Shown: positions 1 through 30,806 of the stretch, piece by piece
How positions within the stretch are numbered: position 1 is the first letter of the stretch
Layout of the letters: the number at the start of each line of letters is the position of its first letter
IMG/VR virus record: IMGVR_UViG_3300030438_000300
Direction: 5' to 3' (one strand)
DNA length: 30,806 bases
Source: a virus
Taxonomy: Duplodnaviria; Heunggongvirae; Uroviricota; Caudoviricetes
The notes under the pieces: model-generated
Seen by the model: only the letters and a program-made list of their open reading frames with translations
Databases searched by the model: none
What the model was told of the DNA's origin: nothing
Translations under genes and position numbers: made by a program

Positions 1-10
1 TACTCCTCCT

Positions 11-715
11 TTATCCGATATCGCTTCGGGAAGTTGATAACAACTTCAATTCTGACTCAAGTTCATCAACTCTTTCAGTCAGTTTCTGGATATGGTGAAT
101 CAGTGGAACAACCAGACGTTCGTACATTACACCTTCGGCAACAAGGCCATTGCTGGAAATAGCTTCCCGTGCATCATCTTCGTTAGCTGATCGCCAGTGT
201 ACAAACTGAGGGGCAATTTCTCCTACTTCCTCGGCAATCAATCCGTAGAATCCCCAGTCACGCCTGTCATTTTCGCATTGTGACCTGTACCATACAGGGC
301 GCATCCTGAAAATGAGATCGGCGTGCTCTGAATCTATCGTCTCTACTGAATGTTTATAGCGGATAGACGATGTTGACCGCAGTACAGACGAAATTGCAGG
401 GTCAGGATTAAGATAAAGGTTTGCCGCCGCTGTAGTCGTGGCCAAATTCCATAAATAAAACGCTTCACGACCTGTCAGTGGATAAAAATCTCCGCCATAA
501 CGACCACTTTCCAGATCGTTCACTTCCACTTTGTTTTTCAGCTTATTATCAACTTCAGTTTTTGTGTATCTGGAGCTGATATCCTGCTTTGCACTGGTCA
601 TATCAGTCTGAAGCGTTGATACTTTACCGTTAATTGAGGAAATATCTTCCTTCGCTTTACTGACATCTCCCTTCAGCGTGGTGATGTCTCCCGGAATTAC
701 TGTCGATGTAGCCAT
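11..715 (-). CDS. Standalone protein with tail-fibre/tailspike C-terminal intramolecular chaperone-like domain (peptidase S74-like)
   Basis: 234-aa ORF with a GAGGGAG RBS about 6 nt upstream of the ATG. The N-terminal part is coiled-coil-like. The C-terminal part contains DWGFYGLIAEEVGEIAPQFV, which resembles the conserved G(F/L)IAQEV..P..V motif of endosialidase/tail-fibre chaperone domains. An in-frame TGA lies about 30 nt upstream, so this is not the open 3' end of a longer tail-fibre gene in this frame. Confidence 0.55.
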   Translation of the reverse strand: MATSTVIPGDITTLKGDVSKAKEDISSINGKVSTLQTDMTSAKQDISSRYTKTEVDNKLKNKVEVNDLESGRYGGDFYPLTGREAFYLWNLATTTAAANLYLNPDPAISSVLRSTSSIRYKHSVETIDSEHADLIFRMRPVWYRSQCENDRRDWGFYGLIAEEVGEIAPQFVHWRSANEDDAREAISSNGLVAEGVMYERLVVPLIHHIQKLTERVDELESELKLLSTSRSDIG

Positions 716-869
716 TTGTCTCCCTCACATCCAGCCACGAAGTTGATGTTCAACAACAACCGCGTATTCATCGAATATTGACGATTTTTTTGCATCATTA
801 ATGATGCGCACGTTGGTGATGCTGCCAACTTACTGATTTAGTGTATGATGGTGTTTTTGAGGTGCTCCA

Positions 870-1145
870 GTGGCTTCTGTTTCTATCAGCTGTCCCTCCT
901 GTTCAGCTACTGACGGGGTGGTGCGTAACGGCAAAAGCACCGCCGGACATCAGCGCTATCTCTGCTCTCACTGCCGTAAAACATGGCAACTGCAGTTCAC
1001 TTACACCGCTTCTCAACCCGGTACGCACCAGAAAATCATTGATATGGCCATGAATGGCGTTGGATGCCGGGCAACTGCACGCATTATGGGCGTTGGCCTC
1101 AACACGATTTTACGTCACTTAAAAAACTCAGGCCGCAGTCGGTAA
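870..1145 (+). CDS. insA: IS1 InsA (transposition inhibitor / N-terminal part of InsAB' transposase)
   Basis: 91-aa product [43 protein letters not shown]... matches IS1 InsA as recalled. Confidence 0.95.
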
Positions 1146-1567
1146 CCTCGCGCATACAGCCGGGCAGTGACGTCATCGTCTGCGCGGAAATGGACGAACA
1201 GTGGGGCTATGTCGGGGCTAAATCGCGCCAGCGCTGGCTGTTTTACGCGTATGACAGTCTCCGGAAGACGGTTGTTGCGCACGTATTCGGTGAACGCACG
1301 ATGGCGACGCTGGGGCGTCTTATGAGCCTGCTGTCACCCTTTGACGTGGTGATATGGATGACGGATGGCTGGCCGCTGTATGAATCCCGCCTGAAGGGAA
1401 AGCTGCACGTAATCAGCAAGCGATATACGCAGCGAATTGAGCGGCATAACCTGAATCTGAGGCAGCACCTGGCACGGCTGGGACGGAAGTCGCTGTCGTT
1501 CTCAAAATCGGTGGAGCTGCATGACAAAGTCATCGGGCATTATCTGAACATAAAACACTATCAATAA
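1064..1567 (+). CDS. insB: IS1 InsB reading frame (expressed as InsAB' transposase by -1 frameshift)
   Basis: 167-aa frame ...[28 protein letters not shown]... matches IS1 InsB. Slippery motif TTAAAAAACTC lies at about 1119-1129 (A6C at 1121-1127) within the insA/insB overlap. Confidence 0.9.
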
Positions 1568-1672
1568 GTTGGAGTCATTACCCGAGCGACATTGCTCCGT
1601 GTATTCACTCGTTGGAATGAATACACAGTGCAGTGTTTATTCTGTTATTTATGCCAAAAATAAAGGCCACTA

Positions 1673-1873
1673 TCAGGCAGCTTTGTTGTTCTGTTTACCA
1701 AGTTCTCTGGCAATCATTGCCGTCGTTCGTATTGCCCATTTATCGACATATTTCCCATCTTCCATTACAGGAAACATTTCTTCAGGCTTAACCATGCATT
1801 CCGATTGCAGCTTGCATCCATTGCATCGCTTGAATTGTCCACACCATTGATTTTTATCAATAGTCGTAGTCAT
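1673..1873 (-). CDS. Small Cys-rich hypothetical protein at the kil-equivalent position of the leftward early operon
   Basis: 66-aa ORF with an AGGA RBS about 9 nt upstream. Contains CGQFKRCNGCKLQSEC (C-x5-C-x2-C-x5-C). Position is equivalent to kilR, which precedes sieB in Rac. No sequence-level family assignment is possible from memory. Confidence 0.4.
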   Translation of the reverse strand: MTTTIDKNQWCGQFKRCNGCKLQSECMVKPEEMFPVMEDGKYVDKWAIRTTAMIARELGKQNNKAA

Positions 1874-2029
1874 ACGGATAGTCCTGGTATTGTTCCATCA
1901 CATCCTGAGGATGCTCTTCGAACTCTTCAAATTCTTCTTCCGTGTATCACCTTAAATAGTGGATTGCGGTAGTAAAGATTGTGCCTGTCTTTTAACCACA
2001 TCAGGCTCGGTGGTTCTCGTATACCCCTA

Positions 2030-2080
2030 CAGCGAGAAATCGGATAAACTCTATTCACCCCTACAGAGAGCAAAAGAGAA
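2030..2080 (+). promoter_or_regulatory. Direct repeats ACCCCTACAG(C/A)GAG upstream of sieB (candidate promoter or regulator sites)
   Basis: Two 13-14-nt near-identical copies at about 2033-2046 and 2067-2080, 34 bp centre to centre, immediately upstream of the sieB start at 2087. Confidence 0.3.
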
Positions 2081-2086
2081 ACGCCG

Positions 2087-2668
2087 ATGAACAACTCATG
2101 GTGGCAGGAACTAATGCATTTTTTCCTGCAAGGAATGACACTTAAACAGTTGATTCATATGCTAATCATCCTGATCATATTGATTATTGTTATGCCGGTA
2201 AGCGTAAAAGAATGGATAAACCTGCATAATCCAGAAATCCTTCCTCATTATTGGATGTATTACATCCTGTTGTTCTGCGTTAGCTATGTGCTTAACGGTG
2301 TTGTTAATTCCGCTTATCACGCTGTGACTGAAAGAATTGAGGTATCCGCTGCTCAGAAGCGCAAATCTAAAGAAGAAAAATATGTGCAAGATTTGTTTGA
2401 TTCGTTAACTCTTGGAGAAAGAGCGTATTTGGCATTCGCTGTAGCCGCGAATAACCAGCTAAAGACAGAAAAGGGAAGCCCTGAAGCAATCTCATTGCTC
2501 GAAAAAGGGCTTCTTATTCGGATACCTTCTGCTACTGGATATCCTGAAATCGACCGTTTTGTTATCCCGGAACGCTATAGAAATGAGTGCTACATTAGGT
2601 TTGCTGGGAAGAAAGACAGTCTTATGGATGAACTTATCGCTCAGGATAAGCATGGCAAAAACAAGTAA
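2087..2668 (+). CDS. sieB: Superinfection exclusion protein B
   Basis: 193-aa protein with hydrophobic N-terminal segments (LIHMLIILIILIIVMPV, YWMYYILLFCVSYVL) resembling lambda/Rac SieB as recalled. Orientation is opposite to the pL genes, as in Rac. The true start could be the internal Met at 2114. Confidence 0.8.
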   Translation: MNNSWWQELMHFFLQGMTLKQLIHMLIILIILIIVMPVSVKEWINLHNPEILPHYWMYYILLFCVSYVLNGVVNSAYHAVTERIEVSAAQKRKSKEEKYVQDLFDSLTLGERAYLAFAVAANNQLKTEKGSPEAISLLEKGLLIRIPSATGYPEIDRFVIPERYRNECYIRFAGKKDSLMDELIAQDKHGKNK

Positions 2669-2683
2669 TTAGCAAATGATTTA

Positions 2684-2956
2684 TCATCTCGCCGTCAGTT
2701 GTTTTGATTTCCTGTAGCCTGCCGCGTAAATGGCTACGTTCGGAAGACAAGTTGAACCTTCATATTTTCTGGTCAACGTTGTCAGAGTTATCACTTCTGC
2801 TCTCATTGCTGGTTTGCGCTTGCATTGCAAGACCACTCGTGAAGGGGTTGGCCTGTGTAGCTTGTCGGAGCTGATCGCCTCCTGACTTTGCAGATTTGCG
2901 CGACGAGCTCTACGGCGAGAAGCTGCGGTGCCTTTAAATTCTGTTTTTCTGGACAT
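2684..2956 (-). CDS. N: N-type transcription antitermination protein (P22 gp24-like)
   Basis: 90-aa product starting MSRKTEFKGTAASRRRARRANLQ (arginine-rich motif) and ending NVAIYAAGYRKSKQLTAR, matching the recalled C-terminus of P22 N. GGGAGGA RBS 5 nt upstream. The ORF-track extension to 3028 lacks an RBS and runs into nutL. Confidence 0.8.
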   Translation of the reverse strand: MSRKTEFKGTAASRRRARRANLQSQEAISSDKLHRPTPSRVVLQCKRKPAMRAEVITLTTLTRKYEGSTCLPNVAIYAAGYRKSKQLTAR

Positions 2957-3055
2957 GGATTCCTCCCGAATAAACTTTGGCGATGCAATCTCGAAGCTCC
3001 TCCTGAGACGGTTGCTTCGGCATTGCATCCCACAGCTTATGTGGTTGGGTGATCT

Positions 3056-3100
3056 GGCTTTTCAGCCACGTAGTCGAGAGTCGACGTTGTTTAAAGAGCC
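3056..3100 (-). promoter_or_regulatory. nutL: Candidate nutL (boxA plus boxB-like hairpin)
   Basis: Minus strand reads GCTCTTTAAACAA (boxA-like, cf. consensus CGCTCTTTA), then a GTCGA-CTC-TCGAC hairpin, then GGCTGAAAAGCC (stem with purine-rich loop), located between the presumed pL and the N start. Confidence 0.5.
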
Positions 3101-3260
3101 TGCCAGTCTGTTCCATTTGGCTTCCAGCGTCCTGCTGACGATTAAATAGTACGATATGTACTTTACAAGATCAATACAATTTGTTGTAAGTTGGCGTGGT
3201 TTTTTATAACGCTTTGTATTTAATAGTGTTGTTTTTTAGCGTGGATGTATTGCCTCGGCG
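3101..3260 (-). promoter_or_regulatory. Candidate pL/OL operator-promoter region
   Basis: AT-rich non-coding region upstream of nutL/N. Contains motifs also present in the cI-cro intergenic region: TAACGCTTTGTATT (about 3207-3220) and, inverted, GTACTTTAC... (about 3152-3168). Confidence 0.4.
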
Positions 3261-3360
3261 ATGTAAGGAGAGATCAGAATTGCGTGGTTTAGTGGGTTGC
3301 ATCTATTTATTTTTCAATAAATACAATTGGTTATGTGTTTTTAGGTGGGGCGATCGTGAG

Positions 3361-3388
3361 GCAAAGAAAACCCGGCGCTGAGACCGGG
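3361..3388 (-). terminator. Intrinsic terminator immediately downstream of the RexB-like gene
   Basis: On the minus strand, stop TAA (3391-3389) is followed by hairpin CCCGGTCTCAGCGCCGGG (3388-3371) and TTTTCTTTG. Confidence 0.55.
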
Positions 3389-3880
3389 TTATTGTTGCTT
3401 GAGTTTTTCGTTATAAATCTGTTTCAGCTTTATTGGTATGAAAAAAGAGCATCCAAATGAAATTATGCTTAGCCAGCATATAATAAACTCAAGTGCCAGA
3501 CTCAGGTTGGTCACAGGCGGCTTGCTTGCTAAGATTTTACTGGTGTCTCCTGGTGGCAGCAGCATGTAGTAGAAGAATATTAAGCACAAGACTGTAAGAT
3601 AGAGGTAAAAAAGCATCATGTAACGAGAAAACCGAATTTCGAATTTCCTCTTAGTTGCATACTTTTCTGATCTTGATTTACCTTCTGTAAACGATGCTAC
3701 GTCTCCACTTGTGGTTATAACAAGTAACAGAAACCCTGTTAATATTGAAAATATATTTGCCACAAGTCCAAGCAACTCTTTGTTATATCTAACCTTATCA
3801 TGTAAATAATAAGTTAATACAAGAGAAAGGCAGATAAAAAAGATTATGGAAAAAATATAACTCCAATCTTTACCTCTCAT
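3389..3880 (-). CDS. RexB-position small integral membrane protein (4 predicted TM helices); candidate effector of a phage-exclusion system
   Basis: 163-aa ORF with four hydrophobic segments (YIFSIIFFICLSLVLTYYL, LLGLVANIFSILTGFLLLVITT, YMMLFYLYLTVLCLIFFYYMLL, LSLALEFIICWLSIISFGCSFFI). Strongly AT-rich. Same strand as cI and last gene of the cI-distal pair, as rexB is in lambda. No sequence similarity to lambda RexB recognised. Confidence 0.65.
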   Translation of the reverse strand: MRGKDWSYIFSIIFFICLSLVLTYYLHDKVRYNKELLGLVANIFSILTGFLLLVITTSGDVASFTEGKSRSEKYATKRKFEIRFSRYMMLFYLYLTVLCLIFFYYMLLPPGDTSKILASKPPVTNLSLALEFIICWLSIISFGCSFFIPIKLKQIYNEKLKQQ

Positions 3881-3917
3881 TCACACCTCCCCCTTTGGTT
3901 ATACGTACAACCCTCCA

Positions 3918-4769
3918 TTATAGTATGAAATCCTTGAAGTGCTCAAGAATTTCCTTAGCGTGTTCCGCTTTTATGGTGGTAGAGCCATACTTTCTTGTGT
4001 AATAATCTTTTTTTGTTTTGATTTCAGAGCTTTTGATCGCTTGGCCTTTTGATGTTGTGATGAAGAACTCTTCCGATAATTCATCAATGATCAGGCTTGG
4101 ATTTTTGTTCGCAATATTTAAGAGTTTTGGGTTATGTCTCTTGTCAAGAGTCAGAAGCCCATAGAAAGAGTTGTCATCATCTTGCTCTTTCTCAAATAAT
4201 CTTGACAAAGCTTCTTTAGCTTTTCCAGTGATACCTAATGATGTTGCTTTTGCCTCTTCTAGATCTTCTTTTGTTGTTTCAATACTTAGGCTGATGGAGC
4301 GTATTCCATCTTTTATTATCTTGCCAAGTGCATCTTTGTTGAGTTTCTCAGAAATATTCACATTGATATTCATGAGGCTAAATATTTTTTTTAACTTAGA
4401 TAAAGGATGAGTTCCTGATAGTTGAAAAATTGTTAGAATATTGCTTTCTGTTGCAAGTAAGAATATATGGCATTTATCATAATTATCTACATCCTGCAAA
4501 TCGTTATGGTCTCCATCTTTTGGAGTTACCGGGACCAAAGCTTTGGGCTCATAGAGTGTTATCCCAGCAAAGATTTGGTCATCGTTAACTATTAGACTTT
4601 TTATCCTTGCCCGAGTGTCGTTAGAGTACTCAAAGTCATAGTTTTGTTTGAAATTTTCGCATGTCTTCAAGACATCTACAAATGAGTATCCGTCATTACA
4701 ATCTACTTCAAATAGCGAAGTTTGTACTTTTTTGGGGAAATCTTTATTTTTTTCTTCCGAAAAATTCAT
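3918..4769 (-). CDS. RexA-position soluble protein; candidate sensor of a phage-exclusion system
   Basis: About 283-aa ORF from ATG 4769, with AAGGA RBS 6 nt upstream (the ORF track begins 2 codons earlier at TTG 4775). Lys/Asp/Glu-rich and AT-rich. No Walker, HNH or other catalytic motif recognised. Sits between cI and the 4-TM gene, as rexA does in lambda. Confidence 0.65.
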   Translation of the reverse strand: MNFSEEKNKDFPKKVQTSLFEVDCNDGYSFVDVLKTCENFKQNYDFEYSNDTRARIKSLIVNDDQIFAGITLYEPKALVPVTPKDGDHNDLQDVDNYDKCHIFLLATESNILTIFQLSGTHPLSKLKKIFSLMNINVNISEKLNKDALGKIIKDGIRSISLSIETTKEDLEEAKATSLGITGKAKEALSRLFEKEQDDDNSFYGLLTLDKRHNPKLLNIANKNPSLIIDELSEEFFITTSKGQAIKSSEIKTKKDYYTRKYGSTTIKAEHAKEILEHFKDFIL

Positions 4770-4868
4770 TGGCAATCCTTACTTTTTAATAAATGATTTT
4801 CAGTAAATTAATCAGTAAGTTGTTTAGCATAGGGTATGTGCGCTTTTGATAAATTACATGCAGTCACA

Positions 4869-5522
4869 TCACCCAAACGTCTCTTCAGGCCACTGACTAG
4901 CGATAACTTTCCCCACAACGGAACAACTCTCATTGCATGGGATCATTGGGTATTGTGGGTTTAGTGGCTGTAGAAACATCTGACCGCTATCCCTGATCAG
5001 TTTCTTGAAGGTAAACTCATCACCACCAAGTCTGGCTATACAGAAATCGCCTGGCTCAACAGCCTGCTCAGGGTCAACCAGAATTAACATCCCGTCAGGA
5101 AAGCTGGGCTTGGAACCTGTTGGTGCGGTCATTGAGTTACCTTCAACCTCAAGCCAGAATGCAGAGTCACTGGCTTTTTTGGTTGTGCTTACCAATCTCT
5201 CCGCATCGCCTTTGGTAAAGGTTCTGAGTTCTGGAGAGAACATCCCAGCCTGAACATGAGAAAAAACAGGGTACTCATATTGTTTTTTAACTGGGGCCGA
5301 TGAGTATTCGCCAACAGGTGAAAATGTCCCGTCGTGGTTGAATGATATGTTATCAATACCAAGGTATTTAAACACCACACCAATATCACTAAGAGATGGA
5401 TGACGAGATCCGCGCAACCAGTGTCCAATCCCACCCTGCGTCATACCTAGCTCTTCGGCTAACTTCTCTTGAGTTATGCCGAGCTCTTTCATTCTGGATC
5501 TAGCCAGTTCATACCATTTCAT
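4869..5522 (-). CDS. cI: CI-type prophage repressor (XRE HTH N-domain plus LexA/S24-like C-domain)
   Basis: The C-terminal ~130 aa ([27 protein letters not shown]...[15 protein letters not shown]) are near-identical to the lambda cI C-terminal domain as recalled. The N-terminal HTH ([38 protein letters not shown]) is different. Start chosen at the second Met (AGGA at 7-nt spacing); Met 5528 or the ORF-track start 5570 are alternatives. Confidence 0.9.
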
Positions 5523-5528
5523 TTTCAT

Positions 5529-5638
5529 GTCCTTATTATTACGCTTTGTACTGGAACCATCCATGCACAATGTGTATTTTTACTTGTATTCGTAAAGTAC
5601 ATATTGTATTTTTTATTCGTGTTTACTATGGAGGGCAT
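5529..5638. promoter_or_regulatory. Candidate OR operator region with divergent pRM/pR
   Basis: 110-bp AT-rich intergenic between divergent cI and cro. Contains TTACGCTTTGTACT (5539-5552) and GTAAAGTACATAT (5592-5604), both recurring upstream of N. Confidence 0.55.
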
Positions 5639-5854
5639 ATGAGCAACCTACGAAAATATCGAGAGTCACTGAATATCTCTCAAACAACACTTGCTAAGGC
5701 AGTTGGATGCACACAGGGAGCTATCGGACATTGGGAATCTGGTCGTCGCTTCCCAGACCTTAAAACATGCCGTGCTCTTGTTGCGTGCCTAAACAAGTTA
5801 GGCGCAAAAGTCAGTCTTGATGACGTGTTCCCGCCGGAACACAAAGCCGCTTAA
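5639..5854 (+). CDS. cro: Cro-like repressor (HTH XRE family)
   Basis: 71-aa product MSNLRKYRESLNISQTTLAKAVGCTQGAIGHWESGRRFP with GGAGGG RBS. Its recognition-helix region is paralogous to that of the adjacent cI (TQGGIGHW vs TQGAIGHW). Confidence 0.85.
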   Translation: MSNLRKYRESLNISQTTLAKAVGCTQGAIGHWESGRRFPDLKTCRALVACLNKLGAKVSLDDVFPPEHKAA

Positions 5855-5864
5855 TAAGCGGATC

Positions 5865-5909
5865 CGCTCTTTGTAACAACGGACATTCGTCCTACGTCGC
5901 TGAAAAGCG
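5865..5909 (+). promoter_or_regulatory. nutR: Candidate nutR (boxA plus boxB-like hairpin)
   Basis: CGCTCTTTGTAACAA (boxA-like) 11 nt after the cro stop, then a GGAC-ATTC-GTCC hairpin, then CGCTGAAAAGCG. Same architecture as the nutL candidate. Confidence 0.5.
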
Positions 5910-5995
5910 AGTTCCAAGATATCTGACCAACTAAGGCCATATGCGTTTCCACGCATACCTTTCAACTAACTATTCACTATTGGAAATCTTAAGAA

Positions 5996-6292
5996 ATGGA
6001 AAGAACAAGTTACAGCAAACTATCACAGCGTGACGTTGATCGCGCAGAAACAGATTTACTTATCAATCTGTCAGCTATTACCCAGCGCGGTCTGGCAAAG
6101 ATGATTGGCTGTCATGAATCGAAGATAAGCAGAACGGATTGGAGATTTATTGCTTCGGTCTTGTGTGCTTTCGGAATGGCATCAGACATCAGTCCGATTA
6201 GCAGGGCTTTTAAGTATGCGCTTGATGGACTCACCAATAAAAAACGCCCGGCGGCAACCGAGCGTTCTGAACAAATCCAGATGGAGTTCTGA
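5996..6292 (+). CDS. cII: CII-type transcriptional activator (hybrid)
   Basis: 98 aa. C-terminal LTNKKRPAATERSEQIQMEF matches the lambda CII C-terminus as recalled; the N-terminal ~75 aa differ. Weak RBS. Confidence 0.8.
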   Translation: MERTSYSKLSQRDVDRAETDLLINLSAITQRGLAKMIGCHESKISRTDWRFIASVLCAFGMASDISPISRAFKYALDGLTNKKRPAATERSEQIQMEF

Positions 6293-6324
6293 GGTCATTA
6301 CTGGATCTATCAACAGGAGTCATT

Positions 6325-7224
6325 ATGACAAATACAGCAAAAATACTCAACTTCGGCAGAGGTAACTTTGCCGGACAGGAGCGTAATGTGGCAGATCTCG
6401 ATGATGGTTACGCCAGACTATCAAATATGCTGCTTGAGGCTTATTCGGGCGCAGATCTGACCAAGCGACAGTTTAAAGTGCTGCTTGCCATTCTGCGTAA
6501 AACCTATGGGTGGAATAAACCAATGGACAGAATCACCGATTCTCAACTTAGCGAGATTACAAAGTTACCTGTCAAACGGTGCAATGAAGCCAAGTTAGAA
6601 CTCGTCAGAATGAATATTATCAAGCAGCAAGGCGGCATGTTTGGACCAAATAAAAACATCTCAGAATGGTGCATCCCTCAAAACGAGGGAAAATCCCCTA
6701 AAACGAGGGATAAAACATCCCTCAAATTGGGGGATTGCTATCCCTCAAAACAGGGGGACACAAAAGACACTATTACAAAAGAAAAAAGAAAAGATTATTC
6801 GTCAGAGAATTCTGGCGAATCCTCTGACCAGCCAGAAAACGACCTTTCTGTGGTGAAACCGGATGCTGCAATTCAGAGCGGCAGCAAGTGGGGGACAGCA
6901 GAAGACCTGACCGCCGCAGAGTGGATGTTTGACATGGTGAAGACTATCGCACCATCAGCCAGAAAACCGAATTTTGCTGGGTGGGCTAACGATATCCGCC
7001 TGATGCGTGAACGTGACGGACGTAACCACCGCGACATGTGCGTGCTGTTCCGCTGGGCATGCCAGGACAACTTCTGGTCCGGTAACGTGCTGAGCCCGGC
7101 CAAACTCCGCGATAAGTGGACCCAACTCGAAATCAACCGTAACAAGCAACAGGCAGGCGTGACAGCCAGCAAACCAAAACTCGACCTGACAAACACAGAC
7201 TGGATTTACGGGGTGGATCTATGA
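6325..7224 (+). CDS. O: Replication initiator O (lambda-type)
   Basis: 299-aa product MTNTAKILNFGRGNFAGQERNVADLDDGYARLSNMLLEAY... is essentially lambda O as recalled and contains the ori iterons. Confidence 0.95.
   Translation: MTNTAKILNFGRGNFAGQERNVADLDDGYARLSNMLLEAYSGADLTKRQFKVLLAILRKTYGWNKPMDRITDSQLSEITKLPVKRCNEAKLELVRMNIIKQQGGMFGPNKNISEWCIPQNEGKSPKTRDKTSLKLGDCYPSKQGDTKDTITKEKRKDYSSENSGESSDQPENDLSVVKPDAAIQSGSKWGTAEDLTAAEWMFDMVKTIAPSARKPNFAGWANDIRLMRERDGRNHRDMCVLFRWACQDNFWSGNVLSPAKLRDKWTQLEINRNKQQAGVTASKPKLDLTNTDWIYGVDL
6673..6758 (+). repeat. ori: ori-lambda iterons (four ~19-bp O-binding repeats) followed by an A/T-rich unwinding region
   Basis: ATCCCTCAAAACGAGGGAA, ATCCCCTAAAACGAGGGAT, ATCCCTCAAATTGGGGGAT and ATCCCTCAAAACAGGGGGA, followed by ACAAAAGACACTATTACAAAAGAAAAAAGAAAAG (about 6760-6800). 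Confidence 0.9.
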
Positions 7225-7922
7225 AAAACATCGCCGCACAGATGGTTAACTTTGACCGTGAGCAGATGCGTCGGATCGCCAACAACATGCCGGAACAGTA
7301 CGATGAAAAGCCGCAGGTACAGCAGGTAGCGCAGATCATCAACGGTGTGTTCAGCCAGTTACTGGCAACTTTCCCGGCGAGCCTGGCTAACCGTGACCAG
7401 AACGAAGTGAACGAAATCCGTCGCCAGTGGGTTCTGGCTTTTCGGGAAAACGGGATCACCACGATGGAACAGGTTAACGCAGGAATGCGCGTAGCCCGTC
7501 GGCAGAATCGACCATTTCTGCCATCACCCGGGCAGTTTGTTGCATGGTGCCGGGAAGAAGCATCCGTTATCGCCGGACTGCCAAACGTCAGCGAGCTGGT
7601 TGATATGGTTTACGAGTATTGCCGGAAGCGAGGCCTGTATCCGGATGCGGAGTCTTATCCGTGGAAATCAAACGCGCACTACTGGCTGGTTACCAACCTG
7701 TATCAGAACATGCGGGCCAATGCGCTTACTGATGCGGAATTACGCCGTAAGGCCGCAGATGAGCTTGTCCATATGACTGCGAGAATTAACCGTGGTGAGG
7801 CGATCCCTGAACCAGTAAAACAACTTCCTGTCATGGGCGGTAGACCTCTAAATCGTGCACAGGCTCTGGCGAAGATCGCAGAAATCAAAGCTAAGTTCGG
7901 ACTAAAAGGAGCAAGTGTATGA
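7221..7922 (+). CDS. P: Replication protein P (DnaB helicase loader, lambda-type)
   Basis: 233-aa product MKNIAAQMVNFDREQMRRIANNMPEQYDEKPQVQQVAQIINGVF... matches lambda P as recalled. ATGA overlap with the O stop. Confidence 0.95.
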   Translation: MKNIAAQMVNFDREQMRRIANNMPEQYDEKPQVQQVAQIINGVFSQLLATFPASLANRDQNEVNEIRRQWVLAFRENGITTMEQVNAGMRVARRQNRPFLPSPGQFVAWCREEASVIAGLPNVSELVDMVYEYCRKRGLYPDAESYPWKSNAHYWLVTNLYQNMRANALTDAELRRKAADELVHMTARINRGEAIPEPVKQLPVMGGRPLNRAQALAKIAEIKAKFGLKGASV

Positions 7923-8209
7923 CGGGCAAAGAGGCAATTATTCATTACCTGGGGACGCATAATAGCTTCTGTGCGCCGGACGTTGCCGCGCTAACAGGCG
8001 CAACAGTAACCAGCATAAATCAGGCCGCGGCTAAAATGGCACGGGCAGGTCTTCTGGTTATCGAAGGTAAGGTCTGGCGAACGGTGTATTACCGGTTTGC
8101 TACTAGGGAAGAACGGGAAGGAAAGATGAGCACGAACCTGATTTTTAAGGAGTGTCGCCAGAGTGCCGCGATGAAACGGGTATTGGCGGTATATGGAGTT
8201 AAAAGATGA
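7919..8209 (+). CDS. ren: Ren (Rex exclusion escape protein, lambda-type)
   Basis: 96-aa product MTGKEAIIHYLGTHNSFCAPDVAALTGATVTSINQAAAKMARAGLLVIEGKVWRT matches lambda Ren as recalled. ATGA overlap with P. Confidence 0.9.
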   Translation: MTGKEAIIHYLGTHNSFCAPDVAALTGATVTSINQAAAKMARAGLLVIEGKVWRTVYYRFATREEREGKMSTNLIFKECRQSAAMKRVLAVYGVKR

Positions 8210-8234
8210 CCATCTACATTACTGAGCTAATAAC

Positions 8235-8266
8235 AGGCCTGCTGGTAATCGCAGGCCTTTTTATTT
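8235..8266 (+). terminator. tR2: tR2-like intrinsic terminator
   Basis: Hairpin AGGCCTGC-tggtaatc-GCAGGCCT followed by TTTTATTT, between ren and ninB, as at lambda tR2. Confidence 0.7.
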
Positions 8267-8282
8267 GGGGGAGAGGGAAGTC

Positions 8283-8723
8283 ATGAAAAAACTAACCTTT
8301 GAAATTCGATCTCCAGCACATCAGCAAAACGCTATTCACGCAGTACAGCAAATCCTTCCAGACCCAACCAAACCAATCGTAGTAACCATTCAGGAACGCA
8401 ACCGCAGCTTAGACCAAAACAGGAAGCTATGGGCCTGCTTAGGTGACGTCTCTCGTCAGGTTGAATGGCATGGTCGCTGGCTGGATGCAGAAAGCTGGAA
8501 GTGTGTGTTTACCGCAGCATTAAAGCAGCAGGATGTTGTTCCTAACCTTGCCGGGAATGGCTTTGTGGTAATAGGCCAGTCAACCAGCAGGATGCGTGTA
8601 GGCGAATTTGCGGAGCTATTAGAGCTTATACAGGCATTCGGTACAGAGCGTGGCGTTAAGTGGTCAGACGAAGCGAGACTGGCTCTGGAGTGGAAAGCGA
8701 GATGGGGAGATCGGGCTGCATGA
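8283..8723 (+). CDS. ninB: NinB (recombination mediator, Orf family)
   Basis: 146-aa product MKKLTFEIRSPAHQQNAIHAVQQILPDPTKPIVVTIQERNRSLDQNRKLWACLGDVSRQVEWHG... matches lambda NinB as recalled. GGAG-rich RBS. The ORF track has a 6-codon upstream extension. Confidence 0.9.
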   Translation: MKKLTFEIRSPAHQQNAIHAVQQILPDPTKPIVVTIQERNRSLDQNRKLWACLGDVSRQVEWHGRWLDAESWKCVFTAALKQQDVVPNLAGNGFVVIGQSTSRMRVGEFAELLELIQAFGTERGVKWSDEARLALEWKARWGDRAA

Positions 8724-9247
8724 CAATCAAATCAAATACGCCAGCACACGACAAGGACTGCTGGCAAACGCCGCTTTGGCTTTTTGATGCACTGGATATT
8801 GAGTTTGGATTCTGGCTGGATTCGGCAGCGAGCGACAAAAATGCTCTGTGTGCTCACTGGCTAACTGAGGCCGACGACGCGCTCAATTCTGAGTGGGTAA
8901 GCCACGGTGCAATCTGGAATAACCCACCGTACAGCAATATCAGGCCGTGGGTGGAAAAAGCCGCTGAGCAGTGCATACAACAGCGACAGACGGTAGTTAT
9001 GCTTGTGCCAGAGGATATGTCAGTCGGATGGTTCAGCAAGGCTCTGGAGAGTGTCGACGAAGTTCGCATTATCACTGATGGACGGATTAATTTTATCGAA
9101 CCATCGACAGGGTTGGAGAAGAAGGGAAACAGCAAAGGCTCCATGCTGCTGATTTGGCGACCGTTCATCAGTCCTCGACGGATGTTTACTACCGTATCCA
9201 AAGCGGCATTGATGGCGATCGGGCAGGGCGTCAGGAGGGCGGCATGA
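8720..9247 (+). CDS. Phage DNA N6-adenine methyltransferase (Dam-like, orphan)
   Basis: 175-aa product from [26 protein letters not shown]... with catalytic-type motif [12 protein letters not shown] overlap with the ninB stop. No cognate restriction gene is seen. Confidence 0.8.
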
Positions 9248-9420
9248 GGCGACAGCGACGAAGTTTCACCGACATCATCTGCGAAAACTGCAAATACCTT
9301 CCAACGAAACGCTCCAGAAATAAACGCAAGCCAATCCCAAAAGAATCTGACGTAAAAACCTTCAATTACACAGCTCACCTGTGGGATATCCGGTGGCTAA
9401 GATATCGTGCGAGGAAATGA
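9244..9420 (+). CDS. ninE: NinE
   Basis: 58-aa product [58 protein letters not shown] resembles lambda NinE as recalled. ATGA overlap with the methyltransferase stop. Confidence 0.8.
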
Positions 9421-9764
9421 CAATGGATTATTCACAGTTAAGTGATTTTGAAATTAACAGAATGGTAGGAGACATAATTTTTAAAGGCCTTTGGGCAAGT
9501 AAACCGGAAACATCAGGGAATAACACCAACAAATGGTATTACGGAAATGCTGATACAACTTTTGAGCCATTAAATCATTTGCCTGACTACTGCAATGATC
9601 CGAGCGCTTCATGGCCGATTATTGAGAAATACAGGATTTCTATCTTAGACCAGTTAACTGAATGGTGTGTGGATGCAAAAGGCGTAAGCCCAATATTTGA
9701 TACCAGACCTCTCCGCGCCGCCATGATTGTCTTTCTCCTGATGCAGGAGGCCAATAATGCTTAG
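9417..9764 (+). CDS. Hypothetical nin-region protein
   Basis: 115-aa ORF from [22 protein letters not shown]..., translationally coupled to ninE by an ATGA overlap. No family recognised. Confidence 0.6.
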
Positions 9765-9974
9765 CCCATCTCAATCCCTTCAATACCAGAAAGGAAGCAT
9801 AGAGCGGGCTTCAATGAGCACAGAGTGGATTCTATCTAGGTTTAGCGCATACAGAAGATTGCCGGTAAAGGGCATGCCAAGCAAGTCGATGCTGCATATG
9901 CAAAAGAATGCGCGCTGGAAGGTATGGCGAAAACACAGGTTATGTGGCTGAAAGAGGGGATTATTAAGGCGTGA
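9757..9974 (+). pseudogene. Mosaic-junction remnant: ninF-like 5' end joined to the 3' end of a ybcO-like (DUF1364) gene
   Basis: Frame-1 ORF starts [18 protein letters not shown], like the lambda NinF N-terminus as recalled, then diverges. Frame 0 from about 9846 to stop 9972-9974 reads ...[32 protein letters not shown], like the C-terminus of DLP12 YbcO as recalled, with no upstream start and a TAG at 9843-9845. Confidence 0.45.
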
Positions 9975-10333
9975 ATACCTACAGCATCACATTACCCTGG
10001 CCTCCGAGCAATAATCGCTATTACCGCCATAATCGCGGGCGCACGCACGTCAGCGCAGAGGGGCAGGCATACCGCGATAACGTCGCCAGAATCATTAAAA
10101 ACGCAATGCTGGATATCGGCCTGGCTATCCCTGTGAAAATCCGCATTGAGTGCCACATGCCGGATCGCCGTCGCCGTGACCTGGATAATCTGCAAAAAGT
10201 CGCTTTTGACGCACTCACTAAAGCAGGTTTCTGGCTGGATGATGCTCAGGTCGTTGATTACCGCGTTGTGAAGATGCCTGTTACCAAAGGTGGGAGGCTG
10301 GAACTGACCATCACCGAAATGGGGAATGAATGA
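9971..10333 (+). CDS. rusA: Holliday junction resolvase RusA
   Basis: 120-aa product (GTG start) [52 protein letters not shown]...[12 protein letters not shown] is essentially E. coli DLP12 RusA as recalled. Confidence 0.92.
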
Positions 10334-10470
10334 TGTTTGAGTTTAATATGGCAGAACTTCTTCGCCACCGCTGGATGCGCCTGCGCTTATATCGTTTCCC
10401 CAGTTCTGTTTTGACCGATTACCGAATACTGAAGAATTACGCCAAAACCCTGACAGGAGCAGGAGTATGA
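10333..10470 (+). CDS. ylcG: Small protein YlcG-like
   Basis: 45-aa [48 protein letters not shown], overlapping the rusA stop (TGATG). Resembles DLP12 YlcG as recalled. Below the ORF-track size cut-off. Confidence 0.6.
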   Translation: MFEFNMAELLRHRWMRLRLYRFPSSVLTDYRILKNYAKTLTGAGV

Positions 10471-10555
10471 AGTCAGAGATAACAATCAACTAATACTGTT
10501 TTGTTGATTTTTGCTTGTAATTGGCGTTCTGGTCTGATTTTTGTGGAGTAAGTTG

Positions 10556-10939
10556 ATGCGTGATATTCAGATGGTTCTTGAACGTTGGGGAGCGTGGGCG
10601 GCTAATAATCATGAAGATGTGACCTGGTCGTCCATTGCCGCCGGTTTTAAGGGATTAATTCCTTCAAAAGTAAAATCTCGCCCGCAATGTTGTGACGATG
10701 ACGCGATGATCATTTGCGGGTGCATGGCCCGTCTGAAAAAGAACAACAGCGATTTGCACGATTTATTAGTAGATTATTATGTAGTCGGTATGACATTCAT
10801 GTCACTGGCAGGTAAGCATTGCTGCTCTGATGGTTATATCGGGAAAAGGTTACAGAAGGCTGAGGGTATAATTGAAGGGATGTTAATGGCATTAGATATC
10901 CGGTTAGAGATGGATATCGTTGTTAATAACTCTAATTAA
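10556..10939 (+). CDS. quuD: Late-gene antiterminator Q (phage 82/DLP12 QuuD type)
   Basis: 127-aa product [33 protein letters not shown]...[18 protein letters not shown]... matches QuuD as recalled. GGAG RBS 8 nt upstream of ATG 10556. The ORF track begins at the upstream TTG 10541. Confidence 0.9.
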
Positions 10940-11128
10940 TATGCCAGTTGTTTACTAAAAGTTATTAAAAATGGGGCGTTGCAACGCCCCCAAAAATAAA
11001 GGGTAATATATAACAGAAGGTTTATATAGTTAGAAGCAAGGTTGTGCTCCTAAAGGAAGTGGCTTGAGGGAGCCACTTATATGTTGGGGAGGCAAAGCCT
11101 CCCGCAACATATCTTTTTCGTAATCAGA

Positions 11129-12211
11129 TTAGAACTGATACACCAGACCTACAGCGACGATGTCGTCGGTATCAATACCAGCTGTTTTGGTAAACTTACT
11201 ATCGTCAATTAAGTTGATTTTGTAATCAACAAAAGTGGACATGTTTTTATTAAAGTAGTAAGTAGCACCGACATCGACATACTTGACTAAGTCTCGGTCA
11301 CCATGAACACCAAGGTCTTTACCTTTTGACTGAAGGTAAGCAACAGATGGTCGCAGACCGAAGTCAAACTGATATTGTGCTACTGCTTCAAAGTTTTGTG
11401 CTTTGTTTGCAATATGGTTATTACCAAAAACGGTCATATTCTGAGTTTCAGAATATGTGGTAGCCAGATAGATATTGTTCGCATCATATTTCAGGCCTGC
11501 AGCCCATACTTCCGCATTTTTGCCGGAGGCATTGAATTTGCTCTTACCATAGGCGACCTGACCGTCAGTGCGATCTGATTTAGCATAGGTTGCACCCACG
11601 CCGAATCCTTCATACTCATAAGTAGTGGAGAAACCGAAACCATCACCATTGGCTTCAGTTACGTCAGTGCGGTCATTTTTACCCTGATACTGAGCAGCAA
11701 AGTTCAGGCCATCGACCAGACCAAAGAAGTCGTTGTTACGATAGGTTGCAACACCAGTGGTGCGACCAGTCATGAACACATCTGTTTGGGTCCAGGTATC
11801 GCCACCGAATTCTGGCAGAACGTCAGTCCACGCACCGATGTCGTATGCTACACCGTAGTTACGGCCGTAATCGATTGAGCCGTAGTCACCGAATTTCAGG
11901 CCTGCAAATGCAAGACGGGTTTTGTCTTTGGAGGAACCTTGAGATTCAGCGCGGTTGCCTTTGAATTCATATTCCCACTGACCGAAACCAGTCAGTTGAT
12001 CGTTGATTTGGGTTTCACCTTTGAAGCCAAGACGGGCATAAGTAGTATCACCATCATCTGCATCATTAGAGGAGAAGTAGTGCTTAGCATTAACTTTCCC
12101 GTACAGATCCAGCTTGTTACTGTCTTTATTATAAATTTCAGCTGCCTGAGCAGACATCGCCATCAGTACTGATGCAGCTACAGCAGAAATTGCCACTGTT
12201 AATTTTTTCAT
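11129..12211 (-). CDS. nmpC: Outer membrane general porin (OmpC/NmpC family), apparently intact
   Basis: 360-aa product with signal peptide [30 protein letters not shown]..., beta-barrel porin-like sequence and C-terminal ...VGLVYQF. Lies between Q and the lysis genes on the opposite strand, as nmpC does in DLP12. Confidence 0.9.
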
Positions 12212-12640
12212 CGTGAGCCCTTTTTTTTGAACTATTATTAAAAAATGATGTCACTGCGCGATAAATATTCATCTAATCAATGTGATTATTTCAAGATGTA
12301 AGTTTTGGTTTCTCGTTTGATTTGTGAAGTAGATCTCTATTTTTATCTGAACTTTTTTCTATCGAATCCTATTCATGGCTCTTGGCTGAATAAAAATAAA
12401 TCTATTAGCCAATTTATATTAACGGCTATTATTTATAAGTGCTCTATAATTTGAAGGTTCAATTTAAACCAGCTAAAAATAACACTGGAAATTATTTGTT
12501 GGTTATTTGTTGAGATTTGCTTATGTATTTGTAGCGGTGTTTTCAATACTCGGTAGCATTCTCGCAAATATCATTTAGTGGTTTACGTACGTAAAAAATT
12601 GGTTATGCTGTTAAGAGTGGTTACTTCGTCACACAGCTTA

Positions 12641-12672
12641 AACCCGCCGTCGAGCGGGTTTTTCCATTTTTT
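12641..12672 (+). terminator. Strong plus-strand intrinsic terminator upstream of the lysis cassette (candidate tR')
   Basis: AACCCGCCGTCGAGCGGGTTTTTCCATTTTTT: GC-rich hairpin followed by a T-run. The reverse complement has no U-tract, so it acts on plus-strand transcripts only. Confidence 0.55.
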
Positions 12673-12800
12673 GAGTCTCGATATTAGCTGATAACCCAAT
12701 ACCTGAGTTATTCACTGACTCCGAGTCTGTTACGTTTCTGCTTTTTTGCGATACGTTGTATTCCCTCAATTTACACCCGCTTTGTCTGCGAGGTGGGGTT

Positions 12801-13016
12801 ATGAAATCCATGGATAAGTTAACAACGGGTGTCGCCTATGGCACCTCAGCAGGTAGTGCCGGGTACTGGTTTTTACAGCTGCTAGATAAAGTCACGCCCT
12901 CACAGTGGGCGGCAATTGGAGTGCTGGGTAGCCTGGTATTTGGCCTGCTGACGTACCTGACAAACCTTTATTTCAAGATTAAAGAAGACAAGCGTAAGGC
13001 TGCACGGGGAGAGTAA
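12801..13016 (+). CDS. essD: Holin (EssD-like, dual-start motif)
   Basis: 71-aa product [81 protein letters not shown]1-K-S-M4 dual-start arrangement. Confidence 0.85.
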
Positions 13017-13020
13017 TTCA

Positions 13021-13371
13021 ATGACTCAAAACTATGAACTGATTGTGAAAGGGATCCGCAATTTTGAGAATAAAGTTACGGTAACTTTAGCGTTACGGGA
13101 CAAAAAACGCTTTGACGGTGAAATTTTTGACCTGGACATCTCGCTGGACCGTGTTGAAGGTGCCGCGCTGGAGTTTTATGAGGCAGCAGCCAGAATGAGC
13201 ATCAGACAGGTCTTCCTGGATGTTGCTGCCGGGTTATGTGAAGGGGATGAGCAGTCGCCGGAAAAGCGCCCCGTAATTTTAGAGGCGCAGAATGTATGGA
13301 TAACCTACAAAGGAAAGCTACCGGGAAGAATTACTGGTTCTCTGAAGACTCCTCCGGAATCACAACCTTAA
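13021..13371 (+). CDS. Hypothetical protein embedded in the lysis cassette (between holin and endolysin)
   Basis: 116-aa ORF starting 4 nt after the holin stop; no motif recognised. By position it is analogous to ydfR (DUF1327) in Qin (recalled; unverified). Confidence 0.6.
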   Translation: MTQNYELIVKGIRNFENKVTVTLALRDKKRFDGEIFDLDISLDRVEGAALEFYEAAARMSIRQVFLDVAAGLCEGDEQSPEKRPVILEAQNVWITYKGKLPGRITGSLKTPPESQP

Positions 13372-13434
13372 GTCACTGACCGGAACAGATAAACCTGTCC
13401 GTGGGCAGAAACCGATAAATCCTGATAAATATCC

Positions 13435-13974
13435 ATGAACGCAAAAATCAGATACGGCCTGTCGGCTGCCGTTCTGGCACTGATTGCCGTCGGTGCGCCC
13501 GCGCCTGATATTCTCGACCAGTTTCTGGATGAAAAAGAAGGTAACCACACAACGACATACCGCGATGGGTCCGGCATCTGGACCATCTGTCGGGGTGCCA
13601 CGATAGTGGATGGAAAACCCGTTTTTCCCGGTATGAAACTGTCGAAGGAAAAATGCGACCAGGTCAACGCCATTGAGCGTGATAAGGCGCTGGCATGGGT
13701 GGAGCGCAATATTAAAGTACTACTGACCGAACCACAAAAAGCGGGTATAGCGTCATTCTGTCCCTATAACATTGGNNNNNNNNNNNNNNNNNNNNNNNNN
13801 NNNNNNNNNNNNNNNNNNNNNNNNNNNGGTGATCGTAAGGGCGCATGCGAGGCGATTCGCTGGTGGATAAAAGATGGTGGGCGCGATTGCCGCATACGTT
13901 CAAATAACTGCTATGGACAGGTTATTCGTCGTGACCAGGAAAGCGCATTAGCCTGTTGGGGGATAGAGCAGTGA
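13435..13974 (+). CDS. rrrD: SAR endolysin (lysozyme, GH24 family; RrrD-like), interrupted by an ambiguous-base run
   Basis: [56 protein letters not shown]... with N-terminal signal-anchor, matching DLP12 RrrD as recalled. Contains the 52-nt N run at 13776-13827; the frame is retained across it. Confidence 0.85.
13776..13827. other. Run of 52 ambiguous bases (N): sequencing/assembly gap or masking
   Basis: Literal n characters in the sequence, inside the endolysin ORF. Confidence 1.
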
Positions 13975-14432
13975 GCAGAGTCGCCGCGATTATTTATGCT
14001 TTGGTTATCTGCATCATCGTCTGCCTGTCGTGGGCGGTCAATCATTACCGTGATAACGCCATCGCCTACAAAGAACAGCGTGATAAAAAAGTCAGTGAGC
14101 TGAAGCAGTCGATCGCCACCATCGCTGACATGCAGCAGCGTCAGCGTGATGTTGCTGCACTCGATGCAAAGTACTCGAGAGAATTAGCCAATGCGAAAGC
14201 TGAAAATGAAACTCTGCGCGCTGATGTTGCCGCTGGTCGTCGTCGGTTGCACATCAAAGCAGTCTGTCAGTCAGTGCGTGAAGCCACCACCGCCTCCGGC
14301 GTGGATAATGCAACCAGCCTCCGACTGGCAGACACCGCTGAACGGGATTATTTCACCCTCAGAGAGAGGCTGATCACTATGCAAAAACAACTGGAAGGAA
14401 CCCAGAAGTATATTAATGAGCAGTGCAGATAG
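13971..14432 (+). CDS. rzpD: i-spanin Rz (RzpD-like)
   Basis: GTG start overlapping the endolysin stop (GTGA). Product [36 protein letters not shown]...QKYINEQCR with N-terminal TM and coiled-coil region. The ORF track begins at TTG 13956. Confidence 0.8.
14191..14373 (+). CDS. rzoD: o-spanin Rz1 (RzoD-like lipoprotein) embedded in the +1 frame of Rz
   Basis: 60-aa product [42 protein letters not shown]... with lipobox VVGC and a proline-rich segment, entirely inside Rz. Confidence 0.8.
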
Positions 14433-14463
14433 AGCTGCCCATATCGATGGGCAACTCATGCAA

Positions 14464-14760
14464 TTATTGTGAGCAATACACACGCGCTTCCAGTGGAGTA
14501 TAAATGCCTAAAGTAATAAAACCGAGAAATCCATTTACGAATGTTTGCTGGGTTTCTGTTTTAACAACATTTTCTGCGCCGCCACAAATTTTGGCTGCAT
14601 CAACAGTTTTCTCCTGTCCAATTCCCGAAACGAAGAAATGATGGGTGATGGTTTCCTTTGGTGTTACTGCTGTCGGTTTGTTTCCAACAGTAAACGTCTG
14701 TTGAGCACATCCTGTAATAAGCATTGCCAGAGCGGCAGAAAACAACATTTTTTTCATCTT
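14464..14760 (-). CDS. bor: Bor lipoprotein (serum-resistance lysogenic conversion factor)
   Basis: 98-aa product MKKMLFSAALAMLITGCAQQTF...GIYTPLEARVYCSQ with lipobox LITGC, matching lambda/DLP12 Bor as recalled. The ORF-track upstream extension was not used. Confidence 0.85.
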   Translation of the reverse strand, partial: KMKKMLFSAALAMLITGCAQQTFTVGNKPTAVTPKETITHHFFVSGIGQEKTVDAAKICGGAENVVKTETQQTFVNGFLGFITLGIYTPLEARVYCSQ

Positions 14761-15140
14761 ATTATCCTGCATTGTTAAAAACGGCAGAATCCTATGTGAC
14801 AACAATTAAACGATAGTTAAATGGATTGATGAAAATTAAAACTATATAGGTGGATGCTCAGCCTATCGGAGGTAGTCAGGATTTGAATGTCAGTCTGTTG
14901 TCGGCATTCTGGCAATGCAATTTGGATAAAGCGGGGATTAAAAAGATAGAGGCGAGCCGGTCAGGTAGAAATGAATCAGGCTCAAAGTGAAGCGGAAAAG
15001 GTCTGTGGCACAAGCTGATGCAGCCATAATTACAGCCTGATGATTTGTGGAATGAAACATGTTGAACCTCCTTAATTGATGTTATTCGAGTGATGAAGGC
15101 ATTCTGTCCTTCTATAGTGTCCAGTAAATCAAACAGGAAA

Positions 15141-15162
15141 CTTGTCCAACGTGTTGGACAAG
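15141..15162. repeat. Perfect 10-bp inverted repeat CTTGTCCAAC-gt-GTTGGACAAG
   Basis: Read directly from the sequence, about 120 bp upstream of the HNH gene. No adjacent T-run on either strand. Confidence 0.6.
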
Positions 15163-15282
15163 CCTCTCCATTAGTGAGTTGTATTGATCACAACTCTACA
15201 AAGAATTCATTACTGGGTAGATGAAAATAGTTTCACTATGAATGGAGGAGGCTATGTCGGTGGCTTCTTCATTGGAGTACAT

Positions 15283-15633
15283 ATGCCCCCACGAATCCCA
15301 CGCGCCTGCCGTAAGCGTGGATGTGCAGGTACAACCACAGACAGTTCTGGTTACTGCGATAAACATCGTGGCGAAGGATGGGTACAGCATCAACGCGGAC
15401 TGAGCCGCCACCAGCGTGGCTATGGCTCGAAATGGGATGCCATACGTGCGCGCATACTGAAGCGTGATAATCATCTGTGTCAGAACTGCCTGCGCAATGG
15501 GAGAGCCGTTGAAGCCAGAACTGTGGACCACATCATTCCGAAAGCTCATGGTGGCACGGATGCAGACAGTAACCTGCAGAGTCTGTGCTGGCCCTGTCAT
15601 AAAGCAAAAACAGCGCGCGAACGCATCAATTGA
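15283..15633 (+). CDS. HNH endonuclease (terminase-associated, HK97 gp74-like)
   Basis: 116-aa product from MPPRIPRACRKRGCAGTTTDSSGYCDKHR... with HNH-type motifs DHIIPKAHGG and CWPCH. GGAG RBS. Immediately upstream of the terminase genes. Confidence 0.8.
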   Translation: MPPRIPRACRKRGCAGTTTDSSGYCDKHRGEGWVQHQRGLSRHQRGYGSKWDAIRARILKRDNHLCQNCLRNGRAVEARTVDHIIPKAHGGTDADSNLQSLCWPCHKAKTARERIN

Positions 15634-15780
15634 TAACAGTTCCCATCTGTAGGGGAGGGGCAGGTCAAATCTCTGCAACCCTGGCTGCTCAGTACCGCCG
15701 CCTGACCTTTCCTCGCATCGCCGCAGGTTCGAAAACTTTTTTTTGGAATGTGATTAAATGATTGATAGGTAAAACCGATT

Positions 15781-16263
15781 ATGTCAGGACCCCTGAAAAC
15801 CCCGCCACGCCTGCATTTGATACGAGGCAACCCCTCAAAGCGCCCCGTTAAAGACCCAAAAAAAACCGCTAAAAAGGATGAAAAATGTCTCCCTAAAATT
15901 CCGCAACATTTAGGGTCGCAGGGGAAGTACTGGTTCAGGCGAATGGCGGAAGAACTGAATGCGGAAGGGATCATTTCTCAGCTTGATGCGCGTGCACTCG
16001 AGTTACTGGTGGAAGCCTACACCGAATACCGGCATCACTGCGAAACACTCGATGTTGAGGGGTATACCTACCGCACGGAAACGCAGAACGGTGATGTGCT
16101 GATTAAGGCACACCCGGCTGCTGCGATGAAAGCGGATGCCTGGAAGCGGATCCGGGCGATGCTTGCAGAATTTGGTATGTCACCGGCAAGCCGGGCGAAA
16201 GTAAATACCGCCGGACCGGATGATGTTGATCCGCTGGCGGAGCTTTTAAAAGCGAGAGACTGA
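15781..16263 (+). CDS. terS: Terminase small subunit (P27 family-like)
   Basis: 160-aa ORF; its stop overlaps the large terminase start. Sequence pattern (KTPPRLHLIRGNPSKRP... ALELLVEAYTEY...) is consistent with P27-type small terminases. Confidence 0.75.
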   Translation: MSGPLKTPPRLHLIRGNPSKRPVKDPKKTAKKDEKCLPKIPQHLGSQGKYWFRRMAEELNAEGIISQLDARALELLVEAYTEYRHHCETLDVEGYTYRTETQNGDVLIKAHPAAAMKADAWKRIRAMLAEFGMSPASRAKVNTAGPDDVDPLAELLKARD

Positions 16264-18020
16264 TGGCAAAAGTGGCTGACGGGATCCGCTACGCCGAACG
16301 TGTTGTTGCAGGAGAAATTGTCGCTGGCGAATTTGTCCGTCTGGCCTGCCAGCGTTTTCTTGATGATCTGAAGTACGGCGAAGAGCGGGGGATTTATTTT
16401 AGTGAACCCCGTGCGCAGCACATCCTTAATTTCTACAAATTTGTGCCCCATGTGAAAGGGGCGCTGGCAGGCCAGCCCATTGAACTGATGGACTGGCATG
16501 TATTTATCCTCATTAATATTTTTGGTTTTGTCATTCCGCTGGTGAATGAAGAGACCGGGGAAGTTGTCATGCGCAGCGATGGCAGTGGACGCCCGGTGAT
16601 GGTGCGCCGGTTCCGGACGGCGTACAACGAAGTCGCCCGTAAAAACGCAAAATCAACCCTGTCATCGGGTATCGGTCTGTATATGACGGGGGCAGATGGT
16701 GAAGGTGGTGCTGAGGTGTATTCAGCCGCAACCACGCGTGATCAGGCCAGAATCGTGTTTGAAGACGCCAAAAATATGGTCAGAAAAGCCCGGTCGACAC
16801 TCGGGCGGTTGTTTGACTTCAACAAGCTGGCGATTTACCAGGAGCAGAGCGCATCAAAATTTGAACCGCTTTCCTCGGATGCAAACAACCTGGACGGTCT
16901 GAACATCCACTGCGCCATTATTGATGAGCTGCATGCTCATAAAACCCGTGACGTGTGGGACGTTCTGGAAACGGCAACCGGTGCCCGTCTGCAGTCTCTG
17001 TTATTTGGCATCACCACGGCTGGCTTTAACAAGGAAGGGATTTGCTACGAGCAGCGCGATTACGCCATTAAGGTATTGCGAGGCTATAACAGCGACGTGG
17101 AGGGCGCGGTAAAAGACGACTCCTACTTTGCGATCATTTACACGCTCGATGAGGGAGATGATCCGTTTGATGAAACGGTCTGGCAGAAAGCGAATCCTGG
17201 CCTGGGCATCTGTAAACGCTGGGATGATCTGCGTCGTCTGGCGAAAAAAGCGAAGGAGCAGGTCTCTGCGCGGGTGAATTTTTTTACCAAACACATGAAT
17301 GTGTGGGTCACTGCCGAATCTGCCTGGATGGATATGATTAAGTGGGAGAAGTGCGAATACATTGCTCCACAACATGAGCTGAAAACATATCCCATGTGGG
17401 TCGGCGTAGACCTTGCTCATAAGATTGATATCTGTGCGGCGGCAAAACTCTGGCGAACCGATAACGGACATGTTCATGCTGATTTTAAATTCTGGCTTCC
17501 GGAAGGACGGCTGGAGCGATGCTCGCGGCAGCAGGCAGAACTTTACCGGAAGTGGGCGGAGATGGATAAGCTCATCCTGACGGATGGTGATGTTATCGAT
17601 CATGCTCAGATAAAAAGTGACTTACTGGAATGGATTGGCGGTGAAAACCTCAGGGAACTGGGATTTGACCCGTGGAGCGCAATGCAGTTCAGCCTGGCAC
17701 TGGCTGAAGAAGGGATACCGCTGGTGGAGGTTCCGCAGACGGTCCGCAATCTGTCAGAGGCCATGAAGGAAACGGAATCACTGGTTTATGCCGGGCGTTT
17801 CCATCACAGCAATCATCCGGTCATGAACTGGATGATGTCTAACGTTACGGTAAAACCGGACAAAAACGACAACATCTTCCCGAATAAATCCACGCCTGAA
17901 GCCAAAATCGACGGCCCTGTTGCACTTTTTACGGCCATGAGCCGCTTTCTGGTAAATGGCGGGGGCGTGAATGACTTTCTGTCCACGCTTGATCCTGATG
18001 AGGACCTGTTAATTCTGTGA
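16263..18020 (+). CDS. terL: Terminase large subunit
   Basis: 585-aa ORF with ATPase and nuclease-region features, in the conserved terS-terL-portal order. Walker B-like IHCAIIDELHAHKT. Confidence 0.9.
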   Translation: MAKVADGIRYAERVVAGEIVAGEFVRLACQRFLDDLKYGEERGIYFSEPRAQHILNFYKFVPHVKGALAGQPIELMDWHVFILINIFGFVIPLVNEETGEVVMRSDGSGRPVMVRRFRTAYNEVARKNAKSTLSSGIGLYMTGADGEGGAEVYSAATTRDQARIVFEDAKNMVRKARSTLGRLFDFNKLAIYQEQSASKFEPLSSDANNLDGLNIHCAIIDELHAHKTRDVWDVLETATGARLQSLLFGITTAGFNKEGICYEQRDYAIKVLRGYNSDVEGAVKDDSYFAIIYTLDEGDDPFDETVWQKANPGLGICKRWDDLRRLAKKAKEQVSARVNFFTKHMNVWVTAESAWMDMIKWEKCEYIAPQHELKTYPMWVGVDLAHKIDICAAAKLWRTDNGHVHADFKFWLPEGRLERCSRQQAELYRKWAEMDKLILTDGDVIDHAQIKSDLLEWIGGENLRELGFDPWSAMQFSLALAEEGIPLVEVPQTVRNLSEAMKETESLVYAGRFHHSNHPVMNWMMSNVTVKPDKNDNIFPNKSTPEAKIDGPVALFTAMSRFLVNGGGVNDFLSTLDPDEDLLIL

Positions 18021-18167
18021 AACAGCTTATTACTGATATGACCGGGCTGATCGGTTTCGGTTTGCTCACTGCTGGCGTTTATCTGTATGCAGGTCTGCCA
18101 GCGTCTCTGATGCTGTCGGGCTGTTTGTTGCTGCTTTATGCACTGGTGGTGTCCATGAGGAGAAAAC

Positions 18168-19394
18168 ATGCTTCTTGATGCTCTGTTTCGCAGTGAGCCT
18201 CTGGAAAATCCCTCGGTTCCGGTAACCGGAGAGGCCGCTGAGACGGATAATATTTTTGCCCGGGATGTGTATGTCAGTCCGGAAACATCCATGAAGCTGG
18301 CTGCTGTCTATGCCTGTATTTATGTTATTTCATCCAGTGTGGCTCAGATGCCCCTGCATGTGATGCGAAAAACGAATGAGCATGTTCAGCCTGCACGCGA
18401 TCATCCGTTGTTCTGGCTCGTTCATGATGAACCGAATGCCTGGCAGACCAGCTATAAGTGGCGGGAACTGAAGCAGCGTCATGTGCTGGGGTGGGGCAAT
18501 GGTTATACGTGGGTAAAACGTAATCGTCGTGGAGAGGTTACCAGCCTTGAATGCTGTATGCCATGGGAAACTACGTTACTTAACACCGGTGGGCGTCATA
18601 CTTACGGGGTGTATAACGAAGAGGGTGCATTTGCGGTAAGTCCGGACGACATGATCCATATCAGGGCGCTGGGAAACAATCAGAAAATGGGACTGAGCCC
18701 GATCATGCAGCATGCTGAAACCATTGGTATGGGAATGAGTGGCCAGCAGTATACCAGCGCCTTTTTTAACGGTAATGCCCGTCCTGCCGGTATTATTTCT
18801 GTGAAAAATGAACTGAACGAACAAAGCTGGGGCAGGCTTAAAAATATGTGGCAGCGGGCGGTGACAGCGCTTCGCAGCCAGGAAAATAAAACCATGTTGC
18901 TGCCTGCGCAACTGGATTACCGCGCTCTGACAGTTTCTCCGGTGGATGCTCAGATCATTGATATGACCAAGCTGAACCGGTCGATGATTGCCGGGATTTT
19001 TAATGTCCCGGCGCACATGATTAATGACCTGGAAAAAGCCACATTTTCGAATATTACGCAGCAGGCGATTCAGTTTGTTCGCTACACGATGATGCCCTGG
19101 GTTGCGAACTGGGAGCAGGAGCTTAACCGTCGCCTGTTTACCCGTACAGAACGGGCTGCCGGGTATTACGTTCGTTTCAACCTCACGGGGTTGCTCCGTG
19201 GGACCCCACAGGAGCGTGCGCAGTTCTATCACTTTGCCATTACAGATGGCTGGATGAGTCGGAATGAAGCCAGGGCATTTGAGGATATGAACCCGGTTGA
19301 CGGTCTGGATGAAATGCTGGTCAGCGTAAATGCAGCAAATCCGTTGAATAACTTTAAAGATACGAAAGGCAAAGAGGAAAAGAACGATGAATGA
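18168..19394 (+). CDS. Portal protein (HK97 family)
   Basis: 408-aa ORF with GAGGAG RBS, directly following terL and preceding the prohead protease. Confidence 0.9.
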   Translation: MLLDALFRSEPLENPSVPVTGEAAETDNIFARDVYVSPETSMKLAAVYACIYVISSSVAQMPLHVMRKTNEHVQPARDHPLFWLVHDEPNAWQTSYKWRELKQRHVLGWGNGYTWVKRNRRGEVTSLECCMPWETTLLNTGGRHTYGVYNEEGAFAVSPDDMIHIRALGNNQKMGLSPIMQHAETIGMGMSGQQYTSAFFNGNARPAGIISVKNELNEQSWGRLKNMWQRAVTALRSQENKTMLLPAQLDYRALTVSPVDAQIIDMTKLNRSMIAGIFNVPAHMINDLEKATFSNITQQAIQFVRYTMMPWVANWEQELNRRLFTRTERAAGYYVRFNLTGLLRGTPQERAQFYHFAITDGWMSRNEARAFEDMNPVDGLDEMLVSVNAANPLNNFKDTKGKEEKNDE

Positions 19395-19986
19395 CCGTGA
19401 AACGCGCTGTTACAGCGGGGAGGTGCGGGCGGAACAATATGATAATGCCCCGACCCACATTCTGGGGTATGGCTCGGTATTTAACAGTCGTTCAGAACCT
19501 CTGTGGGGATTTCGTGAAATCATCAAGCCGGGGGCTTTTGATGATGTACTGAATGATGATGTACGTGGCTTGTTTAATCATGATCCTAATTTCATTCTCG
19601 GACGAAGTTCTGCCGGCACGTTGTCATTGTCGGTGGATGAACGCGGTTTACGTTATGACATTGTTGCACCGGATACTCCGACTATTTGTGACCTGGTGCT
19701 GTCTCCAATGTTGCGTGGTGACATTAATCAGTCCTCGTTCGCGTTTCGTGTCGCCCGTGACGGAGAGAGCTGGTATGAAGACGACGAGGGGATTGTTATC
19801 CGGGAAATCACGCGCATTTCTCGTCTGTATGACGTCAGCCCGGTGACATATCCGGCCTATCAGGACGCAGACTCTGGTGTCCGCTCAATGAAAGCCTGGC
19901 AGGAAGCGCGGGCGAGTGGTGCGCTGAAGAAAGCTGTTAACGAACGAATGGCGCGTGAGCGTCTTTTGACCCTTCTTAATGCATAA
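19387..19986 (+). CDS. Prohead maturation protease (HK97 family, S78-like)
   Basis: 199-aa ORF overlapping the portal stop. Position and size are typical of an HK97-type protease. Confidence 0.85.
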   Translation: MNDRETRCYSGEVRAEQYDNAPTHILGYGSVFNSRSEPLWGFREIIKPGAFDDVLNDDVRGLFNHDPNFILGRSSAGTLSLSVDERGLRYDIVAPDTPTICDLVLSPMLRGDINQSSFAFRVARDGESWYEDDEGIVIREITRISRLYDVSPVTYPAYQDADSGVRSMKAWQEARASGALKKAVNERMARERLLTLLNA

Positions 19987-20000
19987 GGATACTACTGACG

Positions 20001-21218
20001 ATGAAACTTCATGAGATGAAGCAAAAACGAAACACCATTGCAAAGGATATGCGTGCACTGCATGAAAAAATTGGTGATAACGCATGGACTGATGAGCAAC
20101 GGGCAGAGTGGAACAGGGCGAAAGCTGAGCTGGATGCGCTGGATGAGCAAATCGCCCGTGAAGAAGAGTTGCGCCGTCAGGATCAGGCATATGTGGATGA
20201 GTCCGGGCCGGAAGAGCGCCAGAATAATGAGGCGGAGAACGGGAAAAAGGCGGTGGAAGAGAAGCGCGCTGCGGCATTTAACCGTTTTCTGCGTGCCGGA
20301 TTTGCAGAACTGAATGCTGAAGAGCGTAATCTGATGCGTGAACTGCGGGCTCAGAGTGTAACAACGGATTCTCAGGGCGGATATACGGTGCCCACGCAGA
20401 TGCGTAACAAAATCATTGACACCATGAAGGCTTATGGCGGGATTGCCAGTGTGGCGCAACTTCTGACCACATCAACCGGGCAGGATATCACCTGGTCAAC
20501 GTCTGATGGCACGACTGAAGAGGGCGAACTGCTGGCGGAGAATACAGCCGCAACGGAACAGGATGTGACGTTCGGGACCGCTATTCTGGGGGCTAAAAAG
20601 CTGTCATCAAAAATAATTCGTGTGTCCAATGAGCTGCTCCAGGACAGTGGGGTGGATATTGAATCTTATCTGGCAAACCGTATTGCCCAGCGTATTGGTC
20701 GTGGAGAGGCAAAATATCTGGTTCAGGGGACCGGAACGGGATCACCGTTACAGCCAAAAGGGCTGGCAGCGTCGGTGACGGGAACCATCCAGACTGCAGC
20801 CTCTGCCGCTTTCACCTGGAAAGAAATGAATGCCCTGAAACATGCTATTGATCCGGCATATCGTGGTGGGCCGAAATACCGCTGGGCATTCAATGATGCC
20901 ACATTGCAGACTATTGAAGAGATGGAGGATGGACAGAAACGCCCGTTATGGCTGCCGGATATTGCAGGCGGTACGCCGGCTACTGTGCTGGGGATCCCTT
21001 ATGTTATTGATCAGGCTATTGACGGGATTGGTACCGGAAAAAAATTCATTTTCCTGGGGGATTTCAACCGCTTTATTATTCGCCGCGTTACTTATATGGA
21101 ACTGAAACGTCTGGTTGAGCGTTATGCTGAGTTTGATCAGGTGGCATTTCTGGCTTTCCATCGTTTTGACTGTGTGCTGGAAGATGTGGCAGCCATCAAG
21201 GCGCTCACTGGCAAATAA
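20001..21218 (+). CDS. Major capsid protein (HK97 fold) with N-terminal coiled-coil delta/scaffold domain
   Basis: 405-aa ORF with AGGA RBS. N-terminal ~100 aa are highly charged and helical (EQRAEWNRAKAELDALDEQIAREEELRRQ), as for HK97-type delta domains. Confidence 0.9.
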   Translation: MKLHEMKQKRNTIAKDMRALHEKIGDNAWTDEQRAEWNRAKAELDALDEQIAREEELRRQDQAYVDESGPEERQNNEAENGKKAVEEKRAAAFNRFLRAGFAELNAEERNLMRELRAQSVTTDSQGGYTVPTQMRNKIIDTMKAYGGIASVAQLLTTSTGQDITWSTSDGTTEEGELLAENTAATEQDVTFGTAILGAKKLSSKIIRVSNELLQDSGVDIESYLANRIAQRIGRGEAKYLVQGTGTGSPLQPKGLAASVTGTIQTAASAAFTWKEMNALKHAIDPAYRGGPKYRWAFNDATLQTIEEMEDGQKRPLWLPDIAGGTPATVLGIPYVIDQAIDGIGTGKKFIFLGDFNRFIIRRVTYMELKRLVERYAEFDQVAFLAFHRFDCVLEDVAAIKALTGK

Positions 21219-21240
21219 CCACTCGTTGTTCAGTTACAGA

Positions 21241-21264
21241 CCGCGCCGACGCGGTTTTTTTATG
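21241..21264 (+). terminator. Intrinsic terminator/attenuator downstream of the major capsid gene
   Basis: ACCGCG-CCGA-CGCGGT hairpin followed by TTTTTTTA, 23 nt after the capsid stop. A second hairpin GCCCGCACAGTGTTGCGGGC follows. Confidence 0.7.
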
Positions 21265-21294
21265 CCCGCACAGTGTTGCGGGCAGGAGTTTCTG

Positions 21295-21612
21295 ATGGCA
21301 GCAATAGTGGAAAAACTCAGGGCGCAGTGCCGTATTGATACAGATGATGCAACTGATGATGAGTTACTGATGCTGTATTTCCGGGCTGCCTGCCGCAAGG
21401 CAGAAAATTTTATCAACCGTAAGCTTTATGAGGAGACGGTGCCGGAAGGTGATCCTGAAGGGGTGCTTATAGCTGATGATGTTTTGCTGGCGCTCATGTT
21501 GCTGGTCGGGCACTGGCACGAAAACCGGGAAAATTCCTCAGATGTCAGCAAGGCACCAGTCCCGTTTGGTTTTTCTTCTCTGCTGGAGCCTTATCGTTTT
21601 ATTCCTTTGTAG
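21295..21612 (+). CDS. Head-tail connector protein (gp6-like)
   Basis: 105-aa product MAAIVEKLRAQCRIDTDDATDDELLMLYFRAACRKAENFINRKL... with GGAG RBS 6 nt upstream. The ORF-track upstream extension overlaps the capsid gene and the terminator. Confidence 0.7.
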   Translation: MAAIVEKLRAQCRIDTDDATDDELLMLYFRAACRKAENFINRKLYEETVPEGDPEGVLIADDVLLALMLLVGHWHENRENSSDVSKAPVPFGFSSLLEPYRFIPL

Positions 21613-21620
21613 GAGGAGAC

Positions 21621-21959
21621 ATGCAGGCGGGCAGATTACGTGATCGCGTAATTATTCTGAATGTCACCACCGCCCGCTCTCCGTCAGGGCATCCGGTGGA
21701 GACGGTGACGGAGGGAGCTACCGTATGGGCAGAAGTTAAGGGTATCAGCGGGAGGGAGATAATCTCAGGCGGAGCAGAAACCGCTCAGGCTACGGTCAGA
21801 GTCTGGATGAGATTCCGGCGCGATGTGACAGCGACTTCACGTCTGAAAGTGCTGACCGGTGCATTTAAAGGGGCCATTCTGGGTATAGAAGGTCCACCAA
21901 TACCGGATGCACGCGCTACCCGGCTTGAAATACTCTGCAGCCTGAAGGGGAATGTGTGA
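21621..21959 (+). CDS. Head closure / head-tail adaptor protein
   Basis: 112-aa ORF in the conserved position after the connector gene, with GGAGG RBS. Confidence 0.7.
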   Translation: MQAGRLRDRVIILNVTTARSPSGHPVETVTEGATVWAEVKGISGREIISGGAETAQATVRVWMRFRRDVTATSRLKVLTGAFKGAILGIEGPPIPDARATRLEILCSLKGNV

Positions 21960-22405
21960 TGGATTTCAGTCTTGATTTTTCCGGCCTGGCGGATATTGCA
22001 CGGGATTTGGAGACGCTCAGCAGGGCAGAAAACAATAAGGTTCTGCGCGATGCCACCCGTGCCGGTGCTGAAGTTATGCGGGATGCAGTTGTTGAACGTG
22101 CGCCGGAGCGAACCGGGAAACTGAAGAAAAATGTGGTTGTTCTCACTCAGCGTTCAAAGCGTCGGGGGGAAATTATCTCGGGTGTCCACATTCGCGGACG
22201 GAACCTGCGAACCGGAAACAGTGATAACAGCATGAAAGCCAGCGATCCCCGAAATGCATTTTACTGGCGCTTTGTGGAGCTGGGAACGATAAACATGCCC
22301 GCGCATCCATTCATTCGCCCGGCTTTCGATACGACAGAGGAGCTGGCGGCGCAGGTTGCCATACAGCGAATGAATCAGGCTATTGATGAGGTCTTAAGTA
22401 AATGA
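21956..22405 (+). CDS. HK97 gp10-like head-tail joining protein
   Basis: 149-aa ORF; ATGA overlap with the preceding gene; conserved gene order. Confidence 0.65.
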   Translation: MMDFSLDFSGLADIARDLETLSRAENNKVLRDATRAGAEVMRDAVVERAPERTGKLKKNVVVLTQRSKRRGEIISGVHIRGRNLRTGNSDNSMKASDPRNAFYWRFVELGTINMPAHPFIRPAFDTTEELAAQVAIQRMNQAIDEVLSK

Positions 22406-22746
22406 GGGAGGCCACACTGTATTCCCTGTTGTCTCAGCTGGCCGGAGGACAGGTTTATCCTTATGTGGTCCCGCTGACGGAGGGAAAGCCTGCGGTATCT
22501 CCGCCGTGGCTGGTGTTTTCTGTGGTGTCTGACACGGCATCTGATGTGCTTGATGGGCAGGCTGAATCCAGAATTACCGTGCAGATCGATGTCTGGGCGA
22601 CAGTACCTGATGACGCAGATAATATTCGTGAGCAGGCGCTTGATGCGGTAAGGAAACTGGCACCCTCCGTTATTTCTAAAACGCAGGGTTATGATCCTGA
22701 TTCCCGTCTGAGCAGAGCCACGCTTGAATTTCAGGTAATAGCCTGA
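22402..22746 (+). CDS. Tail completion/terminator protein (gpU-like position)
   Basis: 114-aa ORF overlapping the previous stop, immediately before the major tail gene. Confidence 0.6.
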   Translation: MREATLYSLLSQLAGGQVYPYVVPLTEGKPAVSPPWLVFSVVSDTASDVLDGQAESRITVQIDVWATVPDDADNIREQALDAVRKLAPSVISKTQGYDPDSRLSRATLEFQVIA

Positions 22747-22767
22747 GGTCGTTAATGATTTTACCCA

Positions 22768-22790
22768 CCCGCCGCTGGCGGGTTTTTTAT
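22768..22790 (+). terminator. Intrinsic terminator/attenuator upstream of the major tail gene
   Basis: CCCGCC-GCTG-GCGGG hairpin followed by TTTTTTATTTT. Confidence 0.65.
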
Positions 22791-22805
22791 TTTCAGGAGA
22801 CGAGT

Positions 22806-23510
22806 ATGTCCTCTAATTTTGAGCGTTCGCAACTGACGAAAATTATGATTTCGTCTGCACCGGTAACAGCAGAAACCCTGGATTCTGCCAGCTATCTTGG
22901 CCTGAGCTGTACAATCAAAGAAGTGCAGTTTACCGCTGGACAAAAGCAGGATATTGATGTCACCACGCTGTGTTCTGTTGAGCAGGAAAATATTAACGGT
23001 CTTGGTGCCGCGTCAGAGATTTCCATGTCAGGCAACTTTTACCTCAATGCTGCCCAGAACGCGTTGCGCAGTGCCTATGACAATGACACCACGTATGGCT
23101 TTAAAGTTATTTTTCCGTCAGGCAACGGATTTACCTTTATGGCAGAAGTGCGTCAGCATACCTGGTCTGCAGGAACCAATGGTGTTGTGGCTGCAACGTT
23201 TTCCCTGCGTCTGAAAGGCAAACCTGTGCTGACGACAGCTTCGCTGAAAGTGAAGGTTGATTTAAAAAGCACGCTGCGGGTTGCTTCCGGAGCGAAACTT
23301 GAAATGGCGGTTGAGGCTGCGGGTGGTGTGCCGCCTTATTCTTATGTCTGGAAGAAAGGTGGTTCTCCTGTTTCCGGACAGACGGCGGCAACGTTCAGTA
23401 AGGCATCAGCATCATCCGGTGATGCGGGTGCGTATACCTGCGAGATTTCTGATTCAGCGAGCCCGGTTAACAAAGTGACCTCCACTTCCTGCACTGTAAC
23501 CGTCAGTTAA
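22806..23510 (+). CDS. Major tail protein with C-terminal Ig-like (Big_2-type) domain
   Basis: 234-aa product from MSSNFERSQLTKIM... with AGGAG RBS. The C-terminal ~90 aa (LKVKVDLKSTLRVASGAKLEMAVEAAGGVPPYSYVWKKGGSPVSGQTAATFS...YTCEISD) fit an Ig-like domain pattern. Confidence 0.8.
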   Translation: MSSNFERSQLTKIMISSAPVTAETLDSASYLGLSCTIKEVQFTAGQKQDIDVTTLCSVEQENINGLGAASEISMSGNFYLNAAQNALRSAYDNDTTYGFKVIFPSGNGFTFMAEVRQHTWSAGTNGVVAATFSLRLKGKPVLTTASLKVKVDLKSTLRVASGAKLEMAVEAAGGVPPYSYVWKKGGSPVSGQTAATFSKASASSGDAGAYTCEISDSASPVNKVTSTSCTVTVS

Positions 23511-23896
23511 TGAGGATGGATGTGATGACTAAAAATATCCGTAATCTGGCACTGGCAACGATGTCGGGGTTTCGCCATAAAACCGTTGATGTGCCTGAAT
23601 GGGAGGGAGCAACGGTTGTGTTACGGGAACCTTCTGCAGAAGCCTGGTTGCGCTGGCAGGAGATCGTTAAAGCAAAAGATGATGAGACACCGTTATCCGT
23701 TGCGGAGCGCGCCCGCCGAAATCTGGAGGCAGATGTTGAACTGTTCATTGATGTTCTGTGTGATACCGGACTGCAACCCGTATTTTCAGAGGATGATCGT
23801 GAACAGGTGATTGCCGTGTATGGCCCGGTGCATGCGCGGCTTCTTCGGCAGTCTCTGGAACTGATCAGTGATGCCGGCGAGGTTAAAAAAAAGTAG
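23510..23896 (+). CDS. Tail assembly chaperone (gpG-like)
   Basis: 128-aa ORF ending ...GEVKKK-stop, with the slippery run immediately before the stop. Confidence 0.75.
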   Translation: MRMDVMTKNIRNLALATMSGFRHKTVDVPEWEGATVVLREPSAEAWLRWQEIVKAKDDETPLSVAERARRNLEADVELFIDVLCDTGLQPVFSEDDREQVIAVYGPVHARLLRQSLELISDAGEVKKK

Positions 23897-24198
23897 CGCT
23901 TCCGGGGATGCGTTTTCTGATGATGCTGGCGCTCAGGATGGGGCGCACATTGTCAGAGTTACGCCGGGAAATGTCCGCATCAGAAATCATGATGTGGGCA
24001 GAATTTGACAGGTTCAGCCCGCTGGGGGACGAACGGGCTGATTTCCGGGCTGCCCAGATTGTTTCAGCTGTTTACGGTGCGCAGGGGGTCAAAGTGTCAC
24101 TGAATGATGCGCTTCTTCAGTGGGAGAAGGAGCAGACAGAAGGCGCTTCAGATCCATTTGCCGGACTGGAAAACGCGCTTTTAATAGTGTCTCAGTGA
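23893..24198 (+). CDS. T segment of tail assembly chaperone GT, reached by programmed -1 frameshift from G
   Basis: Heptamer A-AAA-AAG at 23887-23893 sits in the last codons of G. The -1 frame is open from 23887 to 24198 and encodes ...VALPGMRFLMMLALRMGRTLSELRREMSASEIMMWAEF.... Confidence 0.65.
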   Translation, partial: VALPGMRFLMMLALRMGRTLSELRREMSASEIMMWAEFDRFSPLGDERADFRAAQIVSAVYGAQGVKVSLNDALLQWEKEQTEGASDPFAGLENALLIVSQ

Positions 24199-24206
24199 GT
24201 CAACAT

Positions 24207-24228
24207 AACCGCTTCGGCGGTTTTTTTT
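24207..24228 (+). terminator. Intrinsic terminator/attenuator between the GT chaperone and tape measure genes
   Basis: AACCGC-TTCG-GCGGTT hairpin followed by T8. Confidence 0.65.
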
Positions 24229-24238
24229 CGTCCGGAGA

Positions 24239-27200
24239 ATGAGTGTGGCGACATTACGTGAACTGATTATTAAAATCTCGGCAAATTCCCGGTCATTCCA
24301 GTCAGAGATCTCCCGGGCTTCGCGTATGGGGCAGGATTACTACCGTACCATGCAGAACGGAGGCCGGCAGTCCGCTGCTGCATCCCGTGAAATGCGGCGT
24401 GCACTGGCAGAAGTGACGGATCAGATAAATACAGCTAAATCTTCGGCACTGAATATGGCGGGGGCATTTGCCGGGGCTTTTGCTACCGGTCATCTTATTT
24501 CTCTCGCCGATGAGTGGAATTCAGTAAATGCCCGTCTGAAGCAGGCCTCACAGTCCAGTGATGATTTTCAGGTATCACAACGTGAATTAATGGCGATCAG
24601 CCAGAGAACGGGGACGGCGTTTTCTGATAACGCCAGCCTTTTTGCCCGTTCTGCAGCTTCCATGCGGGAGTATGGTTACAGTTCTGAGGAGGTACTGAAA
24701 GTCACCGAGGCGATCTCCACGGGCCTGAAATTATCCGGTGCCAGTACAGCAGAAGCCAGTTCGGTGATCACGCAGTTCAGTCAGGCACTGGCGCAGGGAG
24801 TGCTGCGCGGTGAAGAGTTTAACTCGGTGAATGAGAGCGGTGATCGTGTTATTCGTGCGCTGGCTGCGGGAATGGGCGTTGCCCGTAAGGATCTGAAGGC
24901 CATGGCGGATAACGGAAAACTAACCGCCGATAAGGTTGTTCCTGCACTGATTAGTCAGCTTGGGGCGTTGCGTGATGAATATGCAGCAATGCCTGATACG
25001 GTTTCATCCTCTGCAACCAAAGTTGAAAACGCCTTTATGGCCTGGGTTGGTGGTGCGAACGAGGCAAGCGGAGTGACGAAGACGCTCTCCGGGGTGCTGA
25101 ATGGTCTTGCAGGCAATATTGACACCGTGGCAACCGCTGCCGGTGCTCTGGTTGCCGTCGGGGTAGCCCGATATTTTGGCAATATGGCGTCTTCTGCTGG
25201 ATCTGCAACTGCCGGATTAATTACTGCAGCCAGAAACGAAGTGGCTCTTGCTGAAGCGCAACTTCGGGGGACACAGATAGCAACCGCCAGGGCGCGTGCG
25301 GCGGTTTATCGTGCGCAACAGGCGGTTGTTGCTGCTCGCGGTACCGAAAGGCAGGCCGCAGCAGAAGCGAAGCTGACAGCTGCTCAGGCGTCACTTACCC
25401 GTAATATTGCGGCCAGAACAGCGGCACAGACAACGCTGAATACTGTCACGTCAGTGGGGAGTCGTCTGTTAAGTGGTGCGCTGGGGTTGGTTGGTGGTGT
25501 GCCGGGACTCGTCATGCTGGGGGCGACGGCCTGGTACACGATGTATCAGAATCAGGAGCAGGCCAGAGAATCTGCACGCCAGTATGCCGCAACAATCGAC
25601 GAAATTCGCCAGAAAACGTCGGCAATGTCGCTTCCTGAAGCGTCAGATAATGAGGAAAAGACGCGGCAGGCACTTGATGAGCAAAACAGGTTAATTGACG
25701 AGCAGAAAAGTAAGATTAAATCCTTACAGGAAAAAATTGCTGGCTATCAGTATGTGCTGGCAAACCCGGGCTGGACAACCGATAACGGTTTTATGATTAA
25801 CCACATGACGTCGGTAAAAACTGTCACAGAAGGGCTTGCAGAAGCAACAAATCAACTGGCAGTTGAACAGTCCCGTCTCACACAAATGCAGGGCAAAGCG
25901 CAATCCATTCAGGATGTGCTTGCCGGGCTGGAGGAGCGACGGGTGGCGTTGATCCGTCAACAGGCCGCGGAACAAAACAAAGCGTATCAGTCCCTGTTGA
26001 TCATGAATGGGCAGCATACCGAGTTTAATCGCCTTCTCGGGCTCGGTAATGAATTACTTCATCAGCGACAGGGGCTGGTGAATGTACCGTTACGGCTACC
26101 ACAGGCAACCCTGGATGATAAACAGCAGACTGCACTGAATAACAGCGAGCGCGAACTGGCTCTGTCCCGCCTGAAGGGGGAAGCCCGTGAGCGTGCCCGC
26201 CTGGGTTATGCTGCGGATGATCTCGGCTTTGTGGGAGAGGCGTATCAGACAGCCAGACAGAATTATATCAATAACTCACTGGATGCCTGGCGAAATAACC
26301 AGGCAAATAAACCCAAAGCGCATAAAAAGACCGAAGCGGAAAAAACAGAAGATATTTATAAACGGCTGATTAAACAGCAAAAAGAACAAATAGCACTGGC
26401 AGGGCAGAATACTGAACTGGCTAAGATGAAATATCAGGTCAGTCAGGGCGAATTATCAACCCTGTCAGAAGCGCAGAAAAAAACGCTTTTGCAGAATGCA
26501 GCACTCATCGACCAGAAAAAGATTCGTGAGCAGCTTGCTGCGTATGAAAGCAGCCTGGCGGACAGTAATGCCAGTGCCCGGGCATCTGACGACGCGCAGT
26601 TACTGGGATATGGTGAAGGCTCACGGATGCGTGAACGACTCCAGGAAATGTGGAGTATCCGGCATGAGTTTGAGCAGAAAAATAACGAGCTGCTGAGACA
26701 GTATCAGGCCGGAGAAATTGAAGAAGCCCTGTGGAAACAGGAGAAAGAACTGAATAAAAAATATCTGGAAGAGCGTCTCAGCGATCAGCAGGATTATTAT
26801 GCAAAGGCCGATGCTTTACGTAATAACTGGAATGCAGGACTCCAGGAGGGGCTGACCAACTGGGCAGACAGTGCCACCGATTATGCTTCGCAGGCGGCAG
26901 ATGCTGTCGTTTCCACTATGGACGGACTGGTATCAAATATTTCCGATGCACTGGCCGGAAATGTTGTGGACTGGAGAAACTGGGGGAGTTCAGTTCTCCG
27001 GGAAGTTTCAAAAATTCTGATGAATGCGGCCATTGTTAACGGACTGAAGTCACTCTCCGGTGCCGGAGGGTGGCTTGGTACGGTCGGCGGATGGATTTCG
27101 GGGGCGGTGGCAAACGCAAAAGGTGGTGTTTACACATCGGCAAATCTGAGTGCTTACAGTAACACTATTGTGGATACACCGACGTATTTTGCTTTTGCGA

Positions 27201-27472
27201 AAGGTGCCGGGCTGATGGGCGAGGCCGGGCCTGAAGCTATCATGCCACTGACACGGGCAGCGGACGGCTCTCTTGGGGTCAGAGCCATTGGCAATGTGAA
27301 TAGTGGCGGGGGGGGTGTTTATTCTCCCGTGTATCACATCAGCATTCAGAATCAAGGGAGCAATGGCGAGATAGATGCGCGCTCAGCCAGGGGACTGGTG
27401 GATCTGATCGACAGCAGGGTTGTGTCAATTATGCAGTCATCGCGTCGGGATGGAGGATTGTACAGTGCCTGA
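24239..27472 (+). CDS. Tail tape measure protein
   Basis: 1077-aa ORF, Ala/Gln-rich and helical with Gly-rich hydrophobic segments, in the conserved position after G/GT. The start could instead be GTG 24245, which has better spacing to GGAG. Confidence 0.9.
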   Translation: MSVATLRELIIKISANSRSFQSEISRASRMGQDYYRTMQNGGRQSAAASREMRRALAEVTDQINTAKSSALNMAGAFAGAFATGHLISLADEWNSVNARLKQASQSSDDFQVSQRELMAISQRTGTAFSDNASLFARSAASMREYGYSSEEVLKVTEAISTGLKLSGASTAEASSVITQFSQALAQGVLRGEEFNSVNESGDRVIRALAAGMGVARKDLKAMADNGKLTADKVVPALISQLGALRDEYAAMPDTVSSSATKVENAFMAWVGGANEASGVTKTLSGVLNGLAGNIDTVATAAGALVAVGVARYFGNMASSAGSATAGLITAARNEVALAEAQLRGTQIATARARAAVYRAQQAVVAARGTERQAAAEAKLTAAQASLTRNIAARTAAQTTLNTVTSVGSRLLSGALGLVGGVPGLVMLGATAWYTMYQNQEQARESARQYAATIDEIRQKTSAMSLPEASDNEEKTRQALDEQNRLIDEQKSKIKSLQEKIAGYQYVLANPGWTTDNGFMINHMTSVKTVTEGLAEATNQLAVEQSRLTQMQGKAQSIQDVLAGLEERRVALIRQQAAEQNKAYQSLLIMNGQHTEFNRLLGLGNELLHQRQGLVNVPLRLPQATLDDKQQTALNNSERELALSRLKGEARERARLGYAADDLGFVGEAYQTARQNYINNSLDAWRNNQANKPKAHKKTEAEKTEDIYKRLIKQQKEQIALAGQNTELAKMKYQVSQGELSTLSEAQKKTLLQNAALIDQKKIREQLAAYESSLADSNASARASDDAQLLGYGEGSRMRERLQEMWSIRHEFEQKNNELLRQYQAGEIEEALWKQEKELNKKYLEERLSDQQDYYAKADALRNNWNAGLQEGLTNWADSATDYASQAADAVVSTMDGLVSNISDALAGNVVDWRNWGSSVLREVSKILMNAAIVNGLKSLSGAGGWLGTVGGWISGAVANAKGGVYTSANLSAYSNTIVDTPTYFAFAKGAGLMGEAGPEAIMPLTRAADGSLGVRAIGNVNSGGGGVYSPVYHISIQNQGSNGEIDARSARGLVDLIDSRVVSIMQSSRRDGGLYSA

Positions 27473-27806
27473 GCCTGAAGTTTTTAACTGGATCCCCCGT
27501 GAGGGGATGGAGACGACACGAAAGCCATCAGTTATTACGGTAAAGTTTGGTGACGGATATGAACAGCGACGGGCTGGTGGTCTGAATGCGGATCTGAAAA
27601 CGTTTAAACCGGTATTTCGTGTCACAGATGAATATTCCCGTGCCGCGCTGGACAGTTTTTTATCCCGTCATGCCGGGATTCGTGCTTTTTTGTGGCGTCC
27701 GCCAAAACACAACAGGACTGTCCGGGTTGTCTGCAGGGAGTGGAGCATTTCGGATAATGCCATGTATACCGATTTTAACTGTACCTTTGAAGAGGTCACT
27801 CACTGA
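27465..27806 (+). CDS. M: Minor tail protein M-like
   Basis: Product contains VKFGDGYEQRRAGGLNADLKTF and FLWRPP, resembling lambda gpM (VRFGDGYSQRAPAGLNANLKTY, FLWTPP) as recalled. GTG start with GGAGG 8 nt upstream, overlapping the tape measure stop; ATG 27450 is an alternative start. Confidence 0.75.
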   Translation: MPEPEVFNWIPREGMETTRKPSVITVKFGDGYEQRRAGGLNADLKTFKPVFRVTDEYSRAALDSFLSRHAGIRAFLWRPPKHNRTVRVVCREWSISDNAMYTDFNCTFEEVTH

Positions 27807-28504
27807 TGCAGGATATACAGCAGGAAACACTCAATGAGTGCACTAAAACGGAGCAATCCGCGCTGATCGTGCTCTGGGAAGTCGATCTGACAGAGGTCGG
27901 CGGAGAACGTTATTTTTTCTGTAATGAGCAGAACGAAAAAGGTGAGTCGGTCACCTGGCAGGGGCGACAGTATCAGGCGTACCCTATTCAGGGAAGCGGC
28001 TTTGAGATGAACGGCAAAGGAGCCAGTGCAAGACCAACGCTGAAAGTCTCTAACCTGCACGGCATGGTCACCGGGATGGCGGAAGACCTGCAGAGTCTGG
28101 TCGGCGGAACGGTGGTCAGGCGTAAGGTTTACGCCCGTTTTCTGGATGCGGTGAACTTCGTCAACGGAAACAGTGACGCCGATCCGGAGCAGGAGGTGAT
28201 CAGCCGCTGGCGCATCGAGCAGTGCAGCGAACTGAGCGCGGTCAGTGCCTCCTTTGTGTTGTCCACACCGACGGAAACGGATGGTGCCGTTTTTCCGGGG
28301 CGCATCATGCTGGCCAACACCTGCACCTGGATCTACCGCGGCGATGAGTGCGGTTATGATGGCCCGGCTGTCGCGGATGAATATGACCAGCCAACGTCCG
28401 ATATCACGAAGGATAAGTGCAGCAAATGCCTGAGTGGTTGCAAGTTCCGCAATAACGTCGGCAATTTTGGCGGCTACCTTTCCATTAACAAACTTTCGCA
28501 GTAA
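27806..28504 (+). CDS. L: Minor tail protein L-like
   Basis: 232-aa ORF, the same length as lambda gpL, with a C-terminal Cys cluster (CSKCLSGCKF) and conserved position. Confidence 0.85.
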   Translation: MQDIQQETLNECTKTEQSALIVLWEVDLTEVGGERYFFCNEQNEKGESVTWQGRQYQAYPIQGSGFEMNGKGASARPTLKVSNLHGMVTGMAEDLQSLVGGTVVRRKVYARFLDAVNFVNGNSDADPEQEVISRWRIEQCSELSAVSASFVLSTPTETDGAVFPGRIMLANTCTWIYRGDECGYDGPAVADEYDQPTSDITKDKCSKCLSGCKFRNNVGNFGGYLSINKLSQ

Positions 28505-28509
28505 ATCCC

Positions 28510-29253
28510 ATGACAGAGACAGAATCAGCGATTCTGGCGCACGCCCGGCGATGTGCGCCAGCGGAGTCGTGCGGCTTCGTGGTGAGAACGCCGGAAGGGG
28601 AAAGATATTTTCCCAGCGTGAATATCTCCGGTGAGCCGGAGGAGTATTTCCGGATGTCGCCGGAGGACTGGCTGCGGGCAGAGATGCAGGGTGAGATTGT
28701 GGCGCTGGTCCACAGCCACCCCGGTGGTCTGCCCTGGCTGAGTGAGGCCGACCGGCGGCTGCAGGTGCATAGTGATTTGCCGTGGTGGCTGGTCTGCCGG
28801 GGTGAGATTCATAAATTCCGCTGTGTGCCGCATCTCACCGGGCGGCGCTTTGAGCACGGGGTGACGGACTGTTACACGCTGTTCCGGGATGCTTACCATC
28901 TGGCGGGGATTGAGATGCCGGATTTTCATCGTGAGGATGACTGGTGGCGTCACGGTCAGAATCTCTATCTGGATAATCTGGAGGCAACGGGGCTGTATCA
29001 GGTGCCGTTGTCAGCGGCGCAGCCGGGCGATGTGCTGCTGTGCTGTTTTGGTTCATCGGTGCCGAATCATGCCGCCATTTACTGTGGTGACGGCGAGCTG
29101 CTGCACCATATTCCTGAACAACTGAGCAAACGAGAGAGGTATACCGACAAATGGCAGCGACGCACACACTCCCTCTGGCGTCACCGGGCATGGCACGCAT
29201 CTGCCTTTACGGGGATTTACAACGATTTGGCCGCCGCATCGACCTTCGTGTGA
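28510..29253 (+). CDS. K: Tail tip assembly protein K-like (JAB/MPN plus NlpC/P60 domains)
   Basis: Contains a JAMM-like motif HSHPGGLPWLSEAD and an NlpC/P60-like Cys/His arrangement (GVTDCYTLF, PNHAAIY). The 3' 103 nt overlap gene I in another frame. Confidence 0.8.
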   Translation: MTETESAILAHARRCAPAESCGFVVRTPEGERYFPSVNISGEPEEYFRMSPEDWLRAEMQGEIVALVHSHPGGLPWLSEADRRLQVHSDLPWWLVCRGEIHKFRCVPHLTGRRFEHGVTDCYTLFRDAYHLAGIEMPDFHREDDWWRHGQNLYLDNLEATGLYQVPLSAAQPGDVLLCCFGSSVPNHAAIYCGDGELLHHIPEQLSKRERYTDKWQRRTHSLWRHRAWHASAFTGIYNDLAAASTFV

Positions 29254-29822
29254 AAACGGGGGCTGAAGCCATCCGGGCGCTGGCCACACAGCTCCCTTCG
29301 TTTCGTCAGAAACTGAGCGACGGCTGGTATCAGGTACGTATTGCCGGGCAGGATGTCAGCACGTCCGGATTAACGGCGCAGTTACATGAGGCTCTGCCTG
29401 ACGGCGCTGTGATTCATATCGTTCCCAGAGTCGCCGGGGCCAAGTCAGGTGGCGTATTCCAGATTGTCCTGGGGGCAGCCGCCATTGCCGGATCATTCTT
29501 TACCGCCGGAGTCACCCTTGCAGCATGGGGGACAGCCATTGGGGCCGGTGGTATGACCGGCATTCTGTTTTCTCTCGGTGCCAGTATGGTGCTCGGCGGT
29601 GTGGCTCAGATGCTGGCACCGAAAGCCAGGACGCCCACGGCAGCCAGTACAGATAACGGCAAACAGAACACGTATTTCTCGTCACTGGATAACATGGTTG
29701 CCCAGGGCAATGTTCTGCCTGTTCTGTACGGTGAAATGCGTGTGGGGTCTCGTGTGGTTTCTCAGGAGATCAGCACGGCAGATGAAGGGGACGGTGGTCA
29801 GGTTGTGGTGATTGGCCGCTGA
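29151..29822 (+). CDS. I: Tail tip assembly protein I-like
   Basis: 223-aa ORF MAATHTLPLASPGMARICLYGDLQRFGRRIDLRVKTGAEAIRA... (ubiquitin-like N-domain pattern), followed by hydrophobic Gly/Ala-rich segments. Conserved position before J. Confidence 0.8.
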   Translation: MAATHTLPLASPGMARICLYGDLQRFGRRIDLRVKTGAEAIRALATQLPSFRQKLSDGWYQVRIAGQDVSTSGLTAQLHEALPDGAVIHIVPRVAGAKSGGVFQIVLGAAAIAGSFFTAGVTLAAWGTAIGAGGMTGILFSLGASMVLGGVAQMLAPKARTPTAASTDNGKQNTYFSSLDNMVAQGNVLPVLYGEMRVGSRVVSQEISTADEGDGGQVVVIGR

Positions 29823-29840
29823 TGCAAAATGTTTTATGTG

Positions 29841-29870
29841 AAACCGCCTGCGGGCGGTTTTGTCGTTTAT
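29841..29870 (+). terminator. Hairpin with T-rich tail between I and J (candidate attenuator)
   Basis: AAACCGCC-TGCG-GGCGGTTT followed by TGTCGTTTAT. Confidence 0.45.
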
Positions 29871-29882
29871 GGAGCGTGACGA

Positions 29883-30806
29883 ATGGGTAAAGGCAGCAGT
29901 AAGGGGCATACCCCGCGCGAAGCGAAGGACAACCTGAAGTCCACGCAGCTGCTGAGTGTGATCGATGCCATCAGCGAAGGGCCGGTTGAAGGTCCGGTGG
30001 ATGGATTAAAAAGCGTGCTGCTGAACAGTACGCCGGTGCTGGACAGTGAGGGGAATACCAATATATCCGGCGTCACGGTGGTGTTCCTGGCCGGTGAGCA
30101 GGAGCAGACACCGCCGGAGGGATTTGAATCCTCCGGCTCCGAGACGGTGCTCGGTACAGAAGTGAAATATGACACGCCGATCACCCGGACCATCACGTCG
30201 GCAAACATTGACCGTCTGCGTTTTACTTTCGGCGTGCAGGCACTGGTGGAAACCACCTCAAAGGGGGACAGGAATCCATCGGAAGTCCGCCTGCTGGTTC
30301 AGATACAACGTAACGGTGGCTGGGTGACGGAAAAAGACATCACCATTAAGGGCAAAACCACCTCACAGTATCTGGCCTCGGTTGTGGTGGATAACCTGCC
30401 GCCGCGCCCGTTTAATATCCGGATGCGCAGGATGACGCCGGACAGCACCACAGACCAGCTGCAGAACAAAACGCTCTGGTCGTCATACACCGAAATTATC
30501 GATGTGAAACAGTGCTACCCGAACACGGCACTGGTCGGCGTACAGGTGGATTCGGAGCAGTTCGGCAGCCAGCAGGTGAGCCGTAATTATCATCTTCGCG
30601 GGCGTATTCTGCAGGTGCCGTCGAACTATAACCCGCAGACGCGGCAATACAGCGGTATCTGGGACGGAACGTTTAAGCCAGCATACAGCAATAACATGGC
30701 CTGGTGTCTGTGGGATATGCTGACCCATCCACGCTACGGCATGGGGAAACGTCTTGGTGCGGCGGATGTGGACAAATGGGCGCTGTATGTCATCGGCCAG
30801 TACTGC
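29883..30806 (+). CDS. J: Tail tip host-specificity protein J (5' part; continues beyond the window)
   Basis: Open frame from ATG 29883 to the window end, starting MGKGSSKGHTPREAKDNLKSTQLLSVIDAISEGPVEGPVDGLKSVLLNSTPVLD..., lambda J-like as recalled. Absent from the ORF track because no stop is reached. Confidence 0.9.
   Translation, partial: MGKGSSKGHTPREAKDNLKSTQLLSVIDAISEGPVEGPVDGLKSVLLNSTPVLDSEGNTNISGVTVVFLAGEQEQTPPEGFESSGSETVLGTEVKYDTPITRTITSANIDRLRFTFGVQALVETTSKGDRNPSEVRLLVQIQRNGGWVTEKDITIKGKTTSQYLASVVVDNLPPRPFNIRMRRMTPDSTTDQLQNKTLWSSYTEIIDVKQCYPNTALVGVQVDSEQFGSQQVSRNYHLRGRILQVPSNYNPQTRQYSGIWDGTFKPAYSNNMAWCLWDMLTHPRYGMGKRLGAADVDKWALYVIGQYC

What the first reader, a model, noticed from the sequence alone, without database searches (positions are those of the whole stretch)
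11..715. Standalone ORF carrying a tail-fibre chaperone-type domain next to IS1
The protein has an N-terminal coiled-coil-like region and a C-terminal segment with the GLIAEEV...P motif typical of the self-cleaving chaperone domains at the ends of tail fibres and tailspikes, yet it has its own RBS and an in-frame stop upstream. It is either a truncated tail-fibre tip left by the IS1-associated rearrangement or a separately encoded fibre-tip module from another prophage.
Basis: partly seen in the sequence, partly recalled or inferred. Interest (0 to 1): 0.4.

Follow-up and report, generated by a model that had tools for sequence, protein, structure and literature searches.

The report
Separately encoded self-cleaving tail-fibre tip gene
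This is an intact, ordinary prophage gene for a small tail-fibre end-piece with a self-cleaving folding domain; the IS1 rearrangement beside it broke up the fibre gene set it belongs to but did not truncate the gene itself.

Summary
The ORF is real. It lies at 11..715 on the minus strand, encodes 234 aa, and has a GAGGGAG ribosome-binding site and an in-frame TGA three codons upstream. It has a helical N-terminal part. Its C-terminal Peptidase_S74 domain scores above Pfam's cut-off, keeps Ser116/Lys121, and its model folds like solved chaperone domains.

It is not a truncated fibre. Genes of the same length occur in intact phages such as IdasGreatGrand (97% identical), in 729 of 5426 complete E. 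coli genomes, and in 80 of 80 viral contigs. They are under purifying selection (dN/dS 0.15).

It is the third gene of a conserved set: a long proximal fibre, a ~92-aa protein, then an S74 protein with the invariant N-terminus M-T-T-IP-DIT-LK. This set occurs in lambdoid, T1-like, Seuratvirus and T5-like phages. In IrisVonRoten the same position encodes Gp24, published as a distal fibre attached to the proximal fibre.

IS1 (815..1582, no target duplication) lies 5' of the gene. It cut the 93-aa gene down to 29 codons and marks an inversion that separated this gene from its partners.

Most likely it is a minimal distal fibre subunit that trimerises and self-cleaves at Thr115|Ser116. The annotation "lateral tail fiber chaperone" is the main rival. 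Known kind, low novelty.

The parts
11..715 (-). Complete 234-aa gene for a separately encoded fibre module. Residues 1-24 form a conserved N-terminal anchor, ~25-70 a coiled coil, 71-115 a short beta-rich tip, and 116-234 an S74 intramolecular chaperone / autoprotease domain.
   Evidence: ORF. Pfam S74 above cut-off. PHROG 3299 and 37852 matches. Same-length homologues. dN/dS 0.15.
365..370 (-). Predicted autocleavage site, Thr115|Ser116 (codons at 368-370 and 365-367). Ser116 is the nucleophile and Lys121 (codon 350-352) its dyad partner.
   Evidence: S116, S117 and K121 are invariant in alignment A1 and invariant or >=90% conserved in A2. The Ser-x4-Lys spacing equals that of MYRF S578/K583 and the endosialidase dyad (PMC3742443). 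Cleavage itself is inferred, not shown.
644..715 (-). N-terminal anchor, residues 1-24 (MATSTVIPGDITTLKGDVSKAKED). It is specific to the standalone form and is the presumed docking peptide.
   Evidence: M1, T3, T5, I7, P8, D10, I11, T12, L14 and K15 are invariant across lambdoid, Drexlerviridae, Seuratvirus and two T5-like phages. Fused long-fibre relatives match only from query residue 25-49 onward.
716..724 (-). Nine-nucleotide spacer carrying the Shine-Dalgarno sequence (GAGGGAG spans 719-725 and overlaps the upstream TGA).
   Evidence: Sequence read directly. The same 9-nt spacing and same reading frame are seen in IdasGreatGrand, HMD-P4, KurtStettler and IrisVonRoten.
725..814 (-). 3' remnant of the conserved 93-aa fibre-locus gene (PHROG 1361). 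Only the last 29 codons plus the stop remain (NVRIINDAKKSSIFDEYAVVVEHQLRGWM*); IS1 cut off the rest.
   Evidence: Translation matches the C-terminus of the intact 93-aa protein of L001. Homology to reference genomes ends at 814.
815..1582 (+). IS1 element, 768 bp, with insA at 870..1145 and insB' at 1064..1567. It forms the rearrangement junction.
   Evidence: Terminal repeats read directly. The 9-bp flanks differ: gcgcacgtt at 806-814 and cgagcgaca at 1583-1591, so there is no target-site duplication. The two flanks map to one prophage in opposite orientation.

Best explanation
The ORF is a complete gene, the last conserved member of a three-gene side/lateral tail-fibre set. The set consists of a long proximal fibre, a ~92-aa protein of unknown role, and a short protein that carries its own C-terminal S74 intramolecular chaperone.

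Proposed mechanism. Three copies of the 234-aa chain are brought into register by the C-terminal domain (residues 116-234). That domain templates folding of the N-terminal coiled coil and the short tip. Once the trimer is formed, the Ser116/Lys121 dyad cuts the chain between Thr115 and Ser116 and the chaperone leaves. The remaining 3 x 115-residue mini-fibre docks through its invariant N-terminal peptide (MAT-T-IP-DIT-LK) onto the proximal fibre, possibly with help from the 92-aa protein. It then forms the distal piece or a branch of the fibre.

What is shown: gene completeness, set membership, the S74 fold and its catalytic residues, purifying selection, and the IS1 damage. What is inferred: trimerisation, cleavage, docking and presence in the virion.

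State in this window. The gene is an orphan. An IS1-associated inversion truncated the 93-aa gene and separated this gene from the proximal fibre gene and the late operon. It is most likely non-functional as a fibre part in this prophage.
For: Completeness. Standalone genes of the same length lie in intact phages in the order J, lom, 731-aa fibre, 93 aa, 234 aa (IdasGreatGrand). They are also present in 729 of 5426 complete E. coli genomes, including BL21(DE3) Qin, and in 80 of 80 IMG/VR loci. There the 93-aa gene is directly upstream in 79 and the fibre gene is upstream in all 80.

Conserved gene set. The same three-gene order occurs in KarlJaspers (651/92/225 aa), KurtStettler (583/92/510), HMD-P4 (782/91/333) and IrisVonRoten (796/92/574). 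Proximal-fibre C-terminal parts are 49-68% identical. The 92-aa proteins are 41-82% identical. The N-terminus of the third protein is invariant.

Published precedent. IrisVonRoten Gp24, the positional homologue with the same N-terminus and a C-terminal chaperone domain, is modelled as a distal fibre attached to proximal fibre Gp22 (PMC11990801). In DT57C, LtfB attaches to LtfA through a short conserved N-terminus, and both carry autocleavable pfam13884 domains (PMC4728585).

S74 domain. The Pfam hit is above cut-off. S116 and K121 are invariant. The AlphaFold model is confident over 118-234. Foldseek finds MyRF ICA 7dc3 at E 1e-5, and more weakly the 2010 intramolecular-chaperone crystal structures 3gud and 3gw6.

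The N-terminal 115 residues look like the chaperone's client. In fused relatives such as P0064 and P0066 (phage_tail_N ... S74), query residues 37-115 are the end of the mature fibre. All segments are under purifying selection: dN/dS is 0.14 for the anchor, 0.13 for the tip and 0.12 for the chaperone domain.

IS1 damage. Shown.
Against: No experiment or virion proteomics for this 225-234-aa subfamily was found.

The mature product would be very small, with only about 45 non-coiled residues per chain.

Unlike a typical receptor-binding protein, it is highly conserved among E. coli prophages (mean column identity 0.96). The preceding fibre's distal ~400 residues are hypervariable there (0.32-0.65). 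If it binds anything, the target is invariant.

The AlphaFold monomer model is unreliable for residues 59-117 (pLDDT below 50). No multimer model could be run, so docking and trimer geometry are untested.

The BASEL authors annotate it as 'putative lateral tail fiber chaperone'.
Confidence: 0.62

Rival explanations
1. It is a trans-acting assembly factor, as the annotation 'putative lateral tail fiber chaperone' implies. The protein would help the upstream proximal fibre, which has no S74 domain of its own and no intact Tfa gene, to trimerise or mature. It would not be a stable virion component.
For: The BASEL and other GenBank annotations use this name.

The protein is strongly conserved while the partner fibre's distal half is hypervariable, which suits a housekeeping assembly role.

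The proximal fibre has phage_tail_N, GTA_spike_fiber and Laminin_G_3-like domains but no chaperone domain.

The mature part is very small.
Against: The annotation appears to derive from the Pfam name 'Chaperone of endosialidase'; no experiment was found.

In the characterised S74 proteins read here, the domain is part of the chain it folds and is then cut off (PMC3742443; PMC4728585). That it cannot act on a separate chain is my recollection of the endosialidase literature, not something checked here.

Residues 37-115 are homologous to the mature tips of fused fibres.

Positional homologues vary from 225 to 574 aa and carry receptor-binding domains, which fits structural fibres rather than chaperones.

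A fibre-specific chaperone would be expected to co-vary with the variable fibre tip. This protein does not.
Confidence: 0.22
2. It is a truncated tail-fibre tip created by the IS1 rearrangement. The ORF would be the 3' end of a longer fibre gene whose 5' part was lost, with a fortuitous start codon.
For: IS1 lies 99 bp upstream and lacks a target duplication.

Most S74 relatives are C-termini of long fibres.

PHROG 3299 aligns the ORF to positions 1147-1384 of a 1385-position profile.
Against: The identical start, ribosome-binding site, upstream stop and 234-aa length occur without IS1 in intact phages and in hundreds of genomes.

The N-terminal 15 residues are invariant as a true N-terminus across five phage groups.

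The sequence between the ATG and IS1 is the 3' end of a different conserved gene.
Confidence: 0.01
3. It is a constant second adhesin or cap. The mature mini-fibre would bind an invariant host structure such as the LPS core or an outer-membrane protein. Alternatively it would transiently mask or regulate the variable lectin-like domain of the proximal fibre. This is a functional sub-variant of the best explanation.
For: The tip is highly conserved (dN/dS 0.13) next to a hypervariable partner.

The BASEL paper suggests that conserved receptor-binding proteins in multi-fibre phages have a 'more mechanical role' (PMC11990801). It also cites chaperone 'caps' on fibres.
Against: There is no direct evidence. 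The 45-residue tip has no detectable similarity to any known binding domain.
Confidence: 0.15

Closest known systems
Gp24 of T5-like phage IrisVonRoten (Bas32), the distal 'T-shaped' lateral tail fibre, with Gp22 and Gp23
   Same: Same locus position: third gene after a proximal fibre with a lectin-like C-terminus and a 92-aa protein, with a 9-nt spacer. Same N-terminal peptide (MVTKTVIPTDITKLK against MATSTVIPGDITTLK). Also has a C-terminal S74 chaperone domain (PMC11990801).
   Different: Gp24 is 574 aa and carries two receptor-binding domains, one Gp12-like and one T5-like. The window protein lacks both; it has only a coiled coil and a ~45-residue tip. Gp24-type domains are highly variable, whereas this protein is highly conserved.
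LtfA/LtfB branched L-shaped tail fibres of T5-like phages DT57C and DT571/2
   Same: The fibre is built from two separately encoded proteins. The second attaches to the first through a short conserved N-terminus, and autocleavable pfam13884 domains are present (PMC4728585; PMC10713586).
   Different: The LtfB N-terminus was not detected as similar; no DT57C hit appeared. In DT57C both fibres carry S74 domains, and no 92-aa gene between ltfA and ltfB was mentioned in the passages read. In the present set the proximal fibre has no S74 domain.
C-terminal intramolecular chaperone / autoprotease domain (Peptidase S74) of phage tail-spike and tail-fibre proteins (endosialidases, T5 L-shaped tail fibre, GA-1 gp12) and of eukaryotic MYRF
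   Same: Pfam match above cut-off, conserved Ser-x4-Lys dyad, same fold by Foldseek, and a long C-terminal helix.
   Different: In those proteins the domain ends a large enzyme or long fibre of 700-1300 aa. Here its client is only 115 residues and is encoded as a separate gene.
Lambda Stf/Tfa and Mu-type tail fibre assembly proteins
   Same: Same genomic slot, downstream of J and lom at the right end of a lambdoid late operon, serving side tail fibre formation.
   Different: There is no sequence or domain relationship to Tfa. Only pseudogene Tfa fragments lie further downstream in related prophages. The chaperone principle differs: a cis autocleaving domain rather than a separate Tfa protein.

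Membership tests
Peptidase S74 / intramolecular chaperone autocleavage (ICA) domain | Sequence match to the Pfam PF13884 profile above the curated gathering score | tested here: met
   27.5 bits against a cut-off of 22, E 4e-6, residues 116-172 aligned to profile positions 1-57 of 58.
Peptidase S74 / intramolecular chaperone autocleavage (ICA) domain | Catalytic Ser-Lys dyad with Ser-x4-Lys spacing at the start of the domain | tested here: met
   S116 and K121 are invariant in A1 (17 sequences). In A2 (46 sequences) K121 is invariant and S116 is >=90% conserved. The spacing is the same as MYRF S578/K583 (PMC3742443).
Peptidase S74 / intramolecular chaperone autocleavage (ICA) domain | Three-dimensional fold of the ICA domain | tested here: met
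   The AlphaFold2 model has block-mean pLDDT 70-95 over residues 121-230. Foldseek against the PDB gives 7dc3 MyRF ICA at E 1.3e-5 and probability 1.00. The 2010 'intramolecular chaperone' crystal structures 3gud and 3gw6 match more weakly, at E 0.04-0.2.
Peptidase S74 / intramolecular chaperone autocleavage (ICA) domain | Trimerisation-dependent self-cleavage that releases the domain | not testable with these tools
   Needs expression and SDS-PAGE or mass spectrometry of wild type against an S116A mutant.
Two-part or branched lateral tail fibre: distal subunit docked on a proximal fibre (IrisVonRoten Gp22/Gp24, DT57C LtfA/LtfB type) | Encoded immediately downstream of a proximal fibre gene in a conserved locus | tested here: met
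   Met in homologous loci (80 of 80 IMG/VR loci). In the window itself the proximal fibre gene is no longer adjacent, because IS1 intervenes.
Two-part or branched lateral tail fibre: distal subunit docked on a proximal fibre (IrisVonRoten Gp22/Gp24, DT57C LtfA/LtfB type) | Short conserved N-terminal attachment peptide shared by otherwise different distal subunits | tested here: met
   Ten of the first 15 residues are invariant across proteins of 225-574 aa from five phages. The peptide is absent from fused relatives.
Two-part or branched lateral tail fibre: distal subunit docked on a proximal fibre (IrisVonRoten Gp22/Gp24, DT57C LtfA/LtfB type) | Physical attachment to the proximal fibre and presence in the virion | not testable with these tools
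   No multimer prediction was available and no proteomic data were found.
Two-part or branched lateral tail fibre: distal subunit docked on a proximal fibre (IrisVonRoten Gp22/Gp24, DT57C LtfA/LtfB type) | Carries a variable receptor-binding domain that determines host range | tested here: not met
   No receptor-binding domain was detected. The protein is 93-100% identical across 80 prophage loci and its tip has dN/dS 0.13, while the proximal fibre's distal half varies.
Tail fibre assembly proteins (Tfa / gp38 type, trans-acting chaperones) | Sequence or profile similarity to known Tfa families | tested here: not met
   No Tfa or Caudo_TAP family appeared among the Pfam, PHROG or NCBIfam hits.

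The most novel reading that the evidence does not exclude
The conserved 225-234-aa subfamily might not be a receptor binder at all. It could be an S74 protein that has been set free to act between chains. For example, its self-cleaving trimer could nucleate or cap the hypervariable lectin-type proximal fibre, together with the uncharacterised 92-aa protein found in 186 phage genomes. That would be the first intermolecular use of the S74 chaperone. It would also define a portable three-gene fibre module shared by lambdoid, T1-like, T5-like, Queuovirinae and rV5-like phages.
Probability: 0.12. Interest if true: 0.5.

Novelty: new member of a known kind. Interest (0 to 1): 0.2.

Why it matters
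For this window it matters little. The gene is an orphaned part of a prophage tail-fibre locus scrambled by IS1. Identical or near-identical genes are already annotated in hundreds of E. coli genomes as 'tail fiber domain-containing protein'.

There are two modest points of wider value.

- The common database label 'chaperone of endosialidase / lateral tail fiber chaperone' for these short proteins is probably misleading. The evidence points to a self-processing structural mini-fibre.
- The set of proximal fibre, 92-aa protein and S74 protein with a universal N-terminal anchor is a portable three-gene module exchanged among at least five phage groups. That is useful to know for host-range engineering, where distal modules could be swapped through the shared anchor. 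The roles of the 92-aa protein and of the minimal distal subunit remain untested.

Tried and rejected
Literature. Four searches gave no experimental data on this short subfamily: lateral tail fiber + Drexlerviridae + chaperone, intramolecular chaperone + lambdoid + coiled-coil, Drexlerviridae cryo-EM, and 'chaperone of endosialidase' proteomics. The Cronobacter gp28 paper and the Hf4s preprint proved irrelevant.

The 92-aa protein. A profile search against PDB sequences and scans of Pfam and NCBIfam found nothing significant.

Stop-codon read-through. I considered read-through fusing the 93-aa and 234-aa products, because the two ORFs are in frame and separated by TGA plus 9 nt in four of five loci. 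I rejected it as a conserved mechanism: in KarlJaspers the frames differ and the spacer is 2 nt.

'Head fibre' reading. This was suggested by PHROG 'minor head protein' hits and by NCBI's 'phage head spike fiber domain' name. The PHROG hits are weak coiled-coil or S74 matches. The NCBI name belongs to a GTA_spike_fiber domain in the neighbouring proximal fibre, not in this protein.

IS1-ral junction. I looked for the same junction in another genome (H5). There IS1 sits inside ral, so it is a different event.

Structure. The AlphaFold monomer gives no usable model for residues 59-117. No multimer tool was available.

Full report
OBSERVATION

The ORF is real and lies on the minus strand at 11..715, encoding 234 aa. 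The coding strand reads ...GGC TGG ATG TGA GGG AGA CAA ATG GCT.... This gives a GAGGGAG ribosome-binding site and an in-frame TGA three codons before the ATG. Pfam Peptidase_S74 matches residues 116-172 at 27.5 bits, above the curated cut-off of 22. A complete 768-bp IS1 occupies 815..1582. Because the gene is on the minus strand, IS1 is upstream (5') of it.

IS THE GENE TRUNCATED? NO

- tblastn finds proteins of the same length in complete phage genomes: IdasGreatGrand at 97% identity, PhiR49_1 at 95%, PhiR55_1 at 92%. Homologues at about 60% identity occur in about 45 T1-like phages.
- In IdasGreatGrand the gene order is J, lom, a 731-aa fibre, a 93-aa gene, the 234-aa gene, then a 95-aa gene.
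- The segment 1..814 is present at 93-99.9% identity in 755 of 5426 complete E. coli genomes, and at 80% coverage or more in 729. One of these is the Qin prophage of BL21(DE3). RefSeq calls the protein 'tail fiber domain-containing protein'.
- All 80 related IMG/VR loci carry a full-length copy; 78 are 233-234 aa. The 93-aa gene lies directly upstream in 79 of them.
- Across 37 distinct alleles dN/dS is 0.15, and it is below 0.33 in every segment.

WHAT IS1 DID

Homology to reference prophages stops at 814. Window 725..814 encodes only the last 29 residues of the 93-aa protein. The 9-bp flanks of IS1 differ (gcgcacgtt and cgagcgaca), so this is a rearrangement junction rather than a simple insertion.

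In E. coli 50579417, window 1..814 maps to 3823804-3824617 on the minus strand. Window 1583..25000 maps to 3791637-3812089 on the plus strand of the same lambdoid prophage, next to bio. Strain 405 shows the same opposite orientation.

To the right of IS1 the window runs through ral, sieB, a cI-like repressor, replication genes, a porin gene, terminase, portal, capsid, tape measure and tail assembly protein I. The simplest reading is an IS1-mediated inversion within one prophage. It detached this gene from the proximal fibre gene and the late operon. The second junction lies outside the window, so this remains an inference. An independent IS1 insertion in the same small gene occurs in strain CE0007a.

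WHAT THE PROTEIN IS

The AlphaFold2 model shows three parts:

- a long helix over residues 12-60;
- an unreliable beta-rich stretch over 59-117, as expected for an intertwined trimer modelled as a monomer;
- a confident C-terminal domain from about residue 118 to 234 that ends in a long helix.

Foldseek against the PDB returns the MyRF ICA domain 7dc3 at E 1e-5 and probability 1.0. The 2010 'intramolecular chaperone' crystal structures 3gud and 3gw6 match more weakly. phmmer finds the T5 L-shaped tail fibre 8hqz. S116 and K121 are conserved across the family, with the Ser-x4-Lys spacing of the characterised catalytic dyad (PMC3742443). Cleavage between T115 and S116 is therefore predicted. It would leave a 115-residue mature chain.

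RELATIVES

An exhaustive phmmer search finds 3419 relatives. Most are C-termini of proteins of 300-1300 aa, and they match the query only from residue 25-49 onward. Examples are lambdoid Stf proteins with phage_tail_N at the start and S74 at the end, such as P0064 (735 aa) and P0066 (958 aa). Residues ~37-115 are thus homologous to the mature distal end of ordinary fibres. Residues 1-24 are specific to the standalone form.

A CONSERVED THREE-GENE SET

The order [proximal fibre] - [91-93-aa protein] - [S74 protein] recurs in five phages:

| Phage | Group | Protein sizes (aa) |
|---|---|---|
| IdasGreatGrand | lambdoid | 731 / 93 / 234 |
| KarlJaspers | Drexlerviridae | 651 / 92 / 225 |
| KurtStettler | Seuratvirus | 583 / 92 / 510 |
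| HMD-P4 | T5-like | 782 / 91 / 333 |
| IrisVonRoten | T5-like | 796 / 92 / 574 |

- The proximal fibres share a C-terminal part at 49-68% identity. It carries GTA_spike_fiber and Laminin_G_3-like domains. Their N-terminal anchors differ according to the phage group.
- The small proteins are 41-82% identical. They occur in 186 phage records, including Dhillonvirus and rV5-like phages. They match no known family or structure.
- The third proteins share an invariant N-terminus (M-T-T-IP-DIT-LK) and a C-terminal S74 domain. Their middle parts differ.

IrisVonRoten Gp24 has been modelled with AlphaFold-Multimer as a distal 'T-shaped' fibre with two receptor-binding domains, attached to proximal fibre Gp22 (PMC11990801). 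DT57C LtfB is a second fibre that attaches to LtfA through a short conserved N-terminus (PMC4728585). The window protein is the minimal member of this series.

MECHANISM AND ITS WEAK POINT

Best explanation (confidence about 0.6): the S74 domain trimerises its own N-terminal 115 residues and cuts itself off. The mini-fibre then docks by its N-terminal peptide onto the proximal fibre.

The weak point is conservation. Among E. coli prophages this protein is almost invariant (mean column identity 0.96), whereas the distal ~400 residues of the proximal fibre are hypervariable (0.32-0.65). It is therefore not the specificity determinant. It may bind an invariant target, act as a cap or strut, or, as the BASEL annotation 'putative lateral tail fiber chaperone' implies, act in assembly (rival, about 0.2).

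Against a pure trans-chaperone role:

- in the S74 proteins read about here the domain is part of the chain it folds;
- the N-terminal part is homologous to mature fibre tips;
- the positional homologues carry receptor-binding domains;
- the protein does not co-vary with the variable fibre.

No experimental data were found.

VERDICT

The 'truncated remnant' reading is refuted and the 'separately encoded module' reading is supported. The gene is a member of a known kind, namely multi-part lateral tail fibres with self-cleaving chaperone domains, and it is already widely annotated. Interest is low. Two questions remain open: what the minimal distal subunit does, and what the ubiquitous 92-aa partner does.

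Noticed in passing
window 3389..3880 (-) and 3918..4775 (-): Two genes, one of 163 aa that looks hydrophobic by eye and one of 285 aa, lie immediately downstream of the cI-like repressor gene (4869..5570, minus strand) on the same strand. This is the position, order and size pattern of lambda rexA/rexB. Neither has a Pfam or PADLOC match. They are a candidate uncharacterised prophage exclusion or defence pair.
   Followed up: partly
window 11129..12211 (-): A prophage-borne 360-aa general porin gene (Porin_1, E 2e-151) sits before the late region (terminase from 16263). A related genome (S1-CAM-01-C) annotates an ompC porin within the region matching this part of the window.
   Followed up: no
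L001 12725-13006; L002 6402-6683; L003 6720-6998; L004 4716-4991; L005 4713-4991; L088 5001-5279 (remnant in window 725..814): A 91-93-aa protein (PHROG 1361) always sits between the proximal fibre gene and the S74 gene. It occurs in 186 phage records spanning lambdoid, Drexlerviridae, Dhillonvirus, Queuovirinae, T5-like and rV5-like phages. It has no Pfam, NCBIfam or PDB match, and its function is unknown.
   Followed up: partly
L005 5001-6533 (Escherichia phage KurtStettler bas22_0024): The third-gene homologue is 510 aa. Its S74 domain is in the middle (residues 208-259). It is followed by about 250 residues, first rich in Gly and Trp and then in Gln and Cys, ending in PTPPTPPTSCC. This is an unusual extension after a domain that is normally C-terminal.
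   Followed up: no
L008-L087 (IMG/VR E. coli prophage loci), fibre gene upstream of the match: Across 66 distinct alleles the proximal side tail fibre has a conserved N-terminal ~450 residues (column identity 0.91-0.98) and a hypervariable distal ~400 residues (0.32-0.65). The three small downstream genes stay at 0.89-0.96. This is a sharp mosaic boundary typical of receptor-binding-domain swapping.
   Followed up: partly
L006 5020-5717 (E. coli CE0007a) and L007 8968-10130 (BL21(DE3) Qin): Insertion sequences hit this fibre locus repeatedly. CE0007a has an independent IS1 between the fibre gene and a shortened 93-aa gene. BL21(DE3) has an IS3 that truncates the proximal fibre gene.
   Followed up: no

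What the first reader, a model, noticed from the sequence alone, without database searches (positions are those of the whole stretch)
806..1591. IS1 without target-site duplication joins a tail-fibre-like ORF to a truncated pL operon
The IS1 is complete (768 bp, intact insA/insB and A6C frameshift site), but its flanking 9-mers differ (gcgcacgtt vs cgagcgaca). IS1 normally makes 8-9-bp duplications, so this points to an IS1-mediated adjacent deletion or recombination between two IS1 copies. Consistent with that, no int, xis, exo, bet or gam is present: the leftward operon ends after the kil-position ORF and abuts a minus-strand tail-fibre-chaperone-like gene. The prophage therefore looks locked in and defective at its left end.
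Basis: partly seen in the sequence, partly recalled or inferred. Interest (0 to 1): 0.5.

Follow-up and report, generated by a model that had tools for sequence, protein, structure and literature searches.

The report
IS1 at a prophage rearrangement breakpoint
A complete IS1 insertion sequence sits at a breakpoint that joins the tail-fibre end of a prophage to the ral-N end of a lambda-like prophage whose integrase and recombination genes are missing here; this is ordinary IS-driven prophage scrambling, not a new kind of element.

Summary
IS1 occupies 815-1582 (768 bp), with open insA, an A6C slip site and a 232-aa InsAB'. Its flanking 9-mers (GCGCACGTT / CGAGCGACA) are unrelated. IS1-free alleles show the two flanks come from different places. 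The left flank is the last 29 codons of a 93-aa tail-fibre-module gene plus a 234-aa Peptidase_S74 tail-fibre gene. The right flank is the ral-Ea10 spacer of a lambda-like prophage. In intact relatives about 6.2 kb (Ea10, cIII, kil, gam, bet, exo ... xis, int) lies to its left. The ORF next to IS1 is ral, not kil.

The same left junction, with the same rare IS1 variant, occurs in two other genomes. There the IS1's other end abuts a truncated tape-measure gene. So the left junction is older and the IS1-ral junction is the new one. Neighbouring IS1 copies that are simple insertions all carry perfect 9-bp duplications.

Tail-fibre modules and ral lie on opposite strands in normal prophage order but on the same strand here. 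The source genome could not be found, so the reciprocal junction is untested. This is a known phenomenon of low interest.

The parts
11..715 (-). 234-aa tail-fibre-domain protein with a C-terminal intramolecular-chaperone (Peptidase_S74) domain
   Evidence: ORF list. Pfam Peptidase_S74, 27.5 bits against a cut-off of 22. PHROG tail-fibre families. It is always found in the order stf / 93 aa / this gene / 97 aa at the right end of lambdoid prophages.
725..814 (-). 3' remnant (last 29 codons plus stop) of a 93-aa tail-fibre-module gene, cut by IS1 after codon 64
   Evidence: The translation NVRIINDAKKSSIFDEYAVVVEHQLRGWM* equals residues 65-93 of the intact 93-aa protein of L012.
806..814 (.). 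Left flanking 9-mer GCGCACGTT, not duplicated on the right
815..1582 (+). Complete IS1 (768 bp): IRL 815-837, IRR 1560-1582, insA 870-1145, A6C slip site 1121-1127, insB' frame ending at 1567
   Evidence: It differs by 1 nt from the IS1 at the same site in L008 and L013 and shares their variant (A265, G486).
1583..1591 (.). Right flanking 9-mer CGAGCGACA, the probable target sequence of the event that made the new junction
   Evidence: In IS1-free alleles it is preceded by CTGTTTAGTTA.
1583..1672 (-). ral-proximal half of the ral-Ea10 intergenic spacer
   Evidence: The breakpoint maps to L014 9496|9497, which is 90 bp below the ral stop and 92 bp above the Ea10 start.
1673..1873 (-). ral (antirestriction protein, 66 aa), the last surviving gene of the pL operon
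   Evidence: Pfam Ral E=1.6e-48, full length.
2087..2668 (+). sieB (superinfection exclusion B)
   Evidence: Pfam SieB E=1.4e-25.
2684..2956 (-). N antiterminator, first gene of the pL operon (the ORF is open up to 3028)
   Evidence: Pfam N_peptide E=5.6e-32. Called as 90 aa in relatives.

Best explanation
The IS1 marks a rearrangement breakpoint, not an insertion. One IS1 copy was already sitting in the 93-aa gene of a prophage tail-fibre module. Its right end (IRR) then became joined to a new target, CGAGCGACA, in the ral-Ea10 spacer of a lambda-like prophage. This happened either by homologous recombination with a second, inverted IS1 that had inserted there, or by intramolecular replicative transposition of the first copy (duplicative inversion).

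Because the tail-fibre module and ral end up on the same strand, the event was an inversion of the DNA between the two sites. If the tail-fibre module belongs to the same prophage, the inverted segment is about 40 kb. If it belongs to the Rac/sit-site prophage seen in the closest relative, it is about 0.77 Mb.

The consequences are as follows. The pL operon now ends after ral. Ea10, cIII, kil, gam, bet, exo, xis, int and attL are no longer contiguous with the rest of the prophage. Int/Xis-mediated excision as a unit is therefore impossible.

Shown: the junction anatomy, the origin of each flank, the intact IS1, and the sharing of the left junction with other genomes. Inferred: inversion rather than deletion, the order of events, and the loss of excision.
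For: 1. The flanks are unrelated and map to different loci in IS1-free alleles.
2. The left junction is identical to the base in L008 (CP163700.1) and L013 (CP164048.1). It has the same IS1 orientation and the same IS1 variant, with 1 nt difference, whereas other sampled IS1 copies differ at 3-10 sites. In those two genomes IRR abuts a truncated tape-measure gene instead. The left junction is therefore shared by descent, and the IRR side is the variable one.
3. The window's early region differs from the att-lambda prophage of the same genome CP163700.1 by 1 mismatch and 2 gaps over a 7215-column alignment.
4. In CP163700.1 sieB and the tail-fibre gene are both on the record's + strand. In the window they are on opposite strands. 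The IS1 there is oriented inversely to the orientation that the window's IS1 has relative to ral. Recombination would therefore invert and not delete.
5. An intact att-lambda relative (L064) also has its 93-aa/S74 module on the strand opposite ral.
6. The ral-Ea10 spacer is a demonstrated IS1 target. L062 has a simple IS1 insertion 41 bp away, in the same orientation, with the TSD CACAGTGCA.
7. IS1-mediated deletions and a 1.49-Mb IS1-mediated inversion are documented in E. coli, with prophage remnants over-represented among deletions (PMC4173774). Direct IS copies delete and inverted copies invert (PMC5009759).
Against: The reciprocal junction (Ea10 side, CGAGCGACA, IS1) was not observed. The source genome is not in any searchable collection. 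Only 814 bp of left flank is in the window, and that module is 99.4-99.9% identical in every sampled genomic context. Its chromosomal location in the source is therefore unknown. The window's left flank differs from L008 at 2 sites, 77 and 353. An independent IS1 hit at the same nucleotide cannot be fully excluded. The target flank shares TGATGC with IRL (seen directly in the sequence).
Confidence: 0.55

Rival explanations
1. IS1-mediated adjacent deletion, or recombination between two direct IS1 copies. This would have removed int-to-Ea10, any intervening chromosome and most of a neighbouring, oppositely oriented prophage, leaving one IS1 at the deletion joint.
For: There is one IS1 and no TSD. 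IS1 deletions that hit prophages are common (PMC4173774). L008/L013 and L003 show IS1-associated internal deletions in this same tail-fibre module.
Against: It requires a prophage lying int-to-int (head to head) immediately left of this one. In all intact relatives found, int is directly next to ybhC with no such neighbour. In the closest relative the two loci are about 770 kb apart and oriented so that IS1 recombination inverts.
Confidence: 0.2
2. Assembly artefact. The contig is a chimera in which the left flank of one IS1 copy (tail fibre | IS1 | tape measure, as in L008) was joined to the right flank of another copy (a simple insertion below ral) through the collapsed 768-bp repeat.
For: Neither the full join nor the right junction occurs in 5,426 complete E. 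coli genomes, GTDB representatives, IMG/VR or JGI metagenomes. IS1 is a multi-copy repeat, with up to 68 matching places per genome for an IS1-containing query. The left junction exists elsewhere with a different partner.
Against: There is nothing abnormal in the sequence. IS1 is complete and in register at both ends. The same data are expected for a private, real event. No reads are available to test it.
Confidence: 0.1
3. Ordinary IS1 insertion whose 9-bp duplication has since mutated away.
For: None beyond the presence of a complete IS1.
Against: The flanks are not diverged copies of each other. Each continues into a different, well-conserved sequence in IS1-free alleles, and no shared 7- to 14-mer exists.
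Confidence: 0.01

Closest known systems
IS1-mediated chromosomal rearrangements in E. coli: deletions and inversions by recombination between IS1 copies or by intramolecular transposition (for example the LTEE rearrangements, PMC4173774; mutation-accumulation lines, PMC5009759)
   Same: A single intact IS1 at a joint between two unrelated sequences, with no target-site duplication and prophage DNA affected. The rule that direct copies delete and inverted copies invert applies directly.
   Different: Only one of the two expected junctions is visible here. This particular joint (tail-fibre module to ral spacer) was not found in any other genome searched.
Cryptic or defective lambdoid prophages of E. 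coli (Rac, DLP12, Qin and the like), from established knowledge
   Same: A lambda-type early region that has lost contiguity with int/xis and the Red/Gam genes through IS activity.
   Different: The rest of this prophage looks intact. The early region has 14 mismatches and no gaps against an intact relative over 11 kb, and the late genes are full length. It is a recent, single-hit defect rather than a long-decayed remnant.
Active temperate phages Escherichia phage 2G7b and PhiR11_1
   Same: 98.5% identical over the ral-to-nin region, including the same immunity region and the rex-position cassette.
   Different: They carry the full left arm (int, xis, ea8.5, ea22, exo, bet, gam, Ea10), about 6.26 kb to the left of the point where the window has IS1.

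Membership tests
IS1 family insertion sequence | About 768 bp with imperfect terminal inverted repeats of about 23 bp | tested here: met
   815-1582 is 768 bp, and the terminal repeats match at 18 of the first 23 positions.
IS1 family insertion sequence | insA, an A6C -1 frameshift site and insB' giving an InsAB' transposase with InsA zinc-ribbon, HTH and DDE_Tnp_IS1 domains | tested here: met
   insA is 91 aa. A6C is at 1121-1127. The simulated fusion is 232 aa without a stop. All three Pfam domains are well above cut-off.
IS1 family insertion sequence (as a simple insertion) | 8-9-bp direct target-site duplication flanking the element | tested here: not met
   GCGCACGTT against CGAGCGACA. 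Control IS1 copies in related loci show perfect 9-bp TSDs. The element is an IS1, but it is not sitting at a simple insertion site.
Lambda-type pL (leftward early) operon | N, then ral/sieB, then Ea10, cIII, kil, gam, bet, exo ... xis, int in leftward order | tested here: inconclusive
   N, sieB and ral are present and confirmed by Pfam. Everything distal to ral is absent from the window, though present in IS1-free relatives. The operon is truncated.
Kil (host cell-division inhibitor) | Pfam Lambda_Kil homology for the ORF next to IS1 | tested here: not met
   ORF 1673-1873 matches Ral over its full length and has no Kil hit. In relatives kil lies two or three genes further left.
Tail fibre/spike with intramolecular chaperone (Peptidase_S74) | C-terminal S74 chaperone domain in a tail-fibre-module context | tested here: met
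   Pfam PF13884, 27.5 bits (cut-off 22) at residues 116-172. PHROG tail-fibre families. Conserved position after stf and the 93-aa gene.
IS-bounded chromosomal inversion | A second, inverted IS1 copy at the reciprocal junction carrying the same 9-bp target (CGAGCGACA) on the Ea10 side | not testable with these tools
   The source genome was not retrievable. The reciprocal pattern is absent from JGI metagenomes and IMG/VR, which do not contain the source in any case.

The most novel reading that the evidence does not exclude
The junction is one end of a large (about 0.77 Mb) IS1-bounded chromosomal inversion between the att-lambda and Rac/sit prophage loci. The inversion would split an otherwise intact prophage in two and place a foreign tail-fibre gene downstream of the N-antiterminated pL transcript.
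Probability: 0.35. Interest if true: 0.2.

Novelty: already known. Interest (0 to 1): 0.12.

Why it matters
The finding matters mainly for annotation. This prophage should be scored as non-excisable or split, despite its intact-looking immunity, replication, lysis and morphogenesis genes. The contig join across IS1 should be verified before it is used for synteny or prophage-boundary calls. It is also one more example of IS1 targeting the tail-fibre module and the ral region of lambdoid prophages. It opens no new biological question.

Tried and rejected
1. Search for the same junctions. A megablast of 1-3000 and of 500-bp probes centred on each junction against 5,426 complete E. coli genomes found no contiguous match. 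The only full-coverage hits were multi-piece, with IS1 at a different position.

2. Exact-pattern scans.
- Right junction: no hits in GTDB representatives, IMG/VR or JGI metagenomes.
- Left junction: no hits in GTDB representatives.
- Predicted reciprocal junction (either IS1 end): no hits in JGI metagenomes or IMG/VR.

3. Attempts to find the source contig through exact-protein look-ups.
- The 234-aa fibre protein (two flank sizes), SieB, Ral, the 283-aa protein and gpK did not return it.
- The window's gpI is not on record as 223 aa.
- As 190 aa it occurs only on one metagenome scaffold, which is just 97.5% identical at the DNA level.
- The source is therefore not in the collections.

4. The left-flank sequence was compared across contexts to place it on the chromosome. 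This failed because the module differs by only 1-5 of 814 bases between loci.

5. A literature search for the accessions of the closest relatives found nothing.

6. The decayed-TSD idea was rejected on the IS1-free alleles.

7. The kil reading was rejected by Pfam.

8. No tRNA gene and no Rfam family was found in the window that could mark an att site.

Full report
**Observation**

Reading the sequence and checking it by script places a complete IS1 at 815-1582, which is 768 bp.
- The ends are GGTGATGCTGCCAAC... and ...GTTGGAGTCATTACC, and the terminal repeats match at 18 of the first 23 positions.
- insA is 870-1145 and encodes 91 aa.
- There is one A6C motif, at 1121-1127.
- A simulated -1 slip there gives an open 232-aa InsAB'. 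That protein carries the Zn_ribbon_InsA, HTH_Tnp_IS1 and DDE_Tnp_IS1 domains.

The 9-mers outside the ends are GCGCACGTT and CGAGCGACA, and no 7- to 14-mer is shared between the flanks.

The TSD test is informative in this material.
- IS1 copies that are plain insertions in related loci have perfect 9-bp repeats: L001 AATAATGAG, L002 CTGCTTCTA, L061 copy 1 TTTATCGAC, and L062 CACAGTGCA.
- IS1 copies that sit at obvious rearrangements do not: L003, and L061 copies 2 and 3.

**What the flanks are**

The left flank is from a tail-fibre module.
- On the minus strand, 725-814 encodes NVRIINDAKKSSIFDEYAVVVEHQLRGWM*. These are residues 65-93 of a 93-aa protein found in lambdoid tail-fibre modules.
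- It is followed by a 234-aa protein (11-715) with a Peptidase_S74 intramolecular-chaperone domain and PHROG tail-fibre matches.
- In about 17 IS1-free loci this module reads stf / 93 aa / 234 aa / 97 aa at the right end of prophages at several chromosomal sites.
- In those loci the sequence continues GCGCACGTT|TACAAAATATCC.

The right flank is the pL operon of a lambda-like prophage.
- It contains ral (1673-1873, Pfam Ral E=1.6e-48), sieB and N.
- In eight IS1-free alleles the right flank is preceded by ...CTGTTTAGTTA|CGAGCGACATTGC.
- The breakpoint lies in the ral-Ea10 spacer, 90 bp below ral.
- To its left those alleles carry Ea10 (DUF2528), cIII, kil, gam, bet, exo, small ORFs, xis and int next to ybhC, which is the att-lambda site. 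This is 6,184 bp in L014.
- The active phages 2G7b and PhiR11_1 are 98.5% identical to 1583-9000. PhiR11_1 has int to Ea10 in the 6.26 kb before the breakpoint.

The rest of the window is collinear with intact relatives.
- 1583-12668 is 99.87% identical to L019, with no gaps.
- 18510-29359 is 99.8-99.9% identical to L044-L049.
- All morphogenesis ORFs are full length.

**History of the junction**

The left junction is not unique. L008 (CP163700.1) and L013 (CP164048.1) have IS1 at exactly the same base and in the same orientation.
- Their IS1 differs from the window's at one position (127). It shares with the window's copy a variant (A265, G486) that the other sampled IS1 copies lack; those differ at 3-10 sites.
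- In those genomes IRR abuts a truncated tape-measure gene (GTGTCATCCAGCC...) of a prophage at the sit/ompN/ydbK (Rac) locus, again without a TSD.
- The same genome, CP163700.1, carries at att-lambda a prophage whose early region differs from the window by 1 mismatch and 2 gaps over a 7215-column alignment.

The simplest reading is that the IS1 / 93-aa junction is shared by descent and that the IRR side has been rearranged independently. That makes the IS1-ral junction the new one. It appears private. It is absent from 5,426 complete E. coli genomes, GTDB representatives, IMG/VR and JGI metagenomes.

**Mechanism**

In every normal arrangement seen, the tail-fibre module and ral are on opposite strands. 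This holds within one prophage (L064) and between the two loci of CP163700.1, where sieB and the fibre gene are both on the record's + strand. In the window they are on the same strand and adjacent.

The IS1 in CP163700.1 is inverted relative to the orientation that the window's IS1 has with respect to ral. Two routes are then possible:
- recombination with an IS1 inserted in the ral-Ea10 spacer; such an insertion, in that orientation and with a TSD, exists 41 bp away in L062;
- intramolecular replicative transposition of the resident IS1.

Either would invert the intervening DNA and produce exactly the window's joint. This is the textbook rule that direct copies delete and inverted copies invert (PMC5009759). 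IS1-bounded inversions up to 1.49 Mb are documented in E. coli (PMC4173774).

The inverted segment could be about 0.77 Mb if the fibre module is the Rac/sit-site one, as in CP163700.1. It could be about 40 kb if the prophage's own fibre module is involved, since att-lambda relatives can carry a stf / 93 aa / S74-domain fibre / 97 aa module of this kind. The window cannot separate these two cases, because the 814-bp flank is nearly identical in all contexts.

No relative shows that. I give inversion about 0.55, deletion about 0.2 and an assembly chimera across the multi-copy IS1 about 0.1. A decayed TSD is excluded by the IS1-free alleles.

**Consequences (inferred)**

pL transcription now ends, or reads through IS1, after ral. 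cIII, kil, gam, bet, exo, xis and int are no longer part of the unit, and attL is no longer in direct orientation and adjacent. The prophage therefore cannot excise as a whole, even though its remaining genes look intact. However, the missing arm may still exist elsewhere in the genome.

**What could not be done**

The source genome is not in any collection.
- The window's exact gpI is unknown as a 223-aa product.
- As 190 aa it occurs only on one metagenome scaffold, which is 97.5% identical at the DNA level.
- The predicted reciprocal junction (CTGTTTAGTTACGAGCGACA plus an IS1 end) therefore remains untested. Scans of metagenomes and IMG/VR were negative but uninformative.

**Comparison and novelty**

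This is a standard IS1-mediated rearrangement in a lambdoid prophage. IS1 hits in the same two regions recur in other E. coli genomes:
- L003 has an IS1 without a TSD in the fibre module.
- L061 has one IS1 inside ral and another IS1-truncated ral fragment.
- L062 has an IS1 in the ral spacer.

Nothing here departs from known IS1 or lambda biology. Interest is low. The value lies in correct annotation (ral not kil; a split or defective prophage) and in flagging a contig join that deserves long-read confirmation.

Noticed in passing
window 3389-4775 (minus strand): A two-gene cassette (283 aa and 163 aa) lies between the cI-like repressor and N, the position of rexAB in lambda. Its GC content is 35% against 49% for the window. 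It has no Pfam or PADLOC hit. The 283-aa protein matches only phrog_23561 (unknown function), and the 163-aa protein matches nothing. The cassette is conserved in the active phages 2G7b and PhiR11_1 and in many prophages. It could be an uncharacterised exclusion or defence cassette.
   Followed up: partly
window 11129-12211 (minus strand): A prophage-borne 360-aa general porin (Pfam Porin_1, E=1.9e-151) lies on the opposite strand between the Q antiterminator region and the lysis genes. The same gene is in relatives L014, L019 and L032.
   Followed up: partly
L062 4051-4818; L061 4166-7207; L003 6965-7732: IS1 has hit the same two regions independently in other E. coli genomes. L062 has a simple insertion with TSD CACAGTGCA 41 bp from the window's breakpoint. 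L061 has one IS1 inside ral (with a TSD) plus two TSD-less copies where the prophage's right side is gone. L003 has a TSD-less IS1 in the same tail-fibre module.
   Followed up: yes
L008 / L013 / L055 (CP163700.1 about 2.4688-2.4696 Mb; CP164048.1): In these genomes the same IS1 is joined on its IRR side to a tape-measure gene truncated to 881 aa. This implies an IS1-associated internal deletion of the tape-measure 3' end, M, L, K, I, J, lom, stf and the 5' part of the 93-aa gene, compared with the IS1-free allele L012 at the same sit/ompN locus.
   Followed up: partly
window 803-820: The left target flank (AATGATGCGCACGTT) shares the hexamer TGATGC with the adjacent IS1 left end (GGTGATGCTGCC). 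This may be chance, or a weak end-homology feature of an IS1 insertion hot spot.
   Followed up: no
window 29359-29577 (gene I): There is a mosaic boundary here. Identity to the closest late-region relatives is 99.8% up to 29359. A roughly 220-bp stretch then does not align. Identity is about 97.5% in J afterwards. The resulting gpI sequence is almost unique in the protein collection.
   Followed up: partly
about window 6957 (inside gene O): Three draft-assembly contigs that carry the same late region (L045, L048, L049) all start at the equivalent of about window 6957. This suggests that the O/P replication module to the left is repeated in another co-resident prophage in those genomes.
   Followed up: no
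L022 / L043 (CP163700.1 and JAKLOC010000001.1): The closest relatives of the early region carry an IS66-family element (three ORFs) between N and the 163-aa gene. The window lacks it, so the window's lineage diverged before that insertion, or lost it.
   Followed up: no

What the first reader, a model, noticed from the sequence alone, without database searches (positions are those of the whole stretch)
3056..3100. Matched nutL and nutR candidates for a P22-type N protein
Both sites have a boxA-like element (GCTCTTTAAACAA on the minus strand at nutL; CGCTCTTTGTAACAA at nutR, 5865-5879), then a short spacer hairpin, then a stem-loop with an identical core GCTGAAAAGC. Each lies in the correct orientation downstream of its promoter: before N on the minus strand, and after cro on the plus strand at 5865-5909. 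The N protein has a P22-like C-terminus and an arginine-rich N-terminus.
Basis: partly seen in the sequence, partly recalled or inferred. Interest (0 to 1): 0.45.

Follow-up and report, generated by a model that had tools for sequence, protein, structure and literature searches.

The report
Prophage N antitermination sites, already annotated
These are the two RNA signals (nutL and nutR) that let a lambda-like prophage's N protein read through terminators and switch on its early genes; they pass every comparative test, but they are letter-for-letter the same as sites already annotated in Shiga-toxin phage VT2-Sakai, and this N/nutL region occurs in about a fifth of complete E. coli genomes.

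Summary
nutL (3055-3099, minus strand) and nutR (5865-5910, plus strand) each consist of boxA, a small spacer hairpin, UACG, and a 5-bp boxB stem capped by GAAA. They lie downstream of PL and PR, flanking a VT2-Sakai-type immunity region. N (2684-2956, minus strand, 90 aa) is a full-length member of the P22 gp24 family (Pfam PF25694).

Both sites are base-for-base identical to features annotated "putative N-utilization leftward/rightward" in VT2-Sakai (AP000422.1). The N/nutL region matches 1,056 of 5,426 complete E. coli genomes. The finding is therefore real but already known.

Comparative evidence is strong:
- boxA and boxB are invariant at nutL, and boxB at nutR, in 80 contigs carrying this N allele.
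- Three of the five boxB stem pairs show compensatory changes in relatives.
- The spacer hairpin keeps its position while its stem sequence changes.
- The nutR loop type matches the N arginine-rich motif in every locus examined, although the immunity module between them reassorts.

One refinement: boxB here is a true G-N-A-A tetraloop, not the P22/H-19B GACAA pentaloop. The cognate arginine-rich motifs lack two basic residues. This specificity class appears not to have been tested experimentally.

The parts
2684..2956 (-). N antitermination gene (90 aa including the N-terminal arginine-rich motif MSRKTEFKGTAASRRRARRANLQ; the end coordinate includes the stop codon)
   Evidence: Pfam PF25694 N_peptide E=8e-32, residues 1-90. 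PHROG 271 'anti-termination protein N-like'. Differs from VT2-Sakai N by one residue, I76 here against L. 41% BLASTP identity to 933W/H-19B N, equal to 58% of the window N's residues in the alignment.
3055..3099 (-). nutL as a whole: boxA, spacer hairpin, UACG, boxB
   Evidence: Identical to the VT2-Sakai feature 'putative N-utilization leftward'. Its boxA and boxB are invariant in 80 contigs with this N allele.
3087..3099 (-). nutL boxA, GCUCUUUAAACAA
   Evidence: Sequence read directly. The first 8 nt, GCUCUUUA, equal the start of E. coli rrn boxA as I recall it. NusB-NusE recognise 8 nt of boxA (PMC3177189).
3073..3085 (-). nutL spacer hairpin, GUCGA-CUC-UCGAC
   Evidence: -4.9 kcal/mol, z -2.4. 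In allelic contigs the loop varies (CTC, ACAC, ACTC, ATC, GCAC) while the stem is kept.
3069..3072 (-). Conserved UACG linker immediately 5' of boxB
   Evidence: Present in all nutL and nutR sites of this group, both tetraloop and pentaloop classes. Note that it was used as the search anchor.
3055..3068 (-). nutL boxB, UGGCU-GAAA-AGCCA
   Evidence: -7.1 kcal/mol, z -2.8. Stem covariation across relatives.
3146..3174 (-). PL promoter (-35 TTGATC at 3169-3174, 17-nt spacer, -10 TACTAT at 3146-3151) overlapping OL1. The lambda-like leader UCAGCAGGACGC lies at 3127-3138.
   Evidence: Homology to the annotated VT2-Sakai PL and OL1; the OL1 17-mer is identical. The transcription start near 3139 is inferred.
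4869..5522 (-). cI repressor (context)
   Evidence: Pfam HTH_3 plus Peptidase_S24. Near-identical to VT2-Sakai CI.
5584..5612 (+). PR promoter overlapping OR1
   Evidence: Homology to the annotated VT2-Sakai PR; the OR1 17-mer AAGTACATATTGTATTT is identical.
5639..5854 (+). cro (71 aa)
   Evidence: Pfam HTH_3. The 102-aa ORF listed contains, from its internal ATG, a sequence identical to VT2-Sakai Cro.
5865..5910 (+). nutR as a whole: boxA 5865-5879 (CGCUCUUUGUAACAA), spacer hairpin 5881-5892 (GGAC-AUUC-GUCC), UACG 5893-5896, boxB 5897-5910 (UCGCU-GAAA-AGCGA)
   Evidence: Identical to the VT2-Sakai feature 'putative N-utilization rightward'. Folding. boxB is invariant in 75 allelic contigs that reach it. 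Homology to 933W, HK97 and HK106 begins exactly at boxA.
5940..5965 (+). tR1 region (hairpin AUGCGU-UUCC-ACGCAU at 5941-5956, no U-tract), the first terminator the nutR-modified polymerase must pass
   Evidence: Corresponds to the VT2-Sakai feature 'putative rho dependent terminator for pR transcript'. The nutR-cII interval is 94% identical to 933W. H-19B nutR/tR1 is an experimentally used Rho-dependent terminator (PMC3526286). C exceeds G (34 against 21) over 5865-5995.
5996..6292 (+). cII, the first gene beyond tR1
   Evidence: Pfam Phage_CII E=7e-34.

Best explanation
nutL and nutR are the functional N-utilisation sites of a lambdoid prophage with VT2-Sakai immunity.

Proposed mechanism:
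1. After induction, RNA polymerase starting at PL and PR transcribes each nut site.
2. In the nascent RNA the spacer hairpin and boxB fold locally.
3. The N-terminal arginine-rich helix of N (roughly residues 7-22) binds the boxB GAAA tetraloop and its U-A closing pair.
4. boxA (GCUCUUUA/G) stays single-stranded and is available to NusB-NusE.
5. The spacer hairpin shortens the roughly 20-nt spacer so that boxA and boxB are brought together, and the flanking spacer/UACG is available to NusA.
6. The P22-like C-terminus of N engages RNA polymerase.
7. The modified polymerase then reads through the Rho-dependent tR1 into cII-O-P and beyond on the right, and through the PL operon on the left.

Shown here: the anatomy, position, conservation, stem covariation and ARM-to-loop coupling. 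Inferred from homologous systems: binding, Nus-factor use and read-through.

The recognition pair is a distinct variant in which boxB is a genuine G-N-A-A tetraloop, without the looped-out fifth base of the P22/H-19B (GACAA) or lambda (GAAAA/GAAGA) boxB.
For: 1. Identity. Both sites are base-for-base identical to annotated nut features of VT2-Sakai. N differs by 1 of 90 residues, and OL1 and OR1 are identical.

2. N family. PF25694, E=8e-32, the same model as P22 gp24, 933W N and a phage-21-like N.

3. Within-allele conservation. In 80 viral contigs with 98-100% identical N, nutL boxA and boxB are invariant. Within nutL only the spacer-hairpin loop varies, in sequence and length. nutR boxB is invariant.

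4. boxB stem covariation. In 11 distinct tetraloop sites (E. coli, Salmonella epsilon34, Citrobacter, Tatumella and metagenomic phages), 3 of 5 pairs change on both sides: U-A/A-U/C-G, G-C/C-G/A-U and U-A/C-G. The covariation score is 0.545 against 0.151 for shuffles, reached by 0 of 500 shuffles, and it collapses when the partner is slid.

5. Spacer hairpin. Six unrelated stems (GUCGA, GGAC, GAUUC, GGUGA, GGCC, GGC) always abut UACG-boxB.

6. ARM-to-loop coupling.
- A scan anchored on the shared nutR spacer gave 40 loci with GACAA, all carrying the GNSRSRRRERLKAKA-type ARM.
- The same scan gave 35 loci with GAAA, all carrying GT[AS]ASRRRARRANLQ or GSAAGRRRERRAALQ.
- None was discordant.
- Over all loci held there are 160 locus records with 0 discordant. 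Four immunity types (identical Cro C-termini) occur with both classes. The match is therefore kept despite recombination between N and nutR.

7. Experimental precedent in the closest studied homologue, H-19B. It has two hairpins in nutR and overlapping nut and rut sites ahead of a Rho-dependent tR1. N and NusA protect the spacer and boxB. ARM mutants R3H, S11F, R15C/P and R18P abolish antitermination (PMC3526286). R3, R15 and R18 are conserved in the window's N.

8. Stability of the hairpins.
Against: - I found no experiment on this N allele or these sites. GenBank calls them 'putative', and the held literature has nothing on them.
- Both boxA elements carry insertions relative to the contiguous rrn-type GCUCUUUAACAA (+A in nutL, +GU in nutR). 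nutR matches the 8-nt core at 7 of 8 positions.
- For roughly 55-nt RNAs, the computed minimum-energy fold pairs boxA with the 3' half of boxB and disrupts boxB: -14.1 against -12.0 kcal/mol at nutL and -12.3 against -11.7 at nutR. The z-scores of the full-length folds are weak (-0.9 and -1.8).
- The 100% pairing figure is partly by construction, because my site detector required a paired stem.
- Many of the concordant loci are close relatives, and some contigs were fetched twice, so the counts overstate independence.
- In this particular prophage the PL operon is cut by IS1 just beyond ral, so nutL has little left to serve.
Confidence: 0.9

Rival explanations
1. The sites are real nut sites, but the tetraloop is not a separate specificity. 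The GAAA and GACAA boxB would be interchangeable for these N proteins, the looped-out base being irrelevant, and the ARM-to-loop association would reflect linkage and shared ancestry only.
For: The two classes share R14-R16, R18, F7, G9 and the whole site architecture. GAAA and GCAA loops are interchangeable within the tetraloop class (L190, L121), which shows some tolerance. From my own memory, not a tool result: the lambda N peptide binds a GAAA tetraloop version of its boxB, and P22 N tolerates several GNRA-like pentaloops.
Against: There are 0 discordant combinations in 75 to 160 loci, although four immunity modules lying between N and nutR are found with both classes. The nutR modules of the two classes are about 94% identical yet differ consistently by the 1-nt loop indel. 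Two ARM positions track the loop class, one of them aligned with the P22 residue that contacts the looped-out C.
Confidence: 0.25
2. A riboswitch-like alternative structure is the functional state. boxA pairs with the 3' half of boxB to form a long helix around the spacer hairpin. boxB would then be exposed only when NusB-NusE hold boxA, making N loading dependent on Nus factors.
For: The alternative helix is the computed minimum-energy fold at both window sites and in most E. coli Sakai-lineage variants. Constraining boxA to be single-stranded restores the two-hairpin fold. In the window, the base preceding GCU in boxA (G at nutL, C at nutR) matches boxB stem position 2.
Against: It is not conserved. 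In the Citrobacter, Tatumella, L138, L190 and epsilon34 sites the two-hairpin fold is the minimum-energy fold. By my reading of the sequences, the apparent boxA/boxB co-variation fails in 4 of 7 informative relatives. With natural upstream context, the window's nutR keeps boxB intact (-15.3 kcal/mol). The energy gaps are small (0.6-2.1 kcal/mol), and co-transcriptional folding forms the local hairpins first.
Confidence: 0.08
3. The hairpins are not N targets at all. They would be chance palindromes, parts of Rho-loading or terminator signals, or protein-binding DNA sites.
For: The + strand palindrome at 3073-3085 was picked up by the terminator scan. The H-19B spacer is also a Rho-binding site (PMC3526286). 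No Rfam family exists to confirm the sites.
Against: The motif occurs twice, in mirror orientation, at the canonical nutL and nutR positions. There is RNA-type stem covariation, including G-C to A-U changes on the transcribed strand. The sites are coupled to the ARM of N. They are identical to annotated nut sites.
Confidence: 0.02
4. boxB is a 4-bp stem with a UGAAAA hexaloop rather than a 5-bp stem with a GAAA tetraloop.
For: A U-A closing pair next to a loop is weak, and phage 21 uses a hexaloop boxB (PMC12550061).
Against: The closing pair covaries, U-A to C-G, in the Tatumella and L138 sites (UGGCC-GAAA-GGCCA and UGGCC-GCAA-GGCCA), leaving a 4-nt G-N-A-A loop. The folding programs close the pair.
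Confidence: 0.04

Closest known systems
VT2-Sakai (Sp5-type Stx2 phage) nutL/nutR and N, GenBank AP000422.1
   Same: nutL and nutR are identical base for base. N is 89/90 identical. cI, cro, OL1 and OR1 are the same, and the annotated tR1 is the same.
   Different: Nothing in the nut sites. The window has different cargo genes between cI and PL, lambda-type sieB/ral downstream of N, and an IS1-truncated PL operon. The VT2-Sakai features are labelled 'putative', and I found no functional test.
H-19B / 933W / HK97 / HK106 N-nut system (the experimentally studied relative)
   Same: The architecture is the same: boxA, long spacer with a hairpin, (C)UACG, 5-bp boxB. From memory, the spacer hairpin is the 'reducer' of Neely and Friedman, Mol Microbiol 2000; that paper was not retrievable. 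The nutR-tR1-cII module is 94% identical starting exactly at boxA. N is in the same Pfam family, has a near-identical N-terminal frame (M-x-R-x-T-x-F-K-G...RRR) and has identical last 20 residues in 933W. The nutR boxB stem UCGCU/AGCGA is the same.
   Different: The boxB loop is GACAA there and GAAA here, a one-base indel. The ARM is GNSRSRRRERLKAKA there and GTAASRRRARRANLQ here. N is 127 aa there and 90 aa here; a 29-residue central segment and a 7-residue stretch after the ARM are absent. boxA here is close to consensus at both sites. 933W nutR boxA is degenerate (CGCUAUUUUCACAA), and 933W nutL has no recognisable GCUCUUU.
Phage P22 gp24 and its nut sites
   Same: Same Pfam family (PF25694). 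40% identity, with a highly similar C-terminal 20 residues. The order is boxA then boxB, and the loop is GNRA-like.
   Different: P22 nutL has a 9-nt unstructured spacer and a GCGCU-GACAA-AGCGC pentaloop. In P22 the looped-out C contacts His and Arg of the peptide (PDB 1A4T, as described in PMC12550061). The window's N has Ala at the position aligned with that Arg.
Phage lambda N / nut
   Same: Same logic and gene order (PL-nutL-N; PR-cro-nutR-tR1-cII). An arginine-rich motif recognises a GNRA-fold boxB with a U-A closing pair (PMC12027372). The PL leader UCAGCAGGACGC is conserved (that it matches the lambda leader is from my memory).
   Different: Lambda N belongs to a different Pfam family (N36, PF11438). 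Lambda boxB is a pentaloop with the fourth base extruded, and the spacer is short with no hairpin.
Salmonella phage epsilon34 gp43 (N)
   Same: Same tetraloop class: nutL CGGCU-GAAA-AGCCG, nutR UCGCU-GAAA-AGCGA, and an ARM GSAAGRRRERRAALQ close to the window's. Its authors predicted 'a novel BoxB specificity' from the divergent N-terminus (PMC2629481).
   Different: N is 120 aa with the H-19B-like central segment. No recognisable boxA at either site. The prediction was never tested, and that paper does not discuss the loop length.

Membership tests
Lambdoid N / nut processive antitermination system | [quoted passage not shown] | tested here: met
   PF25694 N_peptide E=8e-32 over residues 1-90. 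PHROG 271. The ARM is RRRARR at residues 14-19. Aligns with 933W N and P22 gp24.
Lambdoid N / nut processive antitermination system | Two nut sites in the early transcripts: nutL between PL and N, and nutR between cro and tR1/cII, each on the transcribed strand | tested here: met
   nutL 3055-3099 (-) lies downstream of PL (3146-3174) and upstream of N. nutR 5865-5910 (+) starts 11 nt after the cro stop and lies upstream of the tR1 hairpin (5941-5956) and cII.
Lambdoid N / nut processive antitermination system | boxA (the GCUCUUUA core) located 5' of boxB | tested here: met
   nutL GCUCUUUA matches 8 of 8 positions and nutR GCUCUUUG matches 7 of 8. Both are followed by AACAA after a 1-2 nt insertion. 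NusB-NusE recognise 8 nt of boxA.
Lambdoid N / nut processive antitermination system | boxB: a short stem-loop whose structure is conserved through compensatory change | tested here: met
   5-bp stem. Three of 5 pairs show double-sided changes across 11 distinct sites, and 0 of 500 shuffles reach the covariation score. Caveat: the sites were collected with a detector that required pairing.
Lambdoid N / nut processive antitermination system | Cognate matching of the N arginine-rich motif with the boxB loop at both sites | tested here: met
   0 discordant among 75 spacer-anchored loci and among 160 locus records over several immunity types.
Lambdoid N / nut processive antitermination system | N binds boxB RNA and confers read-through of downstream terminators, with Nus factors | not testable with these tools
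   Only the precedent from H-19B N/nutR/tR1 experiments is available (PMC3526286).
P22-type nut specificity (gp24 ARM with GACAA pentaloop boxB) | A GACAA pentaloop with a looped-out C that is contacted by the ARM | tested here: not met
   The loop is GAAA (4 nt) at both sites. The ARM position aligned with the C-contacting Arg of P22 is Ala.
P22-type nut specificity (gp24 ARM with GACAA pentaloop boxB) | A short unstructured spacer between boxA and boxB | tested here: not met
   P22 nutL has a 9-nt spacer (TTCGATGAT). The window has 17-18 nt between boxA and boxB, including a 4-5 bp hairpin.
H-19B-type nut architecture | A dyad-symmetric (hairpin) spacer between boxA and boxB whose structure, not its sequence, is kept | tested here: met
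   Six different stems occupy the same position and the loops vary freely. The two hairpins in H-19B nutR are reported in PMC3526286.
H-19B-type nut architecture | A GACAA boxB loop and the GNSRSRRRERLKAKA arginine-rich motif | tested here: not met
   GAAA loop and GTAASRRRARRANLQ ARM.
H-19B-type nut architecture | Independence from boxA, NusB and NusE (from my memory of Neely and Friedman 2000) | not testable with these tools
   The window's boxA elements are much closer to consensus than 933W's. This hints at, but does not show, NusB/NusE use.

The most novel reading that the evidence does not exclude
The VT2-Sakai/epsilon34-type N proteins and their nut sites form a distinct N-boxB specificity class that, as far as I could find, has not been tested experimentally. 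In this class boxB is a bona fide G-N-A-A tetraloop with no looped-out base. The switch from the H-19B/P22 pentaloop class would be achieved by deleting one loop nucleotide and losing two basic ARM residues. These are the positions aligned with P22 K16 and with P22 R24, the latter being the residue that contacts the looped-out cytosine. If so, the looped-out base is not a universal requirement for assembling an N-NusA complex. (From memory, lambda work implicated that base in NusA-dependent complex formation.) The very similar nutR modules of Stx phages would also be insulated from each other's N proteins by a single nucleotide.
Probability: 0.55. Interest if true: 0.4.

Novelty: already known. 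Interest (0 to 1): 0.2.

Why it matters
As a finding it mainly confirms that the window contains a standard lambdoid early-regulation cassette. Both nut sites can be taken over directly from the VT2-Sakai annotation.

Practical value:
1. PGAP does not annotate nut sites. In the one related genome whose annotation was read (NZ_CM185151), it places a 'hypothetical protein' CDS over nutL.
2. This N/nut class sits in VT2-Sakai-type Stx2 phages, where N-dependent read-through from PR contributes to expression of the late region and the toxin genes. Knowing its exact recognition pair matters for cross-talk between co-resident prophages.
3. The natural tetraloop boxB, with its matched ARM changes, offers a clean and minimal system for studying how arginine-rich peptides discriminate GNRA tetraloops from GNRA-like pentaloops. 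The nutR modules of the two classes are about 94% identical and differ consistently by the one-base loop indel.

Tried and rejected
- Rfam search of 2500-6400 at a permissive threshold returned no nut or boxB family, only one noise hit (rliG, E=0.067).
- PDB sequence searches with the window's N and with P22 gp24 gave no hits, probably because the N peptides are too short for the library or search. The numbering of the 1A4T contacts was therefore mapped through the single His of the P22 ARM.
- The genome-contig scan gave only 5 loci. Two of them (Citrobacter, Tatumella) were nevertheless the most informative divergent relatives.
- MAFFT on the mixed tetraloop and pentaloop sites put the extra loop base at the 3' end and shifted the spacer arms. 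I rejected that alignment, used equal-length boxB segments for the pair count, and treated the spacer hairpin by script. The naive 'best hairpin' script preferred spurious 4-bp helices for GGAC/GUCC sites, so only hairpins abutting UACG were accepted.
- My first two N-gene parsers mis-called N because short remnant ORFs ending ...GRQKMKLGSKPLI lie nearby. This was fixed. A regex bug that hid the tetraloop class was fixed.
- I considered and rejected the boxA:boxB long-range helix as a conserved feature, and the hexaloop reading of boxB.
- Neely and Friedman 2000 (PMID 11123680) is not held, so the 'reducer' concept and H-19B's independence from boxA/NusB are cited from memory only.
- Literature searches for VT2-Sakai nut sites or a tetraloop boxB in Stx phages found nothing specific.
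- The PADLOC and Pfam searches on the two cargo genes next to cI were negative.
Full report
**1. The observation**

On the minus strand, 3100->3056 reads GGCTCTTTAAACAACGTCGACTCTCGACTACGTGGCTGAAAAGCC. On the plus strand, 5865-5909 reads CGCTCTTTGTAACAACGGACATTCGTCCTACGTCGCTGAAAAGCG.

Each site has the same layout:
- boxA: GCUCUUUAAACAA at 3087-3099 (-), and CGCUCUUUGUAACAA at 5865-5879 (+).
- One base, then a small hairpin: GUCGA-CUC-UCGAC at 3073-3085, and GGAC-AUUC-GUCC at 5881-5892.
- The tetranucleotide UACG.
- A 5-bp stem with a 4-nt loop: UGGCU-GAAA-AGCCA at 3055-3068, and UCGCU-GAAA-AGCGA at 5897-5910.

The shared 16-mer TACGT-N-GCTGAAAAGC occurs exactly twice in the window, once per strand. 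Chance expectation is 0.10 even with two mismatches allowed.

Stability figures:
- boxB hairpins: -7.1 and -6.5 kcal/mol.
- Spacer hairpins: -4.9 and -5.2 kcal/mol.
- Spacer hairpin plus boxB segment: -12.0 and -11.9 kcal/mol, with z about -3.0 and -2.5. The minimum-energy fold of that segment contains both hairpins.

**2. Context**

- The ORF downstream of nutL (2684-2956, minus strand, 90 aa) is an N protein. It is a full-length match to Pfam PF25694 'Transcriptional antitermination N peptide' (E=8e-32). P22 gp24, 933W N and a phage-21-like N hit the same model, while lambda N hits a different family.
- Between the two sites lie, in order: PL/OL, a bidirectional terminator hairpin, two unknown genes, cI, PRM/PR/OR and cro. 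After nutR come a hairpin without a U-tract (5941-5956) and cII.
- sieB and ral follow N, as in lambda and P22.

**3. It is already annotated**

- The N/nutL segment is about 95% identical to VT2-Sakai and many other Stx phages, and 99% identical to coliphages such as 2G7b and ev207.
- The VT2-Sakai record AP000422.1 carries features 'putative N-utilization leftward' and 'rightward', PL, PR, operators, and a 'putative rho dependent terminator for pR transcript'.
- Extracting them shows that the window's nutL and nutR are identical base for base. N differs at one residue (I76 against L), and OL1 and OR1 are identical.
- The N/nutL region matches 1,056 of 5,426 complete E. coli genomes, 758 of them over at least 80% of its length.
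- PGAP names N 'transcriptional antitermination N peptide' in some of these genomes and 'hypothetical protein' in others.

**4.

- *Stability* passed (section 1).
- *Conservation with the same N allele* passed. In 80 IMG/VR contigs whose N is 98-100% identical, boxA and boxB of nutL are invariant, and nutR boxB is invariant in the 75 contigs that reach it.
- Within nutL, variation falls in the loop of the spacer hairpin (CTC, ACAC, ACTC, ATC, GCAC), while its stem is kept. That is the signature of a structure-only element.

**5. Divergent relatives give covariation**

| Source | nutL boxB | nutR boxB |
|---|---|---|
| Salmonella epsilon34 | CGGCU-GAAA-AGCCG | UCGCU-GAAA-AGCGA |
| Citrobacter prophage | AGGCU-GAAA-AGCCU | UAGCU-GAAA-AGCUA |
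| Tatumella prophage | UGGCC-GAAA-GGCCA | UCGCU-GAAA-AGCGA |
| Viral contig L138 | UGGCC-GCAA-GGCCA | UCGCU-GCAA-AGCGA |
| Viral contig L190 | AGGCU-GAAA-AGCCU | UCGCU-GCAA-AGCGA |

On 11 distinct sites, three of the five stem pairs change on both sides. The covariation score (0.545) is reached by 0 of 500 shuffles, and it collapses when the partners are slid. One caveat is that the sites were gathered with a detector that demanded pairing.

The U-A to C-G change of the loop-closing pair shows that the loop is four nucleotides, G-N-A-A, and not a hexaloop.

The spacer hairpin appears with six unrelated stems, always abutting UACG-boxB.

**6. Which N goes with which boxB**

The nutR-tR1-cII module of the window is 94% identical to that of 933W, HK97 and HK106, and the homology starts exactly at boxA. 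Yet those phages have UCGCU-GACAA-AGCGA, one extra C in the loop, and their nutL is GCGCU-GACAA-AGCGC, the P22 boxB. Their N carries the ARM GNSRSRRRERLKAKA. The window's N carries GTAASRRRARRANLQ.

A scan of viral contigs anchored on the shared spacer (GGACATTCGTCCTACG) does not bias the loop. It gave:
- 40 loci with GACAA, all with the H-19B-type ARM.
- 35 loci with GAAA, all with the Sakai-type or epsilon34-type ARM.
- No discordant locus.

Across all loci held (160 records, with some contigs fetched twice) there is still no discordance. Four immunity types, recognised by identical Cro C-termini, occur with both classes. So the immunity module between N and nutR reassorts while the ARM-to-loop match is retained. 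That is what selection on a cognate pair predicts.

**7. A structural reading (inference)**

- In the P22 N-peptide/boxB structure (PDB 1A4T), the C looped out of GACAA contacts His7 and Arg11 of the peptide (PMC12550061). Mapped through the only His of the ARM, these are H20 and R24 of gp24.
- In alignment, the R24 position is R or K in all four pentaloop-class ARMs. It is Ala in six of seven tetraloop-class ARMs, including A20 in the window.
- The K16 position is K or R in 4 of 4 pentaloop ARMs and A, S or D in 7 of 7 tetraloop ARMs, including A12 in the window.
- Residues whose mutation inactivates H-19B N (R3, R15, R18; PMC3526286) are conserved.
- Lambda N recognises a pentaloop that adopts a GNRA fold with one base extruded, plus the U-A closing pair (PMC12027372). 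The window's boxB is simply the GNRA tetraloop itself, with the same U-A closing pair.

**8. Mechanism**

By homology with H-19B, the nascent nutR RNA forms two hairpins. N binds the boxB loop and NusA binds the spacer. The site overlaps the Rho-loading region of the Rho-dependent tR1, and N-NusA blocks Rho there and modifies the polymerase (PMC3526286).

The window's boxA elements are much closer to consensus than 933W's: GCUCUUUA matches 8 of 8 positions at nutL and 7 of 8 at nutR, and NusB-NusE read 8 nt. I therefore infer that NusB/NusE take part. This is not shown.

The spacer hairpin probably acts as the 'reducer' described for H-19B, bringing boxA and boxB together. That point is from memory, because the paper was not retrievable.

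**9. A competing fold**

For roughly 55-nt RNAs, the minimum-energy structure pairs boxA (GCUCUUU) with GAAAAGC of boxB. The energies are -14.1 against -12.0 kcal/mol at nutL and -12.3 against -11.7 at nutR. Holding boxA single-stranded restores the two hairpins.

This helix is absent from the divergent relatives. It is also absent from the window's nutR once the upstream cro-terminal palindrome is included. I treat it as incidental and record it as unexplained.

**10. Verdict**

The sites are already known from the annotation of an identical sequence in VT2-Sakai, and epsilon34's N was already predicted to have a 'novel BoxB specificity' (PMC2629481).

What this analysis adds:
- The class uses a true GNRA tetraloop.
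- ARM and loop co-vary without exception across reassorting immunity modules.
- Two ARM positions track loop length.

I found no functional test of any of these points.

Noticed in passing
window 3389-3880 (-) and 3918-4775 (-): Two genes of unknown function sit between cI and the terminator hairpin at 3369-3390. One is a 163-aa product whose sequence looks strongly hydrophobic and is probably a membrane protein (by eye, no tool run). The other is a 283-285-aa protein. This is the rexAB/'moron' slot, which by analogy with lambda rexAB is probably co-transcribed with the repressor. There are no Pfam or PADLOC hits, and the larger protein belongs to phrog_23561 (unknown function). Other phages carry different cargo in this slot: stk kinase in 933W, hicAB in HK106, H0092/H0093 in VT2-Sakai. 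This is a candidate prophage-encoded exclusion or defence pair.
   Followed up: partly
window 870-1567 (IS1 insA/insB ORFs), with ral at 1673-1873 (-) and a tail-fibre C-terminal ORF at 11-715 (-): An IS1 copy lies just left of ral, and tail-fibre sequence lies beyond it. In a related E. coli prophage next to a tRNA-Arg gene (NZ_CM185151), ral is followed by ea10-cIII-kil-gam-bet-exo-int. So in this window the PL operon is truncated after ral, and nutL-modified transcription has only N and ral left to express.
   Followed up: partly
window 2934-3116 (-): A 60-aa ORF overlaps nutL and the N leader. PGAP annotates the equivalent ORF as a 'hypothetical protein' CDS in a related genome (L220 20251-20433, WP_000438342.1). 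It is most likely a spurious call laid over the nut RNA element.
   Followed up: no
window 5864/5865; loci L003, L004, L005: The homology breakpoint with 933W, HK97 and HK106 falls exactly at the first base of nutR boxA (query position 25 of window 5840-6000). This marks a module junction between the immunity region (cro) and a shared nutR-tR1-cII block.
   Followed up: partly
loci L102, L104, L114, L116, L130 and others (viral contigs): Short remnant ORFs ending ...MTCVGRQKMKLGSKPLI, which is the lambda/phage-21-type N C-terminus, lie on the N-gene strand in contigs of both the Sakai-type and H-19B-type N classes. Their position relative to N was not measured. They may be fossils of past exchanges of N-gene modules. 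No ORF of that kind appears in the window's ORF list.
   Followed up: no
window 3050-3104 (-) and 5861-5915 (+): boxA GCUCUUU is nearly complementary to the 3' half of boxB (GAAAAGC). This gives an alternative long-range helix that is 0.6-2.1 kcal/mol more stable than the two-hairpin fold in isolated 55-nt RNAs. It is not conserved in divergent relatives.
   Followed up: yes
loci L121, L138, L190: Natural GCAA variants of the tetraloop boxB exist. They occur at nutL and nutR together (L138), or mixed with GAAA (L121 has nutL GCAA and nutR GAAA; L190 has nutL GAAA and nutR GCAA). Loop position 2 therefore appears to be free, as expected for a GNRA fold.
   Followed up: partly
window 3369-3390 (both strands): A G+C-rich hairpin (AACCCGG...CCGGGTT) scores as a terminator on both strands. 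It sits where the tImm/tM terminator for PRM transcripts is annotated in VT2-Sakai, 933W and HK106.
   Followed up: no

What the first reader, a model, noticed from the sequence alone, without database searches (positions are those of the whole stretch)
3389..4769. Unrecognised AT-rich two-gene cassette in the rexA-rexB slot of the immunity region: candidate phage-exclusion system
Downstream of cI on the same strand, exactly where lambda carries rexA-rexB, sit a ~283-aa soluble protein and a 163-aa protein with four hydrophobic helices, closed by an intrinsic terminator. The sizes and topology mirror RexA (279 aa) and RexB (144 aa, 4 TM), but I see no sequence similarity to either and no recognisable catalytic motif. 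The pair is far more AT-rich than the flanking cI and N genes, which suggests it was acquired as a moron. The cI-N interval is a known hotspot for prophage-encoded defence cargo, and a soluble sensor paired with a small membrane effector is the classic abortive-infection layout.
Basis: partly seen in the sequence, partly recalled or inferred. Interest (0 to 1): 0.85.

Follow-up and report, generated by a model that had tools for sequence, protein, structure and literature searches.

The report
Hidden RexAB-like phage-exclusion gene pair
In this E. coli prophage the slot where phage lambda keeps its rexA-rexB exclusion genes holds two unannotated genes with no detectable sequence similarity to them, yet the first protein is predicted to fold like RexA and the second is a four-helix membrane protein like RexB, so it is most likely a cryptic relative of that defence system which current annotation tools miss.

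Summary
On the minus strand, cI (4869-5564) is followed by a 283-aa soluble protein "A" (3918-4769), a 163-aa four-TM protein "B" (3389-3880), and the lambda Timm terminator (3369-3390). The pair has 34% GC, against 46-50% for its flanks.

Pfam, NCBIfam and PADLOC gave no significant match to either protein. PHROGs gave only a family of unknown function. Profile-profile comparison with RexA and RexB families built here also found nothing.

A is followed directly by B in all 14 loci examined, down to about 22% identity. The AT-rich cassette occupies several prophage accessory-gene slots, in three loci next to toxin-antitoxin genes.

Best reading (about 0.65): a sequence-unrecognisable RexAB-type two-component exclusion or abortive-infection system, transcribed with cI in the lysogen. 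The function is inferred, not shown. I rate it a new variant of a known kind, of moderate interest.

The parts
4869..5564 (-). cI-type prophage repressor (context: upstream gene of the presumed operon)
   Evidence: HTH_3 (2e-10) plus Peptidase_S24 (3e-28). Annotated as cI in phage PhiR11_1, which is 99.7% identical over window 3301-4900, the stretch searched (annotation). The ATG at 5564 corresponds to the start annotated there.
4770..4868 (-). 99-nt cI-A spacer carrying the Shine-Dalgarno sequence of A (TAAGGA, 7 nt before the ATG); no terminator
   Evidence: Sequence read. No minus-strand terminator-like site found here. The spacer length is similar to the 112-nt cI-rexA spacer of lambda (coordinates).
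3918..4769 (-). Gene A: 283-aa soluble, acidic (pI 5.6) protein with a RexA/RdgC-like predicted fold; proposed cytoplasmic sensor or activator
4374..4769 (-). A residues 1-132: N-terminal part of the split globular domain (six strands, two helices; low-confidence loop at 83-95)
   Evidence: Secondary structure of the model, compared with RexA residues 1-139 as described in PMC11077077.
4053..4361 (-). A residues 137-239: inserted four-stranded, four-to-five-helix domain, equivalent in position and composition to the RexA dimerisation domain (143-234)
   Evidence: pLDDT is lower here (56-73 over residues 161-210).
3921..4040 (-). A residues 244-283: strands plus a long C-terminal helix returning to the globular domain (as RexA 248-279)
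3881..3917 (-). 37-nt A-B spacer with a strong Shine-Dalgarno sequence (GGGGGAGG)
   Evidence: A-B gaps in homologous loci range from -4 to 38 nt.
3389..3880 (-). Gene B: 163-aa basic (pI 9.4) inner-membrane protein with four TM helices, predicted N-in/C-in; proposed membrane effector
   Evidence: K+R count is 14 on the predicted cytoplasmic segments against 5 on the periplasmic ones. No Pfam, PADLOC or NCBIfam match above threshold.
3707..3766 (-). B TM2 (residues 39-58): near-invariant motif ANIFSILTGFLLLVI with a polar/small face (N42, S45, G49, T56)
   Evidence: Invariant columns of alignment A2 across 39-100% identity. The motif is still recognisable in the most distant partners.
3617..3706 (-). 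B central cytoplasmic loop (residues 59-88), 8 K/R, with invariant F80, R83, F84, Y87 just before TM3; candidate contact surface for A
   Evidence: In the RexB-like Sbash gp31, substitutions in the equivalent loop (R70A, D73A) abolish defence (PMC6426596).
3361..3390 (-). Timm intrinsic terminator shared with lambda (stem-loop 3369-3390 plus T-run); left boundary of the exchanged cassette
   Evidence: Annotated as Timm, the terminator of the pRM/pRE/pLit transcripts, in the HK542 record.

Best explanation
A and B form a RexAB-type two-component phage-exclusion (abortive-infection) module that has replaced rexA-rexB between cI and the Timm terminator.

**Proposed mechanism**
1. In the lysogen, the pRM transcript that makes cI reads through into A and B and stops at Timm. 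This is inferred from the layout.
2. A is a cytoplasmic protein with the RexA/RdgC two-domain fold (shown at the level of a predicted model). It probably forms a dimer and acts as the sensor of an infecting phage, recognising a phage protein or a replication/recombination DNA-protein intermediate (inferred).
3. Activated A engages the conserved cytoplasmic loop and TM2 of B, the four-TM inner-membrane protein. B then depolarises or permeabilises the membrane, arresting growth and aborting the infection. This is inferred by analogy with lambda RexAB, Sbash gp30/31, CarolAnn gp44/43 and P. putida RexABpp.

The cassette is an autonomous, horizontally mobile accessory module (moron). It is not a core part of the lambdoid genetic switch.
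For: **Position.** The pair fills the cI-to-Timm interval. Near-identity to lambda DNA starts at B's stop codon. No terminator lies between cI and A, and both genes have Shine-Dalgarno sequences.

**Fold of A.**
- The AF2 model has pLDDT 81 and pTM 0.76, and no templates were used.
- Those weaker hits include CENP-N/CHL4/IML3 and epimerase 3oh8. Adams et al. list CHL4, IML3 and that epimerase as structural neighbours of RexA (PMC11077077).
- The order of secondary-structure elements reproduces RexA's architecture: a split globular domain with an inserted four-strand, four-helix domain, at similar boundaries (132/137/239/244 here, 139/143/234/248 in RexA).

**B.** It has four TM helices, is predicted N-in/C-in, and has a basic central loop. 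This matches the topology described for RexB, Sbash gp31 and PP_5644. The invariant residues are concentrated in TM2, the loop-TM3 junction and TM3.

**Obligate pairing.** A is followed directly by a B homologue in 14 of 14 loci examined, including A homologues at 22-24% identity.

**Moron behaviour.**
- The cassette occurs downstream of cI (E. coli, Budvicia, L011), between Q and the holin gene (Pantoea), in a tail-gene region, and beside an integrase gene.
- It adjoins toxin-antitoxin genes in three loci.
- It is 8-18 GC points below its surroundings in every locus.

**The slot.** The literature describes it as a variable defence locus. Other cargo sits there in HK542.

Against: - There is no sequence-level link. 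The Pfam RexA/RexB/DUF4747 and PADLOC RexA/RexB models do not match, although the PADLOC models score lambda's own proteins at 9e-110 and 9e-61.
- hhalign of the A and B families against RexA and RexB families built here gives probabilities below 1%.
- A is acidic (pI 5.6) whereas RexA is basic (pI 8.6), so DNA binding is not assured.
- The fold comparison for B is uninformative: the best BFVD hit has E 0.05, no hit named as RexB is among the 50 listed, and a 165-aa Sbash protein appears only at rank 33 with E 0.8.
- No expression or phenotype data exist. No paper on this pair was found.
Confidence: 0.65

Rival explanations
1. Rex-like wiring with reversed roles, as in mycobacteriophage Butters gp30/gp31. 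The soluble protein A would be the toxic or antiviral effector, and the membrane protein B would only sequester or neutralise it until infection releases it.
For: The anatomy is the same as under the best explanation. A described Rex-like system works this way (PMC12894663 discussion). Strict A-B co-occurrence is also what a toxin with its neutraliser would show.
Against: No residue is invariant across the wide A family (alignment A4) and only four columns are nearly invariant. The NxDxxH motif of the close members is lost in distant ones. B carries the most strongly conserved motif, an almost invariant TM2, which suits an effector better than a passive anchor. Four of the five described Rex-like systems use the membrane protein as the effector.
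Confidence: 0.1
2. The pair is not primarily a defence system. A would be an RdgC/RexA-fold DNA-binding protein that modulates recombination, RecA activity or the lysogeny-lytic switch (the second, RexB-independent role reported for lambda RexA). B would be an accessory membrane protein.
Against: The pair also sits far from any repressor: between Q and the holin gene, in a tail-gene region, and beside an integrase gene. This argues against a role tied to the cI/Cro switch. A never occurs without the membrane partner (14 of 14 loci), unlike RdgC. A is acidic.
Confidence: 0.12
3. An unrelated membrane-based moron, for example a superinfection-exclusion protein that blocks DNA entry, a membrane toxin with a soluble antitoxin, or a host-fitness factor. 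The resemblance of A's model to RexA would then be convergent or an artefact of the model.
For: No sequence homology to any Rex component. Only about half of A superposes on RexA. Small four-helix membrane proteins are structurally generic. The cassette is often adjacent to toxin-antitoxin modules.
Confidence: 0.1

Closest known systems
Bacteriophage lambda RexA/RexB exclusion system (Pfam PF15969 RexA; PADLOC RexA/RexB; PDB 8TWQ)
   Same: - Same genomic slot to the nucleotide (cI stop to Timm), same strand and same gene order.
- Similar sizes: 283 against 279 aa, and 163 against 144 aa.
- A soluble protein followed by a four-TM protein.
- Lower GC than the neighbouring genes (lambda rexA 40%, rexB 42.5%).
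   Different: - No detectable sequence similarity for either protein, even profile against profile (probability below 1%).
- A is acidic (pI 5.6 against 8.6).
- B is 19 residues longer, has a longer central loop, and has its own invariant TM2 motif (ANIFSILTGFLLLVI), unrelated in sequence to the HRDxLGA...YGY signature seen in the RexB sequences collected here.
- The cassette also occurs outside immunity regions.
Pseudomonas putida prophage P1 RexABpp (PP_5643/PP_5644), PMC12894663
   Different: PP_5643 is still found by HHpred (98% probability to RexA); protein A here is not found by hhalign. No sequences of that system were available here for direct comparison. No experimental data exist for the present pair.
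Actinobacteriophage Rex-like systems: Sbash gp30/gp31, CarolAnn gp44/gp43, Butters gp30/gp31
   Same: A soluble protein plus a four-TM membrane protein expressed from the prophage. The membrane partner is predicted N-in/C-in, with a conserved central cytoplasmic loop that is functionally important (Sbash gp31 R70A and D73A). A 165-aa Sbash protein appears among the fold hits of B (TM-score 0.49, probability 0.90, but E 0.8).
   Different: The Sbash RexA-like protein carries the DUF4747 motif also found in RexA; A has no Pfam match. Different host phylum. In Butters the roles of the two proteins are reversed.
RdgC recombination-associated protein (PDB 2OWL)
   Different: RdgC is a chromosomal, ring-forming DNA-binding protein with an extra tip domain and no membrane partner. 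A is always paired with B and is carried by prophages.

Membership tests
RexA family (Pfam PF15969 / DUF4747 motif; PADLOC PDLC02339) | Sequence match to the family profile | tested here: not met
   No Pfam or PADLOC hit at E up to 1 for A or for any of the 23 wide-family members. Lambda RexA itself scores 9e-110 as a positive control. hhalign of A1 or A4 against a RexA alignment of 20-39 sequences gives probabilities of 0.07-0.44%.
RexA family | Two-domain fold: a split globular domain (seven-stranded sheet) interrupted by a four-strand, four-helix dimerisation domain, with structural kinship to RdgC | tested here: met
RexA family | Homodimer that binds DNA non-specifically | not testable with these tools
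   No multimer or DNA-complex prediction and no assay was available. A's net acidic charge (pI 5.6) leaves DNA binding open.
RexB family (PADLOC PDLC02340; Pfam RexB) | Sequence match to the family profile | tested here: not met
   No hit. Lambda RexB scores 8.6e-61 as a positive control. The B-family HMM against lambda RexB gives E 0.69, and hhalign of the B family against 16 RexB sequences gives 0.4% probability.
RexB family | Small (about 140-165 aa) inner-membrane protein with four TM helices and a basic central cytoplasmic loop | tested here: met
   Hydropathy analysis and the positive-inside count. The AF2 model has four helices. Lambda RexB analysed with the same script gives two separate segments plus one long one (80-139), the length of two helices; published predictions give RexB four.
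RexAB-type system (operational definition used for lambda, Sbash, CarolAnn and P. putida) | Adjacent, co-oriented genes in the order soluble RexA-like then membrane RexB-like, conserved as a pair | tested here: met
   14 of 14 loci, with gaps of -4 to 38 nt.
RexAB-type system | Prophage-borne and expressed in the lysogen (in lambda: downstream of cI on the pRM transcript, ending at Timm) | tested here: inconclusive
   The layout is met exactly: no terminator after cI, and the shared Timm follows B. Transcription in lysogens was not measured.
RexAB-type system | Both genes are needed to exclude phages through membrane depolarisation or growth arrest | not testable with these tools
   This needs plaque assays, membrane-potential assays and overexpression toxicity assays.
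RdgC family (Pfam PF04381) | Sequence match; ring-shaped dimer with a tip domain; chromosomal stand-alone gene | tested here: not met

The most novel reading that the evidence does not exclude
The A/B pair is a separate, very old lineage of Rex-type immunity. It would combine a RexA/RdgC-fold sensor that has lost all sequence resemblance, and perhaps the DNA-binding basic surface (A is acidic), so that it may sense a phage protein rather than DNA. Its membrane effector would be of independent origin, built around an invariant polar-faced TM2. If true, the 'RexA-fold sensor plus four-TM effector' design is a broad class of defence system that is currently invisible, and the lambda cI-Timm slot exchanges functionally equivalent but unrecognisable versions of it.
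Probability: 0.3. Interest if true: 0.65.

Novelty: new variant of a known kind. Interest (0 to 1): 0.55.

Why it matters
RexAB is the oldest known abortive-infection system, yet its trigger and its activation mechanism are still unresolved. According to a 2026 paper, only five Rex-like systems have been described.

This pair is a natural replacement in the same lambdoid slot. It appears to keep the fold of the sensor and the topology of the effector while sharing no recognisable sequence. Comparing the two systems could therefore show which features of Rex function are essential: the dimeric clamp, the cytoplasmic loop contact and the TM2 face.

It also shows that PADLOC and Pfam-style annotation miss Rex-type systems. 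The family is tiny (18 clusters at 50% identity among 1.84 billion proteins) and annotated only as hypothetical.

The system is directly testable. Sequenced phages carry it: PhiR11_1, whose record names E. coli K-12 MG1655 as host, and 2G7b.

Tried and rejected
**Sequence searches that found nothing useful**
- Pfam, NCBIfam and PADLOC for A and B gave no match above threshold; PHROGs gave only phrog_23561, of unknown function.
- phmmer and profile searches against PDB sequences gave nothing, apart from spurious weak CD2 and urocanase hits.
- Scanning all 23 wide-family A members against Pfam and PADLOC gave only scattered noise.

**Attempts to bridge to RexA or RexB by profiles all failed**
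- The alignments used were A1, A4 (widened with the hits from the 1.84-billion-protein search), a 39-sequence RexA alignment that includes 23-30% identical members, and a 16-sequence RexB alignment.
- Every comparison gave a probability below 1%.

**Collection scans and fold searches of limited use**
- The genome-contig scan with A1 returned one spurious short match in a Phycisphaerae MAG. A4 was too diverse for pattern scanning.
- The afdb50 library was not available for a fold search of B. Foldseek of B against BFVD gave no significant hit.
- Foldseek of A against BFVD returned four uncharacterised phage proteins (E 5e-8 to 5e-6) but did not list lambda RexA.
- My recalled accession for phage Sbash was wrong and returned phage Cosmo. 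I therefore could not confirm that the Sbash fold hit is gp31.

**Other checks**
- Literature searches for PhiR11_1, 2G7b and RexA-like or RexB-like E. coli prophage proteins found no study of this pair.
- Rfam found no RNA family in the window.
- I considered a catalytic role for the conserved N96-x-D98-x-x-H101 motif and rejected it, because it is not kept in distant family members.
- A pLIT-like internal promoter upstream of B is only a consensus match, partly forced by the coding sequence and the stop codon. I do not claim it.

Full report
**1. What is in the sequence**

The window is a lambdoid E. coli prophage. Over 3300-4900 it is 100% identical to E. coli S1-CAM-01-C, and over 3301-4900 it is 99.7% identical to phages 2G7b and PhiR11_1.

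On the minus strand the order of features is as follows.
- cI at 4869-5564 (HTH_3 plus Peptidase_S24).
- A 99-nt spacer carrying a Shine-Dalgarno sequence and no terminator.
- Gene A at 3918-4769, 283 aa.
- A 37-nt spacer with the Shine-Dalgarno sequence GGGGGAGG.
- Gene B at 3389-3880, 163 aa.
- An intrinsic terminator at 3390..3369 that overlaps B's stop codon.
- The pL/N region, with N matching N_peptide at 6e-32.

Aligned with lambda, near-identity (one mismatch in the terminator stem and one 4-base indel further on) begins at the TAA stop codon and continues through the Timm terminator. Degnan's HK542 record annotates the same element as Timm, the terminator of the pRM, pRE and pLit transcripts. 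The pair therefore replaces rexA-rexB precisely.

A has no hydrophobic segment. B has four. GC is 34.5% and 34.3% for A and B, against 46% for cI, 49.5% for N and 48.9% for the window.

Both ORFs are real genes under purifying selection. Compared with a copy that is 69-71% identical in protein, DNA differences at codon positions 1/2/3 are 68/41/184 for A and 38/25/93 for B.

**2. Sequence searches say "unknown"**

- A matches only phrog_23561, a family of unknown function. B matches nothing above threshold. Pfam, NCBIfam and PADLOC are all empty.
- PADLOC's RexA and RexB models work on lambda's own proteins (9e-110 and 9e-61), so the negative result is meaningful.
- A's family is very small. 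There are 16 clusters at 90% identity in 5.8 billion proteins. There are only 18 representatives at 50% identity in 1.84 billion proteins searched exhaustively with a profile.
- B's family has 30 clusters. The named members are Enterobacterales: Escherichia, Salmonella, Edwardsiella, Citrobacter, Budvicia, Morganella, Xenorhabdus, Pantoea and Serratia.
- Canonical RexA is also a small family of this kind, with 36 clusters, all at or above 43% identity.
- Only 7 of 5,426 complete E. coli genomes carry the cassette. 1,060 genomes match some part of the 1.6-kb query, mostly only its conserved ends.

**3. The fold of A points to RexA**

An AlphaFold2 model built from the 14-sequence alignment is confident (mean pLDDT 81.4, pTM 0.76, no templates).

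- Everything else scores 6.8 or less.
- The weaker hits include CENP-N/CHL4/IML3 and the C. glutamicum epimerase 3oh8. Adams et al. report CHL4, IML3 and that epimerase as structural neighbours of RexA (PMC11077077).

The order of secondary-structure elements also fits.
- Residues 1-132 have six strands and two helices.
- Residues 137-239 form an inserted unit of four strands and four to five helices.
- Residues 244-283 have strands plus a long C-terminal helix.
- RexA is a split globular domain (1-139 and 248-279) interrupted by a four-strand, four-helix dimerisation domain (143-234).

**4. No sequence bridge exists**

- hhalign of the A family, in both its narrow (A1) and wide (A4, Neff 4.9) versions, against a RexA alignment gives probabilities below 1%. 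This holds even when the RexA alignment includes members only 23-30% identical to lambda RexA.
- The B family against 16 RexB sequences likewise gives 0.4%.
- By sequence, then, A and B are not members of the RexA and RexB families. The link is fold, topology and wiring.
- This is more diverged than P. putida RexApp, which HHpred still connects to RexA at 98% probability.

**5. B**

- The positive-inside count is 14 K/R on the N-terminus, the central loop and the C-terminus, against 5 on the other two loops. This predicts N-in/C-in.
- The same arrangement is described for Sbash gp31 and PP_5644.
- Across 39-100% identity, most invariant residues lie in TM2 (N33...ANIFSILTGFLLLVI), at the end of the central loop (F80, R83, F84, Y87) and in TM3.
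- TM2 carries a polar/small face (N42, S45, G49, T56, read from the sequence).
- In Sbash gp31, substitutions in the equivalent cytoplasmic loop abolish defence.
- Foldseek of the B model against BFVD gave nothing significant. The best hit comes from the same uncultured siphovirus (ctylc9) that gave the second-best full-length fold hit for A. A 165-aa Sbash protein appears at rank 33.

**6. The pair is one mobile unit**

In all 14 loci examined, an A homologue is followed directly by a B homologue, with gaps of -4 to 38 nt. This includes A proteins at 22-24% identity, and one locus where gene callers had missed B.

The cassette occupies several classic prophage accessory-gene slots.
- Directly downstream of a cI-type S24 repressor (E. 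coli, Budvicia aquatica, L011).
- Between the Q antiterminator and the holin gene, on the opposite strand (Pantoea vagans).
- After the tail tube and chaperone genes (L064).
- Beside an integrase gene (L063).

It adjoins toxin-antitoxin genes in three loci.
- YafO (L064).
- A Gp49/HigB-like toxin with an HTH antitoxin (L011).
- SocA_Panacea (L013).

It is 8-18 GC points poorer than its surroundings everywhere. This is how autonomous defence or moron cargo behaves. It argues against a role tied to the cI/Cro switch.

The cI-Timm interval is described in the literature as a variable defence locus, for example holding HigBAC in another lambdoid prophage. It holds an unrelated two-gene cargo in HK542.

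**7. Mechanism**

Shown here:
- the operon-like layout ending at Timm;
- a soluble protein with a RexA/RdgC-type predicted fold;
- a four-TM partner with a conserved TM2 and loop;
- obligate pairing;
- mobility among prophage accessory slots.

Inferred:
- co-transcription with cI from pRM in the lysogen;
- A, probably as a dimer, senses an infecting phage;
- A activates B through the cytoplasmic loop;
- B depolarises or permeabilises the membrane, and growth arrest aborts the infection.

The inferred steps follow what is proposed for lambda RexAB and shown in part for Sbash, CarolAnn and P. putida RexABpp. I put this at about 0.65.

Rivals:
- Butters-type reversed roles, about 0.10.
- An RdgC-like or RexA-like role in the switch or in recombination, about 0.12.
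- An unrelated membrane moron with a coincidental fold match, about 0.10.

Caveats:
- the fold evidence rests on a predicted model and a superposition of half the protein;
- A is acidic (pI 5.6 against 8.6 for RexA), so DNA binding may not be conserved;
- there are no expression or phenotype data.

**8. Novelty and verdict**

No paper on this pair was found, and every record examined annotates both genes as hypothetical. It is best classed as a new variant of a known kind. It is a RexAB-type system in architecture, predicted fold and location, but it belongs to protein families that no current profile connects to Rex.

Interest is moderate. The result is not shocking to a specialist, but it offers a second, sequence-independent Rex-like system in the same lambdoid slot. 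Sequenced phages that carry it exist, which makes mechanistic comparison directly feasible.

Noticed in passing
window 1-1900: An IS1 element (InsA 870-1145, InsB 1064-1567) lies between a tail-fibre C-terminal fragment (11-715, minus strand, Peptidase_S74 chaperone domain) and ral (1673-1873, minus strand). Relatives with the same immunity region carry cIII-kil-gam-bet-exo...xis left of ral. No complete E. coli genome has this junction. The early-left operon therefore seems to have been deleted or rearranged by IS1, and the prophage is probably defective.
   Followed up: partly
window 2087-2668 (+): A sieB superinfection-exclusion gene (Pfam SieB 1.4e-25; phrog_1301) sits about 700 nt from the cassette, so the immunity region carries two putative exclusion functions.
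   Followed up: no
window 11129-12211 (-): An OmpC-like porin gene (Porin_1, E 1.9e-151). In the near-identical strain S1-CAM-01-C the equivalent gene lies between the Q antiterminator and the lysis genes, which is another accessory-gene slot.
   Followed up: no
window 3917-3946 (-): A sigma-70-like site (TTGAGC, 18-nt spacer, TATAAT; 10 of 12 matches) lies inside the 3' end of A, 37 nt before B's start codon. It recalls lambda pLIT, which transcribes rexB alone. Its TATAAT overlaps A's stop codon, and the site is only partly conserved in homologous loci, so it may be a by-product of the coding sequence.
   Followed up: partly
L064 7103-7513; L011 5450-6038; L013 2076-2549: In distant loci the A-B cassette lies next to toxin-antitoxin genes: YafO; a Gp49/HigB-like toxin with an HTH antitoxin; and a SocA_Panacea-domain protein. 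This is a neighbourhood typical of defence islands.
   Followed up: partly
BFVD entries A0A8S5S8L2 and A0A8S5S8H0 (Siphoviridae sp. ctylc9): The same uncultured siphovirus gives a full-length fold match to A (E 8.5e-8, TM-score 0.57) and the best fold match to B (172 aa, probability 0.97, 20% identity). This hints that the pair extends beyond the sequence-detectable family. Whether the two genes are adjacent could not be checked.
   Followed up: no
L061 4195-4806: In one IMG/VR contig, whose A protein is 87% identical to the window's, the A reading frame is only 203 aa while B is intact. This may be a decaying copy or an assembly error.
   Followed up: no
L069 (HK542) 1450-2501; one search hit H10 (phage ev099): Other lambdoid phages carry unrelated cargo between cI and Timm: two hypothetical proteins of 144 and 206 aa in HK542, and a NYN-domain protein in ev099. 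This illustrates cassette exchange at this slot.
   Followed up: partly
window 8660-9247 (+): An ORF (195 aa from a GTG start) at the position where PhiR11_1 and strain S1-CAM-01-C carry a phage N-6-adenine DNA methyltransferase in the nin region.
   Followed up: no

What the first reader, a model, noticed from the sequence alone, without database searches (positions are those of the whole stretch)
4869..6292. Immunity cassette swapped inside lambda-like cI and cII genes
The cI C-terminal domain and the last ~20 aa of cII look lambda-identical from memory, whereas the cI N-terminal HTH, the operators, cro and the cII N-terminus are different. That places the recombination junctions inside coding sequences, which should give the prophage a non-lambda immunity specificity on an otherwise lambda-like replication backbone.
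Basis: partly seen in the sequence, partly recalled or inferred. Interest (0 to 1): 0.45.

Follow-up and report, generated by a model that had tools for sequence, protein, structure and literature searches.

The report
Ordinary mosaic lambdoid immunity region
This lambda-like E. coli prophage carries the common VT2-Sakai-type repressor, operators and Cro joined to lambda-like sequence at sharp junctions inside cI and cII, but these junctions and the whole arrangement are already known, so the finding is real and ordinary.

Summary
Lambda matches window 4868-5279 (the cI C-terminal part: 94.7% nt, 134/136 aa) and 6230-8726 (the last 20 codons of cII through O, P, ren and ninB: 99.64%). Nothing is detectable in between. 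The breaks are sharp and fall on codon boundaries.

It is not one cassette swapped into lambda. It is a patchwork of at least five modules with different histories:
- VT2-Sakai-type N, nutL and OL.
- A cI C-terminal module shared at 92-96% by phages with two different repressor N-terminal domains.
- VT2-Sakai-type cI N-terminal domain, OR and cro.
- A phage 21/933W-type nutR and cII body.
- A lambda-identical cII tail/oop block followed by lambda O and P.

The cI junction lies in the interdomain linker, 10 residues before the Ala-Gly self-cleavage site, and is the same one seen in VT2-Sakai. The cII junction is the same base as the right edge of the classical imm21 substitution, 8 nt past the 3' end of oop.

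The whole arrangement exists at 97-99% in sequenced phages (2G7b, PhiR11_1). The immunity core occurs in 773 of 5,426 complete E. coli genomes. Non-lambda immunity is likely but untested, and a second-hand report claims VT2-Sakai/lambda cross-immunity.

Side note: the two genes in the rexAB slot look like a very divergent Rex-like pair.

The parts
2684..2956 (-). N antiterminator gene, VT2-Sakai/Stx2 II type (left part of the non-lambda immunity region)
   Evidence: The ORF is. PHROG 271 N-like, E 1.4e-25. 94.5% identical to VT2-Sakai/Stx2 II N and no lambda match. The 273-nt start follows the annotation of PhiR11_1 and VT2-Sakai.
3057..3066 (-). nutL boxB core (GCTGAAAAGC)
   Evidence: The motif occurs exactly twice in the window (0.10 expected), here and at nutR, each on the strand of its transcript. 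It lies within the stretch homologous to the annotated VT2-Sakai nutL.
3147..3221 (.). OL: three 17-bp operators at 3147-3163, 3172-3188 and 3205-3221
   Evidence: The consensus AAnTACAnnnTGTAnTT gives 24 hits against 11.9 expected, and 0 of 100 shuffles reached 24. Three of the hits cluster here. The first site is identical to an annotated VT2-Sakai operator.
3369..3390 (-). timm-like terminator ending the cI operon, inside a lambda-like island (3268-3397, 90% to lambda 35708-35833)
   Evidence: Terminator scan and blastn to lambda. The homologous stretch is annotated Timm in CL707.
3389..3880 (-). orf163, a small protein with four hydrophobic segments in the rexB position
   Evidence: Its partner gene is conserved with it in Morganella and Xenorhabdus at 48-52% identity.
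3918..4769 (-). orf285 (283 aa from its ATG), a soluble protein in the rexA position with a possible RexA/RdgC-type fold
4869..5279 (-). cI C-terminal module (residues 84-219): linker end, Ala94-Gly95 cleavage site, Ser132/Lys175, and the dimerisation/cooperativity domain. It is lambda-like.
   Evidence: 94.7% nt and 134/136 aa identical to lambda. Peptidase_S24 E 2.6e-28. It aligns to lambda repressor fragments that start at residue 101.
5280..5528 (-). cI N-terminal DNA-binding module (residues 1-83, HTH_3), VT2-Sakai type. Alternative starts are at 5522 (VT2-Sakai annotation) and 5564 (PGAP).
   Evidence: 99.6% identical to VT2-Sakai/Stx2 II with no lambda match. HTH_3 E 1.9e-10. Recognition helix is TQGGIGHW.
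5537..5611 (.). OR: three 17-bp operators at 5537-5553 (nearest cI), 5563-5579 and 5595-5611 (nearest cro, a perfect match to the consensus)
   Evidence: Two of the three are identical to annotated VT2-Sakai operators. No lambda-type half-sites occur here.
5639..5854 (+). cro (71 aa, HTH_3 type), VT2-Sakai type
   Evidence: HTH_3 E 4.2e-12. 98.6% identical to VT2-Sakai and 99.5% to 683R2. 35% identical to the cI N-terminal domain, with the same recognition helix TQGAIGHW.
5899..5908 (+). nutR boxB core (GCTGAAAAGC), inside the nutR/cII-body module that begins at about 5864
   Evidence: The module boundary at 5864 is shared by 933W, mEp234 and HK97.
5996..6229 (+). cII body (codons 1-78), phage 21/933W/mEp234 type. 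A TTGC-N6-TTGT motif sits on the minus strand at 6005-6018, at the expected pRE position.
   Evidence: Phage_CII E 7e-34. Identities are, and the protein alignment is. The motif position is, where the count is at chance level, so only the position is suggestive. It matches the annotated CII site of VT2-Sakai.
6230..6292 (+). cII tail (codons 79-98 plus stop), 100% identical to lambda
6238..6314 (-). oop antisense RNA gene (77 nt), identical to lambda 38599-38675. Its terminator stem is at 6241-6268 and the pO hexamers at 6322-6350.
   Evidence: Zero differences from lambda in 6230-6340. Terminator and promoter scan, sequence. The statement that the last 55 nt of cII overlap oop is from PMC3349717. 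No Rfam family matched, so this identification rests on identity to lambda.
6325..7922 (+). Lambda-type replication genes O (6325-7224, containing ori) and P (7221-7922)
   Evidence: 99.9% and 99.6% identical to lambda. Phage_rep_O E 5.7e-36.

Best explanation
The window is the early region of a lambda-like prophage, integrated next to ybhC in E. coli. Its immunity region is an ordinary lambdoid mosaic.

How it works, by inference from homology: the repressor binds six 17-bp operators (consensus AAnTACAnnnTGTAnTT, three at OL and three at OR) through a VT2-Sakai-type helix-turn-helix domain. Cro carries almost the same recognition helix and competes for the same sites. The C-terminal two thirds of the repressor are 134/136 identical to lambda's. 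This part supplies dimerisation, cooperative binding and RecA-stimulated self-cleavage at Ala94-Gly95. CII has a phage 21/933W-type body. Its dispensable tail is lambda's because that stretch is also the oop antisense RNA gene.

How it arose: repeated recombination among lambdoid phages, with crossovers in stretches that stay similar between otherwise unrelated modules (the cI C-terminal module and the cII-tail/oop/pO block). The visible breaks therefore sit at functional boundaries. These are the cI stop codon, the interdomain linker of cI, the cro stop/nutR boundary, and the 3' end of oop.

It was not produced by one swap into lambda. The expected phenotype is VT2-Sakai-type immunity with lambda-type replication.
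For: Shown by sequence:
- Module map and sharp junctions.
- The same cI junction (lambda 37637) is present in VT2-Sakai, and the same cII junction (lambda 38591) in lambda imm21.
- The lambda-immunity phages lambda, CL707, HK97 and mEp234 all lose homology at 5279. Lambda, 434 and 683R2 all regain it at 6230.
- Divergence is unequal: the cI C-terminal part differs from lambda by 5.3%, O through ninB by 0.36%.
- The nearest relative switches near 6230-6286. Against PhiR11_1 there are about 0.4% differences to the left and about 1.6% to the right. Against lambda there are 0 differences from 6230 to about 7000.
- Variable sites inside the C-terminal module are patchy. 683R2 has a VT2-type N-terminus but lambda-group bases next to the junction.
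- A control for uniform divergence: Salmonella phage BIS08P22 cI is 53% identical in the N-terminal domain and 79% in the C-terminal domain. Lambda is 23% and 98.5%.
- Operators lie in two clusters at the expected places and match annotated VT2-Sakai operators. There are no lambda-type operators.
- The cI N-terminal domain and Cro share a recognition helix.
- The lambda-like cI module coincides with the solved self-cleaving fragment that starts at residue 101.
- oop, its terminator and pO are identical to lambda.

From the literature:
- The cII/oop overlap, the dispensable CII tail, and imm21 diverging 'within cII left of oop' (PMC3349717).
- High C-terminal and low N-terminal homology between the VT2-Sakai and lambda CI proteins was noted in 2000 (reported via PMC10742460).
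- Clade I CI proteins of Stx phages are the closest to lambda CI, at 61% overall identity (PMC8951638).
- The cI-to-N interval is a known mosaic hotspot (PMC8585504).
Against: No experiment on this prophage exists, so operator binding, immunity class and inducibility are all inferred. Sedhom and Solomon (PMC10742460) cite Fattah et al. 2000 for cross-immunity between VT2-Sakai and lambda. They also report that lambda CI binds VT2-Sakai operators in vitro, so 'heteroimmune to lambda' is not certain. However, that binding is 15-25 fold weaker than to lambda's own OR1/OL1 (3.7-6.4 uM against 0.2-0.35 uM), and the sections I read describe no non-specific DNA control. The primary Fattah paper is not held. 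The order and direction of the recombination events cannot be recovered from this small panel. The cI start codon (5528, 5522 or 5564) is not settled. oop is identified only by identity to lambda, because Rfam has no matching family.
Confidence: 0.88

Rival explanations
1. One reading: one recent event replaced a single cassette (cI N-terminus through cII N-terminus) in an otherwise lambda genome, with both crossovers inside lambda's own cI and cII.
For: Both flanks match lambda and both junctions are sharp. O through ninB are 99.6% lambda, and the prophage sits at the lambda attachment neighbourhood with lambda-like recombination and head genes.
Against: The left flank (the cI C-terminal part) is 5.3% diverged from lambda while the right flank is 0.36% diverged. 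The left flank is closer to VT2-Sakai/Stx2 II at 96%. Immediately left of cI the sequence is again non-lambda (orf285/orf163, OL, nutL, N), so cI is not embedded in lambda DNA. The interval between the junctions consists of two modules with different distributions. VT2-Sakai has the same cI junction but non-lambda replication genes.
Confidence: 0.07
2. There was no recombination. cI and cII simply evolve fast in their DNA-binding parts and slowly in their C-terminal parts, which gives the appearance of junctions.
For: The cI C-terminal part is under strong purifying selection, with 20 synonymous and 2 non-synonymous differences from lambda. The cII tail is constrained by the overlapping oop gene.
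Against: Nucleotide identity falls from about 95% to undetectable within about 3 bases, exactly at a codon boundary. Synonymous sites are also conserved in the C-terminal part, which selection on the protein would not maintain. A truly diverged ortholog, BIS08P22, shows 53% and 79% identity in the two domains rather than 23% and 98.5%. The same C-terminal module is attached to two unrelated N-terminal types, and variable sites are patchy.
Confidence: 0.03
3. The junctions are an assembly or chimera artefact of the contig.
For: None found.
Against: The 2.9-kb stretch 3389-6292 is 99.2-100% identical in seven complete E. coli genomes from different hosts and countries. The same arrangement occurs in independently isolated phages 2G7b and PhiR11_1.
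Confidence: 0.01

Closest known systems
Immunity region of Stx2 phage VT2-Sakai (AP000422) and Stx2 phage II (AP005154): CI 'Clade I' of Stx phages
   Same: The cI N-terminal module is 99.6% identical, cro 98.6%, OR 94.6%, and N and OL 93-94%. The junction with lambda homology in cI is the same (lambda 37637). There are three plus three 17-bp operators, and three of the six are identical.
   Different: VT2-Sakai has the alternative cII tail/oop allele (78% identity; tail EITKKKSPAATEDFKQIDMQF), HK022/P22-type replication genes, and different genes between cI and OL. The window has a lambda oop/O/P block and an orf285/orf163 pair.
Phages 2G7b (NC_049954), PhiR11_1 (PV340547), ev017, ev207, 2B8, E212
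   Same: These carry the same overall arrangement: VT2-Sakai-type cI/cro, 21-type cII body, and lambda-type O. Identity is 97-99.3% over window 4600/4868-6500. 2G7b and PhiR11_1 also carry orf285/orf163.
   Different: PhiR11_1 is about 1.6% diverged to the right of about 6286. There the window is closer to lambda itself, at 0.36%.
Phage 21 cII and the classical lambda imm21 hybrid (OM418625)
   Same: The cII architecture is the same: a 21-type body with a lambda-type tail. Non-homology with lambda ends at the same base, lambda 38591.
   Different: Phage 21 has an unrelated repressor, operators and Cro. Its tail/oop differs from lambda at a few bases, whereas the window's is identical to lambda.
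Lambda cI repressor and the lambda-immunity wild phages (HK97, mEp234, CL707)
   Same: The C-terminal module (linker end, cleavage site, S24 domain) is 94-95% identical in nt and 134/136 in aa.
   Different: The N-terminal DNA-binding domain is only 23-30% identical, the operator sequences differ, and Cro has a different fold type.

Membership tests
Lambdoid CI repressor (HTH_3 N-terminal domain plus LexA-like S24 self-cleaving C-terminal domain) | HTH DNA-binding domain followed by a Peptidase_S24 domain | tested here: met
   Pfam HTH_3 at residues 11-58 (E 1.9e-10) and Peptidase_S24 at residues 87-209 (E 2.6e-28).
Lambdoid CI repressor (HTH_3 N-terminal domain plus LexA-like S24 self-cleaving C-terminal domain) | Ala-Gly cleavage site and the catalytic Ser/Lys dyad | tested here: met
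   Ala94-Gly95, Ser132 and Lys175 align with lambda Ala111-Gly112, Ser149 and Lys192 in a stretch that is 134/136 identical.
Lambdoid CI repressor (HTH_3 N-terminal domain plus LexA-like S24 self-cleaving C-terminal domain) | Divergently transcribed from cro across a tripartite operator, with a second tripartite operator at pL | tested here: met
   Three sites lie between cI and cro and three lie upstream of N.
Lambdoid CI repressor (HTH_3 N-terminal domain plus LexA-like S24 self-cleaving C-terminal domain) | Represses pL and pR, and is cleaved on SOS induction | not testable with these tools
   This needs binding, reporter and induction experiments.
VT2-Sakai / Stx2 II immunity type | Same repressor DNA-binding domain, Cro and operator sequences | tested here: met
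   N-terminal module 99.6%, cro 98.6%, OR 94.6%. Three of the six operators are identical and the others differ by 1-2 bases.
VT2-Sakai / Stx2 II immunity type | Mutual immunity in lysogens | not testable with these tools
   This needs plating tests.
Lambda immunity (imm lambda) | Lambda-type operators (half-site TATCACCGC) at OL and OR | tested here: not met
   There are 8 one-mismatch half-sites against 5.8 expected, and none lies in OL or OR.
Lambda immunity (imm lambda) | Lambda-type repressor N-terminal domain and lambda Cro | tested here: not met
   The N-terminal domain is 30% identical over 50 aa. Cro is HTH_3 type with no significant similarity to lambda Cro.
Lambda immunity (imm lambda) | Functional immunity to lambda | not testable with these tools
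   A second-hand report claims VT2-Sakai/lambda cross-immunity. In-vitro binding of lambda CI to VT2-Sakai operators is weak.
CII transcriptional activator | Phage_CII domain | tested here: met
   PF05269 E 7e-34, covering the full length.
CII transcriptional activator | TTGC-N6-TTGC-type site at the -35 region of pRE, inside the 5' end of cII on the opposite strand | tested here: inconclusive
   TTGCTGTAACTTGT lies at 6005-6018 on the minus strand, at the position annotated in VT2-Sakai. The motif count in the window is at chance level, 4 against 4.25 expected.
oop antisense RNA | 77-nt leftward transcript overlapping the cII 3' end, with its own promoter pO and an intrinsic terminator | tested here: met
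   Zero differences from lambda over 6230-6340. The terminator is at 6268-6241 and the promoter-like site at 6350-6322. The overlap is described in PMC3349717. Expression was not tested, and Rfam has no model that matched.
Lambda-type replication module | O with internal ori, plus P | tested here: met
   O is 99.9% and P is 99.6% identical to lambda.
RexAB-like exclusion pair (side observation, window 3389-4769) | Detectable sequence homology to RexA and RexB | tested here: not met
   BLASTP E-values are above 1. There are no PADLOC or Pfam hits and no PDB sequence hit.
RexAB-like exclusion pair (side observation, window 3389-4769) | RexA/RdgC-type fold in the soluble partner | tested here: inconclusive
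   [not shown]
RexAB-like exclusion pair (side observation, window 3389-4769) | Small multi-pass membrane partner, with both genes downstream of cI and upstream of timm | tested here: met
   orf163 has four hydrophobic segments, as RexB does. The gene order and the terminator are conserved.
RexAB-like exclusion pair (side observation, window 3389-4769) | Excludes superinfecting phage | not testable with these tools
   This needs plating of T4 rII and other phages.

The most novel reading that the evidence does not exclude
The C-terminal module carries the dimer and dimer-dimer interfaces and is 134/136 identical to lambda's. This repressor could therefore form mixed dimers or mixed cooperative assemblies with lambda-immunity repressors when both prophages share a cell. 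That would produce partial cross-immunity, dominant-negative weakening of both lysogens, or coupled induction. It would offer a mechanism for the second-hand report of VT2-Sakai/lambda cross-immunity despite unrelated operators. About 14% of complete E. coli genomes carry this immunity core, so such cross-talk would be common.
Probability: 0.15. Interest if true: 0.45.

Novelty: already known. Interest (0 to 1): 0.13.

Why it matters
It matters little as a discovery. Modular exchange at domain and gene boundaries is the textbook property of lambdoid phages. These particular junctions were described for VT2-Sakai (cI) and imm21 (cII) decades ago. The exact arrangement is already deposited in several phage genomes and hundreds of E. 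coli genomes.

Its use is as a clean worked example. Two of the junctions sit at functional boundaries: the hinge of the repressor, and the 3' end of an antisense RNA gene that overlaps a dispensable protein tail. The conserved blocks beside them plausibly act as crossover points.

Two follow-ups have some value. One is whether repressors that share a C-terminal domain but not DNA specificity interfere with each other in polylysogens. The other is whether the orf285/orf163 pair is a functional, sequence-unrecognisable Rex-like exclusion system.

Tried and rejected
- Rfam scan of the whole window at gathering thresholds found nothing. oop therefore could not be confirmed by a family model and rests on identity to lambda.
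- The literature search for the PhiR phage names returned only irrelevant papers.
- The primary paper on VT2-Sakai/lambda cross-immunity (Fattah et al. 2000) is not held. Four other papers that list it gave no description of its result in the passages retrieved: three showed only the reference-list entry and one cited it for phage-grouping methods. That claim therefore rests on one secondary description.
- The promoter consensus scan did not pick up pR or pRM and is not significantly enriched: 12 found against 8.0 +/- 2.7 expected. Promoter positions are therefore not asserted beyond homology to the VT2-Sakai annotation.
- The CII-site motif count is at chance level.
- I considered and rejected three explanations: a single cassette swap, rate heterogeneity without recombination, and an assembly artefact (see the rival explanations).
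- I also considered whether the 69%-identical Salmonella repressors were the reciprocal recombinant (same N-terminal domain on a different C-terminal domain). They are uniformly diverged orthologs instead.
Full report
**What is there.** The finding covers three genes of a lambdoid early region. cI is on the minus strand (4869-5528, 219 aa, ORF open to 5570), with HTH_3 and Peptidase_S24 domains. cro (5639-5854, 71 aa) is of the HTH_3 type. cII (5996-6292, 98 aa) has a Phage_CII domain. Lambda-type O and P follow. The window is 100% identical over 3389-6292 to a prophage of E. coli S1-CAM-01-C. That prophage sits beside ybhC, the lambda attachment neighbourhood, and has lambda-like int/xis, red, replication and head genes.

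**Checking the observation.** blastn against lambda finds window 4868-5279 at 94.66% and 6230-8726 at 99.64%, with nothing detectable from 5280 to 6229. Base-by-base comparison shows abrupt breaks. Homology begins at the cI stop codon (4868/4869). It ends with the last base of cI codon 84 (5279). It resumes with the first base of cII codon 79 (6230). The cI C-terminal 136 residues are 134/136 identical to lambda, and the 22 nucleotide differences are 20 synonymous and 2 non-synonymous. The last 20 residues of CII are identical, as is their DNA. The N-terminal parts are truly different. The cI N-terminal domain is 30% identical over 50 aa, Cro is not alignable, and the cII body is weakly alike. 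The only correction is that the cI C-terminal part is about 95% identical to lambda in DNA, not 100%.

**Anatomy of the switch.** A symmetric 17-bp consensus, AAnTACAnnnTGTAnTT, gives 24 hits in the window against 11.9 expected, and none of 100 shuffles reached 24. Six of the hits form two clusters. Three lie between cI and cro (5537, 5563, 5595), and the last of these is the only perfect match. Three lie upstream of N (3147, 3172, 3205). Three of the six are identical to operators annotated in VT2-Sakai. Lambda-type half-sites are at chance level and absent from both clusters. The cI N-terminal domain and Cro are 35% identical and share the recognition helix TQG(G/A)IGHW, as expected for two proteins competing for the same sites. 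A boxB core, GCTGAAAAGC, occurs exactly twice (0.10 expected), at the nutL and nutR positions on the correct strands.

**Module map.** I compared the window with twelve reference regions: lambda, PhiR11_1, Stx2 II, VT2-Sakai, lambda imm21, HK97, 933W, 434, mEp234, CL707, 683R2 and HK022. The 'cassette' is composite.
- N, nutL and OL (2684-3267) are VT2-Sakai type at 93-94%.
- A short lambda-like island (3268-3397, 90%) holds the timm terminator.
- orf163 and orf285 (3389-4775) occur only in PhiR11_1 and 2G7b among phages, and in 7 of 5,426 complete E. coli genomes.
- The cI C-terminal module (4869-5279) is shared at 92-96% by lambda-immunity phages (lambda, HK97, mEp234, CL707) and by VT2-type phages (VT2-Sakai, Stx2 II, 683R2).
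- cI N-terminal domain, OR and cro (5280-5854) are VT2-Sakai type at 99.6%, 94.6% and 98.6%. They also occur in the P22-like phage 683R2, where homology stops at the cro stop codon and a lambda-type cII follows.
- nutR and the cII body (5864-6229) are shared with 933W, mEp234 and HK97. From about 5964 they are also shared with 21 and HK022.
- The cII tail, oop and pO (6230 to about 6333) are 100% lambda, but only 78% identical to the allele found in VT2-Sakai, 933W, mEp234, HK97 and HK022.
- O, P, ren and ninB are 99.3-99.9% lambda.

**The junction in cI.** Codon 84 corresponds to lambda Tyr101 in mature numbering. It lies in the interdomain linker, ten residues before the Ala111-Gly112 self-cleavage site (window Ala94-Gly95). 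The lambda-like module is therefore the whole self-cleaving, dimerising, cooperativity-bearing part. It coincides with the crystallised lambda fragments that begin at residue 101 (2ho0, 8gmu). VT2-Sakai loses lambda homology at the same base, lambda 37637. The contrast between high C-terminal and low N-terminal homology in the VT2-Sakai and lambda CI proteins was noted by Fattah et al. in 2000, as reported in PMC10742460. A survey of 260 Stx-phage CI proteins places the Eru2/Eru3 'Clade I' proteins closest to lambda CI, at 61% overall identity (PMC8951638). The pattern is recombination rather than rate variation, for two reasons. First, synonymous sites are conserved in the C-terminal part. 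Second, a truly diverged ortholog, Salmonella phage BIS08P22, is 53% and 79% identical in the two domains, whereas lambda is 23% and 98.5%.

**The junction in cII.** Lambda imm21 regains lambda homology at exactly lambda 38591, which is window 6230. On the minus strand, the promoter and terminator scan finds a 12-bp-stem terminator at 6268-6241 and a promoter-like site at 6350-6322. By identity to lambda these are the oop terminator and pO. The 77-nt oop gene maps to 6314-6238, so the junction lies 8 nt beyond the oop 3' end. Hayes et al. (PMC3349717) make four relevant statements. The last 55 nt of cII overlap oop. The last 17 residues of CII are dispensable for activity but needed for OOP control. 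imm21 differs 'within cII left of oop'. A lambda/P22 hybrid diverges at 38694 within pO, which is where the VT2-Sakai-type phages stop matching the window (about 6332-6336). The roughly 104-bp cII-tail/oop/pO block is thus a discrete unit bounded by two classical junctions. The protein alignment shows three CII architectures: lambda body with lambda tail; 21-type body with an alternative tail; and 21-type body with lambda tail. The window has the last one, as phage 21 does.

**History.** The two lambda-like flanks do not share a history. The cI C-terminal part is 5.3% from lambda and slightly closer to VT2-Sakai, while O through ninB is 0.36% from lambda. Against its nearest overall relative, PhiR11_1, the window differs at about 0.4% of positions left of 6286 and about 1.6% right of it. 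Against lambda it has no differences at all from 6230 to about 7000. A crossover in or near the oop block is therefore recent. Inside the cI C-terminal module the variable sites are patchy. The window's 3' end matches lambda, while its junction-proximal end matches VT2-Sakai. 683R2 has a VT2-type N-terminus but carries lambda-group bases next to the junction. I read this as repeated homologous exchange using the conserved blocks as crossover sites. This is the modular picture long established for lambdoid phages (established knowledge; the cI-to-N interval is cited as a mosaic hotspot in PMC8585504). The order of events cannot be recovered from this panel.

**Immunity phenotype.** From the operators, recognition helix and Cro, the prophage should have VT2-Sakai-type immunity and lambda-type replication. 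This is inference. One caveat is that Sedhom and Solomon (PMC10742460) cite Fattah et al. for cross-immunity between VT2-Sakai and lambda. They also show lambda CI shifting VT2-Sakai operator oligonucleotides. Their apparent Kd values are 3.7-6.4 uM, against 0.21-0.35 uM for lambda OL1/OR1 in the same assay. The sections I read describe no non-specific control. I could not obtain the primary paper. I therefore treat heteroimmunity to lambda as likely but unproven. The near-identical C-terminal domain leaves open mixed oligomers with lambda repressor in double lysogens.

**Novelty.** There is none for the finding itself. The whole arrangement (VT2-type cI/cro, 21-type cII body, lambda O) is present at 97-99.3% in phages 2G7b, PhiR11_1, ev017, ev207, 2B8, E212 and others. 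The cI N-terminal/OR/cro core is present in 773 of 5,426 complete E. coli genomes.

Noticed in passing
[not shown]
   Followed up: yes
window 6230-6333: The cII tail/oop/pO block behaves as a separate ~104-bp module with two alleles about 78% alike: a lambda/434/21 type and an HK022/933W/VT2-Sakai type. Its left edge (lambda 38591) coincides with the imm21 boundary. Its right edge (about lambda 38694) coincides with the divergence point reported for a lambda/P22 hybrid.
   Followed up: yes
window 5537-5611 and 3147-3221: Operator spacing differs from lambda. Centre-to-centre distances are 26 and 32 bp at OR and 25 and 33 bp at OL. From memory, lambda's are about 23-24 bp. With a lambda-identical cooperativity domain, the pairing geometry of adjacent dimers may differ from lambda's.
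   Followed up: no
window 5522-5570: The cI start codon is annotated three ways in related records: ATG 5564 (PGAP), ATG 5528, and ATG 5522 (VT2-Sakai). A start at 5564 would place the two cI-proximal operators inside the coding sequence. A start at 5528 or 5522 would imply a very short or absent leader from pRM, as in lambda.
   Followed up: partly
window 6078-6234 compared with L005 (lambda imm21): The window's cII body is itself patchy relative to phage 21. There are 18 differences in 5996-6077 but only 1 in 6078-6229. mEp234 is closer in the first part, with 5 differences.
   Followed up: partly
L013 27741-28823 (about window 11129-12211 by offset; not read directly in the window): An OmpC/OmpD-type porin gene lies on the opposite strand between the Q antiterminator and the lysis genes. 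It is also annotated in PhiR11_1. It is a lysogenic-conversion cargo gene unrelated to the finding.
   Followed up: no
L018 1398-1506 (Salmonella phage BIS08P22): A P22-like Salmonella phage carries a uniformly diverged ortholog of this repressor (53% and 79% identity in the two domains). Its cI-cro intergenic region contains similar ATACA...TGTAT sites, so this operator family extends beyond E. coli phages.
   Followed up: partly

What the first reader, a model, noticed from the sequence alone, without database searches (positions are those of the whole stretch)
5529..5638. cI and Cro share near-identical recognition-helix regions, and operator-like motifs recur at OR and OL
The cI HTH ([18 protein letters not shown]) and Cro HTH (VGCTQGAIGHWESGRRFP) are clearly paralogous, as in the 434/P22 type, so both should read the same operators. 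Motifs ACGCTTTGTA and GTAAAGTACATAT occur in the cI-cro intergenic region and again, one inverted, at 3150-3220 upstream of N. I could not resolve individual operator boundaries or half-sites.
Basis: seen in the sequence. Interest (0 to 1): 0.4.

Follow-up and report, generated by a model that had tools for sequence, protein, structure and literature searches.

The report
Repressor operator sites of a lambdoid prophage
The repeated motifs are pieces of the six 17-bp repressor/Cro binding sites (three at OR, three at OL) of a common E. coli lambdoid prophage immunity type, the one carried by Shiga-toxin phage VT2-Sakai, so this is an ordinary genetic switch whose sites were already predicted.

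Summary
Both motifs occur exactly where stated.

They are fragments of six 17-bp pseudo-palindromic operators with consensus A-A-R-T-A-C-A-N3-T-G-T-A-Y-T-T:
- OR3 5537-5553, OR2 5563-5579, OR1 5595-5611.
- OL1 3147-3163, OL2 3172-3188, OL3 3205-3221.

A de novo symmetric-motif search on the two regions alone returns exactly these six sites (16.6 bits against 11.1±0.6 in shuffles). Across 83 homologous loci, variation falls in the spacers and operator centres, not the half-sites. Phages with a different recognition helix use CAC-N5-GTG instead of TAC-N5-GTA.

The inferred promoters sit as in lambda. OR1 and OL1 cover the -10 of PR and PL. OR3 covers the PRM -10. OR2 abuts the PRM -35.

cI and Cro are paralogous HTH_3 proteins (E=8e-11; recognition helix 7/8 identical). 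The cI C-terminal domain is about 134/136 identical to lambda cI.

The same six sites are annotated as putative operators in GenBank AP005153 and printed as VT2-Sakai operators in a 2023 paper. The OR segment occurs in 776 of 5426 complete E. coli genomes. I found no binding data for the cognate repressor.

The parts
4869..5528 (-). cI repressor gene (219 aa from ATG 5528; a second in-frame ATG lies at 5522). The recognition helix T30-R39 is coded at 5412-5441.
   Evidence: ORF. Pfam HTH_3 (E=1.9e-10) plus Peptidase_S24 (E=2.6e-28). Residues 84-219 are about 134/136 identical to lambda cI 101-236 (PDB 3bdn, 8gmu).
5639..5854 (+). cro gene (71 aa), an all-HTH_3 Cro. The recognition helix T25-E33 is coded at 5711-5737.
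   Evidence: HTH_3 E=4.2e-12. BLASTP to the cI N-terminal domain gives E=8e-11. SD GGAGGG lies at 5630-5635.
5537..5553 (.). OR3, TATTACGCTTTGTACTG.
   Evidence: Recovered by the de novo motif search. PWM score 17.2 and leave-one-out rank 6 of 30,790. Positions 1-9 and 11-14 are invariant in 31 OR variants. It differs by 1 nt from the site annotated in AP005153 and VT2-Sakai.
5563..5579 (.). OR2, ATGCACAATGTGTATTT. It has the weakest consensus match, and its edge touches the PRM -35.
   Evidence: score 15.5. In 31 variants positions 1, 3-8 and 11-14 are invariant and position 2 changes in a single variant. Identical to the site annotated in AP005153 and printed for VT2-Sakai.
5595..5611 (.). 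OR1, AAGTACATATTGTATTT. It is the best consensus match and covers the PR spacer and the first 5 nt of the PR -10.
   Evidence: (score 20.5, rank 1). Identical to the annotated VT2-Sakai/AP005153 OR1.
5584..5612 (+). PR (inferred): -35 TTGTAT 5584-5589, 17-nt spacer, -10 TATTTT 5607-5612. The start is expected near 5619.
   Evidence: Relaxed hexamer scan. TTG of the -35 and the -10 are conserved (TATTTT, or TATTAT in the 683R2-type variants). The rival TTTACT/TATTGT pair is not conserved. It nearly coincides with the promoter annotated in AP005153. No transcript data.
5535..5563 (-). PRM (inferred): -35 TGGATG 5563-5558, 17-nt spacer, -10 AATAAT 5540-5535. The start is expected at about 5528, the A of the cI ATG, which would give a leaderless mRNA.
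   Evidence: 8/12 match. Both hexamers are conserved across the 31 OR variants; the only change is one variant altered at the last base of the -35. The same placement is annotated in AP005153. The OR2 centre (5571) would lie at about -43.
3147..3163 (.). OL1, TAGTACGATATGTACTT. It covers the PL spacer and -10.
   Evidence: (score 19.0). Identical to the annotated VT2-Sakai/AP005153 OL1.
3172..3188 (.). OL2, CAATACAATTTGTTGTA. It overlaps the PL -35 by 3 nt.
   Evidence: (score 16.6). It differs by 1 nt from the annotated site.
3205..3221 (.). OL3, TATAACGCTTTGTATTT.
   Evidence: (score 16.2). It differs by 1 nt from the annotated site.
3146..3174 (-). PL (inferred): -35 TTGATC 3174-3169, 17-nt spacer, -10 TACTAT 3151-3146. 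It reads leftward into N.
   Evidence: 8/12 match. TTGA of the -35 is conserved, and most variants read TTGACC or TTGACT. It coincides with hexamers annotated in AP005153.
2684..2956 (-). N antiterminator gene, the first gene of the PL operon.
   Evidence: Pfam N_peptide E=8e-32; translation.
3369..3390 (-). Terminator-like hairpin downstream of the leftward cI-orf285-orf163 unit, in the position of lambda tImm.
   Evidence: 8-pair stem, 5 GC pairs, then TTCTTT tail on the minus strand.

Best explanation
This region is the immunity switch of a lambdoid prophage of the VT2-Sakai / Stx1-phi(Morioka) immunity type. The cI repressor and Cro carry almost the same recognition helix, TQG(G/A)IGHW. 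Both are inferred to bind, as dimers, six 17-bp pseudo-palindromic operators with half-site 5'-A-A-R-T-A-C-A; A5, C6, G12 and T13 are invariant.

The expected mechanism, step by step, is as follows.
- cI on OR1 blocks PR because the site covers the spacer and -10.
- cI on OL1 and OL2 blocks PL because they cover the -10, spacer and -35.
- cI on OR2, centred about 43 bp upstream of the cI start, is placed to contact RNA polymerase at the weak PRM -35 and activate cI synthesis, probably from a leaderless mRNA.
- cI or Cro on OR3 covers the PRM -10 and shuts cI off.
- The C-terminal domain is nearly identical to lambda cI. RecA-stimulated self-cleavage, pairwise cooperativity and OL-OR looping (2.45 kb apart here) are therefore expected to work as in lambda.

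Shown here: the sites, their statistical support, their conservation, their covariation with the recognition helix, and their positions relative to conserved promoter-like hexamers. Inferred: actual binding, the affinity order, activation, cooperativity and looping.
For: - Exact motif recurrence.
- The de novo symmetric motif search recovers six sites, 3 at OR and 3 at OL, at 16.6 bits against a null of 11.1±0.57.
- Leave-one-out PWM ranks are 1-8 of 30,790 positions.
- In 31 distinct OR and 43 distinct OL variants from 83 loci, the half-site columns are almost entirely invariant (isolated changes in one or two variants). Variation sits at operator centres, outer positions and spacers. Fisher tests give OL p=0.0012 (variation present in more than 2 variants) and OR p=0.029 (any variation).
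- The helix covaries with the half-site. The window type, 683R2, phage L and NM-3/epsilon34 have T[QKR]G..[GSC]H[WY] helices and TAC-N5-GTA sites. S107 and mEp213 have SR[LI][GA]NYE helices and CAC-N5-GTG sites. The 17-bp, three-site OR layout is the same in all, and the OL triple was recovered wherever OL was located.
- Promoter-like hexamers conserved across variants lie in lambda-like register with the sites.
- cI and Cro are paralogous, and the cI CTD is about 134/136 identical to lambda.
- The same six sites were annotated independently as putative operators in AP005153. They are listed as VT2-Sakai operators in PMC10742460 Table S1 and found in NC_000902 at the expected places.
Against: - No binding, footprint or transcript-start data for the cognate proteins were found. 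The only EMSA in the held literature uses non-cognate lambda CI (KDapp 3.7-6.4 uM).
- The promoter hexamers match the consensus weakly (7-8 of 12), and the stock promoter scanner did not call them.
- Exact-palindrome enumeration alone was not significant after Bonferroni correction.
- The OR2 and OL3 left halves deviate from the consensus (CAC and AAC).
- OR2-OR1 spacing (32 bp here, 31-35 in relatives) differs from lambda's 24 bp (the lambda value is from my own knowledge), so lambda-like OR1-OR2 cooperativity is not assured.
Confidence: 0.9

Rival explanations
1. The recognised unit is shorter than 17 bp: a 13-15-bp core (A)TAC-N5-GTA(T). The outermost positions would be promoter context rather than repressor contacts.
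For: Positions 1 and 17 vary between sites and between homologues. The epsilon34 GenBank record annotates 13-bp 'potential repressor-binding sites' for the sister immunity type.
Against: Position 2/16 is A/T in 11 of 12 symmetrised half-sites and changes in only one or two variants, which argues for at least 15 bp. By alignment, lambda Gln44, which contacts A2 of a 17-bp site, is retained as Gln31 (alignment plus my own knowledge of the lambda structure).
Confidence: 0.2
2. Only some of the six sites are functional. For example OR2 or OL3 could be decayed relics, as phage 933W has only two OL sites.
For: OR2 (15.5) and OL3 (16.2) have the lowest PWM scores and non-consensus left halves. PMC10742460 states that 933W has only five operator sites.
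Against: Nearly all OR2 half-site positions are invariant in 31 variants, and its distance to OR3 and the PRM -35 is fixed at 26 bp in 83 of 83 loci. The right half of OL3 is invariant in 43 variants. Three sites recur at OR in NM-3, S107, phage L and mEp213, and at OL in NM-3, S107 and phage L.
Confidence: 0.1
3. The shared strings only reflect common ancestry or duplication of the PR and PL promoter regions, or are chance AT-rich similarity. They would have no role in repressor binding.
For: The 13-mer includes 3 nt of promoter spacer. OR1/PR and OL1/PL have the same layout, so promoter homology contributes to that repeat. The regions are AT-rich.
Against: The shuffles preserve dinucleotide composition and never approach the observed motif information. 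The ACGCTTTGTA pair lies in O3 sites that are not in equivalent promoter positions: OR3 is on the PRM -10, while OL3 is upstream of PL. The half-site changes together with the recognition helix in other phages.
Confidence: 0.03

Closest known systems
Immunity region of Stx phages VT2-Sakai (NC_000902), Stx1 converting phage and Stx2 phage II of E. coli O157:H7 Morioka V526 (AP005153/AP005154), and Stx2 phage 1717, YYZ-2008, 2851 and the PA series
   Same: cI is at least 99% identical in 58 phage records, and Cro is 100% identical in the records listed by name. OR1, OR2 and OL1 are identical, and OR3, OL2 and OL3 differ by 1 nt each from the sites annotated or published for these phages. Operator order and spacing are the same.
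   Different: The cargo between cI and OL differs: orf285 and orf163 here against other ORFs there, and only 51% of 2900-5900 aligns. The phages whose whole 2900-5900 region is nearest to the window are 2G7b and PhiR11_1 (99.6%).
Bacteriophage lambda cI / OR-OL switch
   Same: The cI C-terminal domain is about 134/136 identical, including the Ala-Gly cleavage site and the Ser/Lys dyad context. The NTD aligns with lambda helices 1-5. Gln33/Gln44 are retained as Gln20/Gln31, and the acidic helix-2 residues are retained as Glu21/Glu25. Other shared features are 17-bp operators with A2, A5 and C6, a 3+3 site layout, OR2 abutting the PRM -35, a predicted leaderless cI mRNA, and an OL-OR distance of about 2.4 kb.
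   Different: The half-site is AARTACA, not TATCACC. The NTD is only about 35-40% identical and lacks the first ~13 residues, including the N-terminal arm. Cro is an HTH_3 paralogue of the repressor, not the lambda alpha+beta Cro. Centre-to-centre spacings are 26/32 bp (OR) and 25/33 bp (OL), not about 23-24 bp (lambda values are from my own knowledge).
Salmonella phage L and epsilon34/NM-3 immC regions (P22-like phages)
   Same: Phage L Cro is 69% identical and has helix TQGAIGHY. Phage L has the same operator family (for example OR1 TAGTACGAAATGTATTA) with OR spacing 26/34. epsilon34/NM-3 sites are TAC-N5-GTA with spacing 26/33 and 25/30.
   Different: The host and phage backbone differ. NM-3 cI is 69% identical overall, with helix TKGAVSHW. 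Individual site sequences differ. Cross-immunity is untested.
Phage 434 and P22 repressor/Cro pairs
   Same: Cro and the repressor NTD are homologous all-alpha HTH domains with near-identical recognition helices reading one operator set.
   Different: Sequence similarity is weak: the P22 C2 NTD is only a marginal match to this Cro (E about 0.009), and the search returned no 434 chain. The operator length and sequence are different (434: 14 bp, ACAA-N6-TTGT; P22: 18 bp; from my own knowledge). The repressor CTD here is lambda's.

Membership tests
Lambdoid cI/Cro immunity switch with tripartite OR and OL | Divergently transcribed repressor and cro genes flanking a short regulatory region, with N to the left and cII-O-P to the right | tested here: met
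   cI 4869-5528 (-), cro 5639-5854 (+), a 110-bp intergenic region, N 2684-2956 (-), cII 5996-6292, then O and P.
Lambdoid cI/Cro immunity switch with tripartite OR and OL | Repressor made of an N-terminal HTH plus a C-terminal LexA-like S24 autopeptidase/oligomerisation domain | tested here: met
   Pfam HTH_3 and Peptidase_S24. The CTD is about 134/136 identical to lambda cI, with VQAGMF and GNSM...FKKL retained.
Lambdoid cI/Cro immunity switch with tripartite OR and OL | Three related pseudo-palindromic operators at OR and three at OL, overlapping PR/PRM and PL | tested here: met
   De novo motif, leave-one-out ranks, conservation and hexamer positions.
Lambdoid cI/Cro immunity switch with tripartite OR and OL | Sequence-specific binding of both repressor and Cro to those sites, with differential affinity | not testable with these tools
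   No cognate binding data were found in the held literature. Footprinting or EMSA is needed.
Lambdoid cI/Cro immunity switch with tripartite OR and OL | Positive autoregulation of PRM by OR2-bound repressor | not testable with these tools
   Only the geometry is consistent: the OR2 centre is at about -43, the -35 (TGGATG) is weak, and acidic helix-2 residues Glu21/Glu25 align with lambda Glu34/Asp38 (the role of the lambda residues is from my own knowledge).
VT2-Sakai / Stx1-phi(Morioka) immunity specificity group | Near-identical cI and Cro | tested here: met
   cI is at least 99% identical in 58 phage records and Cro is at least 99% identical in 59, including 1717, YYZ-2008, 2851 and the PA series. 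The VT2-Sakai locus has the same layout.
VT2-Sakai / Stx1-phi(Morioka) immunity specificity group | Same operator sequences | tested here: met
   Three of six sites are identical and three differ by 1 nt, at positions that also vary among homologues (pos 10, 15 and 3).
VT2-Sakai / Stx1-phi(Morioka) immunity specificity group | Cross-immunity in vivo | not testable with these tools
   Requires plating tests on lysogens.
Lambda immunity (imm-lambda) | Lambda operator consensus TATCACCGC... and the lambda NTD | tested here: not met
   The half-site here is AARTACA. The NTD aligns to lambda at low identity and lacks the arm. HK106, which does carry lambda-like PR/PRM, matches only the CTD-containing part of this cI.
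434/P22-type Cro (HTH paralogue of its own repressor) | Cro is an HTH_3 domain significantly similar to the NTD of its cognate repressor | tested here: met
   HTH_3 E=4.2e-12. BLASTP against its own cI gives E=8e-11. The recognition helix is 7/8 identical.
H-19B immunity | H-19B cI/cro sequences and OR | tested here: not met
   H-19B cI matches only in the S24 core (36% over 44 aa). Its Cro is unrelated and its OR sequence is different.

The most novel reading that the evidence does not exclude
This widespread immunity type joins an almost unchanged lambda cooperativity/looping domain to a different DNA-binding domain. Its operators are spaced 26/32 bp at OR and 25/33 bp at OL, and a natural T-run polymorphism makes OR2-OR1 range from 31 to 35 bp. 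The pairing rules of the switch may therefore differ from lambda. Examples would be tight OR2-OR3 and OL1-OL2 pairs, three-turn OR1-OR2 cooperativity that tolerates phase changes, or no OR1-OR2 cooperativity at all. Mixed oligomers with lambda CI could also form in double lysogens and couple two heteroimmune prophages.
Probability: 0.2. Interest if true: 0.4.

Novelty: already known. Interest (0 to 1): 0.12.

Why it matters
The result mainly confirms an existing annotation. It fixes the operator and promoter map for an immunity type found in about 14% of complete E. coli genomes and in several Shiga-toxin phages, including VT2-Sakai, where repressor occupancy controls prophage induction and Stx2 release.

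The practical gain is a validated PWM and a set of coordinates. These can be used to design footprinting, reporter or induction experiments, and to predict homoimmunity among prophages.

The lambda-identical C-terminal domain on non-lambda spacings is a modest natural experiment on CI cooperativity. Nothing here would surprise a specialist.

Tried and rejected
- **Is this the H-19B immunity, whose operators were mapped experimentally?** No. H-19B cI, cro and OR are unrelated.
- **Exact palindrome enumeration** (k-mer, gap, reverse complement). The top patterns, TAC-N5-GTA and ACA-N3-TGT, point to the right register. They are not significant after Bonferroni correction (0.31 and 0.49), so I replaced this with PWM and de novo tests (then 24 and 43).
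- **The stock promoter scan** did not call PR, PRM or PL at its 9/12 threshold. A relaxed scan plus conservation was used instead. The better-scoring PR alternative TTTACT-17-TATTGT was rejected because its -35 is not conserved.
- **HK106/HK542 as divergent relatives.** They carry lambda-like PR/PRM, and only the region of their cI that contains the CTD matches this cI, so they say nothing about these operators.
- **A seventh PWM hit at 3319-3335 as an extra operator.** Rejected. C6 is mutated in several homoimmune variants, and the surrounding block is 89% identical in the heteroimmune H-19B.
- **Literature.** Full-text searches for the operator strings found nothing relevant in main texts. 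Sato et al. 2003 (PMC161576) is not held. Fattah et al. 2000 is known only as a citation. One search was uninformative.
- **Rfam scan of the whole window:** no family matched.
- **PADLOC and Pfam on the two cargo genes between cI and OL:** no hits.
- **The first de novo runs on phage L and mEp213** used wrong OL or OR windows and gave noise. A PWM scan then located their sites.

Full report
**Context.** The window is a lambdoid prophage. Reading left to right around the finding, the genes are:
- ral (1673-1873, -) and sieB (2087-2668, +);
- N (2684-2956, -);
- two unassigned leftward genes, 3389-3880 and 3918-4775;
- cI (4869-5528, -) and cro (5639-5854, +);
- cII (5996-6292), then O and P, then late genes.

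The finding's coordinates, 5529-5638, are exactly the 110-bp cI-cro intergenic region.

**Checking the observation.** Both peptide strings are present as quoted.
- cI and Cro both match Pfam HTH_3.
- They align at 35% identity over 62 residues, E=8e-11 for the single comparison.
- The recognition helices, TQGGIGHW and TQGAIGHW, are 7/8 identical.
- ACGCTTTGTA occurs exactly twice in 30.8 kb, at 3209-3218 and 5541-5550.
- GTAAAGTACATAT occurs exactly twice, at 5592-5604 (+) and 3154-3166 (-), with no further match at up to 2 mismatches.

**Resolving the sites.** GenBank AP005153 (Stx1 converting phage of O157:H7 Morioka V526) shares this immunity region. It annotates three 'putative operator' 17-mers on each side. 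Mapped to the window, they are:

| Site | Coordinates | Sequence |
|---|---|---|
| OL1 | 3147-3163 | TAGTACGATATGTACTT |
| OL2 | 3172-3188 | CAATACAATTTGTTGTA |
| OL3 | 3205-3221 | TATAACGCTTTGTATTT |
| OR3 | 5537-5553 | TATTACGCTTTGTACTG |
| OR2 | 5563-5579 | ATGCACAATGTGTATTT |
| OR1 | 5595-5611 | AAGTACATATTGTATTT |

I tested these sites without relying on the annotation.
- A symmetric 17-mer motif search, seeded from every position of 3117-3260 and 5529-5638 only, converged on exactly these six sites. The information content was 16.6 bits. One hundred dinucleotide-preserving shuffles gave 11.1±0.57 (maximum 12.8).
- In leave-one-out PWM scans, each omitted site ranked 1st to 8th of 30,790 window positions, essentially just behind the five training sites.
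- The symmetrised matrix has A5, C6, G12 and T13 invariant, and A2/T16 in 11 of 12 half-sites. The consensus is A-A-R-T-A-C-A-N3-T-G-T-A-Y-T-T.

The 13-mer is 3 nt of promoter spacer plus positions 1-10 of OR1 and of the inverted OL1.

**Comparative evidence within the immunity type.** An IMG/VR scan with cI returned 80 loci at 97-100% protein identity. With three phage records, these gave 31 distinct OR and 43 distinct OL sequences.
- At OR, operator positions 3-8 and 12-14 never vary, and position 2 changes in a single variant at OR2. Changes fall at positions 1, 9-11, 15 and 17, in the OR2-OR1 spacer, and downstream of OR1. Variable columns are 11 of 51 inside operators and 26 of 63 outside, p=0.029.
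- At OL, variation present in more than two variants affects 7 of 51 operator columns against 24 of 56 outside, p=0.0012.

**Comparative evidence between immunity types.** The half-site tracks the recognition helix.
- 683R2 has the same helix and the same sites with changed centres.
- Phage L (Cro 69% identical, helix TQGAIGHY) and NM-3/epsilon34 (TKGAVSHW and TRGAVCHY) keep TAC-N5-GTA.
- S107 and mEp213, whose cI and Cro both carry SR[LI][GA]NYE, have CAC-N5-GTG in the same 17-bp frame.

The three-site OR layout is the same in all of these, and an OL triple was recovered in NM-3, S107, 683R2 and phage L. In each phage, the Cro helix resembles its own repressor's helix more than it resembles other Cro proteins.

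**Promoters and mechanism.** These are inferred from sequence and conservation; no transcript data exist.
- PR is TTGTAT (5584-5589), 17 nt, TATTTT (5607-5612). TTG and the -10 are conserved; the 683R2-type variants read TATTAT. A slightly better-scoring alternative is not conserved.
- PL is TTGATC (3174-3169), 17 nt, TACTAT (3151-3146). Most variants read TTGACC or TTGACT.
- PRM is TGGATG (5563-5558), 17 nt, AATAAT (5540-5535). It is conserved across the variants apart from one that changes the last base of the -35.
- The PRM start would fall at about 5528, the A of the cI ATG. That implies a leaderless mRNA as in lambda.

OR1 and OL1 cover the spacer and -10 of PR and PL. OL2 overlaps the PL -35. 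OR3 overlaps the PRM -10. OR2 abuts the PRM -35 with its centre at about -43. This is the lambda arrangement (the comparison with lambda rests on my own knowledge), and it predicts the classical bistable switch.

**The repressor is a mosaic.** Residues 84-219 are about 134/136 identical to lambda cI 101-236. This is judged from alignments to PDB 3bdn and 8gmu, which themselves carry engineered substitutions. The N-terminal domain aligns to lambda from residue 24 at low identity and lacks the N-terminal arm.
- By that alignment, lambda Gln33/Gln44 correspond to Gln20/Gln31.
- Lambda Glu34/Asp38 correspond to Glu21/Glu25.
- Lambda Ser45 corresponds to Gly32.

RecA-dependent cleavage, dimer-dimer cooperativity and octamer-mediated OL-OR looping are therefore expected to be lambda-like; this is inference. 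OL1-OR1 is 2.45 kb here and 0.88-2.45 kb in homologues.

The spacings differ from lambda (lambda values are from my own knowledge).
- OR3-OR2 is 26 bp in 83 of 83 loci.
- OR2-OR1 is 32 bp here. Among the loci it is 31 bp (3 loci), 32 (61), 33 (16), 34 (1) and 35 (2), through a T-run polymorphism.
- OL1-OL2 is 25 bp and OL2-OL3 is 33 bp.
- The long and short pattern recurs in NM-3/epsilon34 (26/33 and 25/30) and in phage L (26/34 and 25/30).

**What is already known.** The same six sites are annotated as putative operators in AP005153. They are printed as the six operators of VT2-Sakai in Table S1 of Sedhom and Solomon 2023 (PMC10742460). I located them in NC_000902 between cI and cro and upstream of N.
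- Three sites are identical to the window's, and three differ by one base each.
- That paper measured only non-cognate lambda CI binding, with KDapp 3.7-6.4 uM.
- Its predecessor cites Fattah et al. 2000 on the immunity regions of Stx phages. I could not read that paper or Sato et al. 2003.
- I found no footprint or EMSA with the cognate repressor.
- The 221-bp segment spanning OR (5480-5700) is present in 776 of 5426 complete E. coli genomes.
- The whole 2900-5900 region is 99.6% identical in phages 2G7b and PhiR11_1.
- H-19B, whose operators were mapped experimentally, has an unrelated immunity region.

**Verdict.** The feature is the ordinary, previously predicted OR/OL operator set of the VT2-Sakai immunity type. 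The residual interest is modest: the cognate protein-DNA interaction appears not to have been measured, and a lambda-identical cooperativity domain works here on non-lambda spacings.

Noticed in passing
window 4869-5279 (cI residues 84-219): The cI C-terminal domain is about 134/136 identical to lambda cI 101-236, while the N-terminal DNA-binding domain is only distantly lambda-like and lacks the N-terminal arm. This is a natural domain mosaic, and it raises the possibility of mixed oligomers with lambda CI in double lysogens.
   Followed up: partly
window 3260-3389 (includes 3319-3335): A conserved block lies between OL3 and the terminator. It is 89% identical in the heteroimmune phage H-19B and absent from 683R2-type homoimmune phages. 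It carries an SD-like AAGGAGAG (3265-3272), then a TTG at 3280 opening a 33-codon ORF (MRGLVGCIYLFFNKYNWLCVFRWGDREAKKTRR) that is kept in H-19B. Some variants have a 7-nt indel near its 3' end. It also holds the 7th-best operator-PWM hit, AAATACAATTGGTTATG, which is therefore probably not an operator. There is no Rfam match.
   Followed up: partly
window 5575-5583 and homologous loci L008-L087: A T-run between OR2 and the PR -35 varies from 4 to 8 T among homoimmune phages. OR2-OR1 centre spacing therefore ranges from 31 to 35 bp, whereas OR3-OR2 is fixed at 26 bp in all 83 loci.
   Followed up: yes
window 3147-3221 versus 5537-5611: OR1 matches OL1 best when inverted (14/17 against 11/17 direct), as expected for mirror-image operator arrays. 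OR3 matches OL3 in direct orientation (14/17 against 7/17 inverted), including the asymmetric centre GCTTT. The two arrays are therefore not a simple inverted duplication.
   Followed up: yes
window 3389-3880 (-) and 3918-4775 (-): Two cargo genes sit in the rex position between cI and OL: a 163-aa protein rich in hydrophobic residues and a 285-aa protein. Neither has a Pfam or PADLOC match. This slot is variable, and the OL1-OR1 distance ranges from 0.88 to 2.45 kb among homoimmune phages.
   Followed up: partly
window 5520-5535: cI has two in-frame ATGs (5528 and 5522). An SD-like AAGGA is correctly spaced only for the second. The predicted PRM start coincides with the first. PRM transcripts may therefore be leaderless, while longer transcripts use the SD. 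The 683R2 record annotates the second ATG.
   Followed up: partly
window 11-1600: An IS1 copy (InsA 870-1145, and an IS1 transposase ORF at 1064-1567) lies immediately left of ral. Beyond it is a leftward ORF with a tail-fibre chaperone (Peptidase_S74) domain (11-715). This suggests an IS1-associated rearrangement or deletion of the usual int-xis-recombination region.
   Followed up: partly
window 13776-13827: A run of 52 N interrupts the sequence, either a masked stretch or an assembly gap.
   Followed up: no

What the first reader, a model, noticed from the sequence alone, without database searches (positions are those of the whole stretch)
9757..9974. Gene remnants mark the junction between lambda-like nin genes and the DLP12-like rusA-Q block
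The 64-aa ORF begins like lambda NinF ([12 protein letters not shown]...) and then diverges. A different frame over the last ~100 nt encodes a peptide resembling the C-terminus of DLP12 YbcO (...[25 protein letters not shown]-stop), with no start codon and a stop just upstream. Immediately afterwards rusA starts on GTG. This looks like a recombination scar between two phage modules rather than a functional gene.
Basis: partly seen in the sequence, partly recalled or inferred. Interest (0 to 1): 0.4.

Follow-up and report, generated by a model that had tools for sequence, protein, structure and literature searches.

The report
Recombination scar between phage gene modules
This 218-base stretch is a leftover seam where two blocks of lambda-like phage genes were joined, made of the dead front end of one small gene (ninF) and the dead back end of another (ybcO); it is common in E. 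coli prophages, already half-annotated in public records, and scientifically ordinary.

Summary
Window 9757-9974 is a three-part scar. (1) 9757-9811 is the 5' end of ninF, of the P22/ST64T type rather than the lambda type (16 of 18 residues). (2) 9812-9884 is an orphan segment that matches neither parent gene. (3) 9885-9974 is the last 29 codons plus stop of DLP12-type ybcO, in another frame and with no start codon. The ybcO stop overlaps the GTG start of rusA. The 64-aa ORF (9757-9951) is a chimera reading through all three parts. It lacks the whole Pfam NinF zinc-ribbon domain, has only near-identical E. coli relatives of variable length, and its polymorphism looks neutral (15 nonsynonymous, 5 synonymous). 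DNA to the left is lambda/Stx/P22-like nin; DNA to the right is 97.9% identical to K-12 DLP12. The same scar is in about 585 of 5426 complete E. coli genomes and in at least 27 deposited lambdoid phage genomes. RefSeq already marks the ybcO piece as a pseudogene, and some records mislabel the ORF as "protein ninF". The likely residual role is in cis: the scar keeps the ninF start and the rusA ribosome-binding site. One unexplained side observation: position 9867|9868 is a recurrent deletion endpoint with at least 7 different partners.

The parts
9423..9764 (+). ninX (NinX/DUF2591 family), the last intact nin gene to the left of the scar
   Evidence: Pfam PF10765, E=1e-16. The PGAP CDS in identical loci L001/L002 maps to these coordinates. 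95.4% identical to ST64T ninE-ninX.
9757..9811 (+). ninF 5' remnant: start codon plus 18 codons, P22/ST64T-type N-terminus
   Evidence: 16/18 aa to ST64T NinF. DNA homology to ST64T ends at 9811-9814. PHROG 672 matches residues 1-18 only. The Pfam NinF domain covers residues 20-44 of real NinF and is absent here.
9812..9884 (+). Orphan segment between the two remnants, of unknown origin. It was already attached to a ninF remnant before the join to ybcO.
   Evidence: No significant similarity to the rest of ninF or to the missing ybcO 5' part (p>0.1). Only 11/21 register-locked matches just after the break (p~0.012, post hoc). Found only in this scar and, at 86%, in Stx1 phages AU6Stx1/SH2026Stx1 and about 250 E. 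coli genomes, after a lambda-type ninF remnant.
9885..9974 (+). ybcO (DUF1364, His-Me finger nuclease family) 3' remnant: last 29 codons plus the TGA stop, in frame 3, with no start codon
   Evidence: 25/29 aa to K-12 YbcO residues 68-96 and to PDB 3g27 residues 67-96. 97.9% DNA identity to K-12 DLP12 from 9885 onward. PGAP annotates exactly this stretch as 'DUF1364 domain-containing protein, incomplete, missing N-terminus' in SCU-118, Nissle 1917 and AR_0085.
9757..9951 (+). Chimeric 64-aa ORF: ninF codons 1-18, then the orphan segment, then ybcO read out of frame. Probably translated but not a conserved protein.
   Evidence: Annotated 'protein ninF' in RefSeq phage ev207. Polymorphism among 83 copies is 15 nonsynonymous to 5 synonymous. 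Relatives vary from 54 to 88 aa through frameshifts, deletions and IS insertions.
9955..9960 (+). rusA ribosome-binding site (AGGGGA), retained inside the ybcO remnant
   Evidence: Phage 82 record X92588 annotates AGGGGG at the equivalent position as the RBS of rus.
9971..10333 (+). rusA (Holliday-junction resolvase). Its GTG start overlaps the ybcO-frame stop (GTGA).
   Evidence: Pfam PF05866, E=2e-22. PGAP rusA in identical loci.
9866..9868 (.). Recurrent deletion endpoint inside the orphan segment (…GATTGCCGGTA|AAGGGCATGCC…)
   Evidence: The right block is fused at exactly this point to lambda P codon 33, lambda P codon 47, 434-type cro, two positions in ead/Ea22, window 2023 and one further partner. 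The left block is fused to window 10422 in L141.

Best explanation
Window 9757-9974 is a non-functional seam left by two successive illegitimate recombination events in the nin region of a lambdoid phage.

First event: a ninF gene was broken after codon 18 (about 9811) and joined to unrelated DNA, now 9812-9884. This junction is shared with Stx1-type prophages.

Second event: that DNA was joined at about 9884|9885 to the last 90 nt of a DLP12/phage-82-type ybcO gene. A CGATG motif at 9887-9891, shared with the Stx-type relative, sits next to the junction. This join brought in the ybcO'-rusA-ylcG-quuD-porin-lysis block.

Consequences: neither NinF nor YbcO can be made. The NinF zinc ribbon and the YbcO His-Me finger core are both missing. 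The accidental 64-aa ORF that reads through the seam is very likely translated, because it keeps the native ninF start coupled to the ninX stop. It is not under detectable protein-level selection.

What the seam keeps in cis (inferred, not shown): the ninF initiation site, an open frame ending at 9951, and the rusA ribosome-binding site at 9955-9960. Ribosomes and transcription would therefore still run from the nin genes into rusA and Q.

The hybrid spread by ordinary homologous exchange among lambdoid phages and prophages. It is found at both the argU (DLP12) and the attB-lambda (ybhC) integration sites.
For: Anatomy and homology limits of the three parts.

Loss of the defining domains: Pfam NinF covers residues 20-44 of real NinF and the ORF gives no hit. 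The YbcO model is matched only at profile positions 62-91, at 14.2 bits against a cutoff of 29.9, whereas intact YbcO scores 138.7 bits.

Independent annotation: PGAP flags the ybcO piece as a pseudogene.

No conserved family for the ORF.

Neutral-looking polymorphism.

Tolerated disruptions of the ORF (IS21-family and IS5 insertions, frameshifts, further deletions).

No RNA family and no unusual RNA structure.

Older ninF'|orphan junction shared with Stx1 phages, where most copies carry a stop at ninF codon 4.

Same scar in deposited lambdoid phage genomes (ev207, ev017, mEp332, PhiR11_1, Lambda_2E9 and others).

rusA RBS retained.

Prevalence: about 585-589 of 5426 complete E. coli genomes carry the scar, and 2940 carry intact ninE-ybcO-rusA.

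Two integration sites.
Against: The 64-aa ORF is open at full length in 82 of 83 IMG/VR copies. This is weak counter-evidence: the copies are at least 96% identical, and about 20 substitutions would be expected to leave the frame open roughly one time in three.

The origin of 9812-9884 was not identified, so the 'two events' history is inferred from shared junctions rather than from known parents.

The exact crossover points cannot be fixed. The left one lies somewhere between 9811 and about 9832, and the right one between 9881 and 9891.

Translation of the ORF and any coupling to rusA are untested.
Confidence: 0.9

Rival explanations
1. The scar is kept because of what it does in cis. It would be a translated linker that carries ribosomes from ninX, through the ninF start, to a stop 19 nt before the rusA GTG. 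It also supplies the rusA Shine-Dalgarno sequence, replacing the lost ybcO-rusA GTGA stop/start coupling. This is compatible with the scar origin. It is a claim about why this particular junction survives.
For: The ninF ATG keeps its native overlap with the ninX stop. The ORF stop at 9949-9951 lies just upstream of AGGGGA at 9955-9960, which aligns with the RBS annotated for rus in phage 82. The ORF is open in 82 of 83 copies. Every deletion variant examined that still has rusA keeps sequence from 9868 onward.
Against: No expression data exist. IS insertions and frameshifts within the ORF occur in natural isolates. Some fusion variants replace the ORF's 5' part with unrelated ORFs. rusA has its own RBS and may not need coupling. 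The nin region is dispensable for lambda growth (established knowledge: the nin5 deletion).
Confidence: 0.3
2. The 64-aa ORF encodes a functional small protein, a divergent NinF variant, as some RefSeq phage records imply by naming it 'protein ninF'.
For: It has the N-terminal 18 residues of NinF, a native-looking start, and an open frame in most copies.
Against: It lacks the whole NinF zinc-ribbon domain. Its C-terminal 22 residues are ybcO read out of frame. All relatives are near-identical E. coli copies with variable ends. The nonsynonymous to synonymous count is 15:5. The sister ORF in Stx-type prophages usually has a stop at codon 4.
Confidence: 0.04
3. The orphan segment 9812-9884 is not foreign DNA. 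It would be the remainder of ninF, decayed in place beyond recognition, so that only one recombination event (the join to ybcO) occurred.
For: 11 of 21 register-locked matches to ninF immediately after 9811 in both the window and the Stx-type copy (p~0.012, post hoc).
Against: There is no significant local alignment to the remaining 120 nt of ninF (p=0.11-0.94). The flanking ninF codons 1-18 are 95% identical to ST64T at DNA level, so a sudden fall to random similarity points to a breakpoint rather than gradual decay.
Confidence: 0.08

Closest known systems
NinF of phage P22/ST64T and lambda (Pfam PF05810, about 57-aa zinc-ribbon protein of the nin region)
   Same: Same start context (overlap with the ninX stop). 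Same first 18 residues (16/18 to ST64T). Same position in the ninE-ninX-ninF order.
   Different: Everything after residue 18 is unrelated. The CxxC...CxxCC zinc ribbon that defines the family is missing, so this is a gene fragment and not a member.
YbcO of the DLP12 cryptic prophage / orf96 of phage 82 (Pfam PF07102 DUF1364, His-Me finger fold, PDB 3g27)
   Same: The last 29 codons and the stop codon overlapping the rusA GTG are retained at 86% aa and about 98% nt identity. The position immediately upstream of rusA is the same.
   Different: The first 67 codons, including the start codon, the Cys clusters and the His-Me finger core, are absent. The remnant is not in frame with any start codon. 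It is annotated as a pseudogene in RefSeq.
Mosaic module junctions of lambdoid phages, including exchange with defective prophages such as DLP12 (nin region synteny is described in PMC4118853)
   Same: There is an abrupt switch of closest relative at a point between genes of the ninR operon. The junction is shared by many phages and prophages and moved by homologous recombination in the flanks.
   Different: This junction lies inside two genes rather than at a gene boundary, so it leaves visible gene debris. Other boundaries in the same window (ninB|methylase|ninE) sit cleanly on ATGA stop/start overlaps.
The ninF remnant of Stx1-converting phages AU6Stx1 and SH2026Stx1 and of O26/O111 prophages
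   Same: Same ninF'|orphan junction and the same orphan segment (86% identity, window 9791-9891).
   Different: The N-terminal ninF piece is lambda-type, usually with a stop at codon 4. The orphan segment continues into an AT-rich region with a leftward gene instead of into ybcO'-rusA.

Membership tests
NinF (Pfam PF05810) | Zinc-ribbon core CxxC...CxxCC. The 25-position Pfam model covers residues 20-44 of ST64T NinF and 18-42 of lambda NinF. | tested here: not met
   The 64-aa ORF gives no Pfam hit at E<=1. Positive controls score E=6e-14 and 1.6e-12. The ORF has a single Cys (residue 63) and none in the region corresponding to the zinc ribbon.
NinF (Pfam PF05810) | Homologous N-terminus and a genomic position after ninE/ninX with an overlapping start | tested here: met
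   16/18 identity to ST64T NinF. The ATG overlaps the ninX stop as in ST64T.
YbcO / DUF1364 (Pfam PF07102, His-Me finger) | Full domain of about 92 positions including the His-Me finger active site | tested here: not met
   Only profile positions 62-91 are matched, at 14.2 bits against a cutoff of 29.9. Intact YbcO scores 138.7 bits over positions 2-92. The family's fold assignment is from PMC5714182.
YbcO / DUF1364 (Pfam PF07102, His-Me finger) | An open reading frame with a start codon | tested here: not met
   The frame is closed by TAG at 9837-9839 and at 9843-9845, and no start codon opens the remnant. PGAP annotation: 'incomplete; missing N-terminus'.
YbcO / DUF1364 (Pfam PF07102, His-Me finger) | Sequence homology of the retained part, and a stop overlapping the rusA start | tested here: met
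   25/29 identity, E=4e-18. PDB 3g27 residues 67-96, E=3e-12. GTGA overlap at 9971-9974.
Lambdoid mosaic junction (recombination scar) | The flanks have different closest relatives, and identity switches abruptly | tested here: met
   Left flank: lambda, Stx-phage and ST64T at 95-99%. Right flank: K-12 DLP12 at 97.9% starting at 9885.
Lambdoid mosaic junction (recombination scar) | Both parental (intact) arrangements exist elsewhere | tested here: met
   Intact ninX-ninF is in ST64T and L. Intact ninE-ybcO-rusA is in K-12, phage 82, PhiR34_1 and 2940 E. coli genomes.
Functional small protein or small RNA | Purifying selection, a conserved family, or a conserved RNA structure | tested here: not met
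   15 nonsynonymous to 5 synonymous changes. Only near-identical relatives. No Rfam match in the window. RNA fold z=0.13.

The most novel reading that the evidence does not exclude
Position 9867|9868 (…TTGCCGGTA|AAGGGCATGCC…, 3 nt from the 8-bp palindrome GGCATGCC) may be a preferred DNA break or strand-switch site rather than a neutral spot in junk DNA.

The block to its right is fused at exactly this nucleotide to at least seven unrelated left partners. These are lambda P codons 33 and 47, 434-type cro, two points in ead/Ea22, window 2023 and one other. The left block is fused at the same point to window 10422.

Nearly all of these joints, and unrelated deletion joints in the same decayed prophages, sit on a shared TA, often within GGTA or GTTA.

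This could reflect a site-specific nick or cut. One candidate is a free-standing His-Me/HNH nuclease of a co-resident phage acting at the locus that has lost ybcO. Another is repeated loss of an insertion sequence with microhomology-mediated joining, as described for the IS-excision enhancer. Either process would drive prophage decay from a fixed point.
Probability: 0.2. Interest if true: 0.5.

Novelty: already known. Interest (0 to 1): 0.15.

Why it matters
It matters mainly for annotation. The ORF at 9757-9951 should not be called NinF, as some RefSeq phage records do. The ybcO piece is correctly treated as a pseudogene.

The scar is a convenient, precisely mapped marker of one hybrid lineage (P22/lambda-type nin joined to DLP12-type rusA-Q). 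That lineage has spread to about 11% of complete E. coli genomes, to two integration sites and to deposited lambdoid phage genomes. This illustrates exchange between phages and cryptic prophages.

It also shows that neither NinF nor YbcO is needed in the phage genomes that carry it. This fits the known dispensability of the nin region.

The only element that could lead somewhere new is the recurrent deletion endpoint at 9867|9868.

Tried and rejected
1. Is the orphan segment (9812-9884) a diverged remainder of ninF or of the missing ybcO 5' part? Local alignments were no better than shuffles. There is only a weak register-locked signal over the first 21 nt.

2. Does 9866-9884 belong to another ybcO allele? 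Klebsiella and Enterobacter phage YbcO homologues read ...DRRTRLVDAEYAKE, so the apparent tblastn extension was spurious.

3. Is it a known RNA or a structured RNA? No Rfam family was found in the whole window, and the fold z-score is 0.13. There is no terminator-like site and no promoter excess.

4. Is the right block a transposon bounded by an inverted repeat of TAAAGGGCATGCC? No second copy exists on either strand of the window, allowing up to 3 mismatches.

5. Is an IS at the hot spot the progenitor of the recurrent deletions? An IS21-family element sits at 9869|9870 in one draft genome. That junction is in none of the 5426 complete genomes, so the idea is unsupported.

6. By-eye comparisons of the hot spot with dif/Xer, integron core sites, Chi, IS1 ends and the lambda att core gave no convincing match. 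No tool test was run for these.

7. A type I-E CRISPR protospacer (AAG follows the break) was considered but not tested.

8. PHROG 37221 (64-position profile, E=0.01, residues 14-56) could not be inspected. It is probably built from annotated copies of this same ORF.

Full report
**What is there.**

Window 9757-9974 lies between ninX (9423-9764) and rusA (9971-10333) in the rightward early operon of a lambdoid prophage. The gene order is O, P, ren, ninB, a Dam-like methylase, ninE, ninX, the scar, rusA, ylcG, quuD, and then a leftward porin gene.

A 64-aa ORF runs from ATG 9757 to TGA 9949-9951. Its ATG overlaps the ninX stop by 8 nt, the same arrangement as ninX/ninF in phage ST64T.

A second frame is open from 9846 to the TGA at 9972-9974. 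That TGA overlaps the rusA GTG at 9971.

**Checking the two claimed resemblances.**

- NinF side. Residues 1-18 of the ORF match ST64T (P22-like) NinF 16/18, and the alignment stops there. At DNA level, window 9650-9814 is 95.8% identical to ninX plus the ninF 5' end of ST64T, L and other P22-like phages.
- Correction. The [13 protein letters not shown]-terminus is in fact the P22/ST64T type. Lambda NinF begins (V/M)IDQNRSYEQ and shares only the following ES(V/I)ERA.
- YbcO side. The other-frame peptide [29 protein letters not shown] matches residues 68-96 of K-12 YbcO 25/29 (E=4e-18). It also matches residues 67-96 of the solved YbcO structure 3g27 (E=3e-12).
- DNA 9885-10050 is 97.6% identical to the ybcO 3' end plus rusA of phage PhiR34_1. 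From 9885 to 11170 the window is 97.9% identical to K-12 DLP12.
- The frame is closed upstream by TAG codons at 9837-9839 and 9843-9845.

**A third component.**

Between the two remnants lie about 70 nt (9812-9884) that match neither parent gene. Local alignments to the remainder of ninF and to the missing 201-nt 5' part of ybcO are no better than shuffled controls. Only the first 21 nt after the break show 11/21 register-locked matches to ninF (p about 0.012, post hoc).

This orphan segment was found in only two contexts.

- The same scar, in about 589 complete E. coli genomes and 27 phage records.
- At 86-88% identity, Stx1-converting phages AU6Stx1 and SH2026Stx1 and about 250 E. coli genomes, including O26:H11 and O111:H8 strains.

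In the Stx-type context it follows ninE directly and is preceded by a lambda-type ninF remnant, GTG ATT GAC TAA AAT CGA AGT TAC GAA CAA GAA AGC GTC GAG CGG GCT T. That remnant has a stop at codon 4 in most copies. The segment is followed there by unrelated AT-rich DNA and a leftward gene.

The ninF'|orphan junction is therefore shared by two lineages with different ninF N-termini. It predates the join to ybcO.

The similarity to the Stx-type copy runs to 9891, and the DLP12-type homology starts at 9885. The second junction therefore lies at about 9881-9891, next to a shared CGATG.

**Mosaic map.**

| Window range | Closest relative | Identity |
|---|---|---|
| 8139-8726 | lambda ren-ninB | 99.3% |
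| 8713-9417 | Stx-phage methylase-ninE | 97.7% |
| 9250-9814 | ST64T ninE-ninX-ninF' | 95.4% |
| 9791-9891 | Stx-type ninF'-orphan | 86% |
| 9885-11170 | K-12 DLP12 'ybcO-rusA-ylcG-quuD | 97.9% |

DLP12 similarity then continues at about 90% through the porin and lysis genes. The title of the finding, a junction between lambda-like nin genes and the DLP12-like rusA-Q block, is correct.

**Is anything functional encoded?**

- The Pfam NinF model covers residues 20-44 of real NinF, the zinc ribbon. ST64T and lambda NinF hit it at E=6e-14 and 1.6e-12. The 64-aa ORF gives no hit. PHROG 672 matches its residues 1-18 only.
- The YbcO model is matched only at positions 62-91, at 14.2 bits against a cutoff of 29.9. 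Intact YbcO scores 138.7 bits.
- YbcO/DUF1364 is classified as a His-Me finger nuclease family (PMC5714182). The remnant keeps only the C-terminal tail.
- A search of 5.8 billion proteins found only 15 clusters, all from E. coli and 74-100% identical over the aligned part. Their lengths range from 54 to 88 aa because of frameshifts, further deletions and IS insertions.
- Among 83 IMG/VR copies the ORF is open in 82. The copies are at least 96% identical, however, and the polymorphisms split 15 nonsynonymous to 5 synonymous, as expected without selection.
- No Rfam family hits anywhere in the window. The region folds no better than shuffles (z=0.13). No terminator-like site is present.
- RefSeq/PGAP already annotates the equivalent of 9885-9974 as [quoted passage not shown] in strains SCU-118, Nissle 1917 and AR_0085.
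- RefSeq phage ev207 and several protein records call the 64-aa ORF "protein ninF". On the present evidence that is a mis-annotation by N-terminal similarity.

**Most likely mechanism and residual role.**

The scar is debris from two illegitimate joins. It was later spread by homologous recombination in the flanks.

It occurs in prophages at the argU/DLP12 site (AR_0085) and at the lambda attachment site next to ybhC (AST198). It also occurs in deposited lambdoid phage genomes such as ev207, ev017, mEp332, PhiR11_1 and Lambda_2E9. NinF and YbcO therefore appear dispensable in those phage genomes. The intact ninE-ybcO-rusA arrangement is in 2940 of 5426 complete genomes, and the scar is in about 585-589.

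The following is inferred, not shown. The scar keeps the native ninF start. The ORF's stop (9949-9951) sits just before AGGGGA at 9955-9960. That hexamer aligns with the ribosome-binding site annotated for rus in the phage 82 record. Translation and transcription can thus still flow from the nin genes into rusA, even though the original ybcO-rusA GTGA stop/start coupling has lost its upstream gene. I give this cis role about 0.3 as an explanation for why this joint persists. The scar origin itself I give 0.9.

**Side observation, unexplained.**

The protein search turned up fusions in which unrelated N-termini are joined to ...KGMPSKSM... of the ORF. The DNA shows the following.

- The block to the right of 9867|9868 (...GATTGCCGGTA|AAGGGCATGCC...) is joined at exactly that nucleotide to at least seven different left partners.
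  - lambda P codon 33 (window 7319)
  - lambda P codon 47 (window 7361)
  - 434-type cro
  - two positions in an ead/Ea22 gene
  - window 2023
  - one further sequence
- The left block is joined at the same point to window 10422 in one contig, deleting rusA and ylcG.
- These are simple co-linear deletions.
- Where the native partner sequence is known it also has TA at the joint, often within GGTA or GTTA and with imperfect 6-9 nt similarity to TTGCCGGTA.
- Other deletion joints in the same decayed prophages also sit on TA. Some other joints use different microhomologies, for example AAGCC at 7307/9686.
- The variants are rare. Only 4 of 589 complete genomes with the region lack a full-length match across the site.
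- An IS21-family element is inserted 2 nt away (9869|9870) in one draft genome. That insertion is absent from all complete genomes.
- There is no inverted repeat of the block end in the window.
- Loss of an insertion sequence with microhomology-mediated joining, as described for the IS-excision enhancer, would give a fixed endpoint (PMC9943667; bioRxiv 10.1101/2023.06.07.543989). I found no supporting IS.
- A site-specific break is an alternative I could not test.

**Verdict.**

The finding is real and correctly interpreted. It describes an ordinary, widespread and already partly annotated mosaic joint in lambdoid prophages. Its value is for annotation hygiene and as a lineage marker. The recurrent breakpoint is the only lead that might repay more work.

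Noticed in passing
window 9866-9868 (also L129-L139, L141, L144): A recurrent deletion endpoint at ...CCGGTA|AAGGGCATGCC.... At least 7 unrelated left partners and 1 alternative right partner are joined at exactly this nucleotide, nearly always on a shared TA. The mechanism is unknown.
   Followed up: partly
window 9836-9839, 9869|9870 and about 9899 (IMG/VR contig; L140; protein P0008): Three independent IS insertions occur inside the 218-nt scar in other genomes. One is IS5 at the CTAG. Two are IS21-family (IS100-like) elements, at 9869|9870 and near 9899. The scar tolerates disruption.
   Followed up: partly
L005 1608-1802 (RefSeq phage ev207, NC_049949) and protein clusters P0002-P0010: Public records name the chimeric 64-aa ORF 'protein ninF' although it lacks the entire NinF domain. 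This looks like an annotation error propagated by N-terminal similarity.
   Followed up: yes
L006 1960-2120 (Stx1 phage AU6Stx1) and about 250 E. coli genomes: A sister scar. A lambda-type ninF remnant directly follows ninE, usually with TAA at codon 4. It is followed by the same orphan segment and then by AT-rich DNA and a large leftward gene of unknown function.
   Followed up: partly
window 8711-9248: Some related contigs lack the 524-bp methylase gene. Their boundaries fall on the ...GCATGA stop/start overlaps of ninB|methylase and methylase|ninE. This is a clean gene-boundary module exchange, in contrast to the in-gene scar.
   Followed up: no
window 6672-6757: Four 19-20 nt direct repeats (ATCCCTCAAAACGAGGGA-like) at 20-24 nt spacing lie inside the 299-aa ORF at 6325-7224, which by position and by identity to loci with a Phage_rep_O gene is the O replication gene. 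They look like lambda-type ori iterons.
   Followed up: no
window 11129-12211 (- strand): The porin gene downstream of quuD is intact here (360 aa). Its K-12 DLP12 counterpart, nmpC, is split by IS5, and the AR_0085 copy is split by an IS4-like element.
   Followed up: no
IMG/VR contig (equivalent of window about 9774-9782): One copy of the scar carries a tandem triplication of the 9-nt unit TCAATCCCT within the ninF remnant.
   Followed up: no
L141 and L134-L136: The heavily decayed prophage remnants that carry the scar have several further internal deletions (ral|P, cro|P, scar|ylcG-Q spacer). They are followed by blc-like lipocalin and DUF1722 genes rather than the porin. This shows stepwise erosion of the hybrid prophage.
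   Followed up: partly
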